From positions 1,997 to 65,996 of the forward strand of contig CAZQNQ010000006.1 in NCBI GenBank assembly GCA_964594985.1: 64,000 bases of DNA, read 5' to 3'. Of this stretch, positions 1-64,000 are shown one piece after another; position 1 is the first letter of the stretch, and each line of letters begins with the position of its first letter. Below the pieces are notes generated by a model. It saw only the letters and a program-made list of their open reading frames with translations. It ran no database searches and was not told where the DNA came from. The stretch is from an uncultured Bifidobacterium sp. GTDB lineage: Bacteria > Verrucomicrobiota > Verrucomicrobiia > Limisphaerales > JADLHS01. The position numbers and the translations under genes are program-made.

Positions 1-720
1 GTCCTGCAAAATCTCGCGCACGTAACCTTGACCTTCGCCCGGCCAGTTATAGACCTCGGTGTTTTTCGCTTTATCCCACGACGCGTCCTTCGCGTGGATG
101 TGGATGACGTGGTCGCGAACATGCGTCCAGAATTCCCACGCGTCCTGCCGGGGCCAGGGTTTGGGTTTGCTGCGGTCGGGGTTGAACACCGGATTGGCGG
201 TATCGAACACGAGCTTCAGGCCGGGGCATTTGTCGAGCAACTCAAGCGTGTGTTGCCAGCTCATGCCGCCGTAGTTCATGCAGTTCTCGTGCACCGGCTG
301 GAGGCCCGCGTCGAGAAACATATTCGTCACGTCTTTCACGCGGCGGAACACTTCGGCGGGCGTCTTGTATTCCTCATCGCCGGGCTTAAAGCTCATGATG
401 CGGACGAACTTCGTGCCGAGCCGGGTCATGCGGGGGATGCAGCGCTTCACTTCGCCAAGCGTGAGGTCAAACGGGTCTTCGATCTTCTTAGCCCAGTTCA
501 TCACCGCCGAGCCAAAACAATAGACCTGCACGCCGGATTGTTCGATGAGTTTTACCGCCGCGTCGAAGGCGGCGTCGGGGAGGTCGTGGAAGTTCGCCTT
601 GTTGTGCCCGGGCAATTCCGCCGCGCGCAGTTCGATGAACTTCCAGTCCAAGTCGCGCGTGGCGGCGAGCTGGGTTTCCAGACTTGCGCCGGCCTCATCG
701 CCGATGCCCATCAATTTCAT
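1..720 (-). CDS. Sugar phosphate isomerase/epimerase (xylose isomerase-like TIM barrel), C-terminally truncated by the window edge
   Basis: My own minus-strand translation from the ATG at 720: MKLMGIGDEAGASLETQLAATRDLDWKFIELR...HENCMNYGG...VFDTANP...HIHAKDAS...WPGEGQGYVREILQD. HEN, DTAN, HxHxKD and PGEG are typical of AP-endonuclease-2/XylA-like TIM barrels. The ORF is open to position 1 and is absent from the track because it runs off the window. Confidence 0.65.
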   Translation of the reverse strand, partial: MKLMGIGDEAGASLETQLAATRDLDWKFIELRAAELPGHNKANFHDLPDAAFDAAVKLIEQSGVQVYCFGSAVMNWAKKIEDPFDLTLGEVKRCIPRMTRLGTKFVRIMSFKPGDEEYKTPAEVFRRVKDVTNMFLDAGLQPVHENCMNYGGMSWQHTLELLDKCPGLKLVFDTANPVFNPDRSKPKPWPRQDAWEFWTHVRDHVIHIHAKDASWDKAKNTEVYNWPGEGQGYVREILQD

Positions 721-734
721 GATGCAAGAATTCT

Positions 735-883
735 AACCACAGATGAACACAGATGAACACGGATTAAAAGTTCGAGGCGCGTGTGTCGCCAGGTTCCGCG
801 AATAAAGTTCAAATTCGCGAGGGTCCGTGAAATTCGAGTAAAAGGTTTCCCTCATCCGTGTGAATCCGGGTCCATCCGTGGTT
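735..883. mobile_element. MITE-like element, family A (AACCACAGATG... inverted ends), copy 1
   Basis: Left end aaccacagatgaacacagatgaacacggat and right end atccgtgtgaatccgggtccatccgtggtt are imperfect inverted repeats. The centre contains aaattcgcgag. A second copy lies at 29420-29559. Confidence 0.55.
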
Positions 884-1496
884 AAGACTGCTTGCGGCAC
901 CGGTAAACGTACGCCGGCGGAATGTTGCGCCAGATGGTCGGCGTGGTCTCAAAGTGGGCGAATTGCCGCTGCATCAAACTCCGGAAGCGGACGGTGGTGG
1001 GATAGTAGCGCGCGTGACTGTAGGCGAAGCCGACGAATTCCCCGCCCGGGGCGAGCGAATTCACGATAGCGCTCATGATGCGGTCCTGGAGCGCGGGCAT
1101 CATGTTGCCCCACGCCAGCCCGCTGACGACGCATTGCGCAGTGCCGGCGGGGACGTATTTCGCGAGATGCTCGGCGGAGTCGAAATGGATTTCGCTCTGG
1201 GGAAAGCGTTGCTTCAGCACGGTGACGTTCGTGGCGCTCAATTCCAGCGCGACCAGCCGACCGTTGGGGTGCAGCCGTTTCAGCAGCAGGTCGGTAAAAT
1301 TGCCGGTGCCCGGGCCGAGTTCCACGACAGTGTCGGTGGGCGTAAACCCGCAGGCGTCCACGATGGCGCGTGAGAGGTCTTCCGAGCTGGGCCAGATGGC
1401 GCCGACTTTCAGCGGCTCCCGGATGAAGGCTTGCACAAACCGCCAGGCGCGGGCGCTGACATTGGTTTCGGGGGCCGTATCTTCAATTGGTTTCAT
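882..1496 (-). CDS. Class I SAM-dependent methyltransferase
   Basis: Subset of ORF 882..1868. The start is trimmed to MKPIEDTAP (ATG at 1496) because the upstream 124 codons run through REP-type repeats. Motif I VVELGPGTGNFT and an overall phospholipid/rRNA-adenine methyltransferase-like layout. Confidence 0.7.
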   Translation of the reverse strand: MKPIEDTAPETNVSARAWRFVQAFIREPLKVGAIWPSSEDLSRAIVDACGFTPTDTVVELGPGTGNFTDLLLKRLHPNGRLVALELSATNVTVLKQRFPQSEIHFDSAEHLAKYVPAGTAQCVVSGLAWGNMMPALQDRIMSAIVNSLAPGGEFVGFAYSHARYYPTTVRFRSLMQRQFAHFETTPTIWRNIPPAYVYRCRKQS

Positions 1497-1783
1497 GTTC
1501 GACGCCGCCCAGCATAACGACACGTCCCGGGTGAACAACATCAATTCTCGGGAACTATGCGGTGAGGGTGTTAAAACCGGGTAAGGCGGTCGGCGCGGAG
1601 CGCAAGCGGTCCTCGCCCGCAGCGCGAGGAGGGACGCAGGCGTGGGAAAAGCTTCCAAGCGTATTGCGGTGGTGGCGCGCTGCGGGCGGGGACCGCCCGC
1701 GCTCCGGGATAAATGGCTCCGGACCTTACCCGCTGTTAAACCCGAACTCCGAAGCTGAAGGGCACCGTAGCGCCGTTGCGCCC

Positions 1784-1893
1784 GTAGGGCAGGCTTTCCA
1801 GCCTGCCGGTGCATCGGACTTTCCAGTCCGGTGTTTCGCGGAACGGGCGACTGGAAAGTCGCCCGCACTGGCAGGTTGGAAAGCCTGCCTTAC
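1784..1893. repeat. Nested palindromic REP-like element
   Basis: gtagggcaggctttccagcctgcc ... ggcaggttggaaagcctgccttac (24-nt arms, 2 mismatches), with an inner pair ggactttccagtcc / cgactggaaagtcg. Confidence 0.7.
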
Positions 1894-2079
1894 GTTTATT
1901 GCCGCGCGCCAACTTTGGAGTTCGGGTTAATCACACCCGTGCGTTCCGGGGCTTCGGGGTTTGTCGCTGGCACAATTTTCAACCCGCCGGGCACAGCGTC
2001 GAGGTTTTCGCCGCTTGCCTCTTTCCCCGGGTTGGACAACTCTTGCCGGGAAATCCACCGAACGACATTGAGTATTGTC

Positions 2080-3564
2080 ATGAACCAAAACGCAACCTCT
2101 CCGGCGCGCGATTTTTCGCGGCGCGAATTCATTGCCACCACCACCGTTGCCGGCGCGGCCTTGCTCGCGACACCGACACTGCTGGCTCAATCCTCCGGCG
2201 CGCGGAAACGCTACGCCCTCGTCGGCACCGGCTCGCGGGCCCGCATGTATCAGGACGCGGTCCACAAGACCTACGCAGAGCATTGCGAGATGGTCGGTTA
2301 CTGCGATAACAACGCGGGCCGCTTGAAACTCGCGCAGGAGCGCGCCCGCGAACAGACCGGCAAGGATATCCCGCTCTACGACGCAAAGGATTTTGATCGC
2401 ATGGTCCGCGAGCAGAAACCCGACGTCGTCATCGTCACCACGAAGGATTCCACGCACGACCAATATATCATCCGGGCGATGGAGCTGGGTTGCGATGTGA
2501 TGACGGAAAAGCCGATGACCACGGATGAAAAGAAATGCAAGGCCATCCTCAAGGCGCAGCGGCGCACCGGTCGCAAGTGCATCGTCGCTTTCAATTACCG
2601 CTACTCGCCGCATCGCACGCAGGTGAAGGACCTGTTGATGAAGGGCACGATCGGCGAGGTGCTCTCGGTGGATTTCCATTGGCTGCTCGATACGGTTCAC
2701 GGCGCGGACTACTTCCGCCGCTGGCACGCGAACAAGGCCAACTCCGGCGGGTTGATGGTCCACAAGGCCACGCATCATTTCGATCTGGTGAACTGGTGGC
2801 TCTCGGCAAATCCGCTGTCAGTGCAGGCGAACGGCAAGCGGGATTTTTACACGCCGCACATGGCCAGACGCCTCGGTTTGCAGGGGCATCATGAGCGCTG
2901 TCACACCTGCCCGGAAAAGGACAAATGCACGTTCTTCCTCGATCTCGCCGGCAACGACAACTTCCGCCGCATGTATCTCGAACAGGAGAAATACGACGGC
3001 TATTTCCGCGATCGCTGCGTGTTTCGCCCGGACATTGACATCGAGGACACGATGAACGTGAACGTGAAGTACGATTGCGGCACGACGATGTGTTATTCGC
3101 TCAACGCGTTCAATGGTTGGGAGGGCTACCACATCGCCTTCAACGGCACGAAAGGCCGCTTGGAGCACGGCGTCCAGGAGAAGGTCACGGTGTTCGGCGA
3201 CGGCAGCACGCCCGGCGCGGTGAAGCCCGGCGGCACGTACATCCGCGTTTATCCATTGCGCGCCCCCGCGTACGAAGTCCCGCTCTGGCCGGAAGGTGAA
3301 GGCGGTCACGGGGGCGGTGACAAGGTCATGCTCGACGATCTGTTCCTGCCGCAAAAACCGGCGGACAAATATCTGCGTGCTGCCGATCAACGTGGTGGGG
3401 CATATTCCATCCTCACCGGTGTCGCGGCGAATCATGCCATTCGCACCGGTCAGATCATCCAAATCTCTGACCTCGTTCGCGACATCGGCTGGCCGGATTA
3501 TCCCGCCATGCCGGACCATGCCGAACCCGTGCCGATGCCACCCCGGCCGAACGCCAAAGCGTGA
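2080..3564 (+). CDS. Gfo/Idh/MocA-family oxidoreductase with twin-arginine (Tat) signal
   Basis: Subset of ORF 1831..3564, with the start at MNQNATSPARDFSRREFIATTTVAGAALLA (SRREFI Tat motif). Rossmann start YALVGTGSRARMY and a Gfo/Idh/MocA-like core (VVIVTTKDSTHDQYIIRAMELGCDVMTEKP). Confidence 0.8.
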   Translation: MNQNATSPARDFSRREFIATTTVAGAALLATPTLLAQSSGARKRYALVGTGSRARMYQDAVHKTYAEHCEMVGYCDNNAGRLKLAQERAREQTGKDIPLYDAKDFDRMVREQKPDVVIVTTKDSTHDQYIIRAMELGCDVMTEKPMTTDEKKCKAILKAQRRTGRKCIVAFNYRYSPHRTQVKDLLMKGTIGEVLSVDFHWLLDTVHGADYFRRWHANKANSGGLMVHKATHHFDLVNWWLSANPLSVQANGKRDFYTPHMARRLGLQGHHERCHTCPEKDKCTFFLDLAGNDNFRRMYLEQEKYDGYFRDRCVFRPDIDIEDTMNVNVKYDCGTTMCYSLNAFNGWEGYHIAFNGTKGRLEHGVQEKVTVFGDGSTPGAVKPGGTYIRVYPLRAPAYEVPLWPEGEGGHGGGDKVMLDDLFLPQKPADKYLRAADQRGGAYSILTGVAANHAIRTGQIIQISDLVRDIGWPDYPAMPDHAEPVPMPPRPNAKA

Positions 3565-3594
3565 AAGCAGACCGGCGCGGCTTGGTAAATCGCT

Positions 3595-3622
3595 GGAGCG
3601 CCGAGCCGGCGCTCGGCGCTCC
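3595..3622. repeat. Palindromic REP, GGAGCGCCGAGC family (intergenic copy)
   Basis: ggagcgccgagc cggc gctcggcgctcc, with perfect 12-nt arms. An outer pair cagaccg / cggtctg flanks it. Confidence 0.8.
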
Positions 3623-3667
3623 CCTGCGGTCTGAATCGCATCGCCTTCGGCGACGTCGGAGTCCACG

Positions 3668-5218
3668 ATGAGCGTTGTGATGAATCGAGATCGGGAAAGC
3701 GGGACCGTTGCCCGAAGCGGAAGCCGCGCGAAGTTTTTCGGCTTCGGGGTGCGGCTTTGGTCGCTGGCGTTGTTGCTCGGGCTGGGATTGTCCGGCAACG
3801 CCGCAGTCTATCACGTGGACAGCCAGAACGGCGATGACGCGCGCGACGGCACTTCCGCCGGACAAGCTTGGAAAACTCTGGAGCGCGTGAATGCCCGTGT
3901 CTTCCAGCCCGGCGACCAATTACTCTTCAAATCCGGATCGCGCTTCACCGGGCAACTCCGTCCACAAGGTTCGGGTAAACTGGATGGCGATAAACCCCTG
4001 CCCATCACCATCGGCAAATACGGCGACGGGCCGAAGCCGCGCATTGACGGCGAAGGAAAGTTTCTCGACACGTTGCTACTGCGGAATGTCGAGTTTTGGG
4101 AGGTCAGCGATCTGGAAATCACCAACCTCGGCACAAACCGCGTTCCCTGGCGCACCGGCGTACGCATCGTCTCTGACGGTTTCGGAAAAATGCGGCACAT
4201 CCATTTGCGCAATCTATTCGTGCATGACGTGAACGGCGACTTGCGCAAAGAGCAGGAGGGCTGCGGCATTTATTTCGAGAGTCGGGGCCGCAATCAATCG
4301 CACTTCGATGACCTGCGCATCGAGAACTGTCACGTCGTCCGCACCGACCGCAACGGCATCTGTCAGCGCGGCGGTCGCACCCGCAGTCTGCGGGTGGTGA
4401 TTCGCGGCAATCTCCTCGAAGACATCGGCGGCGACGGCATCAAAATCTGGGGCAGCAACGGCGCGCTTGTCGAACACAACGCGATTCGTGGCGGTCGGAC
4501 GCGCTGCAACGATTACGCCGCCGGCATCTGGCCGTTCGACAGCGATGACACGCTCATTCAGTTCAACGAAGTTTCCGGCATGAAAGGCACGAAGGACGGG
4601 CAGGGGTTTGATTCGGATTATCTCTGCCGCCGTTCCGTGTTCCAATACAACTACAGCCACGACAACGAAGGCGGCTTCATGCTCATCTGCGCGCCGGGCC
4701 ATTCCTACAACGAGGACACCGTCATCCGTTACAACATCAGCCAGAACGACGGCCTCAATTCCGCCCGCATTTTCCATATCAGCGGCGCGAAGAACACGAA
4801 GATTTACAACAACACGATCTACGTCGGTGCGAAGCAGGACTTGCCGCTGTTGCTCTGCAACGACTGGGACGGTGGCAGCGCGCGCGACACATTTTTCTAC
4901 AACAACATCTTTTATGTGGCCGGTCGCGTGACCTATGACTTCGGGAAAAGCCAGAACACCGTCTTCGAGGACAATGTTTTCTGGGGCAAACATCAGAACC
5001 CGCCGGCGGATGCGTCCGCCATCACCCACCAGCCCGCGCTCGCCAATCCCGGCAGCGGCGGGGCGGGTTTTGATTCGTTGTCCGGCTACCGGCTCCGTGA
5101 TGCCACCGCATGTCTGCCGGGGCGACTGGTCCCGGAAAACGGTGGTCGCGATTTCTTTGGTAATTCCGTTCCCGCCGATCAACCACCCTGCATCGGTGCG
5201 GCGCAGATTTACAAGTGA
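3668..5218 (+). CDS. Secreted right-handed parallel beta-helix repeat protein (pectate-lyase-fold)
   Basis: N-terminal hydrophobic signal (LWSLALLLGLGLSGNA), then YHVDSQNGDDARDGTSAGQAWKTLERVN and repeated N/G-rich beta-helix turns (IRGN, HNAIRGG, YNISQND, IYNNTIY, FYNNIFY). Confidence 0.6.
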   Translation: MSVVMNRDRESGTVARSGSRAKFFGFGVRLWSLALLLGLGLSGNAAVYHVDSQNGDDARDGTSAGQAWKTLERVNARVFQPGDQLLFKSGSRFTGQLRPQGSGKLDGDKPLPITIGKYGDGPKPRIDGEGKFLDTLLLRNVEFWEVSDLEITNLGTNRVPWRTGVRIVSDGFGKMRHIHLRNLFVHDVNGDLRKEQEGCGIYFESRGRNQSHFDDLRIENCHVVRTDRNGICQRGGRTRSLRVVIRGNLLEDIGGDGIKIWGSNGALVEHNAIRGGRTRCNDYAAGIWPFDSDDTLIQFNEVSGMKGTKDGQGFDSDYLCRRSVFQYNYSHDNEGGFMLICAPGHSYNEDTVIRYNISQNDGLNSARIFHISGAKNTKIYNNTIYVGAKQDLPLLLCNDWDGGSARDTFFYNNIFYVAGRVTYDFGKSQNTVFEDNVFWGKHQNPPADASAITHQPALANPGSGGAGFDSLSGYRLRDATACLPGRLVPENGGRDFFGNSVPADQPPCIGAAQIYK

Positions 5219-5252
5219 GGAGCGCGGCTGTGTCTGAAAGACCAGCCGCAGC
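5219..5252. repeat. REP hairpin, CAGCCGCGCTCC family
   Basis: ggagcgcggctgtgtctgaaagaccagccgcagc, immediately after the stop of the beta-helix gene. A possible terminator-like hairpin. Confidence 0.65.
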
Positions 5253-5293
5253 AAGCGGAGCAGGCGAAAGCTTCATAACCTTGCCGGACTCGT

Positions 5294-5329
5294 GTGCTGC
5301 GACTGGGGCTTTGCCCACAGTCGCGCTCC
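5294..5329. repeat. REP hairpin, CAGCCGCGCTCC family (opposite orientation)
   Basis: gtgctgcgactggggctttgcccacagtcgcgctcc. Related copies lie at 8521-8548 and 55744-55777. Confidence 0.65.
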
Positions 5330-5373
5330 GGCGACGGTTTGAACAACAACGATGCCAGCCGGTCAAATAAACC

Positions 5374-6111
5374 GTGAAAGCAACGTCAACCCAGTCTCCC
5401 GCTCCAATTCCCTTTCGCACCCGCGCCGGCCAGTATTGGCGCAAAGAAATCCGCCCGTTGCTCATTTTCGCGTTGATTCTCTTTTCCATCCGCTCCTCGC
5501 TCGCCGATTGGAACGATGTGCCGAGCGGCTCGATGCGCCCGACCATTCTCGAGGGCGACCGCATCTTCGTGAACAAACTCGCCTATGATCTCAAAGTGCC
5601 CTTCACCACCTGGCACATCGCCGAATGGGGCAATCCACAGCGTGGCGACATCGTGGTGTTCTTCTCGCCGCACGACGGCAAGCGCCTCGTCAAGCGCGTC
5701 ATCGGCCTGCCCGGCGACACCATCGAACTCCGCAACAATCAACTTGTCCTCAACGGCGCACCCGTCGAATACCAGCCCATCGCCGAGGAACTCCTGCGAT
5801 ACATTCTCGCCGCCGAACGCGAAGGCCGCGTCTTTGCCAGTGAAAAACTCCCCGGGCAGACACACGCGGTTGGTGGCTATCCCGCCGCGCCCGCGCCGCG
5901 GACCTTTGCTCCCATCGTTGTGCCGCAAGGCGAATACTTCATGATGGGCGACAACCGCGACGACAGCTTCGACTCCCGCTTCTGGGGCACGGTGAAACGC
6001 GAGAAGATCGTGGGTCGTGCCACCGCCGTGGTGCTCTCGTTCGACAAGAGTAATTACTGGCTGCCGCGGTGGGGAAGGTCGTTCACTTCATTGCGAAGTG
6101 ATGGGGATTAG
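5374..6111 (+). CDS. lepB: Signal peptidase I
   Basis: Catalytic Ser box SGSMRPTILEGD, Lys box KRVIGLPGD, and GDNRDDSFDSRFWG, all signature boxes of type I signal peptidases. GTG start per the ORF track. Confidence 0.85.
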   Translation: MKATSTQSPAPIPFRTRAGQYWRKEIRPLLIFALILFSIRSSLADWNDVPSGSMRPTILEGDRIFVNKLAYDLKVPFTTWHIAEWGNPQRGDIVVFFSPHDGKRLVKRVIGLPGDTIELRNNQLVLNGAPVEYQPIAEELLRYILAAEREGRVFASEKLPGQTHAVGGYPAAPAPRTFAPIVVPQGEYFMMGDNRDDSFDSRFWGTVKREKIVGRATAVVLSFDKSNYWLPRWGRSFTSLRSDGD

Positions 6112-6113
6112 CA

Positions 6114-6626
6114 TCATTTTGAGGGAGGGTTGTCTTCACCCAAGCCATCCTCAAAGTCTCGCTGCCCGTTTGGGTCGAAGAAGGCTCGATCAAATCCATC
6201 TTCAAGTTTGATCGGCTTGAACAGCACCTCTCCAGAATCTTTGAAGGCTTTGCAATACGCGAAGAATGTATCGTGGTTGTCAGTGATGACAAACTCAGCA
6301 TCAATCACCACAGCCCGAGCTATAATTTTGATGTCGTCTTTCAACGCATCGCGCTCCACACCTTTTGGACGCAGGCGTTTCCAATCAAGCTTTGCGGCCT
6401 TCTGAGCATCTTCCCAGTTGAATGGAAGCACAACACAACAGCGTAAAATATCCGCCGGGATTTCCTGCTTCACGCAGAATTCGGACGCGACAATCGTGGA
6501 AAGATAGATGGGAATCTGGCTCTCCAGAAAGTGTCTCCAGTAACGGCGCGCGGCTTCATTGTGCTTCCGATTGGAATCGGCGAGCGTGATGAAGAAGCTT
6601 GTGTCAATAAGAACTCCAGCAGCCAT
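6114..6626 (-). CDS. PIN-domain nuclease (VapC-like) with an acidic C-terminal extension
   Basis: Subset of ORF 6114..6674, starting at MAAGVLIDTSFF (ATG at 6626). Acidic residues sit at PIN-like spacing: LIDTS, ASEF, VITDNHD. The start lies 1 nt after the stop of the upstream gene (TAAAATG). Local GC is about 47-50%. Confidence 0.65.
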   Translation of the reverse strand: MAAGVLIDTSFFITLADSNRKHNEAARRYWRHFLESQIPIYLSTIVASEFCVKQEIPADILRCCVVLPFNWEDAQKAAKLDWKRLRPKGVERDALKDDIKIIARAVVIDAEFVITDNHDTFFAYCKAFKDSGEVLFKPIKLEDGFDRAFFDPNGQRDFEDGLGEDNPPSK

Positions 6627-6627
6627 T

Positions 6628-7404
6628 TTATCCTCCGCGCAAATCCCTAACCCATTTTGCTGCGTCAGGAACATCGGCCCACGCCTTGGTTCCCTTGGCT
6701 GCGAAGCGATCTAATGCGCCTTCGTCGTAGGTTGGTTGATAATCAACAAAGGTGATCAGTTGAATGCTTCGTAAATCGCCCGTGCGAAAATGTTGGTTTG
6801 CCCGCACGTGCAGGAGTGCTTTGTGGTAAAGCCGGTTCTCAATTTGTTCGCGCAGGTATCCTTGCGAAGCACCGATGATCAGTGTTTTGCCGGTGCGATC
6901 TAGTTTCAGGTGAATGTTTGCCTTATGGGTGCCCCCCATGTCCACGACTTGCCCGAACAGGTATTTTTCTACCGCGACCCACGGGACGATTTCACCAATC
7001 CGGTAGTCGGTTTTTTGACTGATCCGAAAGCCCGGCAGGTTTTCACACTTCGAGCGAACCTCATAGTCCAGTTCAGGATTGTCCTTTGTGCGTGACTGCC
7101 ATTTTTGAATGATTTCTGCGCGCTTGTAATCCAACTCGCCCAATACATCTTCTCGAGCCATCAGCTTCAGATCAGGTTCAAGGCTGGAAGCAACCACTAC
7201 CGGGAGCAGAACACGCAAGACATAGGAGCTTTTGGCAATTTCAACGTGCGCCTGGTCGAGCTTCAGTTTCTGGCTTCCGCTGATGAATGCCTCGACTTGC
7301 TGGTTGAACTCGTTGAACCGGGACAGGCCAATCGTCTTTGGAGTGATTTCTACTCCTTCCACTTTGCCGTGTAAGACAAACTCCATGGATGCCGCTTCGT
7401 TCAT
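6628..7404 (-). CDS. Hypothetical protein (258 aa), upstream partner of the PIN nuclease
   Basis: Long ORF with protein-like composition, tightly coupled to the PIN gene. I recognise no domain. It is far larger than classical VapB antitoxins. Confidence 0.5.
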   Translation of the reverse strand: MNEAASMEFVLHGKVEGVEITPKTIGLSRFNEFNQQVEAFISGSQKLKLDQAHVEIAKSSYVLRVLLPVVVASSLEPDLKLMAREDVLGELDYKRAEIIQKWQSRTKDNPELDYEVRSKCENLPGFRISQKTDYRIGEIVPWVAVEKYLFGQVVDMGGTHKANIHLKLDRTGKTLIIGASQGYLREQIENRLYHKALLHVRANQHFRTGDLRSIQLITFVDYQPTYDEGALDRFAAKGTKAWADVPDAAKWVRDLRGG

Positions 7405-7465
7405 TGCCTGCTCGCTGCCATACAGTAGCTCATTAACGGGAGTATTCGCAATAGCCGGCTACGAA

Positions 7466-7538
7466 CCAAACAAATCCATCTGCGGGGGCGGGGCGAGGTG
7501 CTTGAGTTTGTCGCGCTCCTGCTGGCGGCGCGGTTGGC
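7466..7538. repeat. Direct-repeat copy of the mutS 3-prime terminus (73 bp, 2 mismatches versus 8559-8631)
   Basis: ccaaacaaatccatctgcgggggcggggcgaggtgcttgagtttgtcgcgctcctgctggcggcgcggttggc compared with the true mutS end. On the minus strand it would encode QPRRQQERDKLKHLAPPPQMDLFGS. Confidence 0.85.
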
Positions 7539-7539
7539 C

Positions 7540-7794
7540 TTATCCGCCTGCCAATGTCTCCAACCGTTTCAGGGAAAAGACATCGCCACCCCGCAGGAAG
7601 AAGCGCGTGATTTGCTCGCGCAACTGGCGGTAGAGCGCGGGGTCGGTTTGCGCGAGTTGTACCGGCACGTCGCGCCGGGCGAAACGCACGAGCGCGGCGA
7701 GTTCGGCCCAGCGTTTTTGTTGGAAATAAACATCCACTTGGGCCGGGTCGGCCAGCAGGGCGCGGGCGGTCAATTCTTCTTCGCGGGCATTCAT
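7540..7794 (-). CDS. Hypothetical small protein (84 aa)
   Basis: ORF starting 3 nt after the stop of the NTase-fold gene. Its stop codon lies immediately before, and in frame with, a duplicated mutS tail. It contains no His residue, so it is not a HEPN RX4-6H protein. Confidence 0.4.
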   Translation of the reverse strand: MNAREEELTARALLADPAQVDVYFQQKRWAELAALVRFARRDVPVQLAQTDPALYRQLREQITRFFLRGGDVFSLKRLETLAGG

Positions 7795-7796
7795 GT

Positions 7797-8345
7797 TCAG
7801 ATTTCCAGCACGTCGAGATAGACGAGATTTTCGGTGGCGCGTTCGCGGGCTTGGGAATTGAATTCAACAATAATGCTCCGCACTCGTTGCAAGTCCGGGC
7901 GATGGCGGCTCAACAAAAAACGGATGTCGCTCAAGTCTTTTGGTTCCGCACGAATGAGCTTGGCGGCGATGAGATTTTCCACCGGCGGTCGAAAGAGATG
8001 CAATCGCCCCATGCGTTCTATCAACATGGGGTCAAAGTTTCCCAGTTGCGTCAATCCTGGCTCGATGAGTTGCAGATACGGGCGGTCGGGTTCGAGCGTC
8101 TGTTTGGGATCGAAGAGCAGGCCGATTTTTTCGGCTGCGGTCTTGAGTTCAAGCCGGTCGTAGTCACTCGCGGGTTTCCAGATGTCGAGGTCGGCGGAAG
8201 TGCGTCCATCCATGCCCCCAAACAAGCAAGCCGCCGAACCGATGAGACAGAGCCGGAGCGGAGAACCTTCTTTGCCGAGAGCTTGAGCGAGATCAGCCAA
8301 CACCGCCGACCACGCTTCGCCGTCGAGTTGTAGCTTCAAGGACAT
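7797..8345 (-). CDS. Nucleotidyltransferase-fold protein (minimal NTase / DUF6036-like)
   Basis: LIGSAACLFGGMDGRTSADLDIW matches the G-S...D-x-D signature of minimal nucleotidyltransferases. 182 aa. Confidence 0.55.
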   Translation of the reverse strand: MSLKLQLDGEAWSAVLADLAQALGKEGSPLRLCLIGSAACLFGGMDGRTSADLDIWKPASDYDRLELKTAAEKIGLLFDPKQTLEPDRPYLQLIEPGLTQLGNFDPMLIERMGRLHLFRPPVENLIAAKLIRAEPKDLSDIRFLLSRHRPDLQRVRSIIVEFNSQARERATENLVYLDVLEI

Positions 8346-8421
8346 TCAGTACGCGGTGGCATCATAACCAAAACTCGGTGGCGAATCAAACCAACAAAGA
8401 GGCCCGCACCTGTTGCTTGAT

Positions 8422-8441
8422 CCAAACAAATCCATCTGCGG
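8422..8441. repeat. Partial (20 bp) third copy of the mutS 3-prime terminus
   Basis: ccaaacaaatccatctgcgg is identical to the first 20 nt of the copies at 7466 and 8559. Confidence 0.6.
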
Positions 8442-8520
8442 CGCACGGACGGTCCCCGTCCGCAGCGGGTGAAGGGGGAAGTGGGTTTATGGATTATCCT
8501 ACATCTTTCTGTCTGGCGAC

Positions 8521-8548
8521 GCGCTGCGGCTGAGGACAGCCGCGCTCC
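8521..8548. repeat. REP hairpin, CAGCCGCGCTCC family
   Basis: gcgctgcggctgaggacagccgcgctcc, just downstream of the mutS stop. Confidence 0.6.
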
Positions 8549-8554
8549 AGCGAT

Positions 8555-11332
8555 TTACCCAAACAAATCCATCTGCGGGGGCGGGGCGAGTTGCTTGAGC
8601 TTGTCGCGCTCCTGCTGGCGGCGCGGTTGGCGGACGTTGCCTTCGGGAGTGAGTTCGGATTCTTCGAGGTTCACCAGGATTTGCTTCGCGCGTTCCAACA
8701 CTTCCTTCGGCACGCCGGCGAGACGCGCGACCTGGATGCCGTAGCTCTTGTCCGTGCCGCCTGCGACGATTTTGCGCAGGAAGACAATCGCGTCGTGCCA
8801 CTCGCGCACGGCGACATTGAAGTTCTTGATACGCGGCAGGCGTTGGGCGAGTTCGGTCAGTTCGTGATAGTGCGTGGCGAACAGGGTTTTCGCGCCAACG
8901 ATGTTGTGCAGGTATTCCACGATGCTCCACGCGAGGCTGAGGCCGTCGAACGTGCTGGTGCCGCGGCCGATTTCGTCCAAAATGATGAGGCTGCGCGGCG
9001 TGGCGTTGTTGAGGATGTTGGCCGTTTCGCTCATCTCGACCATGAAGGTGGATTGCCCGCGCGCCAGATCGTCGCTCGCGCCGATGCGGGTGAAGATGCG
9101 GTCCACGAGGTCAATGCGCGCTTCCTTCGCGGGAATGAAACTCCCGGTGTGCGCGAGCAATGTGAGTAGCGCCACCTGCCGGATATAGGTGGATTTACCC
9201 GCCATGTTCGGCCCGGTGATGAGGGCGATTTGCGGAGCGCCGAGCACTGCCTTGGCCTGTTTCGCGTCGCCTTCGGTTCGAGCCGAGGTGGTGCTCGGCG
9301 CTCCGCTGGAAAGCACCGCATCATTCGGCACGAAGCGTTCGTCCACCAAGCTTTGTTCCAACACCGGATGGCGGCCATCGGTGATTTGCAGCTCACCTTC
9401 GTCGCTGACTTGGGGGCGGCAATAGTCGTGCAATCGCGCGATCTCGGCGAAGGAGGCGAGCGCGTCGAGTTGGGCGAGGGCGGACGCGGTCTGCTGGATT
9501 TTGGCGAGTTGGCCGAGGACTTCTTCGCGGAGGCGTTGGAAGAGTTCGTATTCCAACTTCACGCTGCGTTCTTCCGCGCCGAGGATCTTGCCTTCCATGT
9601 CTTTCAATTCGGGCGTGATGAAGCGCTCGCCGTTGGCGACGGTCTGCTTGCGGATGTAATGCGGCGGGACTTTGTCGAGGTTCGACTTGGTGACTTCGAT
9701 GTAATAACCGAAGACGGAATTGAACCGCACTTTGAGCGAGCTGATGCCAGTGCGTTCGATTTCATCCTGCTGCAACTTGGCGAGCCAATCCTTGCCGCCG
9801 CGTTGGGCGTTGCGGAGTTCGTCGAGGTCGGGGCTGAAACCGTCGCGGATCATCCCGCCTTCCTTCACGGCGAGCGGCGGTTCGTCCACGATGGCGCGAC
9901 CGATCAGCTCGACGAGGTCGGGCGATTCGGAGAGTTGCGCGGTGAGGTTGGCGAGTAACGAGTTGCCCCTCACCCCGTCCCTCTCCCCATCCGATGGGGA
10001 GAGGGTGGCCGATAGGCCGGGTGAGGGGGTGTTCAAATTCTCGCCTGTAGCAGCCGACGTGAGGAGGCTCTGACTTCCTGCTTCCGAATTGAGCCTCCTT
10101 ACGGCGGCTGCTACGAAGGAGGAGAGGGTTTGCCGCAGGGCGGGAATCTGTTCCAGCGCCTGGCGCAGCACGACAAGGTCGCGCGCGTTGCCGCTGCCGG
10201 TGCTGAGGCGGCCCAGCGTGCGTTCAAGGTCTCGGACTTGCGTGAGTTGCGCGCGGAATGTGTCGAGGCTGGTGGAGTTTTCGATGAACGTCGCAACAGT
10301 TTCCTGACGTTGGCGAATGGGTTCAACGGCGGCGAGCGGTTGGGAAAGCCAGTTGCGCAGGAGCCGCGCGCCCATCGGCGTGGCGGTTTTGTTCAACGCG
10401 CCGTAAAGACAGGCGTTGCGCGGGGCGTCGCGGTGTTGTGGTTCGAGGATTTCGAGATGTCGTAGCGTGGTGTAGTCAAGCGCGAGGAAGTCCGTACGTT
10501 GATAGAATGACAGGCGCGTGAGGTGTTTCACGTCGCGCCGGAGATTTTGCGTGAGGTAATGCAGCGCGCCGCCCGCCGCGCCGATGGCGGCAGTGCGATC
10601 CTTCAACCCGAAGCCGTCGAGCGAGGCGACCTTGAAATGCTCGCGCACGGTGAATACGGCGGTCTGTGGGGCGAAGGTCCAGTCGTCGTAAGCGCTGACA
10701 GTCCAGCCCCGTCCTGTGGCTGCGCTCGTGAGAGCGCGGCTGACACTTTTTGGATCAGCCGTGTTCTCACGAACACAGCCACAGAGCAAGTCGCGGAGCG
10801 CAACGGCTTCCATCGGATGCACGATCTCGGCGGGGCGAAGGCGTTCGAGTTCGGTGAGGAGCGCGGCTTCGGCTTCGACTTCGGTGGTGAGGAAATCGCC
10901 AGTGGTCAAATCCACGAGCGCAAGGCCGAAGGTTTTCCCGGTGCTGACTACTGCGGCGAGGAAGTTGTTGCGCTCGGCGACAAGCATCCGTTCATCGAAG
11001 TGCGTGCCGGGGGAAAGGATTTGCGTGACCTCGCGATTGACGAGTTTGCCGGGCTTGGCTTCCTCGGTCTGCTCGCAGATGGCGACCTTGCGTCCGGCTT
11101 TGAGCAGGCGACTGATGTAATTGTTGGCCGCGTGATACGGCAGGCCGCACATCGGGATGCCGTTGCGGGCGGTGAGAGCGAGATTGATCAATTGAGAGGC
11201 GACCTGCGCGTCCTCAAAGAACATCTCGTAGAAATCGCCGAGGCGGAAGAGCAGGAGCGCGTCTTTGGGCAGTTCGCTTTTGATGCGGCGATACTGCGCC
11301 ATCATGGGAGTGAGTTGCGCTTCGGCAGACAT
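8555..11332 (-). CDS. mutS: DNA mismatch repair protein MutS
   Basis: N-terminal TPMMAQYRRIK...FYRLGDFYEMFFEDA-type mismatch-binding motif, Walker A GPNMAGKST, DEIGRGTSTFDG and FATHYHELT. It is 925 aa, longer than typical MutS, because of in-frame repeat insertions (see the repeat features). Confidence 0.95.
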   Translation of the reverse strand: MSAEAQLTPMMAQYRRIKSELPKDALLLFRLGDFYEMFFEDAQVASQLINLALTARNGIPMCGLPYHAANNYISRLLKAGRKVAICEQTEEAKPGKLVNREVTQILSPGTHFDERMLVAERNNFLAAVVSTGKTFGLALVDLTTGDFLTTEVEAEAALLTELERLRPAEIVHPMEAVALRDLLCGCVRENTADPKSVSRALTSAATGRGWTVSAYDDWTFAPQTAVFTVREHFKVASLDGFGLKDRTAAIGAAGGALHYLTQNLRRDVKHLTRLSFYQRTDFLALDYTTLRHLEILEPQHRDAPRNACLYGALNKTATPMGARLLRNWLSQPLAAVEPIRQRQETVATFIENSTSLDTFRAQLTQVRDLERTLGRLSTGSGNARDLVVLRQALEQIPALRQTLSSFVAAAVRRLNSEAGSQSLLTSAATGENLNTPSPGLSATLSPSDGERDGVRGNSLLANLTAQLSESPDLVELIGRAIVDEPPLAVKEGGMIRDGFSPDLDELRNAQRGGKDWLAKLQQDEIERTGISSLKVRFNSVFGYYIEVTKSNLDKVPPHYIRKQTVANGERFITPELKDMEGKILGAEERSVKLEYELFQRLREEVLGQLAKIQQTASALAQLDALASFAEIARLHDYCRPQVSDEGELQITDGRHPVLEQSLVDERFVPNDAVLSSGAPSTTSARTEGDAKQAKAVLGAPQIALITGPNMAGKSTYIRQVALLTLLAHTGSFIPAKEARIDLVDRIFTRIGASDDLARGQSTFMVEMSETANILNNATPRSLIILDEIGRGTSTFDGLSLAWSIVEYLHNIVGAKTLFATHYHELTELAQRLPRIKNFNVAVREWHDAIVFLRKIVAGGTDKSYGIQVARLAGVPKEVLERAKQILVNLEESELTPEGNVRQPRRQQERDKLKQLAPPPQMDLFG
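8559..8631. repeat. Functional mutS 3-prime terminus acting as the third direct repeat (att-like)
   Basis: Same 73-bp sequence as 7466-7538 (2 mismatches). Encodes the last about 24 codons of mutS. Confidence 0.85.
9234..9304. repeat. Palindromic element (GGAGCGCCGAGC family) inside the mutS ORF
   Basis: ggagcgccgagcac...gtgctcggcgctcc with perfect 14-nt arms. Translated within MutS as GAPSTTSARTEGDAKQAKAVLGAP. Confidence 0.8.
9966..10029. repeat. 63-64-bp palindromic element (CCCCTCACCCCG..CCCTCTCCCC family) inside the mutS ORF
   Basis: cccctcaccccgtccctctccccatccgatggggagagggtggccgataggccgggtgagggg. Near-identical copies at 21375, 37434 and 48700, plus arms of the 300-bp element. Confidence 0.85.
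10047..10114. repeat. Palindromic element (GTAGCAGCCG family) inside the mutS ORF
   Basis: gtagcagccgacgtgaggaggctc ... gagcctccttacggcggctgctac, with perfect outer 10-nt arms. Translated as ...AAAVRRLNSEAGSQSLLTSAATG. Confidence 0.75.
10714..10784. repeat. Palindromic element inside the mutS ORF
   Basis: ctgtggctg cgctcgtgaga gcgcggctga ... tcagccgtg ttctcacgaaca cagccacag, with nested perfect 9-nt and 7-nt arms. Confidence 0.7.
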
Positions 11333-11391
11333 GCGGCGGGGAAGTTAATGACCGGCGGCGCGAACGTCGAAGGGAAAGTTACAGCAAAAGA

Positions 11392-12828
11392 TTATGGCGT
11401 GCCAAAGTCGTCGGTCGTTGGCCTGAATATCGTTCTTAATTGTAATGAATTTGTCCGTGCGACTTCCAACAACCAGTCTTCTGCGCCTAAAGTTTTCGCT
11501 GTGCTTGGGTCAACGGCAGCCAGTGAATGCAGGGCTGTTGTGATTCGGTTATCGTTCATGTCGGTGCGGGCAAATCTGATGAGGGTTGGGACAGCAGCGT
11601 TGGCATCAGCGCCGAATTGCTGGAACGCGGTGAGAATGCTGTCACGTACGCTTTCATCCTGCTCTTTTTCCAAGGCGTCCGCCAAGGTTTGGATGTACGG
11701 CTTTGGATCGGTGGGAATGATTCGGAGGGCCATGATTGTTTGAATGCGAACATCCCGGTTGGGATCGCTAAAAAGCGGCAATAAGTCAGCGACGTAGTTT
11801 GTGGCGGCAGATCGGTGAATGCCAATAACCTGAACGGCGCGTTCCCGCACTTTGGCGGCGGGGTCTTTGAGCCGTGGAAGCAGCGAGGGGACGCAATTTG
11901 TTCCATAGCGGCGAAGTCCGCCCGCCAAACTGATCGCTTCAAGCCGGACTTTTTCGTCTGGATGTGACAACAATCCCAAGATTTCCGGTGCCGCGTTTGG
12001 ACTTATCTGGCGAAAGACGCGCGCCGCTTCCGGCACCAGAGCGGAGTCAGCCATCGCATTCGAGAGTGCCGGCGCCGCCCGGCAAGCCTCCGCGCCGAAG
12101 CCCAGCAAGGCGGTGCAGGCTGTTTGGCGGACGGATGAATTGGTGTCACTTAGCATGGTGGCAAGCAAGGGAACATTTGATTCGGGATCATTCTGAAAAT
12201 TTCCGATGGTTTCCGCCACGGCCTGGCGGACTTCTGGCTGAACATCTCGGGCGAGTGAATGCAAAGTCTGAGTGGCTTTTGGTTGATTGGTAAAGGGCGT
12301 CAGCGCGACCGCCGCCGCCCAGCGGAAATACCAGTTGGTTGAATCTGCCGTTGCCAGAATCACTGGCAGGGCTGGTTCCCCGATGGCCCCCAACGCATTG
12401 GCGGAATCTCCCGTCAATTCGGGATCGTTCAAGTTGGCAATCAGGTCGGGAATGAGCGGCGCTGCTTGACTGCCCAAGATTCCAATTGCCTGGGAAGCGC
12501 CACTGCGGTGGTAATCTGCGGAAGTGAGCTTGATGAGGTTGTGATCCCAGCGATTCTGGAAGCGCTCGTTCCAACTCATGATCTTCTGTTTGAAGTTGGA
12601 GTCCTTGCTTCTAAGTTCCTGGCTTAAGTATGGCAAGGCATTGGTGCCAAAGTGACGAAAAGCTGCTTCGGCCGCATCCCGATTCTCAACGAATTCGTAG
12701 CAGTTCAAGTCTATGACCCACGAACTCAGCTTTCGACCTTGATAGGTTGGTTCACGAGGCCAGAGCAATGCCGTCAATGCCGATAATGCTACCAGCAGGA
12801 GTAACAGCATTGGCCCGCGTCGTTTCAT
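11392..12828 (-). CDS. HEAT-repeat protein with N-terminal membrane anchor/signal
   Basis: Subset of ORF 11392..13107, starting at MKRRGPMLLLLLVALSAL. It has repeated about 30-aa units (DPxxxVRxxAxxALGxIG style) typical of PBS-lyase HEAT-like repeats. Confidence 0.7.
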   Translation of the reverse strand: MKRRGPMLLLLLVALSALTALLWPREPTYQGRKLSSWVIDLNCYEFVENRDAAEAAFRHFGTNALPYLSQELRSKDSNFKQKIMSWNERFQNRWDHNLIKLTSADYHRSGASQAIGILGSQAAPLIPDLIANLNDPELTGDSANALGAIGEPALPVILATADSTNWYFRWAAAVALTPFTNQPKATQTLHSLARDVQPEVRQAVAETIGNFQNDPESNVPLLATMLSDTNSSVRQTACTALLGFGAEACRAAPALSNAMADSALVPEAARVFRQISPNAAPEILGLLSHPDEKVRLEAISLAGGLRRYGTNCVPSLLPRLKDPAAKVRERAVQVIGIHRSAATNYVADLLPLFSDPNRDVRIQTIMALRIIPTDPKPYIQTLADALEKEQDESVRDSILTAFQQFGADANAAVPTLIRFARTDMNDNRITTALHSLAAVDPSTAKTLGAEDWLLEVARTNSLQLRTIFRPTTDDFGTP

Positions 12829-12909
12829 TGTGTTTCGCAGAATGACAGTTCGTTCTGCCTCTTGGCAAGATTCCGGGAGCATTCCGGGGTAACTCTCGTC
12901 CAACGGTGC

Positions 12910-13461
12910 ATGAAAATGGTGTTTAATGTGGACGAAATCCGGGTGGCTTCGCCTTGCCACGCGCGGTGGAACGACATGGATGGCGACGAACGGGCGCGGT
13001 TTTGTCGGCAATGCTCCAAGCATGTTTTCAATCTGTCGGCGATGACCCGGGGGCAGATCGAGACGCTCGTGCGCGAAAAGGAAGGGAAATTCTGCGGGCG
13101 ATTCCATCGGCGGGCGGATGGCACGATGTTGACGGCGGATTGTCCGTCGCAGTTGCGGCGGATGCGGGAGCGGGTGGCAAAGATTGGCGGGGCATTGTGC
13201 GCGTTGGCGCTTTCGTTGGTGGGGTGTTCACCGCGACAAACCAATCAAGCCAATGGCGGAAAAATGGGTCGAGTCGTCATGGGGGATGTCGCTGTGCCGC
13301 CGGTGGTTTGCACCACAAACTCTTCCCCGGCGATCATGGGGAAGATTGCCCTGCCAGCATCACCGTCGCAGGATACAAATGCGCCAATGCTGATGGGGGA
13401 GATCTCCATCGCTCCGAATTCCAATTCTGTGTCGCCGGTTTCAGGCACACCCGGGAAATAG
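12910..13461 (+). CDS. Hypothetical protein with N-terminal Cys-rich zinc-ribbon-like motif and a membrane segment
   Basis: Subset of ORF 12862..13461, starting at MKMVFNVDE to avoid overlap with the divergent HEAT gene. Motif SPCHARWNDMDGDERARFCRQCSKHVFNLSAMT (C..C-x2-C), then a hydrophobic segment ending in LVGC. Confidence 0.45.
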   Translation: MKMVFNVDEIRVASPCHARWNDMDGDERARFCRQCSKHVFNLSAMTRGQIETLVREKEGKFCGRFHRRADGTMLTADCPSQLRRMRERVAKIGGALCALALSLVGCSPRQTNQANGGKMGRVVMGDVAVPPVVCTTNSSPAIMGKIALPASPSQDTNAPMLMGEISIAPNSNSVSPVSGTPGK

Positions 13462-13523
13462 TGGGCTTTGGTGCCTGCCTAAACAGTTGCCCCGGCACGT
13501 TCCCTGCGGCACTCTGACTTCTC

Positions 13524-14468
13524 ATGGTGGTTGACCGTCCCGACAAAGCGACCTTGCGCATCGGCCGGCTGGAGTTCACGCGACTCGGCTGGGCGTTGGT
13601 GCTCTCGCTGGTCGCGCATCTGGTTTTTTGGGGCGGTTACGAGGTGACCAAGCACTTTGATCTGGCAGCCCGATTCCGATTGCCCCAGTGGGCCCAACGC
13701 CTTCTCGCCCCGCCGCCGGTCGAGGTCAAACCAAAGCCCGAGTCTGAGCCTTATATGTTCGTTGACGTGAGCGAGGCGCAATCGGTCGCCGAGCCGCCCA
13801 AGGATGCCCTCAATTACTCGGATCGGAACGCCGTCGCCGCCAATCCCGAACCGGCCAAAAATCTTAACGAGCCGAAGGTGGAAGGCGAGAAGAACGAGTT
13901 TGCGAAGCTTGAGGACGCCGGGCGGAAGAACAAGTTCGATCAACTCATGCCCGATCCGCCCAAGCCGGAGGCGGAGCCCAAACCGGAAGAGAAACAGGCC
14001 CCGGGCACGATGACGGTGGCCAAGGCGGATTTGCGGCCGCCGCAGGAACGGCAACGCCCGCGGACGATCGCCGAAGCGATGCGGCAGCGCAATCAGACGC
14101 CCGGGCCGCGTTCGCAGCAGGATGCCGGGGTTTCCCGGCGCGGGGAGCTTTCGCGTAATGTCAAAGTGACCGGGTTTGGCGCGTATGATCGGGCGTTCAT
14201 TGACGCGGTCTCCTCCCGCTGGTATGGCCTGCTGGATAACTTGAGTTACGACAATTGGCGGACCGGACGCGTGGTGATTCAATTCGACCTCAACTATAAG
14301 GGGGAGATTGCGGAACTGGTAGTTGTCGAAAACACCGTTTCGGACATGCTGGCGCTGATGTGTGAGAAGGCGATCCGCGATCCCGCCCCGTACGGGGAGT
14401 GGACCACGGAGATGCGCCAAAAGGCCGGGGATTCGCGCCGGATCACCTTCACATTTTTTTATCACTGA
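13524..14468 (+). CDS. TonB-like energy transducer (N-terminal anchor, Pro/Glu/Lys-rich linker, C-terminal domain)
   Basis: TM segment LGWALVLSLVAHLVFWG and linker PPVEVKPKPESEP / PKPEAEPKPEEKQAP. It lies immediately upstream of exbB-exbD. Confidence 0.55.
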   Translation: MVVDRPDKATLRIGRLEFTRLGWALVLSLVAHLVFWGGYEVTKHFDLAARFRLPQWAQRLLAPPPVEVKPKPESEPYMFVDVSEAQSVAEPPKDALNYSDRNAVAANPEPAKNLNEPKVEGEKNEFAKLEDAGRKNKFDQLMPDPPKPEAEPKPEEKQAPGTMTVAKADLRPPQERQRPRTIAEAMRQRNQTPGPRSQQDAGVSRRGELSRNVKVTGFGAYDRAFIDAVSSRWYGLLDNLSYDNWRTGRVVIQFDLNYKGEIAELVVVENTVSDMLALMCEKAIRDPAPYGEWTTEMRQKAGDSRRITFTFFYH

Positions 14469-14501
14469 CAAAAACCGTCCACTCTTAAAAGATTACTGCT
14501 C

Positions 14502-15095
14502 ATGGAACTCTTTGTTTACATTTTGTTGATTCTCACCTCCATCGTGGGACTGACCTTCATCGTCGAGCGGGGGCTGGCCTTGCGCTGGAAAAAAGTCGTG
14601 CCGCCGGAGATTGAAACCGCGGTGGACGCCTGCCAGAACCGGGAAGACTCCGAACGATTGAAGCGAGTCTGCGAAAAACATCCCTCGGCCCTGGGGCGGC
14701 TGCTGGTGCTGGCGGTGGAACGCCTGCACTGGTCCAAGGAGGAAAACGTGGACGCGCTGCAGACCCGCGCGCGGCATGAGATCGTGAAACTGGAGCGCGG
14801 CCTCGTGGTGCTGGAGATCATCGTCGGCATCGCGCCGCTGCTGGGGCTGGTGGGGACGATTCTCGGCATGATGACCACCTTTGAACACGTCGGCCAGATG
14901 GGATTGAACGATGCCTCCAAGCTGGCCAATGGCATCGCGCTGATTCTGAAGGCGACATTGATCGGCCTGCTCATCGCCATCCCGGCGCTGATCTCGTGGA
15001 GCTATTACACCAAGAAAGTCGAGATGCTCGCCGTGGAGATGGAGACGCTGTGTGATGAAGTCGTCCGGCGTTTGTATCGCGACGAAAAACCCTGA
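14502..15095 (+). CDS. exbB: MotA/TolQ/ExbB proton-channel protein
   Basis: Three TM segments and the conserved IAPLLGLVGTILGMM and ALIxTLIGLLIAIPAL motifs. Confidence 0.85.
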   Translation: MELFVYILLILTSIVGLTFIVERGLALRWKKVVPPEIETAVDACQNREDSERLKRVCEKHPSALGRLLVLAVERLHWSKEENVDALQTRARHEIVKLERGLVVLEIIVGIAPLLGLVGTILGMMTTFEHVGQMGLNDASKLANGIALILKATLIGLLIAIPALISWSYYTKKVEMLAVEMETLCDEVVRRLYRDEKP

Positions 15096-15101
15096 GCTGC
15101 C

Positions 15102-15530
15102 ATGCGCTTTTATTCCCACAAACGCCGCCAGCCACCTGCCATCATCATCGTGGCGCTGATTGACGTGTTGATCGTGCTGCTCATCTTCCTGATGACCACC
15201 ACCACGTTCAAGCAGCAGAGCGCGATGAAACTGGCGCTGCCGGAATCCAGCCAGGGCCAGAAGACCGGCGCGAGCGAGGATGTGCCGCTGGTGGTCAGCA
15301 TTGATCCGCAGGGGAATTTGCGGCTCGGCGGCGGCTCGGACGCGTTGCCCTTGACGGAAGAAAATTTGCGCAAGGAGCTGGTTTCACGCACGGCCAAAAA
15401 TCCCGAACTCAAGCTCGCCATCAATGCCGACAAGGCCGCCCCGTTTGGCAAGATCGTCAAGGTGATGGATGCGGCGAAAGAAGCGAAGGTCAAGTTCGTC
15501 AGCGCCTACACCAAAGAAGCGGCGAAGTGA
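15102..15530 (+). CDS. exbD: Biopolymer transport protein ExbD/TolR
   Basis: IIIVALIDVLIVLLIFLM TM segment followed by the ExbD periplasmic-domain pattern (LKLAINADKAAPFGKIVKVMDAAKEA). Confidence 0.85.
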   Translation: MRFYSHKRRQPPAIIIVALIDVLIVLLIFLMTTTTFKQQSAMKLALPESSQGQKTGASEDVPLVVSIDPQGNLRLGGGSDALPLTEENLRKELVSRTAKNPELKLAINADKAAPFGKIVKVMDAAKEAKVKFVSAYTKEAAK

Positions 15531-15554
15531 CCCGCGCGGTTCGGGGGCGAACCC

Positions 15555-15855
15555 TTAAGGCATGTTTTCAAAATGGATTTATTGGCTGAGTTCGAGGGGC
15601 GGCGAGTGGAATGGTTGGTGGCTCGCCCTCACCCCGGCCCTCTCCCCCGGGGAGAGGGGGACACGCTCGCTGCGGCGCGACGGATTGACAGTGGCGGATT
15701 TGACCACGTCCAACGACCGAGTACAAAAGGGCGGTGCGATGCTGCTCCCTCTCCCCGGGGGAGAGGGCCGGGGTGAGGGCGAGCGTGGCACTGATTTCAT
15801 GACGGGAGGCATTGCATCCCAGAGCCGTTGGAAAACATTTTGAAAACCACCCTGG
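15555..15855. mobile_element. About 300-bp MITE-like element, family B, copy 1
   Basis: Ends TTAAGGCATGTTTTCAAAATG ... CATTTTGAAAACCACCCTGG form terminal inverted repeats (core 12 nt perfect). The interior holds two inverted CTCACCCCGGCCCTCTCCCC arms. It is collinear with 31351-31651 with about 20 differences. Confidence 0.7.
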
Positions 15856-15867
15856 CCCCATGTTCCG

Positions 15868-17268
15868 ATGAATCTCTTCGAGTTGCTTGAACGCACGGCG
15901 GCCCGTCTGCCGGCGAAGCCGGCTTTGATCGAGGACGACCAAGTCGTGGCGTACGCCGAACTGCTGCGCCGCGCGGAAGAACTGGCGCTCGCGCTGAAAG
16001 CACAATCCATCGGAGCGAGGCAACGCGTCGGTCTGGCATTTCCCAACAGCATCGCGTATGTGGTGCTGACGTTTGCGCTGTGGCGCTTGGGCGTGGCCGT
16101 CGTGCCCGTGCCGACGGAATGTTCCGAGGATGAGGTGCAGGAGATTTGTGTCGCGATGCAACTGACCGGCCTGCTTACGCCGAAGCCGCGCGCGAGCAGT
16201 GCGGCCATCACGTCGGATTGTCACTTCACCAAACTTCAACCCGCATCGCCGCCGGACAATCACGGGTTGGACCTGGCGTTTATCCGCTTCACGTCCGGCA
16301 CGACCAGCACGCGCAAAGGCGTGGCGCTGTCGCATGAGACGATTCGTGATCGCGTCGCCTCCGCCAACAAAGCCTTCGGCATCACGGCGGACGACACGGT
16401 GATCTGGTGTCTGCCGATGGCGCATCACTTCCTCATCACCATCGTGCTCTACCTCGAAGCCGGCGCAACCGTGGTGCTCGCGCGGCATGTGACGGCGAAA
16501 CCCTTCCTTGATGCCGTGAATCGCTGGCAGGGCACGGTGCTGTATGCCGCGCCGTTCCATTACGCGATGCTGGCGCGCGATAATTCGGCGGTGCAGATTC
16601 CGTCCGTGCGCCTGGCGGTGTCCACGACGTGCGCGTTGCCGGAGAACGTCGCGCAGGATTTTTTCAAGCGCTTCAACCAGCCGCTCGTGCAAGGGCTTGG
16701 GGTGATCGAACTCGGCCTCGTGGCGCTCAACACCGCCGCGCCGCGCGAGAAGTGGAATTCCGTCGGTCGCGTCGCGGGCGATTTCGAGTGGCGCATCGTG
16801 AATCCCGACGCGGCGGGCGCGGGCGAACTGGCGGTGCGCGGTCCGGGCATCTGCGATGCCTACGTCGCGCCGTGGGTTTCGCGCGAACAGCTTTTGCGCG
16901 AGGGTTGGTTTTTCACCGGCGACATCGGACGCGGAGATGCGGAGGGGTTTCTATTTCTGCTCACGCGTAAGACCGCGGTCATCAATCTCGCGGGCCGCAA
17001 AGTTTTCCCGGAAGAGATCGAAGCCGTGCTCAATCGTCACCCCGAGGTGATCGAGTCGCGCGTTTGCGGCCGGCTGCACCCGCATCTCGGCGAGACGGTG
17101 GAGGCGGAACTGGTTTTGCGGCAGCCGGAAGCGAGCCTTGATCCCATCCGCGCTTATTGCCGGGAACATCTCGCCTCCTACAAGATTCCCACCCGTTTTA
17201 CCGTTGTCTCTGCCTTGCCCCGGACGCCCGTCACTGGCAAGCTTCGCCGCGCCGCTCCGGTGGCCTGA
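15868..17268 (+). CDS. AMP-dependent synthetase/ligase (acyl/aryl-ACP or -CoA ligase, ApeH-like position)
   Basis: AMP-binding core FTSGTTSTRKGV, FTGDIG, and a C-terminal KIP...TGKL motif. Its stop TGA directly abuts the ATG of the ACP gene. Confidence 0.85.
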   Translation: MNLFELLERTAARLPAKPALIEDDQVVAYAELLRRAEELALALKAQSIGARQRVGLAFPNSIAYVVLTFALWRLGVAVVPVPTECSEDEVQEICVAMQLTGLLTPKPRASSAAITSDCHFTKLQPASPPDNHGLDLAFIRFTSGTTSTRKGVALSHETIRDRVASANKAFGITADDTVIWCLPMAHHFLITIVLYLEAGATVVLARHVTAKPFLDAVNRWQGTVLYAAPFHYAMLARDNSAVQIPSVRLAVSTTCALPENVAQDFFKRFNQPLVQGLGVIELGLVALNTAAPREKWNSVGRVAGDFEWRIVNPDAAGAGELAVRGPGICDAYVAPWVSREQLLREGWFFTGDIGRGDAEGFLFLLTRKTAVINLAGRKVFPEEIEAVLNRHPEVIESRVCGRLHPHLGETVEAELVLRQPEASLDPIRAYCREHLASYKIPTRFTVVSALPRTPVTGKLRRAAPVA

Positions 17269-17523
17269 ATGATTGAAGCGTCAGAAATTGAAACCAAACT
17301 CCTCGACTTCCTGAAACGCGAAGTGTTCGCGCCCGAGGTTGTCGTCACAACTGAAACCGATCTGCTCGCGTCGGGTTTTGATTCCATGTCGCTCGTGCGC
17401 GTGTTGCTCTTCATCGAGCAGAGCTACGGCTTCTGGCTGCCCGAAGGCGAAATCACCGGCGACGCGTTGCAGAATGTCCGCTCCCTGGCCACCACCGCCG
17501 CCCGTTTGCTCAATGCCCGGTAA
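17269..17523 (+). CDS. Acyl carrier protein
   Basis: 84 aa with the phosphopantetheine-site motif GFDSMSLVRVL. Confidence 0.8.
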   Translation: MIEASEIETKLLDFLKREVFAPEVVVTTETDLLASGFDSMSLVRVLLFIEQSYGFWLPEGEITGDALQNVRSLATTAARLLNAR

Positions 17524-18781
17524 GCTCCCACTCAACGGTTGCGATTACCTCATGCTCGGGTTCGACCATGAGTTGCGGCGTCATGGTTTTGCAGGGAATT
17601 CCTGCCAGATCGAATTGGAACTGGACGCCGCCATCTCGCCTGATGTTCTGCGCCAACGCATCGCCGCGCTGGTGGAGCGCTATCCCATCCTGCGCGCGCG
17701 CCCGTGTGGCTGGTGGATGCCGAAATGGAAACTGCCCTCGGCCCGCGCGCCGCAGCCGCAGGTCCGGGTTCACCAAGCTGCTCCCGGACTGCGCGAAAAA
17801 CTTTGCGACGAGCCGCTCGATCTGAAGCGCGGCAAACTTTTCCGTCTCGATCTCATCGAACACGACGGCGGCATGACCGTCATCTTCACTTGGTCGCACG
17901 CGCTCATGGACGCGAACAGCGCGGAACATTTCGTGGCGTTGCTCGGTCGCGAAGACATTCCGCTGCCCGCCCTTGCGCCCCAGATCACCTCGCGTCTGCC
18001 GCCGACGTTTCGCGAGCGGTTCAAGCTTGCGCACCAGGGCATCCTGCAATTCGACGAGTTCATCAAAAACCAGCCGCGCACCGTCGGGGTGCGGTTTCCC
18101 CGGGCGCCCCGGGTGCAGCGTTTCCGGGTCGAACATTTTTCTGCCGCGGAAACCGCCCAGGTCCGCGCCAATGCCACGAAGCTGTGCGGCGTGCTCGGGG
18201 GCGCGCAATTCCACGCCGCCTGCACGGTGATCGAGCTGCATCAACTGCATCAGCGCGCCGGCAAGCCAAGTGTGAGCTATGTCCTGCCCATGCCCGTCAG
18301 CCTGCGCGGCAAAGGCAGCGTCGAACCGCTGTTCTGCAATCAGGTCGCGATGATGATGATGCAGTTGTTCCCCGCGCAATTGGACACGACCGTGAACGCC
18401 GTGGCCGCGCTCAAGCCGCAGATCGCCCAGGGGATGCGCAACGGCCGGATCGAAACGGGCGTGGCCATCGCGGAAGTTTTCCGTTTTCTGCCGCTCACGC
18501 CGTACATGTTCATGCTCAAGTACGGCCTGCGCGGAGAAATCTGTTCCTTCTTTTACGGCGACGTCGCCGCCGTCACGCCGCTGCTCACAACTTTTTGCGG
18601 CGCAACCATCCGCCAGTTCACGCACATCGGGGCCACCACGCCGTCGCCGGGCATCGGCGCGGTGTTCTATTCGTTTCGCGGCGAATTGCGCGTCACGATC
18701 TTTCACCTGGAAACCCATTTCACCGCTGCGGAAGCCGAATTGTTTGCGAGGGGGCTGCGCGCACGGCTGCTCAACCCGTGA
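17513..18781 (+). CDS. Condensation/acyltransferase-like protein (HxxxD motif)
   Basis: Subset of ORF 17339..18781, starting at MPGKLPLNGCDYLMLGF and overlapping the ACP stop by 11 nt. FTWSHALMDANSAEHF resembles the HHxxxDG catalytic motif of condensation/WS-DGAT-type acyltransferases. The family assignment is tentative. Confidence 0.45.
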   Translation: MPGKLPLNGCDYLMLGFDHELRRHGFAGNSCQIELELDAAISPDVLRQRIAALVERYPILRARPCGWWMPKWKLPSARAPQPQVRVHQAAPGLREKLCDEPLDLKRGKLFRLDLIEHDGGMTVIFTWSHALMDANSAEHFVALLGREDIPLPALAPQITSRLPPTFRERFKLAHQGILQFDEFIKNQPRTVGVRFPRAPRVQRFRVEHFSAAETAQVRANATKLCGVLGGAQFHAACTVIELHQLHQRAGKPSVSYVLPMPVSLRGKGSVEPLFCNQVAMMMMQLFPAQLDTTVNAVAALKPQIAQGMRNGRIETGVAIAEVFRFLPLTPYMFMLKYGLRGEICSFFYGDVAAVTPLLTTFCGATIRQFTHIGATTPSPGIGAVFYSFRGELRVTIFHLETHFTAAEAELFARGLRARLLNP

Positions 18782-19923
18782 ACCCGCGCGCGGACATCGC
18801 AGTCGTCGGTGCCGGTGCGGCGGGAATCGCCGCCGCTGTTTGCGCGGCGCGGGCCGGGGCGAACACGATGCTGTTCGACGCGCGTTCCGCGCCCGGCGGC
18901 ACCGGTGGGTTCAGCGGATTGACCACGCTTTGCGGCCTCTACGATGGCGCGGGGATTTTTCTCAATGACGGTTTTGTGCGCGAGTTTGCCGAAGCCGTGA
19001 TGGAGCGCCGAGCACCGGCTCGGCCAGTTGTTGAAGATTTGAATCGAGCCGAGGCGGCGCTCGGCGCTCCGCTTCGCATGGGGCGTGTTTGGGTGCTGCC
19101 GTATCGCCCGGAGAAGTTTCGCGAAGTGGCGGCGGAGTTTGTTTCCCCCATGCTTAACTTGCGGGTGCAGTGGAACACGCCGCTGGCTGGGGTGGTTTTT
19201 GAATCAGCTCGCATCACGCACCTCAACGGTTTTGAAGTCGGTGCCGTGATTGATTGTACTGGCATGGCGGAAGTGGCGCAGGCGGTCGGCGTGGAAACCC
19301 TGGCCACGGACGAAACCACGCAAGCTCCCGCGGTCATCTTTCCCCTGCGAAACGTAGCGCGCTCATTGGAGACCGCAGCGGACATGACGCAAGTGCTGTT
19401 GCCGCTGGCTCGTGCGGGTTTTCCGCCACTGAATCTACAGGCAAGCCTGACGCCGGGGGAGTACACGGCAAAGTTCGCTGGAACGCCGGAGCAGGTGCCG
19501 CAACTCATCGCTTTCCTGCGGGCCAGCGTTCGTGGCTTCGAGCAATGTGAAACGTCACAGCAAGAATTTCCTGTGGCCCGTCGCGCCGGGCGGATGATTG
19601 TCGGCCAGTATGTCCTGACCGGCGCGGATGTGTTGGCGGGAAGAAAATTTTCAGATGCCGTCGCGCGTGGCGGGTGGCCCATCGAACAGTGGGATGCCAA
19701 AGGCGCGGTGCGATTCAAATACCTTCCGGCGGGAGCAAGCTATGACATTCCGGCGCGGGCGCTGCGGGCGGCGCGGGTGGATAATCTGTTCATGGCCGGC
19801 AAAAGCATCAGCGCGGATGTGGACGCCATCGCCAGCGCGCGGGTGATGGGCTGCTGCCTGGCTACCGGTGCGGCGGCTGGAGTTCTGGCGGCGAACTTTG
19901 TAGCCTCGACGAAAATCAGGTGA
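18778..19923 (+). CDS. FAD-dependent oxidoreductase
   Basis: Subset of ORF 17704..19923. GTG start overlapping the upstream stop (GTGA). Dinucleotide fold IAVVGAGAAGIAAAVCAARAG and C-terminal MAGKSISAD...ASARVMGCCLATGAAAG. Carries a 69-bp palindromic element in frame (19002-19070). Confidence 0.7.
   Translation: MNPRADIAVVGAGAAGIAAAVCAARAGANTMLFDARSAPGGTGGFSGLTTLCGLYDGAGIFLNDGFVREFAEAVMERRAPARPVVEDLNRAEAALGAPLRMGRVWVLPYRPEKFREVAAEFVSPMLNLRVQWNTPLAGVVFESARITHLNGFEVGAVIDCTGMAEVAQAVGVETLATDETTQAPAVIFPLRNVARSLETAADMTQVLLPLARAGFPPLNLQASLTPGEYTAKFAGTPEQVPQLIAFLRASVRGFEQCETSQQEFPVARRAGRMIVGQYVLTGADVLAGRKFSDAVARGGWPIEQWDAKGAVRFKYLPAGASYDIPARALRAARVDNLFMAGKSISADVDAIASARVMGCCLATGAAAGVLAANFVASTKIR
19002..19070. 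repeat. Palindromic element (GGAGCGCCGAGC family) inside the FAD-oxidoreductase ORF
   Basis: ggagcgccgagc...gctcggcgctcc, 69 bp = 23 codons. Translated as ERRAPARPVVEDLNRAEAALGAP. Confidence 0.8.
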
Positions 19924-21164
19924 CCAAAACCTTCGACCAACTCTGGGCTGGGACGTTTCGCCACGCGGCGGAACATTCGCCGTATTACCGGGAACTGTTT
20001 CGCGGTCGGGCGGAAGTGCCGGCGCTGGAAGCTGTGCCGCTGCTCGCCAAGCAGACGTTGTCCGAGCGGAATCTGGATTTTCTCTGCGTGCCGCGCGAGC
20101 GCGTGGTCGAGATTGTCACCACCAGCGGCACAACGGGGCATCCGCTGCTCTGGATGTTGACCGAGGCCGATGTGAAACGGCTTGCGGTGAACGAGCAACT
20201 CTCCTTCGGCTGCGCCGGACTGACGGCGCGAGACACGGTGCTCGTCGCGGTGGCGATGGACCGGTGCTTCATGGCGGGGCAGGCCTATTGGTTGGGGCTG
20301 CGCGAAATCGGCTGCGGCATTGTGCGCACGGGTGCTGCGTCCCCGTTGTTGGTGCTGGAGATGATTCAGCGCGTGCAGCCGACGGCGATTGTCGGCGTGC
20401 CGTCGTTCTTGCGTCTTGTGGCGGACAAGGCGCGGGAGGTTGGCGTTGATCTCAAGCAATCCGCAATCAAGAAGCTTATCTGCATCGGCGAGCCGATTCG
20501 CGACGCAACGTTTCAATTGAATCACTCCGGCGCGGCGCTCGAAGCAATGTGGGGCGCGAAGGTTTATTCCACCTACGGCGTGACGGAACTCGCCAATTCA
20601 CTCTGCGAATGCGAAGCCGGGCAGGGCGGGCATTTGCACGAGAATCAACTACACATCGAAATCCTCGACGATGCGGGTCAGCCCGTAGCGGACGGTGAAG
20701 TCGGCGAAGTGGTCGCGACAACATTCGGTGTCGAGGCGATGCCGGTGATCCGCTATCGCACGGGCGATTGTGCGGCATTGTTTCGTGGAAAATGTGCGTG
20801 TGGCCGGACGTCGCCTCGGCTTGGGCCGATCATCGGGCGCAAGAATCAGAAGCTGAAATTCAAGGGCACATCGCTTTATCCGGCGACGCTGGCGGCGGTG
20901 TTGGAACAGAGCTCGGGCGTGGAATCATTTGTCATCATCGCGCGGAAGGAAAGTGAGCTGTCGGACGCGGTCGAGGTGCTCGTGCATGGTTCGGCGCTGG
21001 TGGCAGAATTGCGCGAAGTGTTTCAAGCGCGGGCCAGGATCACGCCGCAGATCCGGCATGCGACGCGCGAGGAGATCGAATCGTTGCAGTCGCCGCCGCA
21101 GGCGCGGAAGCGCCGGACGTTTGTGGATTTGCGAAACGAAAGTTTGCGTGGAGGTGCAGCGTGA
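19920..21164 (+). CDS. Phenylacetate-CoA ligase-like (PaaK/F390 synthetase family) adenylating enzyme
   Basis: VTTSGTTGHPL P-loop, YGVTE, and RYRTGD motifs arranged as in PaaK-family ligases. GTG start overlapping the upstream stop by 4 nt. Confidence 0.7.
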   Translation: MTKTFDQLWAGTFRHAAEHSPYYRELFRGRAEVPALEAVPLLAKQTLSERNLDFLCVPRERVVEIVTTSGTTGHPLLWMLTEADVKRLAVNEQLSFGCAGLTARDTVLVAVAMDRCFMAGQAYWLGLREIGCGIVRTGAASPLLVLEMIQRVQPTAIVGVPSFLRLVADKAREVGVDLKQSAIKKLICIGEPIRDATFQLNHSGAALEAMWGAKVYSTYGVTELANSLCECEAGQGGHLHENQLHIEILDDAGQPVADGEVGEVVATTFGVEAMPVIRYRTGDCAALFRGKCACGRTSPRLGPIIGRKNQKLKFKGTSLYPATLAAVLEQSSGVESFVIIARKESELSDAVEVLVHGSALVAELREVFQARARITPQIRHATREEIESLQSPPQARKRRTFVDLRNESLRGGAA

Positions 21165-21219
21165 TGGGAAATCCGGATTACGATTCGATAACGGTTGCCA
21201 GAAACCATCTCCGGGAGAA

Positions 21220-21303
21220 CCCACCCCCAGCCCCTCCCGGGAGGGGAACTCTTTTACGAGCGCTTTCTCAAATGCTCACCTCCCGGGAGGGGCTGGGGGT
21301 GGG
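21220..21303. repeat. 84-bp perfect-armed palindrome (CCCACCCCCAGCCCCTCCCGGGAGG)
   Basis: 25-nt arms are perfectly complementary. Lies in the intergenic region between the PaaK-like and GT2 genes. Confidence 0.85.
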
Positions 21304-21374
21304 TGTGTCGCAGATGTCGGAAATTTATTCTGGCAAACGCCCTAGACTGGTTCTCTTAGATCGTTTCCGGACGG

Positions 21375-21436
21375 CCCCTCACCCCGGCCCTCTCCCCATC
21401 CGATGGGGAGAGGGTGGCCGAAGGCCGGGAGAGGGG
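21375..21436. repeat. 63-bp palindromic element (CCCCTCACCCC family), intergenic copy
   Basis: cccctcaccccggccctctccccatccgatggggagagggtggccgaaggccgggagagggg. Confidence 0.85.
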
Positions 21437-21531
21437 TTCGCGGTTTTTCATCCGGAAATCATTTTTGAGAATCACTCTGGCGCTCCGGGCTTTTTCATAA
21501 ACTCGCCGGCAGGATGCCGGCGCTCCCAGGC

Positions 21532-22659
21532 ATGAAACCCTGCGTCCTCATCCCGTGTTACAACCACTCCGCCACCGTGGGCGCAGTGGCGCAGGCGGCA
21601 TTGACGCACGCGCCGGTCATCGTGGTGGACGATGGTTCGACGGAGCCTCTGCCGGAGTTGCCGGGATGTGAAATTGTTCGGTTGAAACAGAACGGCGGCA
21701 AGGCGACGGCATTGCGGGCGGGGTTTCAACGCGCGGTGGAACTTGGTTTCACCCACGCCATCACGATGGATGCGGATGGTCAGCATTTTACCGAGGATCT
21801 CCCGAAGTTTCTCACGGAAGCCCAGCAGAAGCCGGAAGCGTATCTCGTCGGAGTGCGGAATTTCCGGGAAGCCGGCTGTCCGACGCACCGGCGGCGTTCC
21901 AATGCCATCTCAACATTCTGGTATCGCGTCGAGACGGGCGTGCGACTGCGCGACACGCAATGCGGTTTTCGCTGCTATCCGCTCGCATTGGTGCAGCAGT
22001 TGCAGATCCGGTCGGATCGCTACGCGTACGAGTTGGAGTTCATGGTGCGCGCGGCGTGGGTGGGCACGGCCATCGTGGCGATCCCGGTGAAATGCACTTA
22101 CGAACCGGGCAAGACCGGCACGTCGCACTTCCGCACGGTGCGCGACTTCGTGCATATCACGAACCGCAACATCATCCTCGTGTTGCAAACGTGGCTCGTG
22201 CCGTTGTCGCTGCGGGTGGATTGGTCCCGGGGGCGAAAGAACAAGTTCGGGCGCGTTCTCCATGAGTTTTTTACGGAGCACGCCCACGAACCGGGGCGGC
22301 TGGCGGTGGCGGTGGGGCTGGGACTGTTCTTCGGCATTCTGCCCATCTATGGATTCCAGATGGTGGTCGCGGCGGCCGTGGCCCATAAGCTGCGCGTGAA
22401 CAAGGCGATCACCTTGCTCGCGAGCAATATTTCCATTCCCCCCGTTGCCCCATTTATTTTTTGTGCGGCGCTGGTGCTGGGGCACTGGTTGCTGACGGGC
22501 GAGGTTTTGAAACTGTCACCGCAGTTGATCACCCGGGAAACATTGTGGGAATACCTGGGCGATTGGCTGTTTGGGAGCCTGGCCCTGGCCATCGGGGTTT
22601 CCGTCATTGGGATGATAGTGACCTACGGCATCGCGCGCTTGGTGCGGAGGAAGGGCTGA
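21532..22659 (+). CDS. Family 2 glycosyltransferase fused to a C-terminal multi-TM (DUF2062-like) domain
   Basis: CVLIPCYNHSATV, VVDDGSTE and AITMDADGQH (DxD) are GT2 signatures. The C-terminal third is hydrophobic. The start is set at MKPCV because the upstream ATG at 21514 lies inside a small hairpin repeat. Confidence 0.75.
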   Translation: MKPCVLIPCYNHSATVGAVAQAALTHAPVIVVDDGSTEPLPELPGCEIVRLKQNGGKATALRAGFQRAVELGFTHAITMDADGQHFTEDLPKFLTEAQQKPEAYLVGVRNFREAGCPTHRRRSNAISTFWYRVETGVRLRDTQCGFRCYPLALVQQLQIRSDRYAYELEFMVRAAWVGTAIVAIPVKCTYEPGKTGTSHFRTVRDFVHITNRNIILVLQTWLVPLSLRVDWSRGRKNKFGRVLHEFFTEHAHEPGRLAVAVGLGLFFGILPIYGFQMVVAAAVAHKLRVNKAITLLASNISIPPVAPFIFCAALVLGHWLLTGEVLKLSPQLITRETLWEYLGDWLFGSLALAIGVSVIGMIVTYGIARLVRRKG

Positions 22660-22698
22660 CCACAAATGGACGCAAACAAACACGACTTGGTTGGCTGA

Positions 22699-25600
22699 AT
22701 GAAATTGGATCTCTACACCCGGCTTTATTTGTGGCTCGTGGCGCGGCGGCGCAGCGTGCTCGCCGTCACGTTGCTCGTGATGGTGGCGGCGGGCTGGTTC
22801 TCGTCGCGGATTGATCTGCAGGAGGACATCCTCGACATGCTGCCGCGCAATGACCGGCAGATTGATGATTACCGTTACGCGCTCGGCAAGTTCCGGCAGA
22901 TTGACCGCGTCTATCTCGACATCGGCAGCAACACCGACGATCCCGAAACGCTGGGGCGCGCGGCGGATGAGGTGTATTCCCGTTTTGCCACGAATCAAAA
23001 TTTCGGTCGGATCACCTATCACGTCGAGATGGGCGGGCAGGGAAAGGTGATCGAGTTTCTCACCGGCGCATTGCCGAATCTGTTCACCGCCGAGGATGCC
23101 AGGGCGTTGGAAACCAAACTCGCTCCGGACGAAGTGCGGCAATACCTGACCACGATGCGCCGCAAGCTGGCCGGGCCGGAGGGCATGGTGCTCAAGGACG
23201 TGGTCGCCGCCGATCCCGTCGGCCTGAGCGCGCTGGTGGTGGCGAAGGTGTTGCCGTTGCAGACCGGTTTTGGTGACGCGCAAATTGTGGACGGTCGCAT
23301 CACCAGCGGCGACGGGCGGCACGTGCTGATGCTGGCCGAGCCGAAGTTTGCGTCGGCGGACTCGAAGGCGAGCCTGGCGTTGGTGCGGGAGATGGAGCGC
23401 GTGGTCGCCGCCGTGGAACAGGAATTTCCCGGCGTGCATGTGGCGATTACCGGCGGCCATCGCATGGCGGTGGACAATGCCAGCATCATCCGCGGCGACG
23501 CGACGCGGTGCATCGCCATCGGTTCGGCGGGGATGATCGTGCTGTGCTTCGTGGCGTATCGCCGCCGCTGGCTCGCGCTGGTTTCCTTTTTGCCGTCGCT
23601 GTTCGGGACGCTGATGGCCGGCGTGGTGTTGATGCTGTGGCAAAAACAGCTTTCGGCCATCGCCACCGGGTTCGCGTCCATCGCGGTCGGCATCACGGTG
23701 GATTACGCCATCCACATCATCTATCACCTCGATGGCAACGGCAGCACGGATCGCCGGGCCATCGGCAAGCATCTCAGCCGGCTGGTGTTTCCCATCAGCA
23801 TCGGCGTCATCACAACCATCGCGGCGTTTCTCGTGATGATGACCTCGCCGATGCACGGCTATCAACAGCTCGGGTTATTAGGAGCGATCGGCGTGATCTT
23901 TTCGTCGGGGTTTGCCCTGGTGATTTTGCCGCTGCTCATTCCGGTGGCGAAGCAACCCGGCCAGCCGCCGCTGTGGCTGACGGTCGTCTGGGAAAAATAT
24001 TTCCGCTGGGAACTCCGCTGGCGCGGCTGGCTGGTTTTGCTGGTGGTCGCGTTGTCGGTGGTCACGTTCTTCGGATTGAAACGATTGCGGTTTGAGGGCG
24101 ACATCTCGCGCTTGAACGGGATCACCGCCGCGACGCGAGCGGATGATGCGTTGATTCAAAGCACGTGGGGCAACGCGCTCGGCATGACGATGGTGGTGGC
24201 GCGCGGGGAAACCATCGAGGCGGCCCTCGCGCAGAACGACCGCGTGTTTGCGGCGTTAGAGCGCGATCCGAATGTGGCGGGAGCGTTTTCACTGGCAGCG
24301 GTGTGCCCCGCGCCGGAAATGCAGCGGGCCAATCTGAAGCGGTGGCGCGAGTTTTGGACGGCGGAGCGGCAGGCCGGTTTGCGCACGACGCTCGATCAGG
24401 TTGGCGGCGAGCTGGGGTTTCGCGCGGAAGCGTTCGACAAGTTCTGGCAGAGCGTGGTGGGGGAACGACCGTTGCTTACGCTCGATCTGTTCCGCGGCAC
24501 GCCGTTGGAGAATGCGTTGAACGAACGCGTGGCGCTCGGCACAAACGACAACGCCATCAGCACGCTCGTGAAACTCAAGAATCGCGATGAAGCCGCGAAG
24601 CTGCGCGAGACGTTGCCGGAGGCGATCGTGCTCGACAGCAAAGGGCTGGCGGATCACATCGCGGGTCTGGCGCGGGTGGGCTTGACGCGGTTTGCGTTGT
24701 GGACGGGCGTGTTCGTGGCGGTGCTGTTGTTTCTGACGCTGGCGTCGGTCGAACTGGTGGTGCTGACGTTGCTGCCGCTGGCGTTTGGCTTGATGTGGAC
24801 CTTCGGGTTGATGGGCTGGCTCGGGCTGCCGATTGACCTGATGAACAGCATTTTTGTCATCTTCGTCATCGGCGTGGGGGAGGACTACTCGGTGTTTTTG
24901 GTGACCAGCAAGCTGGAGGAATGGCGCGGGCGGCCCGGTTCGACCGCCGTCAACAGCGCGTCGGTGCTGGTCTCCGCGTTGACAACGATCTTCGGTTTCG
25001 GCGTGATGGTGCTGGCGGATCATCCGGTGTTGTTCTCGATGGGCGTGACGGTTTTGATCGGGATGGGGTTTGCGTTTCTGGCGACGCTGATTGTCGTGCC
25101 GATCGGGATGGACCTGCTGCTGTTCAAGCCGCAACCGCGGGGCGCGCCGCGGTGGTGGCATGTGCTGGGAACGGTCTGGATCGCGCTGCATCTGGCCGGC
25201 AGTCAGGTGTTCCTTTATTACATTCTCCGGCCGTTGCTGAAAGTGATTTCGCCCCGGACGGCGGATGACCGGCTGCGGCGCGCGGCGCACTGGCTGGCGC
25301 GCGCGATCGTGCGGAGCATGCCATTTGGAAAGATCGAGTATCAGAATATCAGCGCGGCCACCTTCGCCAAGCCCAGCATCGTCATCAGCAATCACCAGTC
25401 GGCGGTGGACGTGCTGCTCATGGTCACCCTCCCGGGCGACGTGCGGCAGACGGCGAAGAAACGCGTGTTTGATGAAGTGCTGCTCGGCGTCAGTTGCAAG
25501 GTTCTCGGCCACGTGATGGTCGAGCCGAATGATCCGGAGACAACCTTGCAACGCTGTCGCGAAACGCTGGCGCGCGGGGCGTCGGTGCATTTCTATCCCG

Positions 25601-26529
25601 AGGGCACACGGTCGGTGGACGGCTGCCTGCAACGGTTTCATCGCGGGGCGTTCCAACTGGCGGTGGAACTGCAGCAGGACATCCTGCCGGTGGTGCTGTG
25701 CGATACGAACGTGGCGATGCCGCGGGACGCGTACTGGTTCGAGCCGTATCACATCACCATGCGGGCGCTGCCCCGCATCACGCCTGAGAATTTTGATTAC
25801 AACCAGGGCGTGGTGCCGCTGATGAAACATTGCGAAGCCATTGTCGCCGCGGCGGCGCAGGAACAGCTCGATGCCGTCAACACGCCGCGGGTGGTGCGAC
25901 GCAAGGTCGAACGGCTCTATCGCTATCAAGGCATCTACGTCGAGCAATTCGTGAAGTGGAAGATGAAGCTTGATCCGTTCTTCCTGAAACTGGATGCCGT
26001 CGTGCCACGGCAGGGGTTGGTGCTGGATCTCGGCTGCGGTTATGGCCTGGCGACGCATTGGCTGGCGGCGTTCACCGGCGCGCGGACGTTCTGGGGCGTG
26101 GATTATGACGAGGAGAAAATCCGCGTCGCCCAGCGCACCGCCGCGGAGCATACCCGCATCAAATTTACGCAGGGCGACCTGTTGGAATGTGAACTGCCCG
26201 CCGGCGACGCCGTGTTGTTGCTCGATGTGCTGCACTATTGGACGGCGGACAAGCAGCAACTCATTCTGAACAAAGTCCGGCAGGCGTTGCGGCCCGGCGG
26301 ACGATTGATTATACGCGACGGTTCCCGCGCGGAGACCGAGGCCCACCGCAAGGTGCATCGCTGGGAGGAATTCGCCACCCGCATGGGCATGAACCGCACG
26401 AAGGAGGGGCTGCATTTCCAGACGTTGGCCGAGATGGAAGCGATGCTGAAGCGCGCGGGTTTTGCGCGGTGGGAACTTCAGCCCGGGGCAGGCAACGATT
26501 CTAACGTGATGCTGGTGGCGTTTGTTTAG
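22699..26529 (+). CDS. Triple fusion: MMPL/RND-like lipid exporter + PlsC-type acyltransferase + class I SAM methyltransferase
   Basis: 1276 aa. The N-terminal about 800 aa has two blocks of TM helices with large loops (MMPL-like). Then NHQSAVDVLL (HX4D) and FYPEGTRS (PlsC motifs). Then VLDLGCGYGLATHWL (methyltransferase motif I) and LRPGGRLIIRD. Confidence 0.8.
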   Translation: MKLDLYTRLYLWLVARRRSVLAVTLLVMVAAGWFSSRIDLQEDILDMLPRNDRQIDDYRYALGKFRQIDRVYLDIGSNTDDPETLGRAADEVYSRFATNQNFGRITYHVEMGGQGKVIEFLTGALPNLFTAEDARALETKLAPDEVRQYLTTMRRKLAGPEGMVLKDVVAADPVGLSALVVAKVLPLQTGFGDAQIVDGRITSGDGRHVLMLAEPKFASADSKASLALVREMERVVAAVEQEFPGVHVAITGGHRMAVDNASIIRGDATRCIAIGSAGMIVLCFVAYRRRWLALVSFLPSLFGTLMAGVVLMLWQKQLSAIATGFASIAVGITVDYAIHIIYHLDGNGSTDRRAIGKHLSRLVFPISIGVITTIAAFLVMMTSPMHGYQQLGLLGAIGVIFSSGFALVILPLLIPVAKQPGQPPLWLTVVWEKYFRWELRWRGWLVLLVVALSVVTFFGLKRLRFEGDISRLNGITAATRADDALIQSTWGNALGMTMVVARGETIEAALAQNDRVFAALERDPNVAGAFSLAAVCPAPEMQRANLKRWREFWTAERQAGLRTTLDQVGGELGFRAEAFDKFWQSVVGERPLLTLDLFRGTPLENALNERVALGTNDNAISTLVKLKNRDEAAKLRETLPEAIVLDSKGLADHIAGLARVGLTRFALWTGVFVAVLLFLTLASVELVVLTLLPLAFGLMWTFGLMGWLGLPIDLMNSIFVIFVIGVGEDYSVFLVTSKLEEWRGRPGSTAVNSASVLVSALTTIFGFGVMVLADHPVLFSMGVTVLIGMGFAFLATLIVVPIGMDLLLFKPQPRGAPRWWHVLGTVWIALHLAGSQVFLYYILRPLLKVISPRTADDRLRRAAHWLARAIVRSMPFGKIEYQNISAATFAKPSIVISNHQSAVDVLLMVTLPGDVRQTAKKRVFDEVLLGVSCKVLGHVMVEPNDPETTLQRCRETLARGASVHFYPEGTRSVDGCLQRFHRGAFQLAVELQQDILPVVLCDTNVAMPRDAYWFEPYHITMRALPRITPENFDYNQGVVPLMKHCEAIVAAAAQEQLDAVNTPRVVRRKVERLYRYQGIYVEQFVKWKMKLDPFFLKLDAVVPRQGLVLDLGCGYGLATHWLAAFTGARTFWGVDYDEEKIRVAQRTAAEHTRIKFTQGDLLECELPAGDAVLLLDVLHYWTADKQQLILNKVRQALRPGGRLIIRDGSRAETEAHRKVHRWEEFATRMGMNRTKEGLHFQTLAEMEAMLKRAGFARWELQPGAGNDSNVMLVAFV

Positions 26530-26540
26530 CCGCCACAAGC

Positions 26541-26996
26541 TTGGTAATGCATATGAGTGTGACGATATTCGTTAGTGATAAGAATTCAGATGTCCGCGTC
26601 TTGCAGTGGTTTCATGCAATGGGATCTACTGCTGGAGAATCCCCCTGCGGCCCTCTTTTATCCTTTCGCGCTGATGTGTTTCGTCGGATTGGATGGGATG
26701 TTGTTAATCATCATTTTGCTGAGCATCGCACGAAACGATTAACGCATGAGAAGGTGCCTGAAGTTTTCTCCTCACGCGCTGAAAAACGGACGTTGGCGAA
26801 GCAGCGCGCAGTCGAAGTTGTAGAAGAAATTGACGGGAGAATACGTTTCATGCCTATTGAAATTGAAAAGCTGAGTTTAATGGGTCTTAAACGCCTGCCG
26901 GAGCACTTGGACCAGATCGTTCCAGCTGGAGCGTCTGAAGGTGATTTTTGGGCTGCCTTTGAAAAGGCTTTGGCAAAGTCGATTTCACTAAAGTGA
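26541..26996 (+). CDS. Hypothetical protein (151 aa) in a lower-GC spacer
   Basis: ORF with protein-like composition in an about 47% GC segment, located between the two convergent arms of the lipid cluster. No domain recognised. Confidence 0.35.
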   Translation: MVMHMSVTIFVSDKNSDVRVLQWFHAMGSTAGESPCGPLLSFRADVFRRIGWDVVNHHFAEHRTKRLTHEKVPEVFSSRAEKRTLAKQRAVEVVEEIDGRIRFMPIEIEKLSLMGLKRLPEHLDQIVPAGASEGDFWAAFEKALAKSISLK

Positions 26997-27039
26997 ACTA
27001 GCTGAACTCGACGAGCCAAGCATAGCAATGCGGCTGTGA

Positions 27040-27744
27040 TCATTTTAAGTCTGTCCAGCCCTGTTTAGTTCTCGCTGCCGCAATCTTGGTCTGCACAAAT
27101 TCCAAAAATTCCTCCCGCGGCATATCGAGATACTTTTCCGGCGCGATCGCTTCGCCAAAATGGACTTCCACCTTGCGCCAGCCCTGGATGGGATGAAACC
27201 GGCCGGTCTTGGTGGAGACCAGTTGCATGTTCTCGATGAACACCGGCACGATGGGCAGGCGGGCGGCCTGGGCGATGTGATAGATCCCCGGCTGGCAGGC
27301 GGCCACGTTCACGCCGTCCCCGCGCGTGCCTTCGGGAAACACGATGAGTTGGAATTCCCGGCCCGCGCGGCCGAACTCCTCCAGTTCGCCGATGCGATTG
27401 GGATTGAGTTTGCCGCGGTCCAGCAGGAAGGCGGTGTGATTGCTCAGAAACTTCCTGATCCACGAGGCGTGCCAGACTTTTTTGTCGCCGAGTACCAGGA
27501 TCGGATAACACCGCGAGCGCCAGCACAGCGTCGCGAGCACTAGCGTATCGAGCAGGCTGATGTGGTTGACGACGAAGAGATGTTTTTGCTCACGCCGCAA
27601 CCGTTCCAGCCCGTGCGTCCGGCGGAGAAAGGGCAGGCCGAGAAAAAGATGCACCCCCAAGCCGAGCAGAAATTGGATGAACACCATGCTGCGCGTGGCG
27701 TGACGCGACACGGGTGCGCTGTTGTCTTCTGACCCGGGGTTCAT
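27040..27744 (-). CDS. Lysophospholipid (1-acyl-sn-glycerol-3-phosphate-type) acyltransferase
   Basis: Subset of ORF 27040..27858, starting at MNPGSEDNS, 5 nt after the upstream stop. HX4D motif VVNHISLLDTLV and FPEGTRG. Confidence 0.8.
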   Translation of the reverse strand: MNPGSEDNSAPVSRHATRSMVFIQFLLGLGVHLFLGLPFLRRTHGLERLRREQKHLFVVNHISLLDTLVLATLCWRSRCYPILVLGDKKVWHASWIRKFLSNHTAFLLDRGKLNPNRIGELEEFGRAGREFQLIVFPEGTRGDGVNVAACQPGIYHIAQAARLPIVPVFIENMQLVSTKTGRFHPIQGWRKVEVHFGEAIAPEKYLDMPREEFLEFVQTKIAAARTKQGWTDLK

Positions 27745-27748
27745 TCGC

Positions 27749-29404
27749 TTACTTCGTTCCTTGAGCCTGCTGCAACAGGCTCTCGATGTCCGCTTTCTCG
27801 CTCTGAAAGGCGGGTTGCGCGGCCAGCGCCGCCTGGAGGGCCTGAATCCCCTCGACATTGCGGTTCAACAACAGCAAGGCCCGCCCCTTCAAATCGGCAT
27901 TCTGATAAAACCCGGGATTGTTTGTCTCGGCTTTTTTCGCTGCGGCCAGCGCGGCGTTAGCGTCGCGGTTCTTCAAGGCGCGCCGGCCCTCGACCAAAGC
28001 CTGGTGCGCGGTCTTGGCCTTCTCGAATTCTCCGGACGCGAGCATGGGGTCGGCTGGCACTGTGAGTGCGGGTAGTTCGCGGTCAAAGTCGTTCACGTCG
28101 AACGCGACGAATTTGCCGAGTTGGTTCGGCGGTGAGGCGGCCCAGAAGATTCCCTCGCTCAGATCCATCACGGTGGCGTGCGTGGCGATGAGCGCATTGA
28201 GCGTGGCGCGATGGCCATTGCCCGCAAAGGTTCCGCCGGGCAACAACCGGTCACGGAGCATCTCGGCGGCGCGGACGGTGTTGATGGCCCCGCGATTCGT
28301 CTGGACCAATTCACTCATCCGGGCGTAACGCGGCGTGGACGTGGCTTCCTCGATGTAACGCAGGTTGCGTTTGTCGTCCTTGAGCTTCCCGGTCTGGAAA
28401 TGATTGGCCGATACGATGGAATCGCCTTCGGCCTCGCGGACGTTTGTGGCTTCCGGAGTTTTCTCCACCACCACGAATTTGCCGTCCGCCTTGCTGCCGA
28501 TGAGCCAGAGCGTCGAGACGAAGACCCGCGTGTTGCGGATGATATCGAGCGCGTTGGTGAGGTTGTGGGCTTTCTGCAACACCTCGCGCGCCACCATTGC
28601 CACGGGCGTGGCGGTCTCGCCCGGCAGGCTGGAGGGGGCGCCGTTGATCGTGATGGAAACCCCCGCGCGGTTCATGCCGGAGACGACGCCCGCCATGCTG
28701 GCCCACGCCACGGAGATGAACGGGATGCCGCCGTCGGGTTCGCACATGATGACGACGCGGTCGCGGCTGAAAACCTCCGCCGCCTCCCAATCGAAGTTGC
28801 GTCCGGTGATGAGATGGCCGTTCTCCGTCGCGCTGCCCCACGCGCCGAACGCGGTGCAGCCCGCTTTCGAGACCAGCGGGTTATCAATCATCATGTAGGA
28901 GACGTCGTGCGCGGCGTGGTAGTTGAGCATGCGGTCGTAAAAATCACCCAGCTCGGGATGGATATCTTTGCAGCCAAGTACGACGCCCAGAATCTGCTGC
29001 CGATCTTCCAGGGACACGTAGTTGCTGAGTTTGCGATTCCGATACATGATGTAGCCCCGGAGAATTTTGATCTTCCACGCCTGCGGTACGTAACCATGGA
29101 TCATGTCGAGAAACTCGTTTTCCAAGGTGTGCATCTCCTTTTCAAACAGCTTGCCCGAGGCGTAACCCATCTCGAATGGCGCGCCTTTGAGCCGGATGAC
29201 CGGCAGACCGTCGCGTTTGGAAACCCACGATTTTCCGAGCCAGGTCTTGCCCTCGCGCGTCTCCGGCTGGGCCTGCATGATCGAAACATCCGCCGGCAGC
29301 GGGGGCGGCTTGGCGATCCACAGGCGCGTCAGCAATTTGCCCGTGAGCCAGCCGCCCCCGAGGAGGATGGCCAGGACGATCAGGATTTTTTTGAGCCGCT
29401 TCAT
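27749..29404 (-). CDS. C45-family Ntn acyltransferase/hydrolase (acyl-CoA:6-APA acyltransferase-like) with C-terminal TPR region
   Basis: Signal/anchor MKRLKKILIVLAILLGGGW. Candidate nucleophile context SKAGCTAFGAWGSATENGHLITGRNFDWE, typical of the C45 family. The C-terminus has TPR-like Ala-rich repeats. Confidence 0.65.
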   Translation of the reverse strand: MKRLKKILIVLAILLGGGWLTGKLLTRLWIAKPPPLPADVSIMQAQPETREGKTWLGKSWVSKRDGLPVIRLKGAPFEMGYASGKLFEKEMHTLENEFLDMIHGYVPQAWKIKILRGYIMYRNRKLSNYVSLEDRQQILGVVLGCKDIHPELGDFYDRMLNYHAAHDVSYMMIDNPLVSKAGCTAFGAWGSATENGHLITGRNFDWEAAEVFSRDRVVIMCEPDGGIPFISVAWASMAGVVSGMNRAGVSITINGAPSSLPGETATPVAMVAREVLQKAHNLTNALDIIRNTRVFVSTLWLIGSKADGKFVVVEKTPEATNVREAEGDSIVSANHFQTGKLKDDKRNLRYIEEATSTPRYARMSELVQTNRGAINTVRAAEMLRDRLLPGGTFAGNGHRATLNALIATHATVMDLSEGIFWAASPPNQLGKFVAFDVNDFDRELPALTVPADPMLASGEFEKAKTAHQALVEGRRALKNRDANAALAAAKKAETNNPGFYQNADLKGRALLLLNRNVEGIQALQAALAAQPAFQSEKADIESLLQQAQGTK

Positions 29405-29419
29405 GTCGGGAAACTAGTT

Positions 29420-29559
29420 AACCACAGATGGACACTGATGAACCCGGATTCCAAACCGGAAAACCATGACCCGAATGCCGCGGGTTTTCGCCAATTGAAT
29501 TCGCGCCAATTCGCGCCAAGCCGTTTCCCCATCCGTGTTCATCCGTGTTCATCCGTGGT
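29420..29559. mobile_element. MITE-like element, family A, copy 2
   Basis: aaccacagatggacactgatgaacccggatt ... atccgtgttcatccgtgttcatccgtggt, with centre gaattcgcgccaattcgcgcc. Lies between the dehydratase and C45 genes. Confidence 0.55.
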
Positions 29560-29576
29560 AAAAATTCGGGTTCAGA

Positions 29577-29945
29577 TTATTTTGCCAGCAACAAAATGGT
29601 TTCGCCCGCGGCTTGTCCCGTGACGGAGAAGCTGGCGCGGACCTGAAGCATGTCGGCTTTCTCCACCAATTTCAATTCCACGCGCACGGTTTCATCGGGG
29701 ATGATGGGACGCAGAAATTTTGCCTTCGGGATTTCGCGCACGTGGAGCGGTTCGTTCCGCGTCAGTTCGGCGGCGAACCGCGCGATCTCCAGTTGAAACA
29801 TGCCGGGCAGCAGCGGGCGCGTCGGGAAATGGCCGGCGAACGTCGGATCGGTCGTGGGAAAGCGGAACTCGAACAGAGTCGCGCCGTCGGATTGAGGCAG
29901 CGGTCCGCTGAGGCGGGCGGCCGCAATCGAGTCGCGCAGGTTCAT
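29577..29945 (-). CDS. Hotdog-fold 3-hydroxyacyl-ACP dehydratase (FabZ/ApeI-like)
   Basis: FAGHFPTRPLLPGMFQLE matches the FabA/FabZ HFP..P..PG active-site region. 122 aa. Confidence 0.7.
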   Translation of the reverse strand: MNLRDSIAAARLSGPLPQSDGATLFEFRFPTTDPTFAGHFPTRPLLPGMFQLEIARFAAELTRNEPLHVREIPKAKFLRPIIPDETVRVELKLVEKADMLQVRASFSVTGQAAGETILLLAK

Positions 29946-30445
29946 GGCTTTTCCGCCTGGGTGGCGTCGAACAGGGTCGCGGGCTGGCTTCCGGGTTGGA
30001 TGTTCACGATTTGCACGTCGAGCTTATACCAACGCCGCTGGATGAGGAAATGATTTGGTCCCAGCGTCTCGCCGGGACAATTGTTCGTAATTGCGCTTCC
30101 AAATAGACAACTCACATCCGCCGCCACATAACGCTCGATCCATTTCGGCTTGAAGGCGCGACTAGATTTCATCACGTGCGCCTTTCCGTCCGGCGTCACC
30201 AGCACATCGGCCAACACTCCGCCGAAGTTTTCCGTGAGAACAAGGCGTTGTCCGTTCGTGGCGCTGGTGGCAAGGTAGCCGTTGAGAGTGAATTGTTTTC
30301 CGCCGAACACGGTCAAGAGGCCGCGCTGTGTGATGAGGGCGTCAGCGGGAAAAGTCTGGGCCGGGCGCTGAATCTGCGTGCGCGGCGCGGTGGCGCACCC
30401 CGAGAGAAAAACAACCACCGCCAGCGATAGGAATGCGATGAACAC
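29942..30445 (-). CDS. Lipoprotein (position equivalent to DUF3261/ApeN of aryl-polyene clusters)
   Basis: Subset of ORF 29942..30610. A GTG start at 30445 gives VFIAFLSLAVVVFLSGC (lipobox LSGC). The longer ORF extension runs through a REP region. The family call rests on context only. Confidence 0.45.
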   Translation of the reverse strand: MFIAFLSLAVVVFLSGCATAPRTQIQRPAQTFPADALITQRGLLTVFGGKQFTLNGYLATSATNGQRLVLTENFGGVLADVLVTPDGKAHVMKSSRAFKPKWIERYVAADVSCLFGSAITNNCPGETLGPNHFLIQRRWYKLDVQIVNIQPGSQPATLFDATQAEKP

Positions 30446-30598
30446 TCCAGCGTCTTGGAGTGCGGCGGGAAGCGAAGCGCCACGCCGCTTTCGTACGTCC
30501 AAGGAGTGTCTTTTACTTCGGGGCTGTTCGCCCGCCCGAAAGCGGTGTCGCCGCTGCGCTATGCCACCGCAGTCCAAAATCTTGCGGAACCTCGAACG
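30446..30598. repeat. Composite REP region between the LolA-like and lipoprotein genes
   Basis: Hairpins: cactccagcgtcttggagtg (a palindrome whose first 3 nt, 30443-30445, are the proposed GTG start codon of the lipoprotein gene), gcgccacgccgctttcg / cgaaagcggtgtcgccgc, and others. It gives rise to the spurious N-terminal extension of ORF 29942..30610. Confidence 0.55.
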
Positions 30599-30599
30599 G

Positions 30600-31292
30600 C
30601 TACTTTGCATCGTTCACCAGAGCTTTGATCGCCGTCAACTCCGCCGGCTTGGTTTGATCGAACGTCTTTTCGGGAAAGATCACGCCGCGCTTCTCGCGCT
30701 TGAAGATGATGCGGGTCAGATCGCCGCCGGGTTCGCGCATCACCACTTCCTTCGTCGCGGACAGGTCGGAATGCAGATGGATTTCCAGCGCGGCCAGCAT
30801 GGCGCGGACGTTCTCATCCTTCGGGATCATCGTCACCACGGTAACAGCGCCGGTGGCCACCGAGATCGTGAAATCGCTCGTGAGCGCGTCGAGCTTGCCC
30901 TGGTGCATGAGCGTCATCTGATCCATCACGCGCTTGAGCATCTGCGGGAAACCGAGTTTGAGCTTCTTCCACTGGCCGTCGGCAAACTCGAATTGCGCCA
31001 CGGACTTCTGATTGCCGAGCAGGATGGATTGATAGGGCGACGTGGTCTCCCAGCGGATCTGGCCGGGCCGATCAATCAGCATCACGCCCTCGCTCTTGAG
31101 CGGTTCGGCGAACAGTTTCAACTGCCGCTCCTGCGTGAACTCCAGATAGACCGACGTCAACGACGACATCTTCTGCTGCAGATCGGCGAGAATCGGCTTG
31201 GGGTCGGCCACGGGTGTGAGTTTTTGGGCGTCTTCGGCAATGCCGGCAGAAACGCTCAAGCTGAAGAGCAAAAATGCCAGCAAAGACGCCAT
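30600..31292 (-). CDS. LolA-like outer-membrane lipoprotein carrier protein
   Basis: Subset of ORF 30600..31874, starting at MASLLAFLLFSLSVSAG (signal peptide). EFTQERQLKLFAEPLKSEGVMLIDRPGQIRWE resembles the LolA-family core. The upstream ORF extension is made entirely of repeats. Confidence 0.6.
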   Translation of the reverse strand: MASLLAFLLFSLSVSAGIAEDAQKLTPVADPKPILADLQQKMSSLTSVYLEFTQERQLKLFAEPLKSEGVMLIDRPGQIRWETTSPYQSILLGNQKSVAQFEFADGQWKKLKLGFPQMLKRVMDQMTLMHQGKLDALTSDFTISVATGAVTVVTMIPKDENVRAMLAALEIHLHSDLSATKEVVMREPGGDLTRIIFKREKRGVIFPEKTFDQTKPAELTAIKALVNDAK

Positions 31293-31350
31293 GAAGCCGG
31301 GGCTCTTAATCTTCTCAGACCGCAGATTAAGCAAAAGATTAAGATTATGA

Positions 31351-31651
31351 TTAAGGCGTGTTTTCAAAATGGATTTATTGGCTGAGTTTGAGGGCAGCGA
31401 GTGGAATGGTTGGTGGCTCGCCCTCACCCCAGCCCTCTCCCCCAGGGAGAGGGGGATACACTCGCTGCGGCTCGACGGATTGACAGTGGCGGGTTTTACC
31501 ACGTCCAACGGCCGAGTCCAAAAGGGCGGTGCGATGCTGCTCCCTCTCCCCGGGGGAGAGGGCCGGGGTGAGGGCGGGCGTGGCACTGATTTCATGGCGG
31601 GATGCCTTGCACCCCAGCGCCGCTGGAAAACATTTTGAAAACACACCCTAA
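31351..31651. mobile_element. About 300-bp MITE-like element, family B, copy 2
   Basis: Same ends (TTAAGGCGTGTTTTCAAAATG ... CATTTTGAAAACACACCCTAA) and the same orientation as copy 1. Sits inside the minus-strand lipid operon, between the NodB and LolA-like genes. Confidence 0.7.
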
Positions 31652-31710
31652 GAGTCTGCACTACTCCACAATGGCTTTGGTCGGGTTCCTCGACCAGCGT
31701 TGGTTTTAGA

Positions 31711-31859
31711 GCCGGTTTGAAAACTCCTCGCTGGAAACCCGGAGCAAGGATGCTCCGGGCATCCGCGGGCAGGAGGCCCGCGCTACGCCGTAACGCAGGC
31801 ATCCCTGCCTGCGGGTTCGGGCGGCATCCCTGCCGCCCGTTCCGGGTTTTCAAACCGGC
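31711..31859. repeat. 149-bp element with perfect 14-nt inverted ends (GCCGGTTTGAAAAC)
   Basis: gccggtttgaaaac ... gttttcaaaccggc. The interior has gcaggcatccctgcctgc and gcggcatccctgccgc hairpins. Confidence 0.7.
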
Positions 31860-31870
31860 TCTTATGGTTT

Positions 31871-32638
31871 TCATCCTAACATTCGGTCCAGCCGCACGAC
31901 TTCGTAGCCGTGTTCGCGCAGCTTGGCGAGCAGCAATTTCACCGTCAGCACCAGTCGCTCGGCGGGAATGTTGCCATCGTGCAGCAGAATGATCGCGCCG
32001 GGTTTCAAGCCGCGTTCGATGCGTCGCACGATCTGTTCGGGATCGGTGCTGCGTCGGTCGAGGCTGCGGATGTTCCAGCCGATGACTTTCAATCGCAGCG
32101 CCGTAGCGGCGTGAAACGTGTTGGGATTCGACAAACCGACGGGCGGGCGAAAAAAGCGTGGCGTCGTACCGGTGTGCTTTTGAATCGTCTGCTGGGCGCG
32201 CGTCAACTCGGTGGTGAGCTTGCGGGTGGAATAAAAATTCGTCGCGTTGCTGTGCTCGTAGGTGTGGTTTTCCAGCAGATGACCACCACGGAGGATCTGA
32301 TTCGCCAACTCGGGGGTCGCATCCACTTTCTTGCCGATGACGAAGAACGCGGCTTCGACGTCATGTTCGCGCAACAGTTCCAGCAGGGCGGGCGTGGCGC
32401 GCGGGTCCGGGCCGTCATCGAAGGTGATTGCGACCTGGCGTTTGTCTGACTTGCCGTGACAGATAAAATCACCGAAGAAACTGAGTTGCGGAATCGCCAC
32501 GCCCAAGCCGATGGCGAGAAACAGAGTGAGAATGGAAGCATTGACCAGCACCCACTGGCCGCAAGCCAAAGCCACGGCGGCGGTCGAGGTTGCCAACAAG
32601 GCGATGAGATGAAAACGCGTCACGGCTCGACGCAGCAT
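31871..32638 (-). CDS. Polysaccharide deacetylase (NodB homology domain), membrane-anchored
   Basis: Subset of ORF 31871..32830, starting at MLRRAVTRF. Two N-terminal TM segments, then VAITFDDGPDP, HTYEH and ILLHDG (NodB motifs). Confidence 0.8.
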   Translation of the reverse strand: MLRRAVTRFHLIALLATSTAAVALACGQWVLVNASILTLFLAIGLGVAIPQLSFFGDFICHGKSDKRQVAITFDDGPDPRATPALLELLREHDVEAAFFVIGKKVDATPELANQILRGGHLLENHTYEHSNATNFYSTRKLTTELTRAQQTIQKHTGTTPRFFRPPVGLSNPNTFHAATALRLKVIGWNIRSLDRRSTDPEQIVRRIERGLKPGAIILLHDGNIPAERLVLTVKLLLAKLREHGYEVVRLDRMLG

Positions 32639-34818
32639 AGCGCCTTGCCGCCGCGCAAGGAAAGCGTGTAGAGCAACACACCGCACTGTTGTTCGCGCGC
32701 CAGTTCGACGGCTTTCGCGAAGCCCACGGCGGAGGCTGAGTAAAATTCCCCGCAATGCTGTTTGTAGGTCTGTTGCTCGATGGTGCGGCCAACGCGTTGG
32801 GACAACGCCGCGATGACCGCGTCGTAACAAGCGTCCAACTGCGGCCAGCCTTTCGCGCCGGTCACGACTGTTTTGATCCGGGTCAGGTCAACGGCCTGCG
32901 CGATCCACTCAGCCTCAAGCGCGGCGGCAAACGGGCGTTCGTAGCGGCCCAGGCGGACAGCGGTCACGCGGGCGAGCGGAGTTTTGTTCGTCGCCGGGCT
33001 GGCGAGATTCGCGATCACGGCGGCTTCGCCGGGAATCGTCTGTTCGTTCCAAAGCCCCCAGCGTTTGCCGATGGAGAGCGGATACTTGCTCAGTTCATCC
33101 ACCGCGCCGGCCAGGGCTTCATCGGCCTCGCCGTTGTTGATTTGATTCAACGCCTGCCAGAGCGCGCTTTCGAATGAAAGTTCACCCATCGTCGGCGCGG
33201 AATTCAAACCGGTTGCCCCCAGATCAATCGCAACCTGGCCGGCGGGCGCGTTGTGAACCGAGCCGGGGAAACGGGTCGGCATCGGTTCGGCTTCGTCCTT
33301 GATGAAAAGATTTTCGATGAACACCGCGCCTTCTTCCAGACAACCGAAGCCCGTGCCGATGGCAATGGCGAGTCGCTTCGTCGGATCAGCAGGATGGCTG
33401 CGGCGCGCGGCGAGGATGGCCATCTGGATGATGCGGCTGAGGCGGCGGCGTTGCGTCGGATTGAGCGTGGCCGCGTCGGCCAACGGGCCACAGGCGCGAA
33501 CGCGCACCGAGTCAGGCGGCAGCGGCGGTTGAATGGCTCGCTCCGTGATGGAATTTATTTCCGGGGCGATGACGCCCAAGCCGGTGATGAGGACGGGTGC
33601 GATGAGCGTGCCGCGGGTTTGCGGCGTCGTCTCGGGCGTGGAAAAGATCAACACGGCATTGTTGCCGCCGAAGCCGAACGAGTTGCTCATCACGTGGGTC
33701 AACTTCGCGGCGCGCAGTTCGGTGACAGGCGTGAGGCCGATGGCGGGGTCAAGTTGCGTGAAACCCGGATTCGCCGGGAGTTGCTGGCGTCGCAGCGCTT
33801 CGATGCAGACCACGGCTTCAATCGCCCCGCTCGCGGCGAGGGAGTGGCCGAAAAACCGTTTCGTGCTGGAGAACGGCGGGATGTTTTCGCCGAATAGCGA
33901 TTTAAGCGCCCGGCCTTCGGCGACGTCATTGTCGCGCGTGCCGGTGCCGTGGGCGTTCACGTAGCCGATGTCCGCCGGAGTCAGCCCGGAGCGCCGGAGT
34001 GCCGATTGCATCGCCGCGAGCGCGCCCGCGCCGTCGGGATGCGGTGCCGTGACATGATGCGCGTCGCAACTTGCACCCCAACCGCTGAGGCGGGCGAGGA
34101 TTTTTGCGCCACGTTTCCGGGCGTGTTCTTCGGCTTCGATGATCAGCACGGCCGCACCTTCGCCAAAACTCATCCCACCACGTGTGGCGTCGAAGGGACG
34201 ACAACCTTGCGAATCCACCAGCAGCAGCGAGTGAAATCCCGCCCAGGTCGTGTGTGAGAGCGAATCCGTGCCGCCGGCCAGCATCACGTCGGCCTGGCCG
34301 GATTGGATCAACTCCGCTGCGGTGGCGATGGCCAGTGCGCCGGACGAGCAGGCGGTGGCGATTGCGAAGCTCGGTCCGAGCAGACCAAACGCATCCGCCA
34401 CCAGGTCCACCGGCGAGAAGCATTCGTGAAAGCGCGTCGGACGGGCGCGCATCTTTTTCTCTTTGATGAGCGCGGTGAGAAAGCGTTCCGTGTCGTAGGT
34501 GCCGCCGACGGAACTGCCGAGCAAGACCCCGGTGCGGTCGGCGACTGATCTTGGATCGAGGTTGGCCGAGTGGAGTGCGTCACGCGCGGCGAGCCAGGCC
34601 AGTTTATCGCTGCGCGAGCCTCGCAATGGAGCGCCGAGCGCGGTGAGGTCGCGGGTGATTTCGCCGACGGGAATCTGTCCGTAGCGCGGCGAAGGAAAGA
34701 GGGTGAGGGGTTTGAGGCCGTCTTGACCGGCGGCGATGGCGGCCCAGATTTCGTCCGCGCCACTGCCGGGGGCGGCGATGACGCCCAGGCCGGTGATGAC
34801 TGGGAAGCGGTCGGCCAC
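32620..34818 (-). CDS. Fused beta-ketoacyl synthase + KS-like (chain-length-factor-like) domain
   Basis: The N-terminal half has the active-site Cys context ATACSSGALAI, plus HVTAPHPDG, NAHGTGT and GHSLAASG. The C-terminal half is KS-like but lacks the Cys context (APTMGELSFESAL). Confidence 0.85.
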   Translation of the reverse strand: MADRFPVITGLGVIAAPGSGADEIWAAIAAGQDGLKPLTLFPSPRYGQIPVGEITRDLTALGAPLRGSRSDKLAWLAARDALHSANLDPRSVADRTGVLLGSSVGGTYDTERFLTALIKEKKMRARPTRFHECFSPVDLVADAFGLLGPSFAIATACSSGALAIATAAELIQSGQADVMLAGGTDSLSHTTWAGFHSLLLVDSQGCRPFDATRGGMSFGEGAAVLIIEAEEHARKRGAKILARLSGWGASCDAHHVTAPHPDGAGALAAMQSALRRSGLTPADIGYVNAHGTGTRDNDVAEGRALKSLFGENIPPFSSTKRFFGHSLAASGAIEAVVCIEALRRQQLPANPGFTQLDPAIGLTPVTELRAAKLTHVMSNSFGFGGNNAVLIFSTPETTPQTRGTLIAPVLITGLGVIAPEINSITERAIQPPLPPDSVRVRACGPLADAATLNPTQRRRLSRIIQMAILAARRSHPADPTKRLAIAIGTGFGCLEEGAVFIENLFIKDEAEPMPTRFPGSVHNAPAGQVAIDLGATGLNSAPTMGELSFESALWQALNQINNGEADEALAGAVDELSKYPLSIGKRWGLWNEQTIPGEAAVIANLASPATNKTPLARVTAVRLGRYERPFAAALEAEWIAQAVDLTRIKTVVTGAKGWPQLDACYDAVIAALSQRVGRTIEQQTYKQHCGEFYSASAVGFAKAVELAREQQCGVLLYTLSLRGGKALCCVEP

Positions 34819-34937
34819 TTAGAAGGAGCGGGAAGCGAACGGAGCGCGGGCTTTAGCCCGCTGCAACGCCGCGGTTTGGGAGATTTGTGGAGCCAGTGAC
34901 ATGGCGAAAGTTGAAGCGGCGTAAACGCCGCGCTTCG

Positions 34938-35195
34938 TCAGGTGCCGCGCCGGGCTTCGATGAAGTCCGCCAGCGTGCGGACGGAGCGGAAGGCGGGCCG
35001 GCCCTCCTCGATGTCCTTGATGACGATGCCGTAATTTTTTTCGAGCATCACCACAAGTTCCAGCGCATCAATGGAGTCCAGCCCCAGACCCGCGCCAAAC
35101 AGCGGCGCTTCATCTTCGATCTGGTCCGGGCTGATGTCCTGCAGGTTGAGCGATTCGATGATTCGCGCCTTTAATTCCGTCGTTGGGATGGCCAT
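34938..35195 (-). CDS. Acyl carrier protein
   Basis: 85 aa with LGLDSIDALELVVMLE (DSxD phosphopantetheine site). Confidence 0.85.
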   Translation of the reverse strand: MAIPTTELKARIIESLNLQDISPDQIEDEAPLFGAGLGLDSIDALELVVMLEKNYGIVIKDIEEGRPAFRSVRTLADFIEARRGT

Positions 35196-35198
35196 GGC

Positions 35199-35786
35199 TT
35201 ACTTCGTCAGATTTTGCGGGCGCAGGGTAGCACAGAGCGCTTCCATGTCACGGCGATTTTCCCCCAGTTCGGTCCCGCCCGGCCCGGTTCGGCTCAACAG
35301 CACCGCAACGGCCCGCGCAACTTCAGGTGCAGGAATCATCTTTGTTAGCGCGGGTGAAACAATGTGCGTAAAAACGGCGACGCAGGCATCGGCCTCGCCG
35401 GTGCGCAATAACTCCGCCGCTTCCGGCAAAACATCCTGGCTGCCACCGACGAAGCAGAGATTCGGGCCGGTGAGGCGATGGCGGATGGCGATCTCGCCGA
35501 TGGCGGCACTGGGCAGCGTGTAGGTGAACAGCGTCGGGCTGAGGCCGCCGGGTTCATTGCGGGCATTCCAGAAGGCGACATCCGTGGGCAACGACCCGGT
35601 CTGCGCCGCGAGCACGATGGCGATGCGATCGCGGGCGAATGTTTCGAAGTGCGGCGCGAACGGTTCGACCACGAGCAAGCTGAGTTGGCTCGCCAGATCC
35701 ATGCGCCCGAACCGCGTGCCTAGCCGGGCATTGGCAACATCGGCGCTCGTGACAGAACTGGTGGCGAGGATGAAGGCGTTACTCAT
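35199..35786 (-). CDS. KS N-terminal-like small protein (possible chain-length factor/partner subunit)
   Basis: 195 aa. It overlaps the upstream KS gene by 8 nt. It shows weak KS-N-terminal-like features (LSPTLFTYTLPSAAIGEIAIRHRLTGPN). The call rests mostly on context. Confidence 0.45.
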   Translation of the reverse strand: MSNAFILATSSVTSADVANARLGTRFGRMDLASQLSLLVVEPFAPHFETFARDRIAIVLAAQTGSLPTDVAFWNARNEPGGLSPTLFTYTLPSAAIGEIAIRHRLTGPNLCFVGGSQDVLPEAAELLRTGEADACVAVFTHIVSPALTKMIPAPEVARAVAVLLSRTGPGGTELGENRRDMEALCATLRPQNLTK

Positions 35787-36999
35787 GGCTCAGGATCAAG
35801 GCGCCGTTCACTCCGCCGAAACCGGTGTTGAGTTTCAAAACATGTTTCAGCGCGACACCGGGCCGCGGAGTTTTCACCAGACTGGCGGGAAGTCCTTCGG
35901 CAATCGTGTCCAAGCGGGGCGTTCCCGGCAGAAAGTTTTCCTGCATCGCCAGCACACATGCGATGGTTTCAACGACGCCGGCTGCGCCCAGCGTGTGGCC
36001 CAACATGCCCTTGATGCCGCTGAGGGGCGGGATGGCGTCGCCGAAGACCGTGCGCAACGCGGCGGATTCCATGGCGTCGTTGTACGGCGTGCCCGTGCCG
36101 TGGACGTTGACGTAATCAATCTGCCCGGGCTGCAACTTCGCAGTGTGAAGCGCGGCGCGGATGGCTTGGGCGAGACCCGCGCCGTCGCGCGACGGGCCGG
36201 TCATGTGGTTGGCGTCATTGCTCGAACCCCAGCCGCGAATGGTGATGGAAGATTTTGGTGCGAGGTCGCTGCGCACGAGCATAATTGCCGCACCTGCTTC
36301 TCCAGGGCTGAGGCCGCGGCGGTTTTGGTCGAATGGGCGGCAACCTTCCGGATCAATCGCCTTGAGGGTGGTGAAACCGCCGACGACAAAGGCGGACAGA
36401 TGATCCACGCCAACAACGAGCACGGCGTCGGCCGCGCCGCGTTGGATGAGTTTCGCGCCCTGCATCAATGCCACAAGGCCGGAGACGCAGGCGTTGGAGA
36501 TGTTTTGCACCGGGCCACGCGCGCCAAATTCAGCGGCGAGGTCGGCGGTGAGGAGATCGGCTTGCAGATGACGACGCGCGGCGGCAGAGCAGGGGCGGCC
36601 ATCAGAGAGGCGTTCGAGCGCTTCGATGTTGGCCTTGGTGGTGGAGAGCACCAAGCCGAGGCGATCGGGGGAAATGTCCACGGTAGGGCGCGTCACTCCG
36701 TGCGCGCCGTCGTTGCCAGGAAGAAGCCCGGCGCGCACGGAGTGACGCGTCCTACCATCGCAGGTCGCAGAAATTGCTTCGCGAATCGCGATGGTCGCGA
36801 GTTGATGCGCGGGGTTGTCGGTGGCAGGGTCAATCGGCGCAGTGCCGACGATGTTGGATTGGAAGCGCAGGGCGTTGAAACGTTCGTTCGGGCGAAGGTG
36901 GCTGGTGTTGGTGCGCAGAGCTTCGAGCAAGGCGGAAGTGCCGTTGCCCGCCGCGCTGATGACGCCGCAGCCCGCGATGGCAACTTGCGGCTCACGCAT
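35779..36999 (-). CDS. Beta-ketoacyl-ACP synthase (FabF/FabB-like)
   Basis: ISNACVSGLVALMQGA (active Cys), HMTGPSRDG, NVHGTGT and GHTLGAAG. Carries a 75-bp palindromic insertion in frame (36682-36756). Confidence 0.9.
   Translation of the reverse strand: MREPQVAIAGCGVISAAGNGTSALLEALRTNTSHLRPNERFNALRFQSNIVGTAPIDPATDNPAHQLATIAIREAISATCDGRTRHSVRAGLLPGNDGAHGVTRPTVDISPDRLGLVLSTTKANIEALERLSDGRPCSAAARRHLQADLLTADLAAEFGARGPVQNISNACVSGLVALMQGAKLIQRGAADAVLVVGVDHLSAFVVGGFTTLKAIDPEGCRPFDQNRRGLSPGEAGAAIMLVRSDLAPKSSITIRGWGSSNDANHMTGPSRDGAGLAQAIRAALHTAKLQPGQIDYVNVHGTGTPYNDAMESAALRTVFGDAIPPLSGIKGMLGHTLGAAGVVETIACVLAMQENFLPGTPRLDTIAEGLPASLVKTPRPGVALKHVLKLNTGFGGVNGALILSHE
36682..36756. repeat. 75-bp palindromic element inside the ketosynthase ORF
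   Basis: ggtagggcgcgtcactccgtgcgcgcc ... ggcgcgcacggagtgacgcgtcctacc (27-nt arms, 1 mismatch). 25 codons, translated as CDGRTRHSVRAGLLPGNDGAHGVTRPT. Confidence 0.85.
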
Positions 37000-37402
37000 A
37001 CAACGACAAATCTCCGGTCGCGATGAGTTCCGCGTCGCAGGAAATCTTTCCTGTGATCATCAGCATCGGACCGAGGCGTTTCACTTCGCGGACTTCGATG
37101 GTCAAAGTCTGATCGAGCGGCGGGCGGGAGTGAATCTTGAAGTTTGAGACGGCGGCGAGCATGCCGTTGTTGGCTGTGCCGGATTTGCCGCCGGCCTGCA
37201 TCCGCTGACCGAGCGCGGCGGCGACGGTCTGGGCCATGCATTCAACCAGTGCGGTTTCAATCACCATTCCATTCACGACCGCAAAATGTTCGGCCGGGAA
37301 ACGTGTCGTGGCCGTCGCGGTGGTTTCCGTGCAATCAAGCAATTCTTCCACCCAGCGCATCGGAGCGCGGTGGGGAATGAGTTGTTCGATGGCGGCGGAC
37401 AT
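36992..37402 (-). CDS. Hotdog-fold dehydratase/thioesterase-like protein (ApeP-like position)
   Basis: 136 aa. LIPHRAPMRWVEEL resembles the LPHR.P...VD N-terminal motif of FabZ-like proteins. Overlaps the downstream KS by 8 nt. Confidence 0.6.
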   Translation of the reverse strand: MSAAIEQLIPHRAPMRWVEELLDCTETTATATTRFPAEHFAVVNGMVIETALVECMAQTVAAALGQRMQAGGKSGTANNGMLAAVSNFKIHSRPPLDQTLTIEVREVKRLGPMLMITGKISCDAELIATGDLSLYA

Positions 37403-37405
37403 TTG

Positions 37406-38446
37406 TTAGTGTGCGCTGGGGTTGGGCGATGCCCCCCTCACCCCGTCCCTCTCCCCATCGGATGGGGCGAGGGGGGCCGTCAGGGTGGGTGAGGGGTTGG
37501 CGTGCGGATTGGATTGTTCGTTGCCGTTCGGGGTGGGTTTGGCCGCTTCCCAGAACGGGAAAAAATTATACCACTGGAACGGGTCGCGCTTGACGATGGT
37601 TTCAAGGCGCGCGGCGAATTGCGTGGCACAGGCGCGGAGATGGGCGTCGCGTTGGTGATGGGGCGGATGATGCGGCGGCACGGGCGGAAAGCCGAAGAAG
37701 TGATAATGCCCGCCCGGTTCGCGCAAACTGAACACCGTGACGATCGGAGCGCCCGCAATCGCCGCCATGACGTAGCCGCCGATGGGGAAGTGCGCTTGCC
37801 CACCGAGGAATGAAATGGTCTGTGCCGGGCTGCCGTAGGTGCGGTCACCCATCATGCAGACGAGTTCACCGCGCCGCATCGCCGCGACAAGCTGGATGGC
37901 GTCGGTGGGCGAGCCGGTGAGCGGGATGAGTTTGAAATGTTGCTTTGCGGAGCGGTCCAGGGTCGCGCGGATGGCGGGCGCTTCCTTGTCAAAGCCGGTG
38001 ACGTTGATGGGGCATTTGACGCGTGAAAGGAGCTGGCCGGCGGCTTCCCAATTGCCGACGTGCGCGGTGAGGAGCAACACGCCTTTGCCGGCGGCGACGG
38101 CGTCGTGGATGTTCTGTTCGCCATCGAACGTGAAGGAAAATTTATTCGCGCCGCCGGCAAGGATGGCGGAGCGATCAATGATGGCGCGGCCGAACGAGTG
38201 GAAATGTTTGAACACATACCAGCGGCGTTTCCACCACGGGATTTTACCGAAGACGCGGCGGTGGAAATCCATTGTGGCCGGCACGTCGGGCGAGGCGAAG
38301 CTGAAATACAGCGCGGGCGGGATCGCGAAGAGATACGCGACGCGCGGGCCGAACCAGCGGATGAGCGCGAGGAAGAACGCGATGCCGCGTTTGCCGCCGC
38401 GCAACTGGCCGGTGCCGGACCAGTGTTTGGTTTCAGGCGCAGCCAT
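37406..38446 (-). CDS. LpxL/HtrB-family (lipid A lauroyl-type) acyltransferase
   Basis: LLTAHVGNWEAAGQ (the H-x4-E/D box of the LpxL/HtrB family) and an N-terminal membrane segment. The last about 30 codons are encoded by a 63-bp palindromic repeat (37434-37496). Confidence 0.7.
   Translation of the reverse strand: MAAPETKHWSGTGQLRGGKRGIAFFLALIRWFGPRVAYLFAIPPALYFSFASPDVPATMDFHRRVFGKIPWWKRRWYVFKHFHSFGRAIIDRSAILAGGANKFSFTFDGEQNIHDAVAAGKGVLLLTAHVGNWEAAGQLLSRVKCPINVTGFDKEAPAIRATLDRSAKQHFKLIPLTGSPTDAIQLVAAMRRGELVCMMGDRTYGSPAQTISFLGGQAHFPIGGYVMAAIAGAPIVTVFSLREPGGHYHFFGFPPVPPHHPPHHQRDAHLRACATQFAARLETIVKRDPFQWYNFFPFWEAAKPTPNGNEQSNPHANPSPTLTAPLAPSDGERDGVRGASPNPSAH
37434..37496. repeat. 63-bp palindromic element (CCCCTCACCCC family) forming the C-terminal tail of the LpxL-like ORF
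   Basis: cccctcaccccgtccctctccccatcggatggggcgaggggggccgtcagggtgggtgagggg. Translated as ...PTLTAPLAPSDGERDGVRG. Confidence 0.85.
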
Positions 38447-38545
38447 GCGGACTAAGCGCCTCCTTTCCGGTTCTGCGCCAGGCCGGGGACCAAGGTGGTT
38501 GGCTTGTCCATTTCCGTGAACTTCTCAAGAGTGGGTCGAGCCGAT

Positions 38546-38908
38546 TCAATTCGTCGGATTCCAGATGAAACGTCCGGTGTCGTCAATGGAACCGACTTTG
38601 CGGGAGATCTTCACCCGGGCCAGGCCGTCGGTGAACGGTGTCGCTTCATCGAACTGCGGGTTGATGACATATTTGCCATCCCGGCTGATGTAACCCCAGC
38701 GACCGGCGATTTTCACCCGGGCGAGGTCGGACGCGAACGCATCCGCAGCGTCGAACTGCGGATTGACGACCAGCCTGCCGTTCTTGTCCACAAAGCCCGA
38801 CTCGCCGCCCACGATCACGGGGTAAAGCGTGCCAGCGCCGGCGGGGAGAGAAGCGGTCAAGCCCAACGCCGCGAGCGTCAGCCCGAGCCAGACGGAGGTT
38901 CTTTTCAT
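38546..38908 (-). CDS. Secreted WG-repeat (KWG-type) protein
   Basis: Subset of ORF 38546..38932, starting at MKRTSVWLGLTLAALGL. Three repeats of the form G(F/Y)(V/I)D/SxxGxxVI/VNPQFDxAxxF. Confidence 0.6.
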   Translation of the reverse strand: MKRTSVWLGLTLAALGLTASLPAGAGTLYPVIVGGESGFVDKNGRLVVNPQFDAADAFASDLARVKIAGRWGYISRDGKYVINPQFDEATPFTDGLARVKISRKVGSIDDTGRFIWNPTN

Positions 38909-39023
38909 AAAACGGTTTGGTTGCAGAATCATGATTTCAACTGAACGGACCTCGGGAAACAGTTCCGGTCAGGATGACGATTCTATTTTGGGCCGGGGGT
39001 CAGTCAAGAAACCAATCGGGAGA

Positions 39024-39131
39024 CCTCACGCCAAGGGCGCGGCGGACGCAAAGGCGGGAAAGGCTTTGCCTGCATCGCATACCGAGCATCGGCTGAATTG
39101 TCGTTGCGTCCGTGGCGGTCTTGGCGTGAGG
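39024..39131. repeat. 108-bp palindromic REP-like element
   Basis: cctcacgccaagggcgcggcggacgcaa ... ttgcgtccgtggcggtcttggcgtgagg, in the intergenic region between the WG-repeat and GH51 genes. Confidence 0.65.
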
Positions 39132-39175
39132 CGGATTGGCTTGAAACGCGCCGGTTCAAGAGACCGGCGGCCCGT

Positions 39176-41143
39176 TCATTTCACGCGCAGGACGGTCAGG
39201 GAGTTGGCAGGAGACTTGTAGGTGTGGCCCTTGGCCTTGAGTTTTAAGATGCTTTCCGCTGGAGCGATCTTCCTCGGCTCGGCAAAGGAGTTTTCATCCG
39301 TGGTCTTGGTGCTGGTCAACACATACGCTTGCGCGGTGAGGGCGGATTTTGCCGTGCCGCTCAGGGTCAATTTCACATCGGCGGGGGCATTGTCGCCGTT
39401 CACGATCTTGATGATGACTTCGCCGGTGGCGTTGTCGCGGGTGGCGGAGGCGTAGAGTTTCTTCTTGTCCACGCCCTCAAGTTTGACGGGCAGGATGACG
39501 TCGCCACGATGGTTGGCGAAGAGTTTCTGCACGTAGTAGTTCGGTGTGCCGTAGATGTTCAGGTTGTCCACCCAGATGAGATTGGGCGTCCATTGCCAGC
39601 CATCAATGTGCGCGAAGAGCGGCGCGTAGCTCGCCATGGTGACGACTTCGGCGTTGCGTTCGAGGCCGGTCATGAACGCGGCTTCCGAGATGGCGGTTTC
39701 GAGGTTGTTGCGATTGAGAACGCTGACGATCTTGTCGCTCTGGGCCGCGTATTCACCGAAGAAGACCTTCGGGCCTTTGCGGTCGTATTTATCGTAGCGA
39801 TGGGTGTTGTTGAAAAACCAATCGGGCTTGGCGTAGCAGTGTTCGTCCACGATGTCGGCTTTGAGTTCGCGGAGTTTTGGCCATGCATAGTTGAAATGAT
39901 TGCCGTCCGGACCCGGGCCGGCGCTGGAGACGAGTTGAATCTCCGGATGCTTCTCCTTCAGCACGGCGTGGAACTTCGCGTAGCGTTCGAGGTAGGGTTG
40001 CTGCCAGTTTTCGTTGCCGATGCCGAGCATCGTCAGGTGGAACGGCGCGGGATGACCCATCGCGGCGCGTTTCGCGCCCCAGGTGGAATTGGTCGGACCG
40101 TTGGCGAATTCGATCAGGTCAATCGCGTCCTGAATGTAGGAGTCGAGATCATCGAGCGGGCAGGCTTCGCCGGAATTGAACTGGCACGCGAGACCGCAGC
40201 TTAGGATCGGCATCGGTGCCGCACCCATGTCTTCGCAGAGCTGGAAGAACTCAAAGAAACCGAGGCCGAACGATTGGTAGTAATCCGGGGTGGGGCGATG
40301 GAGGAATTCCACGTTCCAGCGATTGAGCATGGTTTCACGTTCCTCGACCGGGCCGAGGGTTTTCTTCCATTGATAACGATTCGTCAGGTAGATGCCTTCG
40401 ACGATGCAGCCGCCGGGGAAGCGCATGAAACCAGGCTTGAGGTCGGCGAGCTTTTGCGCCATGTCGGCGCGCAGACCGCCGGGGCGGTTCTTCCAGGTGT
40501 TTTCGGGAAAGAGCGAGATCATGTCGAGGTCCACCGTGCCCGCGCCGTCCACGAGCACGTAGAGTTTGGCCCTGGCGTCGGTCTGGTTCGGTTTTAACAC
40601 GGCGGAATGCTTCGCCCACTCGCCGGAGAATTTTTCGAGACGCGCAGAATGGAGCAACGCGCCGCCGGAGCTGTAGAGTTCGATCCGCAGTTTCGGCGTG
40701 CCGGACCCGACCCGGATCTGGGCGGAGAAATTGTAAGCCTCGCCCTGCCTCACGCCGATGCCGCGGAAGCCCTCGTTCGCGATGCCGAACAAATCCTTCC
40801 CCTGCGATTCGATACGGAGGTAGTGCGGGTTCTTGGCGTTGAAGGGATTCTCCTCGCGGATGGCGAGCGTCCCGACGGATTTGCTCGGGCTAAGGGCGTG
40901 CCAGCCCATCAGCGGCTCGGGAAACTCGAACGCGCGGTTCTTGATGAGTTCAGCGTAGAGGCCGCCGTCGGCGCCGAGGTTGATGTCCTCGAAGAAAATC
41001 CCCCACATGGCGGGATTGATCTTTGCGCCGGGTTGATCGGCCTGGATGGTGAGCGTGGGGTTGGCCCGCGCGGCGTGAGTCAGGGCGAGCGCGGTCGTTG
41101 CAGTCAGGAGCAGGGCTTGCAGTTTCATTGGTTGAGGTGACAA
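39176..41143 (-). CDS. GH51 alpha-L-arabinofuranosidase
   Basis: Signal peptide. MRFPGGCIVEG, LGIGNENW (acid/base Glu context), FFGEYAA and the C-terminal beta-sandwich are typical of GH51 AbfA-type enzymes. Confidence 0.85.
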   Translation of the reverse strand: MSPQPMKLQALLLTATTALALTHAARANPTLTIQADQPGAKINPAMWGIFFEDINLGADGGLYAELIKNRAFEFPEPLMGWHALSPSKSVGTLAIREENPFNAKNPHYLRIESQGKDLFGIANEGFRGIGVRQGEAYNFSAQIRVGSGTPKLRIELYSSGGALLHSARLEKFSGEWAKHSAVLKPNQTDARAKLYVLVDGAGTVDLDMISLFPENTWKNRPGGLRADMAQKLADLKPGFMRFPGGCIVEGIYLTNRYQWKKTLGPVEERETMLNRWNVEFLHRPTPDYYQSFGLGFFEFFQLCEDMGAAPMPILSCGLACQFNSGEACPLDDLDSYIQDAIDLIEFANGPTNSTWGAKRAAMGHPAPFHLTMLGIGNENWQQPYLERYAKFHAVLKEKHPEIQLVSSAGPGPDGNHFNYAWPKLRELKADIVDEHCYAKPDWFFNNTHRYDKYDRKGPKVFFGEYAAQSDKIVSVLNRNNLETAISEAAFMTGLERNAEVVTMASYAPLFAHIDGWQWTPNLIWVDNLNIYGTPNYYVQKLFANHRGDVILPVKLEGVDKKKLYASATRDNATGEVIIKIVNGDNAPADVKLTLSGTAKSALTAQAYVLTSTKTTDENSFAEPRKIAPAESILKLKAKGHTYKSPANSLTVLRVK

Positions 41144-41181
41144 CTCAGTTGGTGTGATTCAGAGGATGGCGGGTTGATCGG

Positions 41182-44100
41182 TCAAGGTTCAAGAATGCGG
41201 ACGCGGAAGAAGCGGTTGGTTTCGCCGGTGAGCGGCCCGGCGATGGTATCCACAAAGTTCGCCGCGCTGAACCAGAGTGTGTTTTCCGGCACATCCCAGA
41301 GATTCCAGTTGGCAAAATCGCTGCTGGATTCGACGAGGAAGCCGAGATTGGCGACGCGCGTGAAACTGACGCCGACCGTCCCGGCGGATTCATCAATGGC
41401 AATCGTCCACGGTGCGGGCACGGCGTTTGTCGGCGAGGTCTGTGTCAGGTATTCGTAATAGTTGTTCGCACCGTCGCCATCAGGATCGGCGGTGGCGAGC
41501 GCGTTGGCGGCATTGGTCGAGCCGAAGATGGCCAACTGCCATTGCGCGAAGCTCTGACGGTTCGTCAACTCGGTGGAGATCCACGTGTGCAATAGATTCG
41601 TGGCGGATTCGTCAATGACCGCCGTGGCGAGCGGCGGCATGCGGCTGAAACCGTTCGCGCGGATGCGTTGCAGGATGACGGAGTGGACGGTGTCGCCGGG
41701 GATGATGAGCTGGTTGGCGGGATTGCCGCCGTTGTTGTAAGGCGTGCCGTTGATGAGTTTGGTGGCGTCCAGCGAGAGCCAGGCGCGCGCGTCCCAAGTG
41801 GACGGACCTGAGCCCGCCGGCTGATGGCATTGGACGCAATTCACGGACAGGTAAGAGCGCACGCGATGTTCCAAACTGACCGAGGCATCGTTGGCGCGGG
41901 AGAACGCGGGCAACGTCTGCGGCGCGCTGACGGGATTGGCGAAATAACCGGCGGCACTGAGCAAGGCGAGCTGGTTGTCGGTGTGCCCGTTCATCGTGGC
42001 GGGCTGATTCAACTGCCGCGTGTTGAAGCTCAAGGCCAGCCCGCCGACTTCCGTGTGACACGCGAGACATTCGCTGCGCGACGGAATGCTCCATTGCTGG
42101 ATCAAGGTGGAGAGGCCGTTGGTGATGGTGAGACTGAAATTGGTGCCGCCATCGGGAACGAGGAACGCCTCCGTACCCGCCGCGTTCCACGCGTAGCTGA
42201 CGCCGTAAATACTGTTCGTGGTCTTCACGACGAACCGGGTTTCGAGGCGCTTTTTGGTGGCGGGATTGCCGCGTTCCAGTTCCATGTCGAAATGTTTCAC
42301 CCAGACCATGCCGGTGGGCAGTGTCCAGTTGCCGTCGGCGACGTGTGTGACGGTGTCGGTCAGATTCGGAATGCCGAACCAACGGCTCTTGATCGCGTGA
42401 TCGGACCAGAACGGCACGATGGGATCGTAGTTCACGACGCCGGGACTGGGCGCGAGATCGGTGAGATCGGCAAACGCGCCGGTGTCGCTGAGTTTTTGCG
42501 GAAAGTCGTTGTCTTCGCCGGGCACAGCGATGAGACGCTCGATGCGGTTCATCACGTAATTGGCGATCAACACGTCGCCGTTGCCGGGATCGAGTCCGAA
42601 GCCGGCGGGCGCAATCACGCCCGCGAGCCGCTGCACGGCGGCGACGGAATTGTTCGTGCGCCAGAGCGCCCAGATGTGGGTGGATTCAAAATCGCCGAAG
42701 ATGTAAGCGCCCGTGAGTTCGGGGATCTTGGTGCCGCGATAGACGACGCCGCCGGTGACGGAGTTGCCTTTGAATTGTGGCTCACTGCCCGCGCGGGCCG
42801 TGTGCAGATACGAGTAGAATGGCGGCGCGTGGACAAAGCCGGGAGGCGGATTGGAGAGCAGCGTGGGTTGGGTCGGATAAAGCGTGACGGCGTTGGACCA
42901 ACCTTCGTGATACGCCCAGCCGTAATTGCCGCCGTTGGTGACGATGTTGATCTCCTCGATCCAATCCTGGCCCACGTCGCCGACCCAGATGTCGCCGGTC
43001 GGCGCGTCAATCGAGAAGCGCCAGATGTGGCGGAAGCCAAGCGCGAAGATTTCGGCGCGCAGCGTGTTGGTGTTGATGGCCGCGCCGAGGAAGCTCGTGG
43101 CGTTGACGAATGGATTGCCGGCCGGAATGGAGTAATACGCCAGACCGGAGGCATTCGTGTAGATGGTCGTGGTGTTGGCGGAGGGTTTGGGTTCGGGATT
43201 GCCCGGCTTCTTGTCCACGTCAATGCGCAGCAGCGCGGAGTACAGATCCTTGTCAATGCGCTGGGCATTCTGGCGGATGTTGTATTGCTGCCCCTCATCA
43301 CCCGTGCCGATGTAGAGGTAACCGTCGTTGCCGAAATGCAGGTCGCCGCCGTTGTGGTTGAAATCCTGATCCACAACATCGAAGAGGCGGAGCTGCGTGT
43401 TGGTGTTCACGGTCAGCGTGTTCGGGTCCGCGGTGAAGCGCGCGAGCCGGTCAATGTACGGCGAGCCGGGCGCAGTGTAGAACACGAAGAAATAACCGTT
43501 GGTCGCGAAGCCGGGATGAAACGCCATGCCCATCAGGCCGCGTTCGCCCTCGGCTGTGTCGTCGAAGGACATCTGGTTCACGAGGTCGAGGAAGACGAGG
43601 CGTTGCGGGGTGACGGCGTTGATGTCGGGCACGTAGGAAATGCGGCCGCGGCGCTCCACGACGAAGATCTGGTTCGTGCGTCCCGGTGGCGTGGTGATGG
43701 CCAGCGCGTCCTCGAAGACGAGTCCGGGAAAGGCATCTTCAAACGCAAAGCCGACCGGCGGCTTGGTGGGCGGCAGGGCAAGCGAGGGGGCGGCGAGACG
43801 GAGCGCGTTGGTGATCGTGAGTGAAACTGCGGCCGGGGCGGAATTGCTGCCGACAAAGTTTTGCACGCGATAGGTGAAGGAGTCGAAAGCCGTCACGCTG
43901 TTGTTGTGGGTGTAGAGGATTTTCCCATCGGACTTCACCACGGCGGTGCCGCTGCCGGGCGGAGTGACGATCTGCACCGTGCTGGACGAAATCGAACCCT
44001 GATCGTTCGCGAGGACGTCGAGCAGGACCTTGGCACCCGGATTCAGGGTGGCGGAGTCGGCGGTCGTCGTGGGCGGTGCGACCTCGAGGGCATCCGGCCC

Positions 44101-46113
44101 GTTCTGAAAATTGGTCAGGACCAGGCTGGCGGGAAGCGCGACATCATAGATGCGGAATTCATCCATCACGCCGTTGAAGTAGGGATCGGGCCAGACTGAT
44201 TTGCCCAGCCAGTTGTTCACGGTCGGCCCCATGTCGGCGGGCGTGAGCGTCATGTTCGCGTTCATGCTCACCTGCCCCCCGTTCACATACAACCGCGCGA
44301 TGTTGCTGGCGGCGTCCAACGTCCAGACGATGTGCGATTTTTGGCCCACCGCCGGCCGGTTGCCCGCCCACTCCAGCAGTTGCTCGCCGCCATTGCCATT
44401 CAAGGTGATGGCGCCGCGCAGATTTCCGGGACCACCGGGCAGGGCGAGAAACAGATACTGGGTGCCGGTGCCTTGCAAATCCTCCCCGGCGTTGTTGTTG
44501 CCGAAATCAAAGATGCGACCCCAATTACCGCTGCCGTTGTCCGTCACCCAGGTTTCCAAGGTGATCGAAGTGTAGCCCGTGACCAGATTGTTCGGCAGAT
44601 TCACGTAAGCGGACGTGCCGTTGAAGATGACGTTGTTGGTGGCGATGATGGCGCCGCCCTGCAACGTGCCGTGGGCCGTTCCAGCCAGGTCGCTGGCATC
44701 AATGGCGAAGTTGTAGCGGTGCCGTAAATTATTGGTGAGCGGATTGACCACGGTCACCGAGTTGCTGCTGACCTTGCCTTGAAAGCCGGCGATGATCCAC
44801 GCCGAGCCGTAGGTCAATCCCTGCAAGGTGCCGTTGGTGGAAACCGTGATCACGCCGGGCGCGCTGGAAGAATAGGTGGCGAGCGCCGTGACATCGGCCA
44901 CGCTGCCGACCGTGTAGGTGGCCAGCACCGTTGCTTGCGCCGTGCCCCCCAGCGCAATCGGGCTGCCGACCTGCAATGAAATGGATTGAACCACTCCCGG
45001 CGCGATCTGATTTGCAGTGGGGGCATCGGCCAGATTGTAAACAGTCGCTGCGCCGCTGCCCGTGTAGGAATAAACCGTCGCGTAATAGCGGACTCCAGGC
45101 GTCAGGTTGGTGACGGTGACACTGTTGCCCGCGCCGGCGAAGACGACGTAGTTGCTCTCGCCGAGATTTGAGCCGTTGCCGAAGCTGGCATTACCGGTGT
45201 AGGTGTTGCCGTAATTCGGCTGCATGGAAGTCGGTTGACCCGCGCGCATCACCACCACACTGCCCGCGCTGCCGGGGCCAGGCGTCCAGCTCAATGCGAG
45301 GACGTTCGGGTTGGTGTTGATGATCAGGCTGGAGGCGGCATTGGGCGGAGGGACAAACGTATCCGGACCGTTTGACCGGCTGAAGTTGACCTCGTTGGAA
45401 CTCATCGCATGGCTGTAGATGCGGAACTCGTTGTAATCCGCGCTCGCACTGTTGTCCGCCGTGAATTGGGAGCGTCCGAGCCACAGGACGGTGTCGTTCA
45501 CATCGGAGACCGTTGCGGCCCCCGTATCAATCGAACCGTGCAAGACTCCATTACGGTACCAGCGCGCCAACCCGCCCCCGCTGGGGCCGCCGCTGGCGCT
45601 CCAGGTCACCGCATAATGGTATTGATTGCTGACGGTCGTGGTCACCGCCGTGTCCACCCGCCAGATCGGAGCGGAATCATGTTCCATCCGCTGTTGATTC
45701 AGTGAGGTGCTGCCGCGGCAGAAGGAAAGATAAAAATCATTGCCCCCGGTGCCGGTGCCGGCGCCGAAATCAAAAATCCGCGACCATGTCTGGCCGGCGC
45801 GCGGCGTGGCCCAGACTTCGATCGTCACATTGGTCAGGCTGCTGACCAGCCCGCCGGGAAATTGCACATAATCCACTTGGGCCCGGGCGCCGCCGGACAT
45901 GCTGAGGAATCCTGCGCCGCGGGTGTAATCGGTACCGGTGCCGATCACCATCACCGCACCATGAGCAGTCCCGACCGAATCAAAGACATTTGTGCCCGAG
46001 GCTTCGCTGAAACTCCAGCGATGCGTCAATGCGGCAGATGCATTGAGTAACAGGAACGGCCCGGCCAATAGGGCGAGCAACAAATGACCCGGACGGGCCG
46101 CGCGGTATTTCAT
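41182..46113 (-). CDS. Giant secreted multidomain protein: 2 LamG + Ig-like (Big_2/cadherin-like) + PQQ-dependent sugar dehydrogenase-like beta-propeller + two CXXCH haem-binding motifs + C-terminal module
   Basis: Subset of ORF 41182..46236, starting at MKYRAARPGHLLLALLAG. LamG signatures WSRIFDFG/NEFRIY and WGRIFDFG/DEFRIY. SGDH-like MGMAFHPGF...DFNHNGGDLHFGNDGYLYIGTGDEG. Haem motifs CLACH and CVQCH. Confidence 0.8.
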   Translation of the reverse strand: MKYRAARPGHLLLALLAGPFLLLNASAALTHRWSFSEASGTNVFDSVGTAHGAVMVIGTGTDYTRGAGFLSMSGGARAQVDYVQFPGGLVSSLTNVTIEVWATPRAGQTWSRIFDFGAGTGTGGNDFYLSFCRGSTSLNQQRMEHDSAPIWRVDTAVTTTVSNQYHYAVTWSASGGPSGGGLARWYRNGVLHGSIDTGAATVSDVNDTVLWLGRSQFTADNSASADYNEFRIYSHAMSSNEVNFSRSNGPDTFVPPPNAASSLIINTNPNVLALSWTPGPGSAGSVVVMRAGQPTSMQPNYGNTYTGNASFGNGSNLGESNYVVFAGAGNSVTVTNLTPGVRYYATVYSYTGSGAATVYNLADAPTANQIAPGVVQSISLQVGSPIALGGTAQATVLATYTVGSVADVTALATYSSSAPGVITVSTNGTLQGLTYGSAWIIAGFQGKVSSNSVTVVNPLTNNLRHRYNFAIDASDLAGTAHGTLQGGAIIATNNVIFNGTSAYVNLPNNLVTGYTSITLETWVTDNGSGNWGRIFDFGNNNAGEDLQGTGTQYLFLALPGGPGNLRGAITLNGNGGEQLLEWAGNRPAVGQKSHIVWTLDAASNIARLYVNGGQVSMNANMTLTPADMGPTVNNWLGKSVWPDPYFNGVMDEFRIYDVALPASLVLTNFQNGPDALEVAPPTTTADSATLNPGAKVLLDVLANDQGSISSSTVQIVTPPGSGTAVVKSDGKILYTHNNSVTAFDSFTYRVQNFVGSNSAPAAVSLTITNALRLAAPSLALPPTKPPVGFAFEDAFPGLVFEDALAITTPPGRTNQIFVVERRGRISYVPDINAVTPQRLVFLDLVNQMSFDDTAEGERGLMGMAFHPGFATNGYFFVFYTAPGSPYIDRLARFTADPNTLTVNTNTQLRLFDVVDQDFNHNGGDLHFGNDGYLYIGTGDEGQQYNIRQNAQRIDKDLYSALLRIDVDKKPGNPEPKPSANTTTIYTNASGLAYYSIPAGNPFVNATSFLGAAINTNTLRAEIFALGFRHIWRFSIDAPTGDIWVGDVGQDWIEEINIVTNGGNYGWAYHEGWSNAVTLYPTQPTLLSNPPPGFVHAPPFYSYLHTARAGSEPQFKGNSVTGGVVYRGTKIPELTGAYIFGDFESTHIWALWRTNNSVAAVQRLAGVIAPAGFGLDPGNGDVLIANYVMNRIERLIAVPGEDNDFPQKLSDTGAFADLTDLAPSPGVVNYDPIVPFWSDHAIKSRWFGIPNLTDTVTHVADGNWTLPTGMVWVKHFDMELERGNPATKKRLETRFVVKTTNSIYGVSYAWNAAGTEAFLVPDGGTNFSLTITNGLSTLIQQWSIPSRSECLACHTEVGGLALSFNTRQLNQPATMNGHTDNQLALLSAAGYFANPVSAPQTLPAFSRANDASVSLEHRVRSYLSVNCVQCHQPAGSGPSTWDARAWLSLDATKLINGTPYNNGGNPANQLIIPGDTVHSVILQRIRANGFSRMPPLATAVIDESATNLLHTWISTELTNRQSFAQWQLAIFGSTNAANALATADPDGDGANNYYEYLTQTSPTNAVPAPWTIAIDESAGTVGVSFTRVANLGFLVESSSDFANWNLWDVPENTLWFSAANFVDTIAGPLTGETNRFFRVRILEP

Positions 46114-46204
46114 GCGCTGAATCTTAACATGGTGCGCGCTTTTCGATAGACCCCTCAAACGGGGGACACGCTCCCGGGCCTCACCTTGCCGCCGTTCCGG
46201 TGAC

Positions 46205-48643
46205 TCAGCGTTTGAGTCGTAACATTTGGGTGACATTTGTTTTGAGCAACGAAACGCTCCAGCGATCCGCCGTCAGGCTGGGCGGGGCAATCACCGGCGA
46301 CCACGAAACCAGGTCGGAGGAGGCCTCCGCATTGAACCCGACGGCCCACGAGGGCCAGGAGAGCGTGAGCGTGGTTGGGGAGTTGGATTGGGTCAACGTC
46401 ACTGGCAGCGCGAGGGCGTCCGGGCCGAACTGGTAGTTCGCGGCGATCTCTTCCGGCGTGAGGCGGCCGTTGTAGATGCGAAATTCGTCAATCGTCGCGT
46501 TGAGCCAGGCGTCCGCGGTGAAGAGGGAGCGACCGATGAATGACCACGCCGAACTGACGGAGGTAAACGCCGGCCACGTCGCGATCAGGGTGGATTCCAA
46601 AACGCCGTTGGTGTAGATCGCGCTGAAATTGGAAGCCGGGTCCACCACGCAGACGACGTGGAGCGTGCGATTGTCATACGTGCCGGCAACATCAAAAGTG
46701 CGAAGCGTTCCGGTGGACGTTTCAAGGCGATGCCCGCCGAGCCCGTTGTGCGGACTGAAGAAGAAATAATTCTGCCCGTTCCCGCCGGAGATGTTGCCGA
46801 AGTCGAAGACGCGCGCCCAATTTCCATTCACACCGAAGCTCGCCCAGAATTCGATCGAGACAGCGGACGAACCCGAGACCAGGCCGCCGGGCAAATCCAC
46901 GTAGCCGCCGCTTGCGCCGGTGAGTTTCAGCGCATTGTTGGTGACGACGGCGTTGCCTTTGAGCGTGCCGTGCGCCATGCCGACGGAGTCCCACGCATTG
47001 CCGGTGAAGCTGTAACGATGCGCCAGCGCCGGATGCGCCCACGCGAGGTTTTTGATTTCCGCGGCGGAAAGTGCGCGCCCAAAGATGCGGAACGAATCAA
47101 CCCGGCCATTGAACAGCGGGTCGGTGGCGAACTGGCTTTCGCCGATGTAATTGCTGCGCGTGAGCAATTGCCACGGGCGGATGGTCATCAAGCCGTTGGT
47201 CGCGACGGGCAGGCCGTTCTGGTAAAGCACGCCGCGCTGGCCATCGAGCGTGACGGCGACGTGAACCCATGAGTTTGTCGGCAGGGCGGCGGGCGCGTTG
47301 AGCAATTGTTCCCCGCCACCGTTCCTGATGGCAAAGCGCATCACGCCTGTGTTCGCGCGGGGCGTGAGGAATAGATATTTCGTCGTGTTGCTGCCGAAGT
47401 CGAAGATCCGTTGCCAATCACTTCCGCCGTTCCATTTCACCCATGCGGCAAAGGTGCTGGCGTTGGCGACGGCGTTCGGGAGTGAAACATAGTTTGTCGT
47501 GCCGTCGAGCTGGAGCATTTTGCCGCGGCCGGTTTCATTCGTGATGCTCGCGCCGTTTCGCAATGTGCCGTTGTAGAGCGCGCGATGCTCGCGGGCGTCG
47601 GTGTCGAAGGTGAAGAGCGCGCTCCAGTCGTTGGTCAGCGTGGGCCAGCCGTCAGCCAGCCAGGATAGTTGGTTGAGGCCGATGGTCGGCGCGCCGTTGT
47701 TGTTGGCGTCGTAGTAATGGTAGGTGAACCAGTTCGTGCCGTTCTCGCCGAGGATGCCGGGGTGGCCCGGACCGATGAAACGTCCGGTGCTTTCAAGCAA
47801 CACCGTGCCGCCGGTATTCAGCATGTTGTTGCCGTTGTGATCGAGATAGGGGCCGGTGACACTGGTGCTGCGCCCGACGCGGATGTTGTAGGTGCTGTTC
47901 ACGCCCGCGCAGCAACCGCCGTAGTTCAGAAAGAGATAATAGTAACCGCCGCGCTGATGGATGTGCGCGCCTTCAGTCGTGTTGCTGAAGAAGGACGTGC
48001 TGCTGCTGGCGATCTTCGTGCCGATGGACGCGGGGTTCAAGCGCTTGCCGGTGCTGGGATCAATCTGGGTGACGAGGATGCCATCCGAATACGAACCATA
48101 GACCATCCAGATCGTGCCGTTGGTGTCTTGCAGGATGCTCGGGTCAATGCAGTTGAAGGACGTGGTATCCGTCTCGGGCCCGGCTTCCCAAGTCGCATCG
48201 GATTGCACGAACTTGCCCTGATCCGTCCACACGGGCGAAATGAGCGACGGTGAGGTAACGAGGCCGATGGCGGAATCAATCGTGCCCCAACTCGAAATGG
48301 AATAATAGACGTGATACTTGCCGTTGAAATAAGCGACGTCCGGGGCCCAGAAGAATCCGGTGAAGTCGGGCACGGCGTTGGTGGTCCAGGCGGGCGGGCT
48401 GCCCGGGAAGATGCGCTGGCTGTTGCCGCTGTAAGTCCAGGTGCGCAGATCGGTCGAGTATTTACTTTCCAATCCCTGGCTGGTGTAAAAGAGGTAATAG
48501 CGGTTGCCGTCCTTGATCAACGTGGAAGGATCGTGCGCCCCGTTGTTGCCCAGGACCGGAAGCTGGGCGTGGGCCGGTACGGCAAGGAATGTCATTCCCA
48601 GCGACAGGGCCAAGATTTTTGGTGCGGAGGCGATACCACTCAT
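46205..48643 (-). CDS. GH43 (arabinanase-like) catalytic domain fused to two LamG domains and a C-terminal module
   Basis: Signal peptide. GAHDPSTLIKDGNRYYLFYT, FWAPDVAYFNGKYHVYYS and TEGAHIHQRGGYYYLFLNYGGCC (five-bladed propeller GH43 motifs). LamG signatures WQRIFDFG/DSFRIF and WARVFDFG/DEFRIY. Confidence 0.85.
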   Translation of the reverse strand: MSGIASAPKILALSLGMTFLAVPAHAQLPVLGNNGAHDPSTLIKDGNRYYLFYTSQGLESKYSTDLRTWTYSGNSQRIFPGSPPAWTTNAVPDFTGFFWAPDVAYFNGKYHVYYSISSWGTIDSAIGLVTSPSLISPVWTDQGKFVQSDATWEAGPETDTTSFNCIDPSILQDTNGTIWMVYGSYSDGILVTQIDPSTGKRLNPASIGTKIASSSTSFFSNTTEGAHIHQRGGYYYLFLNYGGCCAGVNSTYNIRVGRSTSVTGPYLDHNGNNMLNTGGTVLLESTGRFIGPGHPGILGENGTNWFTYHYYDANNNGAPTIGLNQLSWLADGWPTLTNDWSALFTFDTDAREHRALYNGTLRNGASITNETGRGKMLQLDGTTNYVSLPNAVANASTFAAWVKWNGGSDWQRIFDFGSNTTKYLFLTPRANTGVMRFAIRNGGGEQLLNAPAALPTNSWVHVAVTLDGQRGVLYQNGLPVATNGLMTIRPWQLLTRSNYIGESQFATDPLFNGRVDSFRIFGRALSAAEIKNLAWAHPALAHRYSFTGNAWDSVGMAHGTLKGNAVVTNNALKLTGASGGYVDLPGGLVSGSSAVSIEFWASFGVNGNWARVFDFGNISGGNGQNYFFFSPHNGLGGHRLETSTGTLRTFDVAGTYDNRTLHVVCVVDPASNFSAIYTNGVLESTLIATWPAFTSVSSAWSFIGRSLFTADAWLNATIDEFRIYNGRLTPEEIAANYQFGPDALALPVTLTQSNSPTTLTLSWPSWAVGFNAEASSDLVSWSPVIAPPSLTADRWSVSLLKTNVTQMLRLKR

Positions 48644-48699
48644 TTCCAGTTTAGAGCGTACTGCAAAAAGAATGGCGAAAACTCTGGTCGGACGGGCGG

Positions 48700-48761
48700 C
48701 CCCTCACCCCGGCCCTCTCCCCATCGGATGGGGAGAGGGTGGCCGCAGGCCGGGTGAGGGG
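48700..48761. repeat. 63-bp palindromic element (CCCCTCACCCC family), intergenic copy
   Basis: cccctcaccccggccctctccccatcggatggggagagggtggccgcaggccgggtgagggg, upstream of the GH43-LamG gene. Confidence 0.85.
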
Positions 48762-48937
48762 ATTTTGTTGCCGACATTCTTTTTGAGAACTGTTCTAACA
48801 TCTCTAACGATCTCTAACGGTGCGCCCGTTTGCCTTGGGTCGCGGGTTGTTTCATCGCGACTGGTTCCAAAGAAACGAGGCAGCCTTGCAAGCCTGCCTC
48901 GTTTTGAAAGACACGCCAATTCCCCAAACGGGGGGTG

Positions 48938-49726
48938 TCAGTGCCGGCGCCGCGTGCGCCAGCCGACCCATGCCGCTGCCATGCCCGCCAGCGCGAGGCT
49001 GGTCGGCTCAGGCACAGCGGTGATGATCGTGCCGCCGGGGAGCGTGGTGGTGTCCACGTTGATGGTACCGCTGCCGCCGTAAGCGGTCAGTTGGCCGTTC
49101 GCGATCCACGTCGCGACATTGGCGCTGATGTCTCCACCGCGCACAATCCACGTGCCGGCGCCGATGTCCACGAGGGCGTTGTTCTGGCCGCTGGCGTTCA
49201 GGTTGACGTTGCCGCCGATGTCGAGCGTGCCGCTGGCGAGGTTGATCTTGCCGCCAATCCACGTCCAACCGCGGGCCTTCACGGTGCTGTTGTCGGTGAT
49301 GTTCAGGTTGACGCCGGGGGCGGTGTTGAACCACCAGTTGTCGCCCACCAGGAGTTCGCCGACTTCCAGGTAACCACCGCTGCTCACGTTGATGATCGAG
49401 GGACTGGCGACGGCACCGATGGGAGCGAACACGAAACCGAGACTGGTGAAGCTGCCGCCGGCGATGTTCAGGCTCATGCCCCATTCCGGACCGAAGACGT
49501 CCCCATCGAACGAGGCGACCGAGTTCAGCGTGATGCTGGTGCCGAAGGATTGATTGTTGAGGAACATGTTGCCCTGGCCCGGCGCGGGCAGGATGCCTAG
49601 GCTCCAGTTGCCGGGCGTGGTCCAGAGGCCGTCGCCGGTGGCTCCGGTCCAGTTGTTGTCGGCCTGAGCCGGGGTGGCCAGGCTGACGGCGATCGCCAGC
49701 ATGGCTGTTTGTATTGTTGTTTTCAT
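48938..49726 (-). CDS. PEP-CTERM sorting-domain protein
   Basis: Subset of ORF 48938..49816, starting at MKTTIQTAMLAIAVSLA. The C-terminus is VPEPTSLALAGMAAAWVGWRTRRRH (PEP motif, TM helix, Arg-rich tail). Confidence 0.75.
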   Translation of the reverse strand: MKTTIQTAMLAIAVSLATPAQADNNWTGATGDGLWTTPGNWSLGILPAPGQGNMFLNNQSFGTSITLNSVASFDGDVFGPEWGMSLNIAGGSFTSLGFVFAPIGAVASPSIINVSSGGYLEVGELLVGDNWWFNTAPGVNLNITDNSTVKARGWTWIGGKINLASGTLDIGGNVNLNASGQNNALVDIGAGTWIVRGGDISANVATWIANGQLTAYGGSGTINVDTTTLPGGTIITAVPEPTSLALAGMAAAWVGWRTRRRH

Positions 49727-49764
49727 GGTTGTGGTTTGGTTCTGAGGTTTCTGACTGAGTCGCC

Positions 49765-51744
49765 TTAGTTTTTCAGGCGGAAGTATTGCGCCGCGCCCGA
49801 TTGCGGTACGGTCCACTTGTAGTTGCTGCCATCAATCACCAGCGTGCCGGTGCTGACTTCGGTCCAGTTGGCGGCCGTGCCCAGCGTCGGACTGGCCAAC
49901 AAGGTGACGAGTGCGGAACTCGCCGGCCAAGTCAGGACGATGTTATTTCCGGACACGATGGCGGTGAGCGAGACGCTGGTGTTCGCGCCGACGAGTTGAT
50001 TCGGGCCAAGCAGGGCGTTGGCTTTGATCTGGCCCGGGCTGAGCGGGCCGTTGTAGATGCGGAATTCATCCATCAACATCGCCAGGGGCGGATCGTTGAG
50101 CCATTGGGAGCGCCCGAGATAGTTGAACGGACTGCCGGTGGCGAAGGCGTCGGTCAACGTGACAGTGATGTTCGGGTTGATCGCCGCCTGCACGCCGTTG
50201 GTATAAACGGACAGGTAACCGGCTTCCGGGTGAAAGACGCAGACCAGATGCAGGTTGGTGTAGTTGTCCAACACCGGAGTGAAAGACGGGTTCTGTTCGG
50301 TGCTGCCATCGCGGATGCCCGCTTGCGTCGTCGCCGGGGTGAAGCCGGTGTGCGGCTGGAAGCTGATGTAGTGGTGGCCGTTGGCGCCGTCGTTGTCGCC
50401 GAAGGTGAACAGTACCGCCCAATTGCCGATGGTGCCGAGCGTGACCCAGGTCTCGATGGTCACGGCGTTGAGATTCGTGAGCAGGCCGGCGGGGAATGAA
50501 GCGTAACCATCCACCCCGTTCAATTCCAACTGACCCGCGTTGAAGAGGGCGCTGTTATAAATAGTGACATCGCCGCTCGCGCCGCCGACCGAATCCGCCG
50601 CAGTAGTGCCGCTGGTTTCCGAGAAGCTATACCGATGCGCCATGCTGGTGGGGTTGGTCCAGGCGCTGACGGTGATCGAAACCGAGTTGCTCAAGCTGCC
50701 GATGATGGCCGTGACCGTGGCGGTGCCGGCCCCGGTGGCGCGGATCTGGCCATTGGCGGCGACTGTGACGACGTTGGTGGCGCTGGATTGATAGGTAAGG
50801 TTGGTCGCGGTGCTGGTCACGTTGATATTGGTGGCGACACCGTAGTCCGCAAAGACCAGGGCTTGCTGCAAGCCGCCCACGACCACGTTGGTGCGGGGGA
50901 TTTGAATGCGGACGGCGGTCATGACGCTCGGACCGGTGGCCGTGGTGGTCACGACCGTGCGTTCGGGCCAGTTCACGTCGGCTTCATCAATGACGATCTG
51001 CGACGCGCCAGCCGGCGAGCCGTACACCCACAGAATGCCGCGTGCGATCCAGTCGTTCACTGTCACCGTATAAGTCGCGGGTAACACGAGCTTCGCGCCG
51101 AATTGCAGATTGATGGAACGAGTGGTGTCGTTGTCGAAGCCCCCAGCGAAAACTGGGGTGGCGGCGGCGGGGCCGGCGTTCAAGGCGTTGGTGACGCTTA
51201 CCGTGCCGCCGGGATAGATGTTCAAGCGCGCCCCATGTTGAAACCAGTTCACGCCGACGAAGGCGTTGCTGTAAACGTTCATGACGACGTTTGGCCCGCC
51301 GCCGAACCACCATGCCGTCCCAAGCGCCAACGTGTCGCGCAACGACCAGTAACCGTTGGTCTGGACGTTGACCGTGGTCACGACGGTGTTCAGATCGCCC
51401 CAGACGAACTGGCCAAAGCCGCAGGTTACCGAACCGTAGATGTTGAGCGTCTGGCCCCATAACGGGCCGAAGATGGCGTCGCCGATGTTGACCACGTCGG
51501 ACGCGGCGATGTTGATCGGGACGACCGAGCCGCCGGCATTGACAAAGGTGTCAATGGCGAAGGTGGTGCCGTCCGCTAGCGGCACGACGCCTTGGGTCCA
51601 GTTGGCGGCCTGACTCCACGTGGCTTGGTCGCCTCCGGCGGACCATTGATAATTGGTCGTCTGGCCTTGAGCGACGGTGGCGGTAATTACGCCGGCGGCG
51701 ACGGCGATGCCAGCCAGCAGTCTAAAGAGGTGGGTTGGTTTCAT
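49765..51744 (-). CDS. Secreted protein with N-terminal beta-rich region, Big_2-like Ig domain, LamG domain and C-terminal module
   Basis: Signal peptide MKPTHLFRLLAGIAVAAGV. Big_2-like YQSSATNVVTVAANGQIRATGAGTATVTA. LamG signature WAVLFTFGDN/DEFRIYNGPL. The N-terminal W-x-G...NW motif is shared with the neighbouring PEP-CTERM protein. Confidence 0.65.
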   Translation of the reverse strand: MKPTHLFRLLAGIAVAAGVITATVAQGQTTNYQWSAGGDQATWSQAANWTQGVVPLADGTTFAIDTFVNAGGSVVPINIAASDVVNIGDAIFGPLWGQTLNIYGSVTCGFGQFVWGDLNTVVTTVNVQTNGYWSLRDTLALGTAWWFGGGPNVVMNVYSNAFVGVNWFQHGARLNIYPGGTVSVTNALNAGPAAATPVFAGGFDNDTTRSINLQFGAKLVLPATYTVTVNDWIARGILWVYGSPAGASQIVIDEADVNWPERTVVTTTATGPSVMTAVRIQIPRTNVVVGGLQQALVFADYGVATNINVTSTATNLTYQSSATNVVTVAANGQIRATGAGTATVTAIIGSLSNSVSITVSAWTNPTSMAHRYSFSETSGTTAADSVGGASGDVTIYNSALFNAGQLELNGVDGYASFPAGLLTNLNAVTIETWVTLGTIGNWAVLFTFGDNDGANGHHYISFQPHTGFTPATTQAGIRDGSTEQNPSFTPVLDNYTNLHLVCVFHPEAGYLSVYTNGVQAAINPNITVTLTDAFATGSPFNYLGRSQWLNDPPLAMLMDEFRIYNGPLSPGQIKANALLGPNQLVGANTSVSLTAIVSGNNIVLTWPASSALVTLLASPTLGTAANWTEVSTGTLVIDGSNYKWTVPQSGAAQYFRLKN

Positions 51745-51804
51745 GATATTACAGATGGATTTCGGTTGTTGGGTTGGTTGGTTTGAAAATGAAATAGTTT
51801 CTGG

Positions 51805-52617
51805 TCACCACCAGAAACCGGGACTTGTGCCGCTGGCGCGTTGAGCCATCTCCCGGAATCTTCGCCACTGCACGTGACCGTCCTTAAAGGCGATGTGTCC
51901 ACCGTCGGGTAAACTGCCTTTCAAGTGCGGACTCAGGTGACGCACGGAAAATCCTCCGGTAGTGATGTCGTTAAAGCTGCCGGCCAGCGTCGGATCGGCG
52001 GCGGTCCCGCCCCGATTCTGGCTGATGGTGGCGTCGGCGATCAGCGGACGATCGCTGATCGGCGGGGCCGGATAAACCGTGAAGGCATCCACGCGAGCGG
52101 GTTCGGATTGCAACGTGGTGTTCTGGTTGGAGCGCATCAAGGAAAACTGGGTAACGTTGGTGGCGGGGCCGGTAAATGCCATGACGTAACCGATCACATG
52201 GCTGGAAGCGCTGTTATCGTCGTTGCTCCAGAAATGCCACAGGCTGTTGGGCATGGGGTTGTTGAAGTTCAAGTCATCGTTGAAGCGCGGTGAAGTGCCG
52301 GGACAATAAAAGGTCTTTTTCTTCATGCCGCTCTCAATCATCAGGTTGGCAGTGTTGTTGGGGATGTCCCAAGCCCAAGCGCCGATGATCTCGGGCAGCT
52401 TATCCCGGTTATCCCCGGCATACATCGTCGTCGCGATTGCGAATTGGCGCAGATTGTTGAGGCAGGTGATGCGCTTGGCCTTCTCCTTGGCCTTCGCCAG
52501 CGCCGGCAACAACATCGCCGCCAGAATCGCGATGATCGCAATCACCACCAGTAATTCGATGAGCGTGAAGGCAGAAAGATAACGGGAAAGGCGGTTGACT
52601 GGCTTGAGACTTTGCAT
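51805..52617 (-). CDS. Prepilin-type N-terminal cleavage/methylation domain protein (DUF1559-like)
   Basis: Subset of ORF 51805..52680, starting at [32 protein letters not shown] is the class III signal. The C-terminus [11 protein letters not shown] resembles the H-X9-DG end of the DUF1559 family. Confidence 0.85.
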
Positions 52618-52740
52618 GGCGGTTGTTTCGTGCCGACACCATGCCCGCACCGAGGGATTCGCCCGGGGCGATACAAACAATGTCTGGCTTCAACGGGTAA
52701 TGCGCCGTCCTTGGAGAAAACCCGACAGGAAATCTTGCGA

Positions 52741-54936
52741 TTATTTTTGCGCCAGCAGCCCGGTCGCTTCCCGCAGCAGAATGCGGGCGAACACCCAGTC
52801 GAACCAGAAGCCTTGCGTGCCCGTGCCGCGTTCCAGCCCGGCTTTGAACTTCGTCTCCACCGCCTCGCGACCAGGGGCCAGGGCCGGGTCCGCCAGATCG
52901 CTGCGGCGCAGTTGGTGATAGCTCATGGCCAGGATGATCTGCGCCGTCGCATGGCGCGGGGCGTTGAACTCGTCGTAACCCAAACAGCGCTCACACCACT
53001 CCACGGCCCGGGCGTAATTGCCCCGCCGATATTCGTATAACGCCAGCGACATCGAACGCCACGCCGCTTGAAACATTTCTTCCCGGGCGGTGTCGTTCCT
53101 CTGGGCGAAATAATTTTCCGCCGCCTCCACCTGCGGCTTGAGTTGCGCCAACAGGCGTTCGTCCGCCGGGGCCAGCAGGCAGATCTTGATGATGCGATCG
53201 CTGAAGAGGTAGGGCGCGGCGGAGAAATGTTCCACCGCCGCCTGGCGGAATCGCTCGTAACCGGCCGTGTCATTGATTTCCAGCAGGGCGGGGCCGAATT
53301 CCAGATGATCGAGCGTGGCGGTGTCCTGTCCGTCCAGTTGATTGATCTGCAACAATCGGCGGAAACATTCCACCGCCTCCTGCCAACGACCGTTGAGCGC
53401 GTGCCAGTCGCCCACCGAGCGCAACACCGCCGCGAGTTCGATCGAGGGTTTGCCGACGGGAATCCCCTTCAACAGCGCATTCGCTTCCGGGTAATTGTCC
53501 TGACTGACCAGCAACGCGGCCTGCGTGATCTTTTCACGCCATTCCGCCTGTTGCCGCAAGCCCGCCTCCTGTTGCTCGGCATCCACGGCGCGTTTGCGGG
53601 CCTCGCGTTCGCGGAAAAACAACCAGGTGGACGTCGTCAGCCCAACGATGAGCACCAGCGTGATGGCAAAGCCCGAGGCGAACACGGCTTTGTTGCGACG
53701 CACCAGTTTTTGCAGCCGGTACGTCCGGCTGGGCGGACGCGCGAACACAGGTTCATTGTTCAGATAGCGCTGGATGTCCATCGCCAGCGCGTTGGCCGTC
53801 TCGTAGCGTCGCTTGCGGTCCTTTTCCAATGCCTTCATCACGATCCAATCGGGATCGCCCCGCAGTTGCGAGATCAATTTGGGCGGTTCGACGTGGCGCT
53901 GTTGCGCGGTCGCGGTCAGTTCCTCGTTCTGCAACGTGGTGAGAATCGTGGACGGACGTTGCGGTTCGCGTTCGCGCAAGGTGCGCCGCATTTCGTCGAA
54001 GCCGGATTGCAGCAGTTGCTTGGGGTCAAACGGCGTCCGCCCGGTGAGCAGTTCGTAAAGCAACACCCCAAGACTGTAGATGTCGGCGCGGGTATCAATG
54101 TCCAGCCCGCTCATCTCCGCCTGCTCGGGACTCATGTAGGCAGGTGTGCCGATGATCTGCGCGTAGGCGGTGAATAGCGTTTTCTCGGTAAGCTGCGCTT
54201 CGGTGGCTTTGGCGATGCCGAAATCAATCACCTTCGGCACCGGCACCCCATCGTGCAGCGTGACAAGAATGTTCGACGGCTTGATGTCGCGATGGATGAT
54301 GCCCTTTTGATGTGCGTGCTGGATCGCCTGACAGATCAGGATGAACAGATGCAGACGCTGGGTCGTGTCGAGATGGTTGGCGTCACAATACTCCGTGACC
54401 TTGAAGCCGCGCACCAGTTCCATGACGAAGAACGGGCGGCCGGTCTCGGTCGCGCCAGCATCAAGCACGCGGGCGATGTTCGGATGATCCATCATCGCCA
54501 GCGCCTGGCGCTCGGCTTCGAAGCGGGCGATGACGGACTTGGTGTCCATGCCCAGCTTGATGATCTTGAGCGCGACGCGGCGGCGCACGGGTTTTTCCTG
54601 CTCGGCCATATAGACCGCGCCGCAACCGCCCTCGCCGATGCGTTCCAGCAATTTGTAATTCCCGATGCGCTTGCCGACCTGTTCGTCGTCCGCGGCGCGG
54701 GTGGGTTCGGAGTGGGCCAGGGCCTGTAGTTCACCGCCCAACGAATGCACGGCTGAACCGCCCGCGGCAAAAAAATCCTCCGCCGGTTCGAGTGCGACCA
54801 AGAGTTCCTCCACGCGCTGGCGCAATCCGGCGTCACCGCCACACGCGCGCGTGAGATATGAACGCCGCGCCCCGGCATCGGTGATGAGCCGGGCCGCGTC
54901 GAAAATATCCTCTTCCTCTTTGAGCGTGGGATTCAT
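52741..54936 (-). CDS. Ser/Thr protein kinase with TM segment and C-terminal TPR-like sensor region
   Basis: GEGGCGAVY...VALK, HRDIKPSNIL, DFGIAK and GTPAYMSPE kinase subdomains. TM segment FASGFAITLVLIVGLTTSTWLFF. Confidence 0.9.
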   Translation of the reverse strand: MNPTLKEEEDIFDAARLITDAGARRSYLTRACGGDAGLRQRVEELLVALEPAEDFFAAGGSAVHSLGGELQALAHSEPTRAADDEQVGKRIGNYKLLERIGEGGCGAVYMAEQEKPVRRRVALKIIKLGMDTKSVIARFEAERQALAMMDHPNIARVLDAGATETGRPFFVMELVRGFKVTEYCDANHLDTTQRLHLFILICQAIQHAHQKGIIHRDIKPSNILVTLHDGVPVPKVIDFGIAKATEAQLTEKTLFTAYAQIIGTPAYMSPEQAEMSGLDIDTRADIYSLGVLLYELLTGRTPFDPKQLLQSGFDEMRRTLREREPQRPSTILTTLQNEELTATAQQRHVEPPKLISQLRGDPDWIVMKALEKDRKRRYETANALAMDIQRYLNNEPVFARPPSRTYRLQKLVRRNKAVFASGFAITLVLIVGLTTSTWLFFREREARKRAVDAEQQEAGLRQQAEWREKITQAALLVSQDNYPEANALLKGIPVGKPSIELAAVLRSVGDWHALNGRWQEAVECFRRLLQINQLDGQDTATLDHLEFGPALLEINDTAGYERFRQAAVEHFSAAPYLFSDRIIKICLLAPADERLLAQLKPQVEAAENYFAQRNDTAREEMFQAAWRSMSLALYEYRRGNYARAVEWCERCLGYDEFNAPRHATAQIILAMSYHQLRRSDLADPALAPGREAVETKFKAGLERGTGTQGFWFDWVFARILLREATGLLAQK

Positions 54937-54991
54937 CGCCGGGTCTTACTCTCTCATGCGCTATGCGGCAGCCGAAACCGACAGTTTCATT

Positions 54992-55549
54992 TCATAATTC
55001 CGTCTGGATGCAGCGGAACATCCAGGCTTTGGCGAACGCCCACTGGCGTTCCACCGTGCGTTCGGTGACCCCGAGGCTCTGCGCGACTTCCTGATTTGTC
55101 AGGCCGCCGAAGAATTTCAACACAACGATCTTTGCTTTTTCCGGGTCCTCTTGCTTCAACTGCTCCAAGGCTTCGTCAATCAGCAGAATCTTGTCATCGG
55201 GCGTGGTGTCGGCCAGGTCCAGTTCCTCCAGCTCGACACGCACCTGGTCGCCGCCGCGTTTGAGCCGGGATTTGCGGCGGGCGTTTTCGATAAGGATGCG
55301 GCGCATCGCCTCCGCCGCCGCACCGAAGAAGTGCGCCCGGTTCTCCCAGTTGCGATTGCCTTCACCGACGAGCCGCAGCCACGCCTCATGCACGAGGGCG
55401 GTGGGTTGCAGAGTCTGGCCGGCGGCTTCGCGCGCCATGCGGGCGGCGGCGAGATGGCGCAATTCTTCATAAACGAGCGGCAACAAATCCGACGAAGCCT
55501 GTCGCTCGCCGCGCGCCACTGCTTGCAGCATCAATGTGATGTCGCTCAT
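54992..55549 (-). CDS. ECF-type sigma-70 family factor (STK-associated type)
   Basis: Subset of ORF 54992..55708, starting at MSDITLMLQAV. LVHEAWLRL (region 2) and LTNQEVAQSLGVTERTVERQW (region 4 HTH). Encoded directly upstream of the kinase, and no anti-sigma gene is visible. Confidence 0.85.
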   Translation of the reverse strand: MSDITLMLQAVARGERQASSDLLPLVYEELRHLAAARMAREAAGQTLQPTALVHEAWLRLVGEGNRNWENRAHFFGAAAEAMRRILIENARRKSRLKRGGDQVRVELEELDLADTTPDDKILLIDEALEQLKQEDPEKAKIVVLKFFGGLTNQEVAQSLGVTERTVERQWAFAKAWMFRCIQTEL

Positions 55550-55743
55550 GAGTAAGTGCGGAGAGTATGCCCGCACCGGCAAGTTTTGCGAGCCAACTTC
55601 TCCGCGCTCAGGCGGTGATAATGCCCGGGTGACGCCTTGCTCTCGGAGCCGGTCTGAAAATCCCGGAGCGCGGCTGTGTCGTCCTCGACCAGCCGCAGCA
55701 GGGCGCATTTTTTATGGCGTCAGGGAGCTTGTGATGTGCTGCG

Positions 55744-55777
55744 GCTGGTCTGCGACACAGCCGCGCTCCTTTTTCAG
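55744..55777. repeat. REP hairpin, CAGCCGCGCTCC family
   Basis: gtgctgcggctggtctgcgacacagccgcgctcc, between the tandem-GH43 gene stop and the ECF sigma start. Confidence 0.65.
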
Positions 55778-55804
55778 TCAGGCTCTCAGGCAGAACTACC
55801 GTGG

Positions 55805-57751
55805 TTACTTCGACTTTGCCGGGTTGACGCCCTCAGTGGTTTGTACCACGCGCTGCAACGAGCCGTCGGAGTTGTAATAGAGGTAGTCAATGCACACCGA
55901 ACGACGAAAGCTGCCACCTGTCGTTTGTACACCGCCGTTGTGATAGATGAAATACCAGCGCCCCAGGAATTCGATGATGGACTGGTGGATCGTGTTGCTG
56001 TTGCCCGCGATCTCGGTCAACAAACCGCGATGCGTCCACGGCCCGGTGAGTTTTTTGCTGGTCGAATAAGCCACCTTTTCCGGGAAACCGGTCGCGTAGC
56101 TGAGATAGAAAGTGTCGCCGCGCTTGTGAATCCACGGTGCTTCGGTGAAGCCTTTTACTTCCGCATCCGGGATGACGTGAATCTCGCCGTCGAGTTCGGT
56201 CATGTTCGCCTTGAGTTTGGCCCAGTAACATTTCTGGTTGCCCCAGAACAGATACGCCTGACCGTCGTCATCAATCCACGCCGTCGGATCAATGTCGTCC
56301 CAACTGATGCGCGTGGCCTTGGTCATGTCGTTGACCACCAGCGCCGAACCGCGCGCGTCCTGGAACGGACCGGTCGGACTGGTGGCGACGGCGACCCCGA
56401 TGGCCTTGCCGCCGATGGTGGCGTGTGTGCACGAGACATACCAATAGAACTTTCCGTCGCGTTCAATCACCTGGCTGGCCCACGCGTCGCCGCGTGCCCA
56501 CGCGAAATCCTTGGCGGCGAGTGGTGAACCGTGTTCCTCCCAATCCACCATGTTCGTTGAGGAGAAAAGCAACCAGTCATTCATCCGATAGTTGGAGTTG
56601 TTGTCCGGCGCGATGTCGTGGCCGGTGTAGAGATAGACGCGGCCTTGATGCACCAGCGCGGCGGGATCGGCGGTGAAGACCTTCGTGATGATCGGGTTGC
56701 CGCCGGTATGATGCACGGGGCGACGGTCGTCAGCCACGGGCGTTCCAAAGTTCGGCGTGCCGTCGGCGTTCCAGGTCAACACCTGCGCGCGGGTGGCGCG
56801 GTCGGGATTGCCCAGCGGATCGCCGGCAATGTGTTCGTAGTTGCGCGCGTGATAAACCATGATATCCGTCTTGCCGTCGGGCGTGGTGGTGAAGCAGTTG
56901 TGGCCCGGACCATACTGGCTGGTGGCGGGGTGGCTTTTGAAAACGGGCGTCGGCGATTTGCTCCAGGACTTCGGATCAAGCAGATCGGCGTTTTCATCCG
57001 CAGTAAGCAGGCCGAGGCAATAGTTCGCATCCGTGGCGCTGGCGGAATAGGTCAGGAACAACCGGCCATTGCGATGAATGACGGCGGGCGCTTCGTTGAC
57101 GTTGTGGCCGATGCGTTCCCACGGCAGTTCGGGTTTGGAAATGCAAACTTGAGTGCCGGTGATGGACCACGGCGTGTCCATCTTGGCGAGGAACAGACTC
57201 GTGCCGCGCACGTCGGGGATGCTCTGCGCCCAGGCAAGGTAACGGGTGCCGCGATGCTCAAACGTGGTGGCGTCGAGCGTGAACGATCCCCAGTTCATCT
57301 TGATTTCGCCCTTCTCAGTCCAGTTGCCTTCGAGTGGATTGGCGGAATCGTTTTCGAGCACGTATTGCCGGATGTCCCAGACGGCCTCGGCGCGACCGGC
57401 GGCGAAATAGATGTACCACTTGCCGCTGATGAAATGGATTTCCGGCGCCCAGATGTGATGACTCATCGGCCCGTTCGCATGTTTGCGCCAGATGACTTTT
57501 GCGGCGGCGCTGACCAGTCCGCCCACGGTGCGGGCGCGACGGAGTTCGATGCGATCATACTCCGGCACAGTGGCGGTGAAGTAATACCAGCCATCCGAAT
57601 GTAACGCGACGTGTGGGTCCGCGCGTTGCGGCAGGATGGGGTTGGACCACTTGAGCGGGTCATCGGCGGCGTGAACGGACAGGGTCAATCCCAGAAGAAT
57701 CAGCAGGGAGCAGATGTGGGTGTGCATGTTTTGTTTCGGAATGAGTTTCAA
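55805..57751 (-). CDS. Secreted protein with two tandem GH43 catalytic domains
   Basis: Signal peptide. First module: RADPHVALHSDGWYYFTAT, IWAPEIHFISGKWYIYFAA. Second module: FTADPAALVHQGRVYLYTGHD, AWASQVIERDGKFYWYVS, TEAPWIHKRGDTFYLSY. Confidence 0.85.
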   Translation of the reverse strand: MKLIPKQNMHTHICSLLILLGLTLSVHAADDPLKWSNPILPQRADPHVALHSDGWYYFTATVPEYDRIELRRARTVGGLVSAAAKVIWRKHANGPMSHHIWAPEIHFISGKWYIYFAAGRAEAVWDIRQYVLENDSANPLEGNWTEKGEIKMNWGSFTLDATTFEHRGTRYLAWAQSIPDVRGTSLFLAKMDTPWSITGTQVCISKPELPWERIGHNVNEAPAVIHRNGRLFLTYSASATDANYCLGLLTADENADLLDPKSWSKSPTPVFKSHPATSQYGPGHNCFTTTPDGKTDIMVYHARNYEHIAGDPLGNPDRATRAQVLTWNADGTPNFGTPVADDRRPVHHTGGNPIITKVFTADPAALVHQGRVYLYTGHDIAPDNNSNYRMNDWLLFSSTNMVDWEEHGSPLAAKDFAWARGDAWASQVIERDGKFYWYVSCTHATIGGKAIGVAVATSPTGPFQDARGSALVVNDMTKATRISWDDIDPTAWIDDDGQAYLFWGNQKCYWAKLKANMTELDGEIHVIPDAEVKGFTEAPWIHKRGDTFYLSYATGFPEKVAYSTSKKLTGPWTHRGLLTEIAGNSNTIHQSIIEFLGRWYFIYHNGGVQTTGGSFRRSVCIDYLYYNSDGSLQRVVQTTEGVNPAKSK

Positions 57752-57785
57752 AAAGTGAGAGTGCTGTCGTCGCGGCGTTCGCAGT

Positions 57786-60700
57786 TCAGGGATAAATCAG
57801 GCGATAGAACACACTGCCCTGGTTCGCATCCACCGGCAGGCTTACGCTGTTCGTCGTGGCTGAACCCGGCACATCAAACCAATTGGTGCTAAGGCCCGCT
57901 GCCAAATCATTGGTCTGGACCTGCAAACGCCAGCCGAGGTGATCCGCCGGCCAGGACAGGGTGAGTACGCCATTTGAAACAGACATCGAAACGTCCACCG
58001 GCACGGTCGAACTGGGGATGGCGCTGACTTGAGTCGAGTTCAACCCTTCGCCGCTGATGTTGGCGGCGGAGACGACATAGTAATACGTCGTGCCGTTGAC
58101 CAAGCCCGGGTCGGAGCAGGTGGTCGTACTGACATTCGTAATCGTGGTGTACGATCCGCCGCTCGTCGTGGCGCGTTTCACTTTGTAACTGGTCGCGCTC
58201 GCGGATGCGCTCCAACTCAACCCGACCTGACCGTTGCCGGGAGTTGCGGTCAGACTCGTCGGCGCCGCCGGCACGCCGCCGTTGGAAGTGAACAGCGTGG
58301 AAACTTCGGCGGAACTCAACGCGCGGCGGTAAATGCGGAAATCATCCACGCGGCCGTTGAGGTAGGGATCGGAGTACTGTGATCGGCCAATGTAGTTCAA
58401 GCCGGTGTTGCCCAGATTCGACGGCTTGAGCGTCATGCTGGCGTTGGTGCCGACGGCGACGCCGTCCACGTAGAGGACGCCCGTCGTTCCCGACAAGGTC
58501 ACGGCCACGTGCCGCCAACCGCCGATGGCGAGGGCGGCGGTGCCGTTGATGCGTTGCTCGGTGCTGCCGCCGCTGGTGGTAATGGCGTAACGAATCGCGC
58601 CGCCGCCACCGACCGGAGCGAGAAACATATAATTGCCGGTGCCAGTACCGAAATCGAAGAGCCGCGCCCAAGTGCTGTTGGCATTCAAATAAACCCAGGT
58701 GCTGATGCTGAAATCATTCAACGTGCTGACTACGCCCGTGGGCAAATTGACATAGCCGCTGCTCCCATTGAGTGAAACAGCGTTGTTGATCTTGCCCGCC
58801 GCCGAGAAACTTGCGCCTGTTGCCAACGTGCCGTTCTTGCCGTTGCCGCTCGAATCGGCGGCGCTCGTGCCGCTGGCTTCGTTGAATTTCAGATAGGCCA
58901 AAAGCTCGGTGGGCGTTGCCGTTACTTGCGGAGAGTTGCCGCTTTCGCCCGCGCCGTTCGCGGCGGCCACCACATAGTAATAGGTGATGCCGTTCAGCGC
59001 GGTCGGGTCGGTGTAATTCGCGGACGTGGCCGTGACGATGGTCGTGTAAGGTCCGCCGCTCGTCGTCGCGCGTTTCACTTTGTAAGTGGGCACGCTGGCC
59101 ACGGCGGTCCAGGTCAAGGCGACCAGATTGTTGCCCAACGTCGCGGCGAGGCTGCTCGGTGCGGCGGGCAAACCTTCGGAGTTGGCCAAAGCCACAATCT
59201 GCGCGCCGCTCAACGCCTGATTGTAGATGCGGAAATCATCCACGCGCCCGTTCAGGTAGGGATCGCTGAACTGCGATCTGCCGATGTAATTTAGCGTCGT
59301 GTTGCCCAGATTTGACGGCTTGAGGGTCATGCTGGTGTTCGTGCCGACGGCCACGCCATCCACGTAGAGTGTTCCGGTCGTGCCGGACAACGTCACCGCG
59401 ACGTGATGCCACGCGCCCGCCGCGAGGGCCGGGCCGTTGATTTGCTGCTCGCCGCTGCCGGTGTTGATGGCGTAACGAACACTGTTTCCGCCGCTGACCG
59501 GAGCGAGGAACATATAAGCCGTCGTGCCCGTGCCGAAATCAAAGAGTCGCGCCCACGTGCCGTTGGCGTTGACATAAACCCACGCGGCGATGCTGAAGTT
59601 GCCCGAGAGCGAGCTCACCACGCCAGCGGGCAGAGTCGCGTAGTTGCCCGCGCCGTTTAGCCCGACCGCGTTGTCGAACTTGCCCGTCGTCCAACCCGCG
59701 CCCGCCACCAAAGTGCCGTGCCGCGTTCCGACGGAATCAAATGCAATCGTGCCGCTGGTTTCATTGAATTTCCAATGCGCGAACAGGGCAGTGGGCGATG
59801 CGGTCACTTGCATTGAGTTCGCGCTCTCGCCGACTGAGTTGGTGGCTGACACCACATAGTAATACGTTGCGCCGTTGATAGCGGTTGCATCCGTGTAAGT
59901 CGTCTCAGTCGGAGTGCCGATCGTGGTGTAAGGGCCGCCATTGACCGTGGCGCGTTTCACGTTGTAACTGGTGGCATCGGTGGATGCGGCCCAGTTCAAC
60001 AGGACTTGATTGTGACCCGGCATCGCGGCCAGACCCGCCGGCACGAGCGGTAATGTTGGGGTCGTTGTGGTTGCGTTGACTTCGGTGCTGTCGCCGCTTT
60101 CGCCGGAGTCGTTCGTTGCGGAGACAACGTAGTAATAAGTCGTAGCACCCGTCAGCCCCGCATCGGAGTAACTTAGTCCCTTAACATCGGCGGCAATCGT
60201 GGTGTAAGGTCCGCCGCTGGTCGTTGCTCGTTTGACGTTGAAACCGTCGGCACCTGCCTGATCGGCCCAAGTCAGATTGATTTGCTGACTGCTGGCGGGA
60301 GTGACTACCAAGCCCGTCGGCGCGGCGGAAATTTGCGGCGTGCCGAAAATCTGGCATTCGTAAAAGGAAGCCCAGCCACCGCCCGGAACGATGCCGGTCG
60401 CCGTGATGCGCACGTAACGCGCTGTCGTCGAGAAGGTATTAGTCGTAGTTCCGACGACAGCGTTGGCCGTCGCGTCCAAGGCCACGGTGTAGTTCACGTC
60501 ATTGGTGCTGACTTCAATCCGGTATTGGAACGAGTAACCCGGATACCAGTGGGTGACGATGCTGGTGATGTCGTGCACCGCGCCCAAATCCACACGCCAC
60601 CATTGCGGATACGCGCCGCCGTTCGCCGTCCAGCGAAGCGTGGGGATGTTTCCGTCGTTGCCATTGACTGGCTGATGTCCGCCCAGCGAACTGCTCGCGG

Positions 60701-61697
60701 TCGCGGGCCGGAATTGCGAAACCAATCCGGCGGAAATTCCCGGAAGCGCGGTGTTGATGAATTTCCACTGTTGATTCCAACTCGCGTTGTTGCCCCACTG
60801 CTGCATCCCGGCGCCTTCCACGGTCTGGCCGCCCGTGTCGAGGCACTTGCCGCTGGCCACATTGATGAGCTTGTAAAAGCCGCCATCGGTTCGGATCACC
60901 TGCCATTGCTGGCTGGCGCTGAAATTTTCCGCCACTTGACCCACCGGCGAACCGTCAACATTGCTGCCGAATGAATCCAGAAATTTACCGGTGGCGACCG
61001 AACGCAGCGTGAAATAGGTCGTGCCCGGAATCAGGCGCAACACCCATTGCTGATTGGGACTGCCGGAACCGCCCCATTGCCTGACCTGCGCGCCGTCCGC
61101 GATGGAGCCGAAATTGTCAAGCAGCCGGGTGTTGTTCCGATTCCGCAGGCAGTAGGTGCCGGGCGCGAACCCGATGGTCTTGTCGGTTTCCGTTCCCATG
61201 TCCTGGAGAAAACCACCGACGAAGCCCACGAGCCGCTCGGGATTAACCGCCTCGTTATCGTAGTTCCAACCATACGGCCAGAAATGCGCGGCGTCGCAGC
61301 CGACTGCGGCCCCGGGGCCGTCGTACGCTTGCGCGGCATTGTTGCAATACGTGCCGATCCATCCGCCCTGGCGCAAATCGTTCCACGTCCCGTAAGTTCC
61401 CGTGCCCAGCCAGTGACACATTTCGTGCATCGCCGTCCGGTAGTTCCGCGACCCGCCGAACCGGATCTGACCGTGATAACCGGCATCGGCCGTCGGCGTG
61501 CCGGGCGAGTGGATGACGCCGATGTCGTAGGTATAGTCCGAATAGGTGTTGAACATCGCCACGGCCTGGCTCATCGCCGAGTGGATGTCATTCGATGCAT
61601 TCACATCGGTGGGCAAAGCATTCCAATGCCAGCTCAACGCGGCAGGGCAGGTCAACGCGCTGAAGGCCAGGGCGAGCGCTCCGAGTAAATGTTTCAT
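57786..61697 (-). CDS. Secreted multidomain protein: HExxH metallopeptidase-like N-domain + ricin-B lectin + F5/8-type-C-like + 4 FN3-like + 2 LamG + C-terminal module
   Basis: Subset of ORF 57786..61793, starting at MKHLLGALALAFSAL. AMHEMCHWLG (HExxH). Three QxW repeats (QQWVLR, QQWQVI, QQWKFI). Four YxVKRATTSGGPYTTI...TYYYVVSA units. Two LamG with WARLFDFGTG/DDFRIY. Confidence 0.75.
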   Translation of the reverse strand: MKHLLGALALAFSALTCPAALSWHWNALPTDVNASNDIHSAMSQAVAMFNTYSDYTYDIGVIHSPGTPTADAGYHGQIRFGGSRNYRTAMHEMCHWLGTGTYGTWNDLRQGGWIGTYCNNAAQAYDGPGAAVGCDAAHFWPYGWNYDNEAVNPERLVGFVGGFLQDMGTETDKTIGFAPGTYCLRNRNNTRLLDNFGSIADGAQVRQWGGSGSPNQQWVLRLIPGTTYFTLRSVATGKFLDSFGSNVDGSPVGQVAENFSASQQWQVIRTDGGFYKLINVASGKCLDTGGQTVEGAGMQQWGNNASWNQQWKFINTALPGISAGLVSQFRPATASSSLGGHQPVNGNDGNIPTLRWTANGGAYPQWWRVDLGAVHDITSIVTHWYPGYSFQYRIEVSTNDVNYTVALDATANAVVGTTTNTFSTTARYVRITATGIVPGGGWASFYECQIFGTPQISAAPTGLVVTPASSQQINLTWADQAGADGFNVKRATTSGGPYTTIAADVKGLSYSDAGLTGATTYYYVVSATNDSGESGDSTEVNATTTTPTLPLVPAGLAAMPGHNQVLLNWAASTDATSYNVKRATVNGGPYTTIGTPTETTYTDATAINGATYYYVVSATNSVGESANSMQVTASPTALFAHWKFNETSGTIAFDSVGTRHGTLVAGAGWTTGKFDNAVGLNGAGNYATLPAGVVSSLSGNFSIAAWVYVNANGTWARLFDFGTGTTAYMFLAPVSGGNSVRYAINTGSGEQQINGPALAAGAWHHVAVTLSGTTGTLYVDGVAVGTNTSMTLKPSNLGNTTLNYIGRSQFSDPYLNGRVDDFRIYNQALSGAQIVALANSEGLPAAPSSLAATLGNNLVALTWTAVASVPTYKVKRATTSGGPYTTIVTATSANYTDPTALNGITYYYVVAAANGAGESGNSPQVTATPTELLAYLKFNEASGTSAADSSGNGKNGTLATGASFSAAGKINNAVSLNGSSGYVNLPTGVVSTLNDFSISTWVYLNANSTWARLFDFGTGTGNYMFLAPVGGGGAIRYAITTSGGSTEQRINGTAALAIGGWRHVAVTLSGTTGVLYVDGVAVGTNASMTLKPSNLGNTGLNYIGRSQYSDPYLNGRVDDFRIYRRALSSAEVSTLFTSNGGVPAAPTSLTATPGNGQVGLSWSASASATSYKVKRATTSGGSYTTITNVSTTTCSDPGLVNGTTYYYVVSAANISGEGLNSTQVSAIPSSTVPVDVSMSVSNGVLTLSWPADHLGWRLQVQTNDLAAGLSTNWFDVPGSATTNSVSLPVDANQGSVFYRLIYP

Positions 61698-61878
61698 TCG
61701 GTTGGGTTTCCTGATTGGCATTTGGTGGCAACGCAACACACCCGGGCTTGCTGGGATTTGTGCTTTTGCGGCGTGTATCCGGCTAAATTTCACCTAATCA
61801 TAACTCACCCGGCCAACGCTTGAAGCCCCCCAAATGAGTGGCGTGAAGGCGGCCAGCAGCAGGAGTTTGACGGCTATG

Positions 61879-64000
61879 TCAGGGTGCGGAAACCGAGGTG
61901 CGATAGAACGCTCCAGCTCCGGGAGGGGTGGGGTCTGCCAGTAGTACCGGCCCGTCGTCGGCGACCGGCCCGTTGGTAAGAATCGTGGCCCACAAACCAT
62001 CCAGTGACAAACTGCGCCAGAGAATGTAGGTCCGACCGGCAACCCCATTCACCGAGACTGTCAGCGGCGCGCCCGCTGCCACGGTTTGCGCGAAGTAGTC
62101 GGCGGCGTTGTTTGGCTGGGTGCCAGCGGCATGTTCCTCGCGATTGGATTGGCCGTCGCCATCCGTGTCGGCGTCGGCGTCGGCAGCGTTCAGCGGATTC
62201 AAGCCATAGGTCACTTCCCAACCGTCCGGCAGGGAATCGTTGTCGCTGTCCGGGTCACGAATGTTGCGGATGCCATCGCCATCCGTGTCGGCAAAGGATT
62301 CGGCGCTGTCGGGCAACCCGTCATTGTCGCTGTCGCTGTCCAGATAATCCGGCGTGCCGTCGCCATCCGTGTCCACAGAGGTTTCCGCGCTGTCAGAGAA
62401 GCCGTCGGCATCGCTGTCAATCGCCGGGTTGGCGAGATTGGCGACCTCGAAATCCGACAGGGCGCGATTGTAAATCTGGAAATCATCCAACTGCCCGCTG
62501 AAGAGCGGGTCGGGCCACTGGCTCTTGCCGAGGTAATTGATGGCCGGATTGAACGAGGACGGGTTGAGCGTAACCGTGTTGGACGCGACGAGCGCACCGT
62601 TGACGTACAACTTTCCGCCGTCGCCCGCGAGCACCACCGTCACGTGCGCCCATTCGCCCGTGGCCACCATGGACGTATCCAGCCGTTGTTCGTTGCCGTT
62701 GCCGCTGCTGGTGATGGCGAATCGCAATGTGTCGCTGGCCGAACGCGGCGTCAGGAACAGGTACTGCGTGGTGTTGTTCCCGAAATCAAAGATGCGCTGG
62801 TAAACCGCGCCGCCATTCCATTTGAAGCGCGTGCAGATGGTGATGTCGTTCACGTTCAAAATGTTTGCCGGCAGCGTGACATAATCGTCCCCGGCATCGA
62901 ACCTGAGAGCCTGACCGTTTGGTCCCGCGACATACGCCGGCGAACCGAAGGCCGTTCCGTGATTAAATCCGCGCGAGTTTGTCACGCTGTTCTCAAAACC
63001 GTAAATCCCGATCACGTCCGGGCCAGGCGCGATGTGGATGTTCAGGGTGGCGTCATCGCTGAGTTGCGCTCCGTCGGTGGCGCGGACCAGAAATGCGTTC
63101 GGACCGACATTTGCCGCCCCGGGGGTGCCGCTGAACGTGCCGTCGCCGGCGACCTGCAACCACGCCGGCCCGCTGACTTTGCGATAGGTGATTGCGCCGC
63201 CTTCCGGATCAGTCGCTGTTCCAGCAAGCGTGCCGTCATATGGCCCGCTGGGAACGGCGTTCGAGCGCGACATCGGGTCAGAAGCAAACGCGGGCGCTTG
63301 GTTGGTGTACAGAGACGCGACCTGCGCTGGAGACAACGCGTAGTTGAAAACATAAAACCCGTCCACGCGACCGTTGAACAGCGGATCGCTCGCGAACTGG
63401 CTGTCGCCGATGTAGTTCACCGTCGGATTGAAGTCCGAAGGGTTGATTGTCATCGTCCCGGAGACTGCGGCCTGCGCGCCATTCACGTAAAGGCGTCCAA
63501 CATTGCCAGCCAACGTAACGACCACCTGCCGCCACTGGCCGACGGGCAACGCGGCGGTTTCCATGATCTGCTCGGCCCCCCCGTTCTTGATCGCAAAGCG
63601 CAACGTGCCGTTGCCGGAACTCGGGGTGAGAAACAGATATTGACCCGTGCCCGTGCCGAAGTCGTAAATGCGCTGCCAGTTCGCGCCGCCGTCCCAGTTG
63701 ACCCAGGTCGCAATCGTGATGTCTTCGGAATTGGCCACCCCGGCGGGTAACGTCACCAGATCGTCCACGCCATCGAGATCAACGGCCTGGCCGAGATGCC
63801 CCGCGATATAAGCCGGTGAACCGGTTGTCGTGCCGTGCAACGTGCCGACGCTCGACAACGCATTCCCATCGAACTCATACCGCGCAACCATGTTGGCCTG
63901 ACCGCTGACGGAGATCGTCAGTTGCGCGAAGGCGCTCGCGCCGGCAGCGTCGCTGACGCGTATGATAAAAGTGTTCGTCCCGCCGTCCCCGTCCCCGGGC
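61879..64000 (-). CDS. Secreted LamG / Ig-like / thrombospondin-type-3 calcium-binding repeat protein, N-terminus outside the window
   Basis: ORF 61879..63891 remains open in the same frame up to position 64000 (my own translation: ...TFIIRVSDAAGASAFAQLTISVSGQANMVARYEF). LamG signatures WQRIYDFG and YQRIFDFG/DDFQIY. D-rich repeats DSDADGFSD, DTDGDGTPD, DSDSDNDGLPD and DTDGDGIRN. Confidence 0.75.
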   Translation of the reverse strand, partial: PGDGDGGTNTFIIRVSDAAGASAFAQLTISVSGQANMVARYEFDGNALSSVGTLHGTTTGSPAYIAGHLGQAVDLDGVDDLVTLPAGVANSEDITIATWVNWDGGANWQRIYDFGTGTGQYLFLTPSSGNGTLRFAIKNGGAEQIMETAALPVGQWRQVVVTLAGNVGRLYVNGAQAAVSGTMTINPSDFNPTVNYIGDSQFASDPLFNGRVDGFYVFNYALSPAQVASLYTNQAPAFASDPMSRSNAVPSGPYDGTLAGTATDPEGGAITYRKVSGPAWLQVAGDGTFSGTPGAANVGPNAFLVRATDGAQLSDDATLNIHIAPGPDVIGIYGFENSVTNSRGFNHGTAFGSPAYVAGPNGQALRFDAGDDYVTLPANILNVNDITICTRFKWNGGAVYQRIFDFGNNTTQYLFLTPRSASDTLRFAITSSGNGNEQRLDTSMVATGEWAHVTVVLAGDGGKLYVNGALVASNTVTLNPSSFNPAINYLGKSQWPDPLFSGQLDDFQIYNRALSDFEVANLANPAIDSDADGFSDSAETSVDTDGDGTPDYLDSDSDNDGLPDSAESFADTDGDGIRNIRDPDSDNDSLPDGWEVTYGLNPLNAADADADTDGDGQSNREEHAAGTQPNNAADYFAQTVAAGAPLTVSVNGVAGRTYILWRSLSLDGLWATILTNGPVADDGPVLLADPTPPGAGAFYRTSVSAP

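What the first reader, a model, noticed from the sequence alone, without database searches (positions are those of the whole stretch)
6114..7404. Lower-GC two-gene module: 258-aa unknown protein translationally coupled to a PIN nuclease
Seen in sequence: the stop of the 258-aa ORF and the start of the PIN ORF form TAAAATG. GC drops to about 47-50%, against about 57-65% in the flanking lepB and mutS. The PIN protein has acidic residues with the expected spacing (LIDTS, ASEF, VITDN) plus an unusual about 45-aa acidic tail (FDPNGQRDFEDGLGEDNPPSK). Established knowledge: VapBC modules have an about 70-90-aa DNA-binding antitoxin upstream. Here the partner is three times larger, and I recognise no RHH/AbrB/HTH motif in it. 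Inference: an atypical toxin-antitoxin or anti-phage defence pair with a novel sensor or antitoxin component.
Basis: partly seen in the sequence, partly recalled or inferred. Interest (0 to 1): 0.65.

Follow-up and report, generated by a model that had tools for sequence, protein, structure and literature searches.

The report
PIN toxin module with OB-fold partner
This is a mobile two-gene cassette in which a VapC-like RNA-cutting toxin is paired with a large, unnamed partner protein; the same pair occurs in many bacteria, often inside restriction-enzyme operons, so it looks like an undescribed toxin-antitoxin or anti-phage module, and this strain's toxin carries an active-site mutation.

Summary
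On the minus strand, a 258-aa ORF (7404..6628) is coupled through GGAGGA-TAA-A-ATG to a 170-aa PIN ORF (6626..6114). This is the lowest-GC 1.3 kb of the window.

The pair is a conserved unit. The partner ("A") has about 540 representative clusters and no Pfam, NCBIfam, PADLOC, PHROG or PDB sequence match. Every intact PIN of this subfamily that I examined follows an A gene, even at 28-32% identity (PVC phyla, a Bordetella plasmid, phage contigs).

A is modelled as an N-terminal alpha/beta domain, a basic OB-fold and a C-terminal helical tail. The PIN model is closest to VapC toxins.

In 19 of 46 species-level loci the pair lies between hsdS and hsdR of type I R-M operons, the position of PrrC. 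Here it stands alone between mutS and lepB, which are directly adjacent in relatives. That site is a hotspot where small toxin-antitoxin cassettes accumulate.

PIN is lost or broken with A intact in 6 loci; the reverse was never seen.

Verdict: a new variant of VapBC-type toxin-antitoxin/defence modules. The function is inferred, not tested.

The parts
6628..7404 (-). Gene A: 258-aa partner protein of an unnamed family. Modelled as an N-terminal alpha/beta domain (about 1-130), a basic OB-fold (about 142-220) and a C-terminal helical tail (228-255) with conserved W242, W251 and R256.
   Evidence: ORF. 336 homologues and 540 representative clusters. No Pfam, NCBIfam, PADLOC, PHROG or PDB hit. 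AF2 pLDDT 78.7 with b1-b2-b3-a-b4-b5 topology. Foldseek finds only OB-fold matches (IF1, Rim1 SSB, ExoVII, Stn1), E about 5e-3. OB segment pI 9.45. dN/dS 0.04.
6114..6626 (-). PIN gene: 170-aa VapC-like nuclease with a conserved C-terminal extension. Real start is ATG 6626, not 6674.
   Evidence: PF01850 above cut-off; all 29 homologues tested match PIN. AF2 pLDDT 83.4, pTM 0.79. Foldseek best hits are VapC structures 1y82, 6sd6, 4chg, 3tnd, 5wz4 (E 1e-5 to 1e-3, TM 0.6-0.72). D8, E49, D97, D98 invariant.
6624..6636 (-). Translational-coupling junction GGAGGA-TAA-A-ATG: Shine-Dalgarno inside the end of gene A, then A's stop, then the PIN start.
   Evidence: Read directly. In relatives the junction is a TAATG/TGATG overlap or a 0-6 nt gap.
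6276..6278 (-). PIN codon 117, AAC (Asn), at the position of the fourth catalytic Asp. GAC (Asp) is found in a near-identical population and in all relatives.
   Evidence: Alignments. Runs X5 and X7 carry 6278 T>C, which gives N117D. The only other difference in the module is synonymous.
7422..7451 (-). Promoter-like element of the module: -35 TTGCGA (7451-7446), 18-nt spacer, -10 TACTGT (7427-7422), 17 nt before the ATG of A.
   Evidence: TTGC and TA...T are conserved at fixed spacing upstream of A in 11 of 12 stand-alone loci from different genomic contexts. Read by eye. The consensus scan did not call it.
7466..7538 (.). 73-nt copy (97% identical) of the mutS 3' end. It is probably the displaced original mutS end and marks the boundary between the NTase cassette and the A-PIN cassette.
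   Evidence: Direct repeat D1. L009 has a single copy that aligns to both window copies. Alignment.
7540..8345 (-). Neighbouring cassette, not part of the module: DUF6036 nucleotidyltransferase (182 aa, 8345..7797) plus an 84-aa ORF (7794..7540). It is inserted between mutS and A-PIN.
   Evidence: Pfam PF19502, E 6.4e-6. Absent in L009 and L061-L066. The same cassette at 97% and 96% aa identity sits at the mutS end of a genome whose MutS is 66% identical (L128).
8417..8631 (.). Functional mutS 3' end (8559-8631, repeat copy 1), a 137-nt relic containing a dispersed high-copy repeat (8446-8548), and a 25-nt third partial copy of the mutS end (8417-8441).
   Evidence: Repeat families D1 and D3. 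Depth 88-530 against 13-60 in the flanks. Single copy in the window.

Best explanation
The locus is an autonomous two-gene module of toxin-antitoxin type, from a widespread and so far unnamed family.

**Effector.** The downstream gene encodes a VapC-like PIN nuclease that depends on Mg2+. By analogy with VapC toxins it most probably cleaves tRNA or rRNA.

**Partner.** The upstream gene encodes a 258-aa protein (A) that is made first. PIN translation is coupled to it. A most likely binds and neutralises the PIN, probably through its conserved but poorly ordered C-terminal helical tail (W242, W251, R256). Its basic OB-fold would bind nucleic acid. That could be the module's own operator or mRNA. 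More interestingly, it could be a phage or stress-derived single-stranded nucleic acid that acts as the trigger releasing the nuclease.

**Mobility and context.** The module travels as a unit with its own promoter. It lodges in defence contexts, most strikingly between hsdS and hsdR of type I R-M operons. Its most likely biological role is therefore abortive-infection or backup defence. Stabilisation of the DNA it sits in would be a by-product.

**This window.** The copy stands alone. It is the innermost cassette of a small toxin-antitoxin cassette array inserted between mutS and lepB. It is vertically retained in this verrucomicrobial lineage under strong purifying selection. In this strain the PIN carries D117N at the fourth catalytic acid, so the toxin is probably attenuated or dead here.

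**Shown:** anatomy, coupling, strict co-occurrence, folds, contexts, decay asymmetry, the polymorphism.
**Inferred:** neutralisation by A, the RNA target, the trigger, the anti-phage role, the effect of D117N.
For: 1. **Unit character.**
   - A is followed by this PIN subfamily at -4 to +6 nt in nearly all loci.
   - The pairing holds at 28-32% identity: hhalign of the partners against the PIN profile gives E 2.5e-18, 5.5e-28 and 6.7e-14.
   - Hit counts are similar, 336 for A and 374 for PIN.
   - Identities of A and PIN to the window copies correlate across loci, r = 0.92.
2. **Toxin-like effector.** PIN Pfam match; the model is closest to VapC toxins; acidic residues are invariant.
3. **Signature of a toxin/neutraliser relationship.**
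   - PIN is absent, truncated or frameshifted with A intact in L011, L019, L035, L040, L045 and L049.
   - No locus has an intact PIN with A lost.
   - With A 1.5 times longer than PIN, 6 of 6 has p of about 0.004 under equal per-base decay.
   - In this strain, one of only two differences from a sister population hits the catalytic Asp codon; the other is synonymous.
4. **Mobile accessory cargo.**
   - Lowest-GC segment of the window.
   - mutS and lepB are directly adjacent in L111, L119, L121 and L157.
   - Other cassettes bounded by copies of the mutS end are RHH+PIN, PemK/MazF, a DUF6932 NTase and DUF433+DUF5615.
5. **Defence contexts.**
   - 19 of 46 species-level loci lie between hsdS and hsdR.
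   - Others sit beside SIR2-HerA/DUF2130, a BglII R-M system and a PLD-SNF2/DUF499/DUF7680 cluster, at the end of a Mu-like element, and in phage contigs.
6. **Own conserved promoter-like element**.
7. **Nucleic-acid-binding partner.** OB-fold topology and matches; pI 9.45.
Against: - No experiment and no complex model: neutralisation of PIN by A is inferred only.
- A evolves as slowly as the PIN (dN/dS 0.04 for both) and is three times the size of known VapB antitoxins. That fits a structured sensor or a functional subunit at least as well as a simple antitoxin.
- Neither protein hits any PADLOC model, so there is no link to a validated defence system.
- The OB-fold assignment rests on a model with pTM 0.53 and Foldseek E-values of only about 5e-3.
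- Some broken PINs are in metagenome-assembled genomes and could be assembly errors.
- The strong, lineage-long conservation next to mutS is unusual for a purely selfish cassette.
Confidence: 0.55

Rival explanations
1. Guardian of type I restriction, PrrC-like. The pair is functionally wired to type I R-M enzymes. The PIN is kept latent, directly or through A, while the R-M complex is intact. It is unleashed when a phage anti-restriction factor disables the enzyme, or when translocating HsdR produces single-stranded DNA that the OB-fold senses. Stand-alone copies such as this one would work in trans or would be orphans.
For: - 19 of 46 species-level loci, plus L189-L191, show hsdM-hsdS-A-PIN-hsdR on one strand. 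hsdR starts 7-100 nt after PIN, so the genes are co-transcribed.
- This is the place that prrC occupies in the EcoprrI operon (PMC3874165; PMC12707154).
- Two unrelated type I architectures carry the pair: separate HsdM and HsdS, and an HsdM-S fusion.
- VapC-type PINs are tRNA/rRNA nucleases, like PrrC (established knowledge; the titles of 5wz4 and 3tnd appear).
- L049 keeps A alone between hsdS and hsdR.
Against: - More than half of the loci, including the window and its whole lineage, have no adjacent R-M system. No type I gene lies in the 64 kb.
- The module carries its own promoter-like element.
- The hsdS-hsdR gap also holds unrelated cargo: IS200-like transposases, an AAA_21 ATPase and TPR/HIRAN genes. 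It may simply be an insertion hotspot.
- There is no homology to PrrC or RloC.
Confidence: 0.22
2. A purely selfish addiction cassette. It is a toxin-antitoxin pair whose only effect is to stabilise itself and the adjacent DNA (R-M operons, islands, plasmids), with no role in phage defence.
For: - It sits in an array of classical toxin-antitoxin cassettes at the mutS end.
- It occurs on a Bordetella plasmid.
- The decay asymmetry is typical of addiction modules.
- An IS200-like transposase lies next to it in several loci.
Against: - Both genes show strong and equal purifying selection over dS of 0.7 or more.
- It is enriched specifically inside R-M operons and beside other defence genes.
- It occurs in lytic-looking phage contigs.
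Confidence: 0.15
3. A two-subunit nuclease rather than toxin plus inhibitor. A would be the substrate-recruiting, nucleic-acid-binding subunit of a constitutively assembled A-PIN enzyme. Such an enzyme could restrict foreign single-stranded DNA or RNA directly, or process a cellular RNA.
For: - The basic OB-fold is typical of proteins that bind single-stranded nucleic acid.
- A is as conserved as PIN.
- The 1:1 coupled expression and the large structured partner are unlike VapB.
Against: - PIN is repeatedly lost while A is kept, and never the reverse. This is hard to explain if A has no function without PIN and PIN is harmless without A.
- Distribution is patchy and mobile, and the sites are variable.
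- The catalytic Asp is mutated in one of two near-identical populations.
Confidence: 0.1

Closest known systems
VapBC type II toxin-antitoxin systems (PIN-domain VapC toxin with a VapB antitoxin)
   Same: - PIN fold closest to solved VapC toxins, with the four-acid active-site layout.
- Partner gene first, with stop/start overlap or a few nucleotides of spacing.
- Found among other toxin-antitoxin cassettes.
- Orphan partners survive loss of the toxin.
   Different: - The partner is 258 aa rather than 70-90 aa.
- It has no RHH, AbrB, HTH or Phd domain and no Pfam match. It is modelled as an alpha/beta domain plus an OB-fold.
- It is as conserved as the toxin.
- The PIN has a conserved extension of about 30 aa at the C-terminus.
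- 41% of species-level loci lie inside type I R-M operons.
PrrC anticodon nuclease embedded in the EcoprrI type IC R-M operon (and RloC)
   Same: A nuclease gene sits inside a type I hsd operon ahead of hsdR and is co-transcribed (PMC3874165, PMC12707154). An RNA target is probable. The 'guardian' logic is plausible.
   Different: - No sequence or fold relationship: PrrC is an ABC-ATPase fused to an anticodon-nuclease domain in a single protein.
- Here there are two proteins, with a PIN as the nuclease.
- The module also lives away from R-M systems, as in this window.
- No activation mechanism is known.
PIN-like genes linked to type I R-M subunits, noted by Matelska et al. 2017 (PMC5499597), e.g. 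DUF433-PIN_10 with HsdM/HsdS
   Same: The general observation that PIN toxins can be transcriptionally coupled to type I R-M genes.
   Different: That survey reports several cases and says the arrangements are usually not conserved between close species. Here one specific pair, with one specific unnamed partner, recurs in the same slot across many species and two R-M architectures.
DUF6575 proteins (a domain found in one E. coli anti-phage system, Vassallo et al. 2022, PMC9519451)
   Same: The Foldseek search against viral models gave a near full-length match of the A model to a DUF6575 phage protein (E 1.8e-6) and to an uncharacterised 270-aa phage protein (E 5.7e-7).
   Different: TM-scores are only 0.27-0.31. 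No member of the A family hits DUF6575 by HMM. PADLOC models, which I assume include that system (its inclusion in PADLOC-DB v2 was not checked), give nothing. This is a lead only.
Toxin-antitoxin-like defence pairs whose antitoxin binds nucleic acid (e.g. ShosTA with a DprA-like antitoxin; recalled from memory, not tested here)
   Same: The concept: a large antitoxin with a domain that binds single-stranded nucleic acid and could double as the infection sensor.
   Different: The domains on both sides are unrelated.

Membership tests
VapBC (type II toxin-antitoxin, PIN toxin) | Toxin is a PIN-domain protein with a VapC-like fold | tested here: met
   PF01850 at 27.4 bits, above the 23.6 cut-off. 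29 of 29 relatives match. Foldseek top hits are VapC structures, E 1e-5 to 1e-3.
VapBC (type II toxin-antitoxin, PIN toxin) | Four conserved acidic active-site residues present in the toxin | tested here: inconclusive
   At family level: D8, E49, D97/D98 and D117 are conserved. In the window copy: D8, E49, D97/D98 are present but residue 117 is Asn. Asp is present in a near-identical population.
VapBC (type II toxin-antitoxin, PIN toxin) | Small (about 70-90 aa) antitoxin with an N-terminal DNA-binding domain (AbrB, RHH, HTH or Phd/YefM) | tested here: not met
   The partner is 258 aa. There was no Pfam or NCBIfam hit even at E<=1, and none in 55 diverse members. The model shows an alpha/beta domain plus an OB-fold.
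VapBC (type II toxin-antitoxin, PIN toxin) | Bicistronic operon, antitoxin first, translationally coupled | tested here: met
   GGAGGATAAAATG in the window. Junctions of -4 to +6 nt in relatives.
VapBC (type II toxin-antitoxin, PIN toxin) | Antitoxin binds the toxin and blocks its active site; toxin expression arrests growth | not testable with these tools
   Only indirect evidence: 6 loci have A intact and PIN broken or absent, against 0 for the reverse.
PrrC-type R-M-linked anticodon nuclease | Gene embedded in a type I hsd operon | tested here: not met
   Not met for the window: no hsd gene in the 64 kb. Met in 19 of 46 related loci.
PrrC-type R-M-linked anticodon nuclease | ABC-ATPase N-domain fused to a PrrC/RloC anticodon-nuclease C-domain | tested here: not met
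   No such Pfam, NCBIfam or PADLOC match. The effector is a PIN domain.
PrrC-type R-M-linked anticodon nuclease | Latent in complex with the R-M enzyme and activated by a phage anti-restriction factor | not testable with these tools
   No data.
Any defence system modelled in PADLOC-DB v2.0.0 | At least one component matches a system HMM | tested here: not met
   No hit for A or PIN at E<=1.
OB-fold nucleic-acid-binding proteins (fold class, for the C-terminal half of A) | Five-stranded b1-b2-b3-alpha-b4-b5 barrel with structural similarity to known OB-folds | tested here: inconclusive
   The DSSP topology fits, with pLDDT 78-88 in that region. Foldseek probability is 0.96-1.0 but E is only 5e-3 to 3e-2, with TM 0.45-0.58 relative to small targets such as IF1 and Rim1.

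The most novel reading that the evidence does not exclude
The A-PIN pair is a new, widespread class of restriction 'guardian'. It would be a self-contained sensor-plus-nuclease cassette that plugs into the hsdS-hsdR slot of type I R-M operons, as PrrC does. The OB-fold partner would sense either failure of restriction or single-stranded phage nucleic acid, then release a VapC-like tRNase or rRNase to abort infection. The mutS 3' end hotspot would be a second, integrase-independent landing pad for the same kind of cassette.
Probability: 0.25. Interest if true: 0.78.

Novelty: new variant of a known kind. Interest (0 to 1): 0.6.

Why it matters
**A new partner family.** PIN/VapC toxins are the most numerous toxin family in prokaryotes. 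Their known antitoxins are small DNA-binding proteins. Here one PIN subfamily is locked to a large, highly conserved partner that contains an OB-fold. That partner has about 540 representative clusters across several phyla, plasmids and phages. No database names it; RefSeq calls both genes 'hypothetical protein'.

**A testable link to restriction.** The pair repeatedly sits between hsdS and hsdR. This gives a candidate for a second, PrrC-independent way of coupling an RNA-cutting suicide nuclease to type I restriction. It would also add a family to the defence catalogues.

**A natural control.** The D117N/Asp117 polymorphism between two near-identical populations is a ready-made active-site control.

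**A side observation.** The 3' end of mutS in these bacteria collects small toxin-antitoxin cassettes, each bounded by a copy of the gene end. This may point to an undescribed mechanism of cassette insertion.

Tried and rejected
**Searches for gene A that found nothing**
- Pfam, NCBIfam, PADLOC and PHROGs.
- Pfam on 55 diverse members.
- PDB sequence searches with two profiles.
- The only exception was a weak hit of one distant member to phrog_19868, a family of unknown function.

**Searches for the PIN**
- PDB sequence searches with the PIN alone and with its profile found nothing. Only the fold comparison placed it with VapC.

**Collection scans**
- The viral-contig scan with the A alignment gave no confirmed relative.
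- The broad alignment A2 was too divergent to scan with.
- tblastn of a distant member against GenBank phages found no match.
- The plasmid collection gave a single hit, in Bordetella.

**Readings considered and dropped**
- *A is a ligase-like enzyme (nucleotidyltransferase plus OB).* This was suggested by DNA-ligase hits in the viral fold library. I rejected it because those matches have low TM-scores and cover the OB part, and because I saw no KxDG-type motif when reading the conserved positions of the alignments by eye.
- *A is related to DUF6575.* The only support is a low-TM structural match, so I kept it as a lead.
- *The module is linked to mismatch repair because it sits next to mutS.* I rejected this. 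The adjacency is confined to one lineage, mutS and lepB are directly adjacent in relatives, and the site is a general cassette hotspot.

**Other negative or weak results**
- The Rfam scan of 5000-9500 found nothing.
- The 137-nt relic does not fold unusually well (z = -1.7).
- The consensus scan found no terminator and no promoter in front of A. The promoter-like element came only from the comparative alignment.
- Two protein alignment calls failed on loci with in-frame stops. One Pfam call failed because I had re-oriented the loci.
- Literature searches found no description of this pair.
Full report
**1. What is in the sequence**

- Both genes are on the minus strand. Gene A runs 7404..6628 (258 aa). 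The PIN gene runs 6626..6114 (170 aa).
- The mechanical ORF list starts the PIN at ATG 6674 (186 aa). Every homologue begins at the MAAGV position, so 6626 is the real start.
- The junction is GGAGGA-TAA-A-ATG (6636-6624). The last two Gly codons of A form a perfect Shine-Dalgarno sequence for the PIN.
- GC is 0.49-0.515 over the module, against about 0.6 in the lepB and mutS flanks.
- Among all 1291-bp windows of the 64 kb, this is the minimum: 0.503, against a mean of 0.608 and sd of 0.023.
- The PIN matches PF01850 above the gathering score.
Two details need correction; see sections 3 and 6.

**2. The partner protein A**

- A has no match in Pfam, NCBIfam, PADLOC-DB or PHROGs. It also has no match in the PDB by sequence profile.
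- It is nevertheless a large family.
  - There are 336 clusters in the 5.8-billion-protein set, the closest 120 being 64-95% identical.
  - There are 540 representative clusters in the exhaustive search. Most full-length members listed are about 250-275 aa, and identity falls to about 25%.
  - A scan of 55 diverse members against Pfam still gave nothing meaningful.
- An AlphaFold2 model (pLDDT 78.7, pTM 0.53) has three parts:
  - an N-terminal alpha/beta domain (about 1-130);
  - a five-stranded b1-b2-b3-alpha-b4-b5 barrel (142-220);
  - two C-terminal helices of low confidence (228-255).
- Against the PDB, only the barrel finds partners, all of them OB-folds: IF1, the mitochondrial SSB Rim1, ExoVII, Stn1 and the LysRS anticodon-binding domain. 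Probability is about 1 but E is only about 5e-3.
- The barrel segment is basic, with pI 9.45.
- Across the broad family the near-invariant positions are G59, S60, R95, E146, G151, G157, G158, N163, H165, W242, W251 and R256. They cluster in the first strands of the barrel and in the C-terminal tail.
- Against predicted viral structures there are near full-length but low-TM matches. One is to an uncharacterised 270-aa phage protein, another to a DUF6575 phage protein.
  - DUF6575 is a domain reported in one E. coli anti-phage system (PMC9519451).
  - There is no sequence support for that link, so it stays a lead.

**3. The PIN**

- All 29 relatives taken from the loci match PF01850.
- The AlphaFold2 model (pLDDT 83.4, pTM 0.79) is closest to solved VapC toxins. 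These include P. furiosus 1y82, Shigella VapC (6sd6, 3tnd), and M. tuberculosis VapC15 (4chg) and VapC20 (5wz4), at E 1e-5 to 1e-3 and TM 0.6-0.72.
- D8, E49, D97 and D98 are invariant.
- The fourth acid sits after strand 112-115 in a T-x-D motif. It is Asp in 35 of 37 sequences and Asn in the window.
- The part beyond the canonical PIN core is not just an acidic tail.
  - Residues 118-150 are confidently modelled.
  - The motif IKLEDGFDRAFF..GQR is conserved, and is recognisable even in the Bordetella homologue.
  - Only 162-170 are modelled as disordered (pLDDT below 50).

**4. The two genes are one unit**

- A scan of one genome per species returned 46 loci. Most are Verrucomicrobiota, Planctomycetota and Lentisphaerota.
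- A PIN of this subfamily lies immediately downstream in essentially every locus that has room for it. The junction is a TAATG/TGATG overlap or a gap of 0-6 nt.
- Identities of A and of PIN to the window copies correlate, r = 0.92.
- Distant A homologues (28-32% identity) keep the same partner.
  - They come from low-GC contigs, a Mu-like element, phage contigs and a Bordetella bronchiseptica plasmid.
  - hhalign against the PIN profile gave E 2.5e-18, 5.5e-28 and 6.7e-14.
  - A fourth distant locus (L055) has a downstream 162-aa ORF with a PF01850 match at 23.3 bits, just under the 23.6 cut-off.
- Starting from the PIN, with 374 hits, the three proteins I looked up all had a 258-aa gene directly upstream.
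- RefSeq annotates both Bordetella genes as 'hypothetical protein'.

**5. Where the unit lives**

*Type I R-M operons.*
- In 19 of the 46 species-level loci the order is hsdM-hsdS-A-PIN-hsdR on one strand. hsdR starts 7-100 nt after the PIN.
- The R-M genes were identified with Pfam (HsdM_N/N6_Mtase, Methylase_S, HSDR_N/SWI2_SNF2/T1RH-like_C). A second architecture with an HsdM-S fusion also carries the pair. Three more examples came from the PIN side.
- This is the slot that prrC occupies in the EcoprrI operon (PMC3874165; PMC12707154).
- The same gap also holds IS200-like Y1 transposases, an AAA_21 ATPase and TPR/HIRAN genes in some loci.
- The literature contains only a generic note that some PIN genes are coupled to type I R-M genes (PMC5499597).

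*Other contexts.*
- Beside DUF2130 plus SIR2-HerA.
- Near a BglII R-M system.
- Next to a PLD-SNF2 helicase/DUF499/DUF7680 cluster, at the end of a Mu-like element, and in contigs with a P22-type portal and polyvalent-protein genes.

*This window's lineage.*
- Synteny is mutS-A-PIN-lepB (L009, L061-L066, L100).
- Other relatives have mutS directly convergent with lepB (L111, L119, L121, L157; gap about 27 nt in L119). The module is therefore an insertion.
- No type I R-M gene is present in the 64 kb.

**6. Evidence on how it works**

1. *Decay is one-sided.*
   - PIN is absent, truncated or frameshifted while A is intact in L011, L019, L035, L040, L045 and L049.
   - Both genes are broken in L052 and L053.
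   - No locus has an intact PIN without an intact A.
   - This is the pattern expected if PIN is harmful without A. With A 1.5 times longer, 6 of 6 has p of about 0.004 under equal per-base decay.
   - Some of these loci are metagenome-assembled, so assembly errors cannot be excluded.
2. *The window strain has Asn117 (AAC, 6278-6276).*
   - Contigs of two runs from another study, a compost metagenome sharing 94-97% of the sampled words, carry 6278 T>C, which restores Asp.
   - The only other difference in the 1.3-kb module is a synonymous change in A.
   - Q104, which is at least 90% conserved, is Arg in both populations.
   - Asp-to-Asn variants of VapC at two other active-site acids, D7N and D98N, have been crystallised (titles of 5ed0 and 5ecd). 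From my own knowledge these are catalytically inactive forms.
   - The fourth acid is the least strictly conserved of the four in PIN domains generally (own knowledge). I therefore rate the toxin as probably attenuated, not certainly dead.
3. *Both genes are under strong and equal purifying selection.* dN/dS is 0.03-0.05 against relatives at dS 0.7 to above 1.6. The module is maintained, the D117N change is recent, and A is far more constrained than a typical antitoxin.
4. *The module has its own promoter-like element.* Upstream of A, TTGCnn-N17/18-TAnnnT is conserved at fixed distance in 11 of 12 stand-alone loci from different contexts. In the window these are 7451-7446 and 7427-7422.

Taken together, the best-supported mechanism is this. 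A is translated first, and PIN translation is coupled to it. A holds the VapC-like nuclease inactive, most plausibly with its conserved and flexible C-terminal tail. The OB-fold binds nucleic acid, either for autoregulation or as the trigger that frees the nuclease. The steps from 'A neutralises PIN' onward are inferences.

**7. The surroundings: a cassette array at the end of mutS**

- The last 73 nt of mutS (8559-8631) are repeated at 7466-7538 with 97% identity. A 25-nt piece is repeated at 8417-8441.
- L009 has a single copy that aligns to both window copies. The 1093 bp between the two 73-nt copies is therefore an insertion. It carries a DUF6036 nucleotidyltransferase and an 84-aa ORF.
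- The same cassette, at 97% and 96% protein identity, sits at the mutS end of a genome whose MutS C-terminus is only 66% identical (L128). This implies horizontal, site-specific movement.
- The 20-mer that ends mutS occurs in at least 120 metagenome contigs. Six of them carry it twice, 735-1603 nt apart.
- Between the copies lie RHH+PIN, an antitoxin plus PemK/MazF, a DUF6932 nucleotidyltransferase, DUF433+DUF5615/PIN_10, and two unknown cassettes.
- No integrase is seen next to the site in the window.
- A-PIN is the innermost cassette. Its stop codon lies 2 nt from the lepB stop.

**8. Comparison and novelty**

- The module works like a VapBC pair and, in half of its homes, is placed like PrrC.
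- It is not a VapBC member in the strict sense. The defining small DNA-binding antitoxin was tested for and is absent.
- It has no relation to PrrC or RloC, and no PADLOC model matches.
- I found no paper describing it. I could not run the current DefenseFinder or TADB.
- I classify it as a new variant of a known kind: a PIN toxin-antitoxin/defence module with a new class of partner and a systematic link to type I R-M.

**9. Verdict**

- Function is untested.
- Interest 0.6.

Noticed in passing
window 7466-7538, 8417-8441, 8559-8631; loci L077, L088, L090, L093, L124, L128, L168: The 3' end of mutS is a recurrent insertion hotspot. Small toxin-antitoxin-type cassettes are each bounded by a copy of the last 20-73 nt of mutS. 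Cassettes seen: RHH+PIN, PemK/MazF, DUF6932 and DUF6036 nucleotidyltransferases, and DUF433+DUF5615. The window's DUF6036 cassette recurs at 97% identity next to a 66%-identical MutS. No recombinase is seen nearby, and the mechanism is unknown.
   Followed up: partly
window 7540-8345 (minus strand): A DUF6036 nucleotidyltransferase (182 aa) is followed after 2 nt by an 84-aa ORF with no family match. It may be an MNT-type toxin-antitoxin-like pair. There is a weak AbiEii hit in PADLOC (E 0.014).
   Followed up: partly
window 8446-8548: A segment of about 100 nt, between the mutS stop and the NTase cassette, has 4-10 times the depth of its flanks in the source metagenomes. Many contigs break in it, so it is a dispersed repeat of the genome or community. 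It is single-copy in this window, has no Rfam match, and does not fold unusually well.
   Followed up: partly
L028 5201-5656; L189 5556-6008; L012, L014, L190, L191: An IS200-like Y1 transposase (about 150 aa, PF01797) lies 213-465 nt upstream of gene A in several R-M-embedded loci. It is a possible vehicle for the module. None is present in the window.
   Followed up: partly
L019 5700-8464; L049 6001-10045; L045 6001-6783: Gene A occurs without a PIN. In L049 it sits alone between hsdS and hsdR. In L019 it is followed by a 153-aa ORF and a 413-aa ORF carrying an HELGH motif, with no Pfam match. That could be an alternative effector or unrelated neighbours.
   Followed up: no
window 6315-6317 (PIN codon 104): Gln104, conserved in at least 90% of the family, is Arg in the window. 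No difference was reported here in the near-identical compost population, so Arg is probably shared.
   Followed up: partly
window 6109-6116: The stop codons of the convergent PIN and lepB genes are only 2 nt apart. No terminator-like hairpin lies between them.
   Followed up: no
L038 1584-4041; L045 3252-5830: A conserved trio lies directly upstream of gene A in two Akkermansiaceae loci: a TPR protein, an unknown 184-297-aa protein, and a protein with a HIRAN domain. In L038 the trio is inside the type I R-M operon.
   Followed up: no

What the first reader, a model, noticed from the sequence alone, without database searches (positions are those of the whole stretch)
7466..8631. The mutS 3-prime terminus is present three times and brackets a 1-kb two-gene cassette (att-like duplication without an integrase)
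Seen in sequence: the last 73 bp of mutS (8559-8631) recur at 7466-7538 with only 2 mismatches, and a 20-bp fragment recurs at 8422-8441. The two full copies flank the NTase-fold gene and the 84-aa gene. The 84-aa ORF ends in TAA exactly one codon before the duplicated tail and in frame with it (TAA GGC CAA CCG CGC CGC CAG ...). Established knowledge: integrative elements that target the 3-prime end of a gene regenerate that end and leave a duplicated remnant as attL/attR. Here no integrase, recombinase or transposase is visible between lepB and mutS. Either the cassette was mobilised in trans, or it is a decayed remnant, or a cassette-type mechanism is operating.
Basis: partly seen in the sequence, partly recalled or inferred. 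Interest (0 to 1): 0.7.

Follow-up and report, generated by a model that had tools for sequence, protein, structure and literature searches.

The report
Displaced mutS ends mark recombination hotspot
The repeated end of the DNA-repair gene mutS is real, and it is most likely a scar left when DNA from related bacteria recombined in behind mutS and stacked small toxin-antitoxin-type gene cassettes there, not the attachment site of an integrating element.

Summary
A 73-bp direct repeat (71/73 identical) at 7466-7538 and 8559-8631, plus a 20-bp copy at 8422-8441, brackets a DUF6036 nucleotidyltransferase gene and an 84-aa gene. It is not a generic REP.

Metagenomic relatives show empty sites (lepB and mutS 12-25 nt apart). 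L118 has PIN-p258 but no cassette, and L146 has the same cassette. Fifteen of 120 loci hold 2-3 mutS-tail copies separating other small cargo: VapBC-like, MazF-like, another NTase pair, an AriA/OLD-like ATPase.

The att-site reading is not supported:
- Displaced copies range from 20 nt to over 500 nt, and all end at the stop codon.
- No integrase was found.
- The same NT-p84 unit is bracketed by duplicated ends of four other genes elsewhere.

Differences between intact and displaced tails fall 69% at third codon positions (78/113, p=1e-14) and are mostly synonymous. So the displaced tails evolved as working mutS ends in other lineages.

Best explanation: host-mediated recombination with diverged donor DNA, anchored in mutS, with an illegitimate join on the other side. 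New cargo enters next to mutS and displaces the resident tail. This is a new variant of known phenomena: insertion with long target duplication, Rhs/T6SS displacement arrays, and the E. coli mutS-rpoS hotspot.

The parts
5374..6111 (+). lepB (signal peptidase I). It is the conserved distal border of the variable region. In empty-site relatives its stop codon lies 12-25 nt from the mutS stop codon.
   Evidence: Pfam Peptidase_S26, E=1.7e-47. Empty sites in L129, L137, L139, L175.
6114..6674 (-). PIN-domain gene (186 aa from the first ATG; gene callers give 170 aa, 6114-6626). It belongs to the oldest cargo layer, which has low G+C (~50% against ~61% in the flanks).
   Evidence: Pfam PIN, E=7.6e-6. 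Composition. Same module next to mutS in L118.
6628..7404 (-). 258-aa gene of unknown function, partner of the PIN gene in the oldest cargo layer.
   Evidence: No hit in Pfam, NCBIfam, PADLOC or PDB. Co-linear with PIN in L118 and in Logan contigs.
7466..7538 (-). Copy A: the displaced (old) mutS 3' end, reading ...QPRRQQERDKLKHLAPPPQMDLFGS*. It is continuous with the PIN-p258 layer. It may extend to 7541 (AAGGC) with a 9-nt deletion relative to the intact gene.
   Evidence: L118 aligns continuously with window 6133-7518. Junction compared with L146.
7540..7794 (-). 84-aa gene (p84), second gene of the mobile two-gene unit. Predicted small all-helical protein.
   Evidence: Always follows the NTase gene in at least 9 genomic contexts. 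AF2 model pLDDT 78 with no significant structural match.
7797..8345 (-). DUF6036 nucleotidyltransferase-fold gene (182 aa), first gene of the unit.
   Evidence: Pfam DUF6036, E=6.4e-6. 569 homologues, the top 120 at 82-97% identity. Weak structural similarity to NTase-like proteins and the MenT1 toxin.
8361..8389 (-). Promoter-like site of the unit (TTGATT-17-TATGAT), conserved in all contexts. It marks the upstream limit of the mobile unit.
   Evidence: Alignment of six contexts. Consensus scan. Extent of homology.
8422..8441 (-). Copy B: a 20-nt remnant of a mutS 3' end (PQMDLFG). It corresponds to the intact mutS tail that directly precedes the unit in L146.
8442..8554 (-). 113-nt structured filler (two G+C-rich hairpins) between copy B and the mutS stop codon. 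It is the youngest layer and is absent from L146.
   Evidence: Predicted folding energy -42.6 kcal/mol, and not found in other loci. No Rfam match. L138 has an analogous hairpin-only layer.
8555..11332 (-). mutS (925 aa), the conserved homology anchor. Copy C (8559-8631) is its functional 3' end with the QMDLF motif.
   Evidence: Pfam MutS_I to MutS_V. Tail conserved in relatives.

Best explanation
The DNA just downstream of mutS is a recombination hotspot in this verrucomicrobial clade, and the repeated mutS tails are scars of successive acquisitions. In each event, DNA from a related but diverged lineage entered the cell, probably by natural transformation. It carried the 3' part of mutS plus whatever lay downstream of it. 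It paired with the resident mutS by homology on one side. This is homology-facilitated illegitimate recombination, also describable as gene-end displacement or insertion with long target duplication. The result is an intact mutS, the new cargo, and then the displaced resident tail still attached to the older cargo. The window shows three layers between lepB and mutS. The oldest is PIN-p258, with no scar. Next is the NT-p84 unit, with scar A. The youngest is a 113-nt hairpin filler, with scar B. The direct repeats then allow gene conversion (A and C are 97% identical), deletion, and reshuffling by tail-to-tail recombination. The cargoes are small toxin-antitoxin or defence-type modules, probably retained because they are addictive or protective. 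Shown: the architecture, the polarity, the empty sites, the variable boundaries, and that the displaced tails are former coding alleles. Inferred: the route of DNA entry, RecA dependence, and the illegitimate joining step.
For: (1) Empty sites and intermediate states exist: lepB and mutS are adjacent in L129, L137, L139 and L175; L118 has PIN-p258 only; L146 has the same NT-p84 insertion. (2) Polarity: L118 aligns continuously with window 6133-7518, from PIN through p258 and the spacer into tail A, so A is the old tail attached to its native downstream DNA. (3) 15 of 120 related loci hold 2-3 tail copies separating different cargo, including 3-tail arrays in L095, L106, L185 and L206. Remnants occur in 9 of 64 informative loci of the first batch and in 0 of 9 distant GTDB relatives. 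(4) Every copy ends at the mutS stop codon, where lineages stop being homologous. The upstream limit varies from 20 nt to about 530 nt, and some copies include MutS domain V fragments. (5) Differences between intact and displaced tails by codon position are [18,17,78], so 69% are third-position (p=1e-14 against 1/3; p=6e-7 against 0.46, the share expected if only the intact copy stayed under selection). Most are synonymous: L146 9 of 10 changed codons, L185 12 to 1 over 59 codons, L186 10 to 3 over 44 codons. (6) The downstream region is hypervariable, with 153 protein clusters among 215 ORFs, so one-sided homology is the rule. (7) No integrase was seen among 136 downstream ORF representatives, and the cargo segments are only 0.1-2 kb. 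(8) Precedents: HFIR displacement arrays (PMC5361080); insertion with long target duplication (PMC2853133); the mutS-rpoS hotspot and horizontal exchange of mutS alleles (PMC4209514). (9) A ComEC competence gene is present in a related MAG (L213).
Against: The NT-p84 unit is bracketed by duplicated gene ends in 5 of 9 independent contexts. Under anchored recombination, each context needs a donor that already carried the unit beside the same gene, so the first arrival of the unit at each locus is unexplained. For the four non-mutS targets the codon-position counts are uninformative ([9,5,10]). Within a locus the two tails often share lineage-specific variants (L108, L111, L162), so donors were close relatives, and for close relatives two-sided homology might have been expected. 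No recombination breakpoint is visible in the window's own mutS, although the insertion predates the split from L146. In published experiments HFIR is rare and usually comes with deletion. Transformation, RecA dependence and microhomology at the joints were not tested. The integrase screens list only the top 25 families each, so a weak match could have been missed.
Confidence: 0.6

Rival explanations
1. De novo long target-site duplication. Each cassette is inserted by a break-and-repair process, for example two nicks tens of nt apart, fill-in, and capture of a foreign fragment by end joining or template switching. This duplicates 20-130 nt of the target on the spot. Only insertions whose duplication restores an intact neighbouring gene survive. 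This is the strict reading of 'insertion with long target duplication'.
For: The same NT-p84 unit is bracketed by duplicated ends of five different genes, in both orientations and once at a gene's 5' end. The unit has constant limits, from promoter to stop codon. Tails within a locus share lineage-specific variants. The phenomenon is documented for RM units, with the mechanism unknown.
Against: The 69% third-position, mostly synonymous differences between intact and displaced mutS tails cannot come from neutral decay of a local duplicate (p=6e-7 even if the intact copy keeps evolving at synonymous sites). In all mutS loci homology ends at the stop codon. The copies often differ exactly at the wobble base of the last codon and in the type of stop codon, whereas a random staggered cut would often extend past the stop. 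In L228 the adk copies are 95% identical over 40 nt and then very divergent over the last 45 nt.
Confidence: 0.15
2. RecA-dependent cassette mobility. Once a tail-cargo-tail structure exists, recombination between the direct repeats excises a circle holding the cargo plus one tail. After transfer, the circle integrates by a single homologous crossover into the conserved mutS tail of another genome. The gene end then acts as portable homology, giving an integron-like array without an integrase.
For: Tail-cargo-tail arrays exist. The same junction is found in the window and L146. A 129-nt displaced copy is shared by L095 and L142 with different neighbours on both sides. Copies A and C are homogenised, 71/73 identical, while the L146 copies are about 89% identical. 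The tail is strongly conserved across the clade.
Against: The 20-75 nt of homology is near or below the efficient RecA threshold. The model does not explain how the first tail-flanked structure forms. No circular junction was observed: the 1039-bp Logan contig is a graph fragment, not a circle. The model overlaps heavily with the best explanation and may simply be its second step.
Confidence: 0.1
3. Site-specific integration. The mutS tail is an attB site, and the cassettes are integrase-less satellites or decayed remnants (of the CIME type) moved by a tyrosine or serine recombinase encoded elsewhere in the genome.
For: Duplication of a gene's 3' end that regenerates the gene is the classic attL/attR signature (established knowledge). 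Arrays resemble tandem accretion. Only 64 kb of this genome could be inspected, so a recombinase acting in trans cannot be excluded.
Against: There is no constant core or boundary: displaced copies range from 20 nt to more than 500 nt. The terminal 20-mer is not specially conserved in displaced copies. No integrase was seen within 6 kb downstream of mutS in about 60 loci, only one transposase-like hit. The same unit carries analogous duplications of the rimO/miaB-like, adk and cysN 3' ends and a HAD-hydrolase 5' end. The displaced tails evolved as coding sequence.
Confidence: 0.08
4. Assembly artefact: a repeat-induced misjoin placed the cassette behind mutS.
For: Short-read unitigs break inside both repeat copies, so those data do not confirm the linkage across the repeats.
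Against: L146, an independent JGI contig from a related organism with diverged copies (about 89% identical), has the same architecture. Fifteen other loci from different samples show analogous structures. The two A-specific mismatches show that the copies were resolved in the window.
Confidence: 0.02

Closest known systems
Insertion with long target duplication (Nobusato et al. 2000; Furuta, Abe & Kobayashi 2010, PMC2853133; Mruk & Kobayashi 2014, PMC3874152)
   Same: Small addiction-type gene units with no mobility genes, flanked by long and variable direct repeats (30 to >400 bp). The repeats match a single-copy target in empty-site genomes and sometimes overlap a gene's 3' end. Most cases are in naturally competent bacteria, and the mechanism is unknown.
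   Different: It is described for restriction-modification units. Here the cargo is TA-like or defence genes with no restriction enzyme, which argues against the proposed dependence on restriction-enzyme DNA breaks. Here the events also stack into arrays at one hotspot, and the substitution pattern shows that the two copies come from different alleles.
C-terminal or sequential displacement arrays formed by homology-facilitated illegitimate recombination (Rhs and CDI orphan modules; Vibrio cholerae T6SS effector-immunity arrays, Kirchberger et al. 2017, PMC5361080)
   Same: A conserved upstream gene serves as the homology anchor. New modules enter next to it, and old 3' fragments with their downstream genes are pushed distally and accumulate as arrays. 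No integrase is involved.
   Different: In those systems the displaced piece is the variable toxic tip of a polymorphic toxin with its immunity gene, and keeping it is selected for immunity. Here the anchor is a housekeeping repair gene whose tail is conserved, and the displaced piece is a functionless scar between unrelated cargoes.
The mutS-rpoS polymorphic region of Enterobacteriaceae, and horizontal exchange of mutS alleles (PMC4209514, citing Denamur et al. 2000 and the LeClerc/Cebula studies)
   Same: The DNA immediately downstream of mutS is a mosaic, horizontally exchanged variable region. mutS itself is frequently replaced by recombination. The proposed driver is loss and re-acquisition of mismatch repair in hyper-recombining mutators.
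   Different: A different phylum and different neighbours. Displaced mutS-tail scars and TA cassette arrays were not found described for E. coli in the papers read. The mutator-rescue link is not tested here.
Integrative elements at gene 3' ends and their integrase-less derivatives (CIMEs), and integron cassette arrays (own knowledge)
   Same: A duplicated gene end regenerates the target gene. Cargo lies in tandem arrays separated by a repeated sequence, with the newest cargo next to the insertion point.
   Different: There is no recombinase, no constant core, variable repeat length, several unrelated target genes for the same unit, and repeats that evolved as coding sequence. The defining features were tested and not met.

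Membership tests
Site-specific integrative element / att site (CIME-like, integron-like) | A recombinase gene inside or next to the element in at least some occupied sites | tested here: not met
   None between lepB and mutS. The cargo segments are 0.1-2 kb. No integrase family appears in the Pfam or PHROGs summaries of 136 downstream ORF representatives, and there is one transposase-like hit (only the top 25 families are listed, so weak hits could be missed).
Site-specific integrative element / att site (CIME-like, integron-like) | A constant core or crossover region giving the same repeat boundaries in independent insertions | tested here: not met
   The upstream limit of displaced copies is 20, 27, ~33, 42, 51, 57, 66, 78, ~88, >126 and ~530 nt in different loci. 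The terminal 20-mer carries 1-3 substitutions in displaced copies, like the rest of the copy.
Site-specific integrative element / att site (CIME-like, integron-like) | Specificity for one target sequence | tested here: not met
   The same NT-p84 unit is bracketed by duplicated ends of mutS, a rimO/miaB-like gene, adk, cysN and a HAD-hydrolase gene.
Insertion with long target duplication (criteria of Furuta et al. 2010) | Direct repeats longer than 30 bp flanking the insert that match a single-copy sequence in an empty-site genome | tested here: met
   73-nt repeat. A single mutS tail in the empty sites L129, L137, L139, L175 and in L118.
Insertion with long target duplication (criteria of Furuta et al. 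2010) | Insert shorter than 20 kb and free of other mobile-element genes | tested here: met
   1,020 bp between copies A and C, holding two genes and no mobility gene.
Insertion with long target duplication (criteria of Furuta et al. 2010) | Insert contains restriction and modification genes | tested here: not met
   The cargo is a DUF6036 NTase plus an 84-aa protein. Other cargoes are PIN/RHH, PemK, DUF6932 and AAA_15. The case works like this family but lies outside the cargo class for which the family was defined.
HFIR / gene-end displacement arrays (Rhs, CDI, T6SS type) | A conserved anchor gene, with displaced 3' fragments stacked distally and the newest module nearest the anchor | tested here: met
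   Arrays in L095, L106, L185, L206 and the window. Polarity shown with L118 and L146.
HFIR / gene-end displacement arrays (Rhs, CDI, T6SS type) | Intact and displaced copies derive from different alleles brought together by horizontal transfer | tested here: met
   78 of 113 differences are at third codon positions and mostly synonymous.
HFIR / gene-end displacement arrays (Rhs, CDI, T6SS type) | One homologous and one illegitimate (microhomology) joint; dependence on DNA uptake and RecA | not testable with these tools
   Donor sequences are unknown and no experiments are possible. ComEC is present in a related MAG.
Toxin-antitoxin module (for the NT-p84 cargo) | Two small co-directional genes with their own promoter, inherited as a unit | tested here: met
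   A 2-nt gap between the genes; a conserved promoter; the pair is kept together in at least 9 contexts.
Toxin-antitoxin module (for the NT-p84 cargo) | Homology of one partner to a known toxin or antitoxin family | tested here: inconclusive
   DUF6036 only. No PADLOC, NCBIfam or PDB sequence hit. Weak Foldseek matches to the MenT1 toxin and an NTase-like protein (E 0.3-1, probability 0.5-0.7; model pLDDT 71.5). p84 has no match.
REP / MITE-type dispersed repeat | Many copies at unrelated loci | tested here: not met
   Three hits in the 64-kb window, all at this locus. In 120 metagenome contigs the 20-mer lies at mutS ends or displaced tails near them.

The most novel reading that the evidence does not exclude
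Small addiction or defence cassettes in these bacteria, with the DUF6036 NTase-p84 pair as the clearest case (5 of 9 contexts), may move by a dedicated and still unknown insertion process. That process would target gene ends and create long target duplications that keep the neighbouring gene intact. It might be driven by the cassette's own products, such as a Pol-beta-fold nucleotidyltransferase acting in break repair. The mutS arrays would then be its most frequent landing site, with later allelic recombination of mutS producing the synonymous-difference pattern.
Probability: 0.1. Interest if true: 0.8.

Novelty: new variant of a known kind. Interest (0 to 1): 0.5.

Why it matters
How toxin-antitoxin and small defence modules move between chromosomes without any mobility genes is a long-standing gap. 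This locus and its relatives give a readable record. Cassettes are stacked behind a conserved housekeeping gene, and each layer is marked by a displaced copy of the gene's end. The substitution pattern of those copies shows that they came from other lineages.

This extends 'insertion with long target duplication', so far described for restriction-modification units, to cargo that has no DNA-cutting enzyme. That argues against the idea that restriction-enzyme breaks drive the process. The locus also parallels the enterobacterial mutS-rpoS hotspot in a distant phylum. This suggests the flank of mutS may be a general entry point for foreign DNA, possibly tied to loss and re-acquisition of mismatch repair. 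On the practical side, displaced gene ends could serve as a computational marker for integrase-independent acquisitions in metagenomes.

Tried and rejected
1. Generic REP: rejected, since the 20-mer has only 3 hits in the window and in metagenomes occurs only at mutS ends.
2. Free circular cassette suggested by the 1039-bp Logan contig: rejected. The contig starts 30 nt inside copy A, as a k=31 unitig would, and does not close on itself. Its right end at 8547 is unexplained.
3. Functional read-through fusion of p84 to the clamp-binding tail (the in-frame TAA GGC): rejected, because L146 is out of frame.
4. Integron-type attC core sites (RYYYAAC/GTTRRRY): inspected by eye in the tail and not matched. 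No formal fold test was done.
5. The GTDB genome scan for close relatives gave only MutS of 68% identity or less and no remnants, so it did not help with synteny.
6. An exact-protein look-up of MutS found nothing.
7. Conserved terminal sequences or inverted repeats at the cassette ends: none; homology stops at the promoter and at the p84 stop.
8. A mosaic breakpoint in the window's own mutS: none seen; L146 is nearest throughout.
9. The 113-nt filler as a dispersed element or known RNA: not found elsewhere, and no Rfam hit.
10. The 290-nt repeat at 15.5/31.4 kb as a second displaced gene end: no, it is intergenic REP-containing DNA.
11. Cargo function from PADLOC, NCBIfam, PDB sequence search and Foldseek: nothing significant.
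12. The Pfam and PHROGs alignment-trick screens list only the top 25 families, so the absence of integrases is strong but not absolute.

Full report
**1. The observation**

The window holds a 73-nt direct repeat at 7466-7538 (copy A) and 8559-8631 (copy C). The two are 71/73 identical. The first 20 nt, CCAAACAAATCCATCTGCGG, recur exactly at 8422-8441 (copy B). Allowing up to 3 mismatches, that 20-mer occurs only at these three places in 64 kb, against 0.01 expected by chance.

Copy C is the functional 3' end of mutS (8555-11332, minus strand; all five MutS Pfam domains). It encodes ...QPRRQQERDKLKQLAPPPQMDLFG*. The QxDLF ending is conserved in relatives. From my own knowledge it corresponds to the beta-clamp-binding motif of MutS.

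Between lepB (5374-6111, plus strand) and mutS lie, all on the minus strand:
- a PIN-domain gene and a 258-aa gene, in DNA of about 50% G+C against about 61% in the flanks;
- copy A;
- an 84-aa gene (p84);
- a 182-aa DUF6036 nucleotidyltransferase gene (NT);
- copy B;
- a 113-nt hairpin-rich filler.

No recombinase is present.

**2. Not an assembly circle and not a REP**

A 1039-bp Logan contig holding just NT-p84 matches window 7509-8547 exactly and begins 30 nt inside copy A. Contigs holding lepB-PIN-p258 stop inside copy A as well. These are de Bruijn graph breaks at a repeat, not circles.

**3. Relatives**

The species-representative genome collection holds no close relative: the best MutS is 68% identical, from Verrucomicrobiota MAGs. 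The exact 20-mer, however, is found in at least 120 metagenome contigs. Nearly all are at the 3' end of mutS genes 67-98% identical to the window's.
- **Empty sites.** lepB and mutS converge 12-25 nt apart in L129, L137, L139 and L175.
- **An intermediate.** L118 has PIN-p258 directly behind a single mutS tail and no NT-p84. It aligns continuously with window 6133-7518, from PIN through p258 and the spacer into copy A. Copy A is therefore the old mutS end, still attached to its native downstream DNA.
- **The same insertion.** L146 has the same insertion, with the same junction, in the window's nearest relative.
- **Other cargo between tails.** Fifteen loci hold two or three tail copies separating other cargo:

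| Locus | Cargo between tail copies |
|---|---|
| L095 | PIN + RHH |
| L108 | PemK/MazF + partner |
| L111 | DUF6932 NTase pair |
| L162 | AAA_15 ATPase, best matching PARIS AriA and OLD |
| L106, L142, L098, L107, L186, L206 | other small genes |
| L138 | hairpin-only filler |

L095, L106, L185 and L206 are arrays with three tails. L178, L181 and L188 carry large mutS 3' fragments (135-530 nt) that run into non-mutS DNA. Nine more distant GTDB relatives have no remnants.

**4. Anatomy of the copies**

In mutS orientation, every copy ends at the stop codon. Copies in one locus often differ exactly at the wobble base of the last Gly codon and in the stop codon itself, TAA against TGA. The upstream limit varies from 20 nt to more than 500 nt. 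L095 and L142 share a 129-nt displaced copy that joins a MutS domain V fragment to the tail. It is truncated at different points and has different neighbours on both sides. In pairs where only one copy had to match the search pattern, the other copy carries 1-3 changes in the terminal 20-mer, so there is no specially protected core.

In L146 the displaced tail begins TAA-AAT-GAAGGC.... The window has TAA-GGC-CAACC, which is the same start with a 9-nt deletion. In L146 the tail is also out of frame with p84. The 'in frame, one codon after TAA' feature is therefore a by-product.

**5. The cargo unit moves, and the signature is not specific to mutS**

NT has 569 homologues, and the best 120 are 82-97% identical, far more conserved than MutS. 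The NT-p84 pair occurs in at least nine different genomic contexts. Homology between contexts runs only from a conserved promoter (GGTTTGATT-N17-TATNAT, window 8389-8361) to the p84 stop codon, with no terminal repeats.

In five of the nine contexts the unit is bracketed by a direct repeat that is a duplicated end of the neighbouring gene:

| Context | Duplicated gene end | Repeat |
|---|---|---|
| window | mutS 3' end | 73 nt |
| L220 | rimO/miaB-like gene 3' end, convergent | 52 nt, 87% |
| L228 | adk 3' end, convergent | 40 nt at 95%, then 45 divergent nt through the stop |
| L230 | cysN 3' end | 46 nt including the stop |
| L229 | HAD-hydrolase gene 5' end | 90 nt |

The intact gene copy always survives.

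**6. Discriminating test**

If the copies arose by duplication on the spot and the displaced one then decayed, their differences should spread over all codon positions. The third-position share should be at most about 46%, if only the intact copy stayed under selection. Observed over 16 mutS pairs without frameshifts: [18, 17, 78] differences at positions 1, 2 and 3. That is 69% at position 3 (p=1e-14 against 1/3; p=6e-7 against 0.46), and most are synonymous. In L146, 9 of 10 changed codons are synonymous. In L185 the split is 12 to 1 over 59 codons, and in L186 it is 10 to 3 over 44 codons.

The displaced tails therefore spent most of their divergence time as working mutS ends in other lineages. 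The two copies in a locus are two alleles brought together by horizontal transfer. For the four other target genes the counts ([9, 5, 10]) are too few to decide.

**7. Explanation**

The data fit recombination with diverged donor DNA anchored in mutS. A donor fragment holding the mutS 3' part plus its downstream cargo pairs with the resident mutS by homology. The downstream region is hypervariable (153 protein clusters among 215 ORFs) and offers no homology. The far end is therefore joined illegitimately, often inside the resident's last 20 to several hundred nt. The intact gene then carries the incoming tail, the cargo follows, and the resident tail is displaced together with the older cargo. 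Repeating this builds arrays.

The window records three layers:
- PIN-p258, the oldest, with low G+C and no scar;
- NT-p84, with scar A, gained before the split from L146 and absent from L101 and L118;
- the 113-nt hairpin filler, the youngest, with scar B and absent from L146.

Copies A and C share derived states and are 97% identical, while the copies in L146 are about 89% identical. This indicates gene conversion between the repeats. The repeats can also delete or reshuffle cassettes.

No integrase family appears among 136 representative ORFs from within 6 kb downstream of mutS; there is only one transposase-like hit. These screens list only the top families.

**8. Comparison with what is known**

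Three precedents apply.
- **Insertion with long target duplication** was described by Kobayashi's group for restriction-modification units. Those inserts have no mobility genes and are flanked by 30 to >400-bp target duplications. Some overlap gene 3' ends, and most are in naturally competent species. The mechanism is unknown and was attributed speculatively to DNA breakage by the restriction enzyme (PMC2853133, PMC3874152). The present cases meet the structural criteria but carry no RM genes.
- **Sequential or C-terminal displacement by homology-facilitated illegitimate recombination** was proposed for Rhs/CDI orphan modules and V. cholerae T6SS effector-immunity arrays (PMC5361080). The topology and polarity are the same. 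The difference is that here the anchor is a housekeeping gene and the displaced piece is a functionless scar.
- **The mutS-rpoS region of Enterobacteriaceae** is a mosaic HGT hotspot immediately downstream of mutS. There mutS alleles themselves are exchanged, which has been attributed to loss and re-acquisition of mismatch repair in hyper-recombining mutators (PMC4209514). That offers a reason why mutS of all genes collects such scars, but it is not tested here.

Membership in the att-site or integron class fails on three tested defining features: recombinase, constant core and target specificity.

**9. What remains open**

Anchored recombination explains how a cassette spreads once it sits beside a given gene. 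It does not explain how NT-p84 first reached nine different loci, nor why five of them show a duplicated gene end. A de novo long-duplication mechanism (rival 1) or RecA-mediated circle integration (rival 2) may contribute. A dedicated mechanism cannot be excluded (novel case, about 10%).

The function of the cargo is only tentatively TA-like. It is a two-gene operon with its own promoter. The NT model (pLDDT 71.5) gives weak, non-significant matches to NTase-like proteins including the MenT1 toxin. p84 is a small helical protein without matches. No paper in the searchable library mentions DUF6036.

**10. Verdict**

It is a new variant of known recombination-driven acquisition, namely gene-end displacement or long target duplication, here at a mutS hotspot in Verrucomicrobiota with TA and defence cargo. 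Interest is moderate (0.5).

Noticed in passing
window 9959-10027 (also 21368-21436, 37427-37495, 48693-48761); 10047-10114; 10714-10784; 9232-9306: A 69-nt G+C-rich palindromic REP-like element occurs four times in the window, once inside the mutS coding sequence, where it reads in frame as ...SATLSPSDGERDGVRG.... Three further palindromes also lie inside mutS, two of them encoding LTSAATG. So mutS tolerates several in-frame palindrome insertions, which helps explain its 925-aa length.
   Followed up: partly
window 15555-15847 and 31351-31642: A direct repeat of about 290 nt (93-95% identical), 15.8 kb apart. It is intergenic and contains the REP-like palindrome. It is not a displaced gene end, and its role is unknown.
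   Followed up: partly
window 7797-8345 and 7540-7794; loci L207-L232: The DUF6036 NTase and its 84-aa partner are unusually conserved: hundreds of metagenomic variants are 82-97% identical, while MutS in the same clade is 67-80% identical. They sit at nine or more different loci. No paper in the searchable library mentions DUF6036.
   Followed up: partly
window 6112-7465: The PIN-p258 pair forms a low-G+C island (~50% against ~61%). The 258-aa protein has no hit in Pfam, NCBIfam, PADLOC or PDB. The PIN stop codon lies 2 nt from the lepB stop codon.
   Followed up: partly
L081 (= window 7509-8547), right end at window 8547: The Logan unitig ends 11 nt before the mutS stop codon, inside the hairpin GCGCTGCGGCTGAGGACAGCCGCGC and not at a repeat copy. 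This suggests a branch in the assembly graph, from either a population variant or another genomic copy of this hairpin outside the window.
   Followed up: no
L162:3822-5711 (minus strand), between a displaced mutS tail and mutS: A 629-aa AAA_15 ATPase, best matching PARIS AriA and OLD-family models in PADLOC, sits as single-gene cargo at the same hotspot. The mutS flank therefore also collects anti-phage defence genes.
   Followed up: partly
window 58000-60300: A series of diverged repeats with a period of 882-897 nt (families D3-D9), probably a large repetitive surface protein gene.
   Followed up: no
L002, L004, L005 (GTDB relatives), last codons of mutS: The A+T-rich codon choice GAT TTG TTT for the terminal D-L-F of MutS is kept even in relatives with only 52-65% MutS identity and in high-G+C genomes. 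This may reflect nucleotide-level constraint at the gene end or simply codon bias near stop codons.
   Followed up: no

Follow-up and report, generated by a model that had tools for sequence, protein, structure and literature searches.

How do palindromic repeats come to lie in the reading frame of a housekeeping gene, and what becomes of them there? The question is raised by mutS in a 64-kb stretch of DNA from an uncultured verrucomicrobial lineage, hereafter the window. In the ORF list, its coding sequence (8555–11332, minus strand) runs without interruption for 925 aa through four in-frame palindromic elements. The initial annotation had placed four palindromes in this ORF; the inverted repeats lie there as described, and the peptides quoted for them were found in the MutS translation. 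All five Pfam domains, MutS_I to MutS_V, were detected in the 925-aa protein, and 120 MutS orthologues stand at 77–91% identity.

In-frame hairpin insertion is itself of an already known kind. Rickettsia palindromic elements (RPEs), described by Ogata et al. 2000 (as summarised in PMC3733652), likewise sit in frame within genes that are functional and often essential, are translated as added loops, and have genic and intergenic copies; the elements here bear no sequence relationship to them and reside in another host phylum. The likeness to RPEs drawn at the outset is apt as an analogy. Nearer at hand, the supposition that the phenomenon is uncharacterised is contradicted at the level of the phylum: in Opitutus terrae (Verrucomicrobia), Di Nocera, De Gregorio and Rocco (2013, BMC Genomics 14:522; PMC3733652) reported in-frame GTAG-tagged REP dimers that encode 20–30 aa and often lie in genes for DNA synthesis and repair. 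In both cases stem-loop units, GTAG/GTGG-tagged in many instances here, form inverted dimers, the in-frame 20–30 residues start V-G or V-A, several families coexist per genome, and DNA synthesis and repair genes are over-represented; the lineage and the element families differ, and mutS is missing from the gene list of PMC3733652.

Four hairpins in the mutS reading frame

The first element, S1 (9232–9306), belongs to family A (GGAGCGCCGAGCAC...GTGCTCGGCGCTCC), has 25-nt arms that are 88% complementary and encodes aa ~677–700 (GAPSTTSARTEGDAKQAKAVLGAP), directly N-terminal to the Walker A motif PQIALITGPNMAGKST. S2 (9966–10028), of family B, is a nested palindrome (CCCCTCACCC / CCCTCTCCCCATC.GATGGGGAGAGGG / GGGTGAGGGG) with perfect nested arms of 10 and 13 nt, translated as ...SPGLSATLSPSDGERDGVRG...; it differs from the copy in relative L081 at 1 of 63 nt, although the genes are 89% identical. 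S3 (10047–10114) is a GTAG-tagged REP dimer (GTAGCAGCCG...CGGCTGCTAC; 24-nt arms, 92%) translated as VAAAVRRLNSEAGSQSLLTSAAT, and S4 (10714–10784) is a GTGG-tagged palindrome (CTGTGGCTG...CAGCCACAG; 30-nt arms, 87%) whose translation, CGCVRENTADPKSVSRALTSAATG, falls within MutS domain II. Folded as coding-strand RNA, S1 to S4 reach −49.3, −52.2, −44.4 and −55.3 kcal/mol (z −7.6, −6.7, −7.0 and −9.9, respectively), and 0 of 200 shuffles folded as well. The minimum-free-energy structure of the window copies is one long hairpin, with spacers of 11–43 nt; no terminators or terminator-like T tracts were found on the coding strand of mutS. A further REP-like stem-loop, GGAGCGCGGCTGTCCTCAGCCGCAGCGCG (8520–8548, read from sequence), lies 7 nt past the mutS stop codon.

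Two inverted units with a short spacer, forming a long hairpin, are the hallmark of REP dimers, and the elements present this inverted, REPIN-like dimer anatomy. Their arms of 20–34 nt fit the 20–40-bp stem-loop of a REP unit, and many end GT[AG]G...C[TC]AC. Across 1.02 Mb surveyed, GT[AG]G stands at the outer end of 58 of 137 strong hairpins; in the window the tag is present at 10047–10114 (GTAG...CTAC), 10714–10784 (GTGG...CCAC), 36682–36756 and 1783–1894. Unlike the Opitutus terrae dimers, family A (GGAGCGC...), family B (CCCCTCACCC...) and heptamer-built arms such as GATTGCC x3 carry no GTAG tag. Single arms form stem-loops of their own in several families, as do GTAG-CA-GCGGAC-GTGA-GTCCGC-TC and GCCGAG-CACCAC-CTCGGC.

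When the protein is aligned to E. coli MutS, gaps or breaks fall at residues 183–202, ~386–401 and ~603–610 and match the insert sites. As in RPEs, insertion is in frame and at residue-tolerant positions of a functional gene, as the intact ORFs and the E. coli alignment gaps indicate. RPEs are mostly longer, RPE-1 measuring ~100–150 bp. The tolerated sites are predicted to be a loop of domain II, a loop of domain III and the loop preceding the P-loop strand of the ATPase domain. The integrity of the ORF suggests that the inserts are translated as extra protein loops, for which ...VLSSGAPSTTSAR... is an example of a predicted junction-spanning peptide. In an AlphaFold2 model of MutS built with 57 close orthologues the inserts are coil of the lowest pLDDT; the model is poor (mean pLDDT 48.6, pTM 0.36) and too weak to serve as evidence.

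Copies elsewhere in the window

Family A (GGAGCGCCGAGC...) has three copies in the window: the one in mutS, a short intergenic palindrome (3595–3622) and an in-frame element of 69 nt, equal to 23 codons, in an FAD-dependent oxidoreductase gene (19002–19070). Family B (CCCCTCACCCCG.CCCTCTCCCCATC.GATGGGGAGAGGG) has four, namely S2, two intergenic elements (21368–21436, and 48693–48761 at the upstream edge of a GH43 gene) and one that the lipid A acyltransferase ORF traverses in its C-terminal tail (37427–37495), where the fold is weaker (z −2.5). The mutS palindromes had been assigned to families that also occur intergenically in the window; this stands for A and B, but the elements at 10047 and 10714 are single-copy there. 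Families other than A and B have one copy each within the 64 kb and recur in related contigs, and the segments are best described as dispersed repeats.

Further intergenic hairpins are a REP-dimer-like element with 31-nt arms in a divergent intergenic region (1596–1706), a GTAG-tagged REP dimer (1783–1894; CGTAGGGCAGGC...GCCTGCCTTACG) and an element with 29-nt arms, 97% complementary (21219–21304), whose family also occurs in frame in the mutS of L139. The window also contains a single REP unit, GGAGCGCGGGCTTTAGCCCGC (34841–34861); a dimer of its family fills mutS site S1 in 9–11 orthologues. Both this unit and the stem-loop at 8520–8548 are GGAGCGC-tagged single units related to family A. Hairpins of score at least 14, the discriminating definition, number 9 in the window, whereas 100 third-order Markov simulations gave a mean of 0.07 and a maximum of 2; a lax definition (stem of at least 11, at most one mismatch) gave 25 against 12–25 simulated, no excess, and was discarded. 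A scan of the window gave no Rfam matches.

The palindromes noted in the ketosynthase, oxidoreductase and acyltransferase genes were confirmed, and the ORFs around them carry the Pfam domains that match these gene names. The beta-ketoacyl synthase (KS) gene carries in frame a GGTAGG-tagged REP dimer of 75 nt, or 25 codons (36682–36756; GRTRHSVRAGLLPGNDGAHGVTRPT). Most of 120 KS orthologues lack it (383–384 aa, vs 406 aa here), and some hold other families or remnants at the site. At the codon site of the oxidoreductase element, L081 and L082 carry a sister family, GGAGCGCGGAGCTCC. As judged by these comparisons, the KS and FAD-oxidoreductase insertions behave like those in mutS.

Might the mutS segments instead be ordinary fast-evolving, low-complexity linkers of MutS, palindromic by chance and not mobile DNA? 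Outgroup MutS proteins do possess a variable acidic linker of 29–40 aa at the domain III site. These outgroup linkers, however, lack significant inverted repeats (arms of 4–9 nt), while the segments here have hairpin z-scores of −6.7 to −9.9, sharp presence/absence boundaries and the same nucleotide sequences in other genes and in intergenic DNA. The repeat copies elsewhere, the sharp boundaries and the repeat-free outgroup linkers effectively refute the linker reading, which we regard as hardly tenable.

Occupancy of the mutS sites among relatives

Close relatives were found by querying metagenome contigs with a clade-specific 195-aa MutS fragment. A full-length MutS search of genome contigs returned, among the matches listed, mostly distant sequences (best 68%), which served only as element-free outgroups. 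Families were assigned by hand-made peptide motifs; these replaced an automatic clustering of insert DNA (blastn, shared 10-mers, ungapped arm identity) that had chained GC-rich families together.

Alignments with ~190 close orthologues bore out the view that the segments are insertions rather than ancestral sequence. The mutS ORF is intact in all orthologues, and nearly every insert is a hairpin with arms of 20–34 nt. Of 71 full-length orthologues, 58 have an empty S4 site (aa 184–207), the nearest relatives of this gene being among them; at the DNA level, 75 nt stand where the empty alleles have the 9 nt CGCAACTCC. The S3 element (aa 408–431) occurs only in this gene and its nearest relatives (P0002–P0004) and is absent in L081. 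The S3 family (GTAGCAGCCGACGTGAGGAGGCTC) recurs within and outside mutS in related contigs, occupying S1 in another frame in 12 other orthologues and intergenic DNA in L099 and L110.

The initial annotation spoke of three patches of insertion. Insertions they are, but two of the patches are filled in almost every close orthologue, by different families. Nearly all ingroup members carry an insert at S1 (aa 677–700), drawn from at least 17 hairpin families, and nearly all carry one in the S2/3 region (aa ~405–458), drawn from at least 9; the S2 position itself is held by other families in most orthologues. Empty alleles and remnants at these two sites are rare (L111, L137, L099 and the outgroups L001–L004), S1 being empty in L111, L137 and the outgroups. 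Viewed in the alignments, two of the three mutS patches are hot spots of replacement rather than single insertions peculiar to one lineage. Same-site occurrence is recorded in PMC3733652 only for Xanthomonas recB, whereas the ~190 orthologues here show 9 or more families at one site and 17 or more at another, and it is this same-site turnover of many families in a coding gene that is noteworthy beyond the known phenomenon.

Comparison of empty and filled junctions indicated that a few flanking codons are replaced, so the insertions are not clean; no target-site duplication was visible at these junctions. One family is read in two frames, giving VAADVRRL at S2/3 and GSSGRESAQ at S1, and the frame that would give TAG was never observed among the orthologues. 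Intermediates or remnants were recognised in L098, where a B element lies within a VGRAS element, and in L160, L114, L099, L153 and the KS orthologue P0126.

Taken together, comparative sequence evidence demonstrates insertion and in-frame reading-through, as far as alignments and reading frames can. We further consider it likely that the mutS segments are REP-dimer (REPIN-like) copies that are tolerated, translated and exchanged at the same sites. The family differences could also stem from a few old insertion alleles shuffled by homologous recombination of mutS segments, with no repeated replacement. Scattered orthologues of the same family share junction codons beyond the palindrome (for example ...TSAAT-EIKF-PQIALIT), and spacer variants form groups, as such shuffling would produce; moreover, the neighbour-joining tree is star-like, which makes the Fitch counts of 38–40 changes upper-range estimates. 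Even so, the families present, 17 or more at S1 and 9 or more at S2/3, would still need as many independent colonisations of the same few codons, and the nested intermediate in L098 represents replacement in situ. Similarity at neighbouring synonymous sites is barely higher for same-family pairs than for pairs of differing family (0.678 vs 0.655), in a test that is uninformative. We regard recombination as the main source of the family differences as possible, if on the unlikely side.

Arm conservation and the density of hairpins bear on what maintains the REP-dimer copies. In the VGRAS family (n = 24), identity is 93% in the arms (91% at third codon positions), 58% in the spacers and 63% at flanking third positions; outside mutS, 10 VGRAS copies occur in 808 kb of related contigs. 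Amiri et al. reportedly described in 2002 that RPE copies decay following insertion, whereas the arms here are held at 93% identity. Strong hairpins are ~5x denser in mutS (76 per 216 kb) than in flanking DNA (61 per 808 kb), an excess that simple random insertion followed by filtering would not predict.

Selection on the hairpins as nucleic-acid elements could account for this pattern, whether for expression tuning or as excision or slippage switches that make mutator variants, with any family serving. Conservation of the arms extends to every codon position while the spacer peptides drift, hardly any ingroup orthologue has S1 or S2/3 vacant although the families differ, the folds are stable (−44 to −55 kcal/mol), and the density excess in mutS recalls the intragenic REP excess in replication and repair genes seen by Di Nocera 2013 (PMC3733652). 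On the other hand, the empty alleles in the clade and outgroups (L111, L137, L001–L004) imply that a hairpin is dispensable, members of these families are found in unrelated genes (KS, FAD oxidoreductase) as well as in intergenic DNA, and the coding strand has no terminator-like T tracts. Arm conservation is explained equally by overwriting from active genomic copies and is partly a matter of ascertainment, decayed copies being harder to classify. We consider such selection improbable. We are also doubtful, to a lesser degree, of a stronger version of the exchange reading, in which resident hairpins would be landing pads that are repeatedly overwritten (at least 17 families at one codon site) and whose arms would be held against synonymous drift; this would entail hairpin-directed Y1 replacement or gene conversion within ORFs, or selection for a stable mutS hairpin.

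Proposed exchange and mobilisation, and their consequences

A model for the exchange of REP-dimer copies can be proposed. The elements are best seen as short, non-autonomous palindromic repeats made of two inverted 20–30-nt units around a spacer of 10–50 nt, many of them GT[AG]G-ended, and the host lineage carries dozens of such families. Genic copies would survive only if they span a whole number of codons, contain no stop in the frame read and sit in a surface loop that tolerates them, and survivors would become low-complexity loops of 22–25 residues. A site that holds a hairpin would keep or exchange it and seldom lose it. Exchange might proceed by two routes: i) another family inserts in nested fashion and the old arms decay, or ii) the resident is overwritten, or converted from other genomic copies. 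Such exchange and retention would place different families at one codon site in relatives, and would leave arms conserved at the nucleotide level with drifting spacers.

Overwriting of this kind has been suggested for Pseudomonas, where resident REPINs at conserved orthologous positions 'may be overwritten' by another type (REPORTH preprint, 10.1101/2024.10.14.618302). In REPIN–RAYT systems (Bertels and Rainey 2011, PMC3116915), as here, two inverted REPs and a spacer form a long hairpin that persists at orthologous positions, and arm conservation with spacer drift fits the REPIN model. REPINs, however, are extragenic by definition and have one cognate RAYT per population, whereas many copies here are intragenic and no RAYT was found in the window or in 1.02 Mb of related DNA; far more families coexist than the 1–3 typical of Pseudomonas. 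Bacterial MITEs, among them Correia/NEMIS, ERIC and Nezha (reviewed in PMC10969869), are also small non-autonomous, hairpin-folding repeats that can be co-transcribed with genes. MITEs have IS-derived terminal inverted repeats and target-site duplications, in contrast to the duplication-free junctions here, and no parent IS for the mutS elements was identified.

The process is common enough in this lineage to be traced through ~190 natural mutS alleles, which constitute a data set on REP/REPIN site choice and re-use: they bear on what keeps element arms intact within coding DNA, and on which MutS loops, including the one adjacent to the P-loop, tolerate 20–60 extra residues. They illustrate that selfish hairpin repeats can join a housekeeping protein without destroying it. 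Peptides encoded by the repeats (..SPSDGER.., ..LLTSAAT.., ..AREDARPT..) contaminate protein databases, add to protein length and, in Verrucomicrobiota, can misguide alignments and the annotation of domains. Should the hairpins influence the expression or stability of MutS, mutation-rate control would be involved; if a stable mutS hairpin were selected, it might set MutS dosage or act as a reversible mutator switch.

The anatomy of the elements, together with GTAG-hairpin-flanked Y1 genes in relatives, suggests that they are moved by Y1 (HUH) transposases of the IS200/RAYT type. The 64-kb window holds no Y1_Tnp or other transposase gene, and 1.02 Mb of related DNA holds one Y1 gene. Within the window and these 1.02 Mb, no RAYT gene flanked by the same REPs was detected, and no cognate transposase could be linked to the mutS families. 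That Y1 gene, beside mutS in L081 and named RAYT by JGI, was rejected as such: NCBIfam places it in IS200/IS605 (74 bits), its RAYT score being 20.5 against a cut-off of 80. The family of the hairpins that flank the relatives' Y1 genes (GTAGCCCAYRGC) is absent from mutS. Y1 genes with inverted GTAG-tagged hairpins on both sides occur in L081 and L163–L166, and L107 carries a GTAG-tagged hairpin pair without a transposase.

Palindromes in mutS and their alleles among orthologues

MutS is encoded in the window by a minus-strand ORF (8555-11332) as a 925-residue protein with all five Pfam MutS domains. The initial annotation placed four palindromes within this ORF, and an inverted-repeat search together with RNA folding and fold z-scores confirmed them: S1 (9232-9306; 25-nt arms, 88% complementary), S2 (9966-10028; a 10-nt and a 13-nt pair of perfect arms, nested), S3 (10047-10114; 24-nt arms, 92% complementary) and S4 (10714-10784; 30-nt arms, 87% complementary). 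The coding-strand RNAs of S1-S4 fold at -49.3, -52.2, -44.4 and -55.3 kcal/mol, respectively, with z-scores of -7.6, -6.7, -7.0 and -9.9; none of 200 shuffles folded as well. Under a strict hairpin score the window contains nine hairpins, whereas 100 Markov simulations gave an expectation of 0.07 and never more than 2. As had been proposed, families recur elsewhere in the window, two of the four doing so, with further copies of the S1 family, family A (GGAGCGCCGAGC...), at 3595-3622 and 19002-19070, and of the S2 family, family B, at 21368-21436, 37427-37495 and 48693-48761. The copy at 37427-37495 falls in the tail of the lipid A acyltransferase ORF.

The reading of these elements as in-frame insertions is supported by orthologue alignments, which reveal empty alleles, remnants and other families at the same sites. 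The 120 MutS orthologues obtained by protein search are 77-91% identical and 861-933 aa long, the named entries being from Verrucomicrobia MAGs, and the DNA of 82 close mutS orthologues was retrieved for comparison. Of 71 full-length orthologues, 58, among them every one of the query's nearest relatives, have an empty S4 site (aa 184-207), which then reads RDLL-RNS-GWTV or RDLL-RGAFQ-IL; five families occupy it in the other 13. At the DNA level, the 9 nt CGCAACTCC are exchanged for 75 nt. Apart from the query, only its closest relatives (P0002-P0004) carry the S3 element (aa 408-431); the related contig L081 lacks it. Nearly all ingroup sequences are occupied at the S2/3 site (aa ~405-458), by at least 9 different families, and at the S1 site (aa ~677-700), which precedes the Walker A motif, by at least 17; the four outgroups have an empty S1 site, as do contigs L111 and L137 (VPNDxAFNxELQIALIT), and remnants of elements persist in L099 and L153. 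On a neighbor-joining tree of 71 tips, the minimum number of family changes was 38 at S2/3 and 40 at S1; because the tree is star-like, these values are upper bounds for the true number at each site, with the number of families as the lower bound.

When MutS is aligned by HMMER to E. coli MutS structures, the alignment is broken or gapped precisely at the three patches, at E. coli residues 183-202, ~386-401 and ~603-610, which we take to lie in domain II, in domain III and just before the P-loop strand, respectively. Eukaryotic MSH6 possesses a longer loop at this last position. An AlphaFold model of MutS was too poor for use.

Inserts annotated in two further genes, identified by Pfam as a beta-ketoacyl synthase (KS) and an FAD oxidoreductase, were likewise borne out by orthologue comparison. 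Most of 120 KS orthologues lack the insert at 36682-36756 (383-384 aa versus 406 aa); the closest orthologues carry the same family, and some others carry different families or remnants. In the oxidoreductase, L081 and L082 hold a sister family (GGAGCGCGGAGCTCC...) at the codon position of the family A element of the window.

Anatomy, reading frames and arm conservation

Almost all orthologue inserts are hairpins in which a 10-50-nt spacer separates arms of 20-34 nt. The arms often start GT[AG]G and finish C[TC]AC, as in 58 of the 137 strong hairpins counted in 1.02 Mb; in several families, each arm forms a small stem-loop on its own. Inverted REP dimers (REPINs) have this anatomy. The GTAGCAGCC... 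family is read as VAADVRRL at S2/3 and as GSSGRESAQ at S1, that is, in two reading frames, and its TAG-reading frame was not seen among the orthologue inserts examined; this absence and the multiple-of-three lengths fit a filter imposed by translation. In L098, a family B element is nested in an element of the VGRAS family with a decayed right arm, and nesting also occurs in L160 and L114. Together with the remnants, these nested states appear to document elements inserting into resident ones, with decay afterwards.

For the 24 orthologues whose S2/3 element is of the VGRAS family, mean pairwise identity was 93% across the arms (91% at third codon positions) and 58% across the 24-nt spacers, as compared to 63% at third positions and 91.5% at positions 1+2 of the flanking coding DNA; this pattern indicates that the arms are kept at the nucleotide rather than the peptide level and that the spacers drift neutrally, with a small share of the arm conservation due to ascertainment, since a decayed copy is less easily assigned to a family. 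The family B copies in mutS of the query and of L081 differ at 1 of 63 nt, the two genes being 89% identical. Arm conservation reflects either selection on the arms or repeated overwriting from other copies.

Concentration in mutS, transposases and precedents

The 216 kb of mutS genes contain 76 strong hairpins, as against 61 in the 808 kb flanking them, and only ~6-12 of these 61 are intragenic; families seen in mutS are also present outside it. The excess marks mutS as a favoured or retentive host. Random insertion followed by filtering, as an account of the hairpin distribution, does not predict this concentration, whereas a model of lasting occupancy, with sites remaining filled once they hold an element, does.

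The 64-kb window encodes no Y1 transposase gene. Directly downstream of mutS, L081 carries a 166-aa Y1_Tnp gene with inverted hairpins on both sides (locus 12690-13282), assigned by NCBIfam to IS200/IS605 (74 bits); its candidacy as a RAYT, a REP-linked Y1 transposase, was rejected (20.5 bits against a cut-off of 80). Inverted GTAG- or TTAG-tagged hairpins (GTAGCCCAYRGC...GCYRTGGGCTAC) flank Y1 homologues on other Verrucomicrobia contigs (L163-L166, ~430-1180), with a second, nested inverted pair (GCCCCGGCAGGGGCG) at Y1 genes of related Verrucomicrobia; in L107 (6870-7018), the outer pair lies 126 nt apart with no gene inside. This shows that the lineage has Y1 enzymes associated with GTAG hairpins; it links no enzyme to the mutS families.

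The classical analogue of the mutS elements is the Rickettsia palindromic element. Every factual statement of the initial annotation proved correct; it was not aware of any characterisation in this lineage, but the kind of element and its occurrence in the phylum are already published. REP superfamilies tagged GTAG and CGTC have been distinguished, the verrucomicrobium Opitutus terrae has the largest number of intragenic GTAG REPs, and different REPs occupy nearly the same site in Xanthomonas recB (Di Nocera et al. 2013, PMC3733652). At conserved extragenic positions, the REPINs are a mixture of types and "may be overwritten" (REPORTH preprint, 10.1101/2024.10.14.618302). The intragenic list of PMC3733652 does not include mutS; this case adds the host gene mutS, an extensive natural series of alleles with many families at the same codon sites, nucleotide-level arm conservation within a coding gene, and a strong concentration of hairpins in mutS as compared with its neighbours.

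Other repeats and neighbours

The final 73 nt of mutS (8559-8631) have a second copy at 7466-7538 (97%), and a shorter one of the 3' end (CCGCAGATGGATTTGTTTGG) lies at ~8421-8441; between the copies are a DUF6036 nucleotidyltransferase ORF (7797-8345, minus) and a small ORF (7540-7794, minus). The same slot holds the IS200-like Y1 transposase in L081 and RHH/PIN and NucS-like genes in L082. The 3' end of mutS appears to serve repeatedly as a site where small cassettes integrate. Single REP-like stem-loops with a GGAGCGC tag stand just outside coding regions at 8520-8548, 7 nt past the mutS stop codon, and at 34841-34861, the family of the latter occupying mutS S1 as a dimer in 9-11 orthologues. 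Directly at gene ends (734-775, 22657-22688, 29419-29450) is another repeat family, composed of short tandem units (TAACCACAGATGAACACAGATGAAC...), and similar units make up long hairpins in L105 and L161.

Among the matches listed from the species-representative genome set, the best was the MutS of L001 (CALRJY020000063.1), labelled a Chitinophaga pinensis MAG; as it is 68% identical to the verrucomicrobial MutS of the window, that bin may be mislabelled or contaminated. A 251-nt direct repeat (93% identity) occurs at 15597-15847 and, 15.8 kb apart, at 31392-31642; by synteny with L081, the former copy may be a putative 84-aa PP-binding (carrier protein) gene. Many diverged direct repeats (D1, D3-D11, D14, D18, D19) lie at 44000-63800 within very long minus-strand ORFs, one with GH43 and Laminin_G_3 domains, and look like repeated protein modules rather than mobile DNA.
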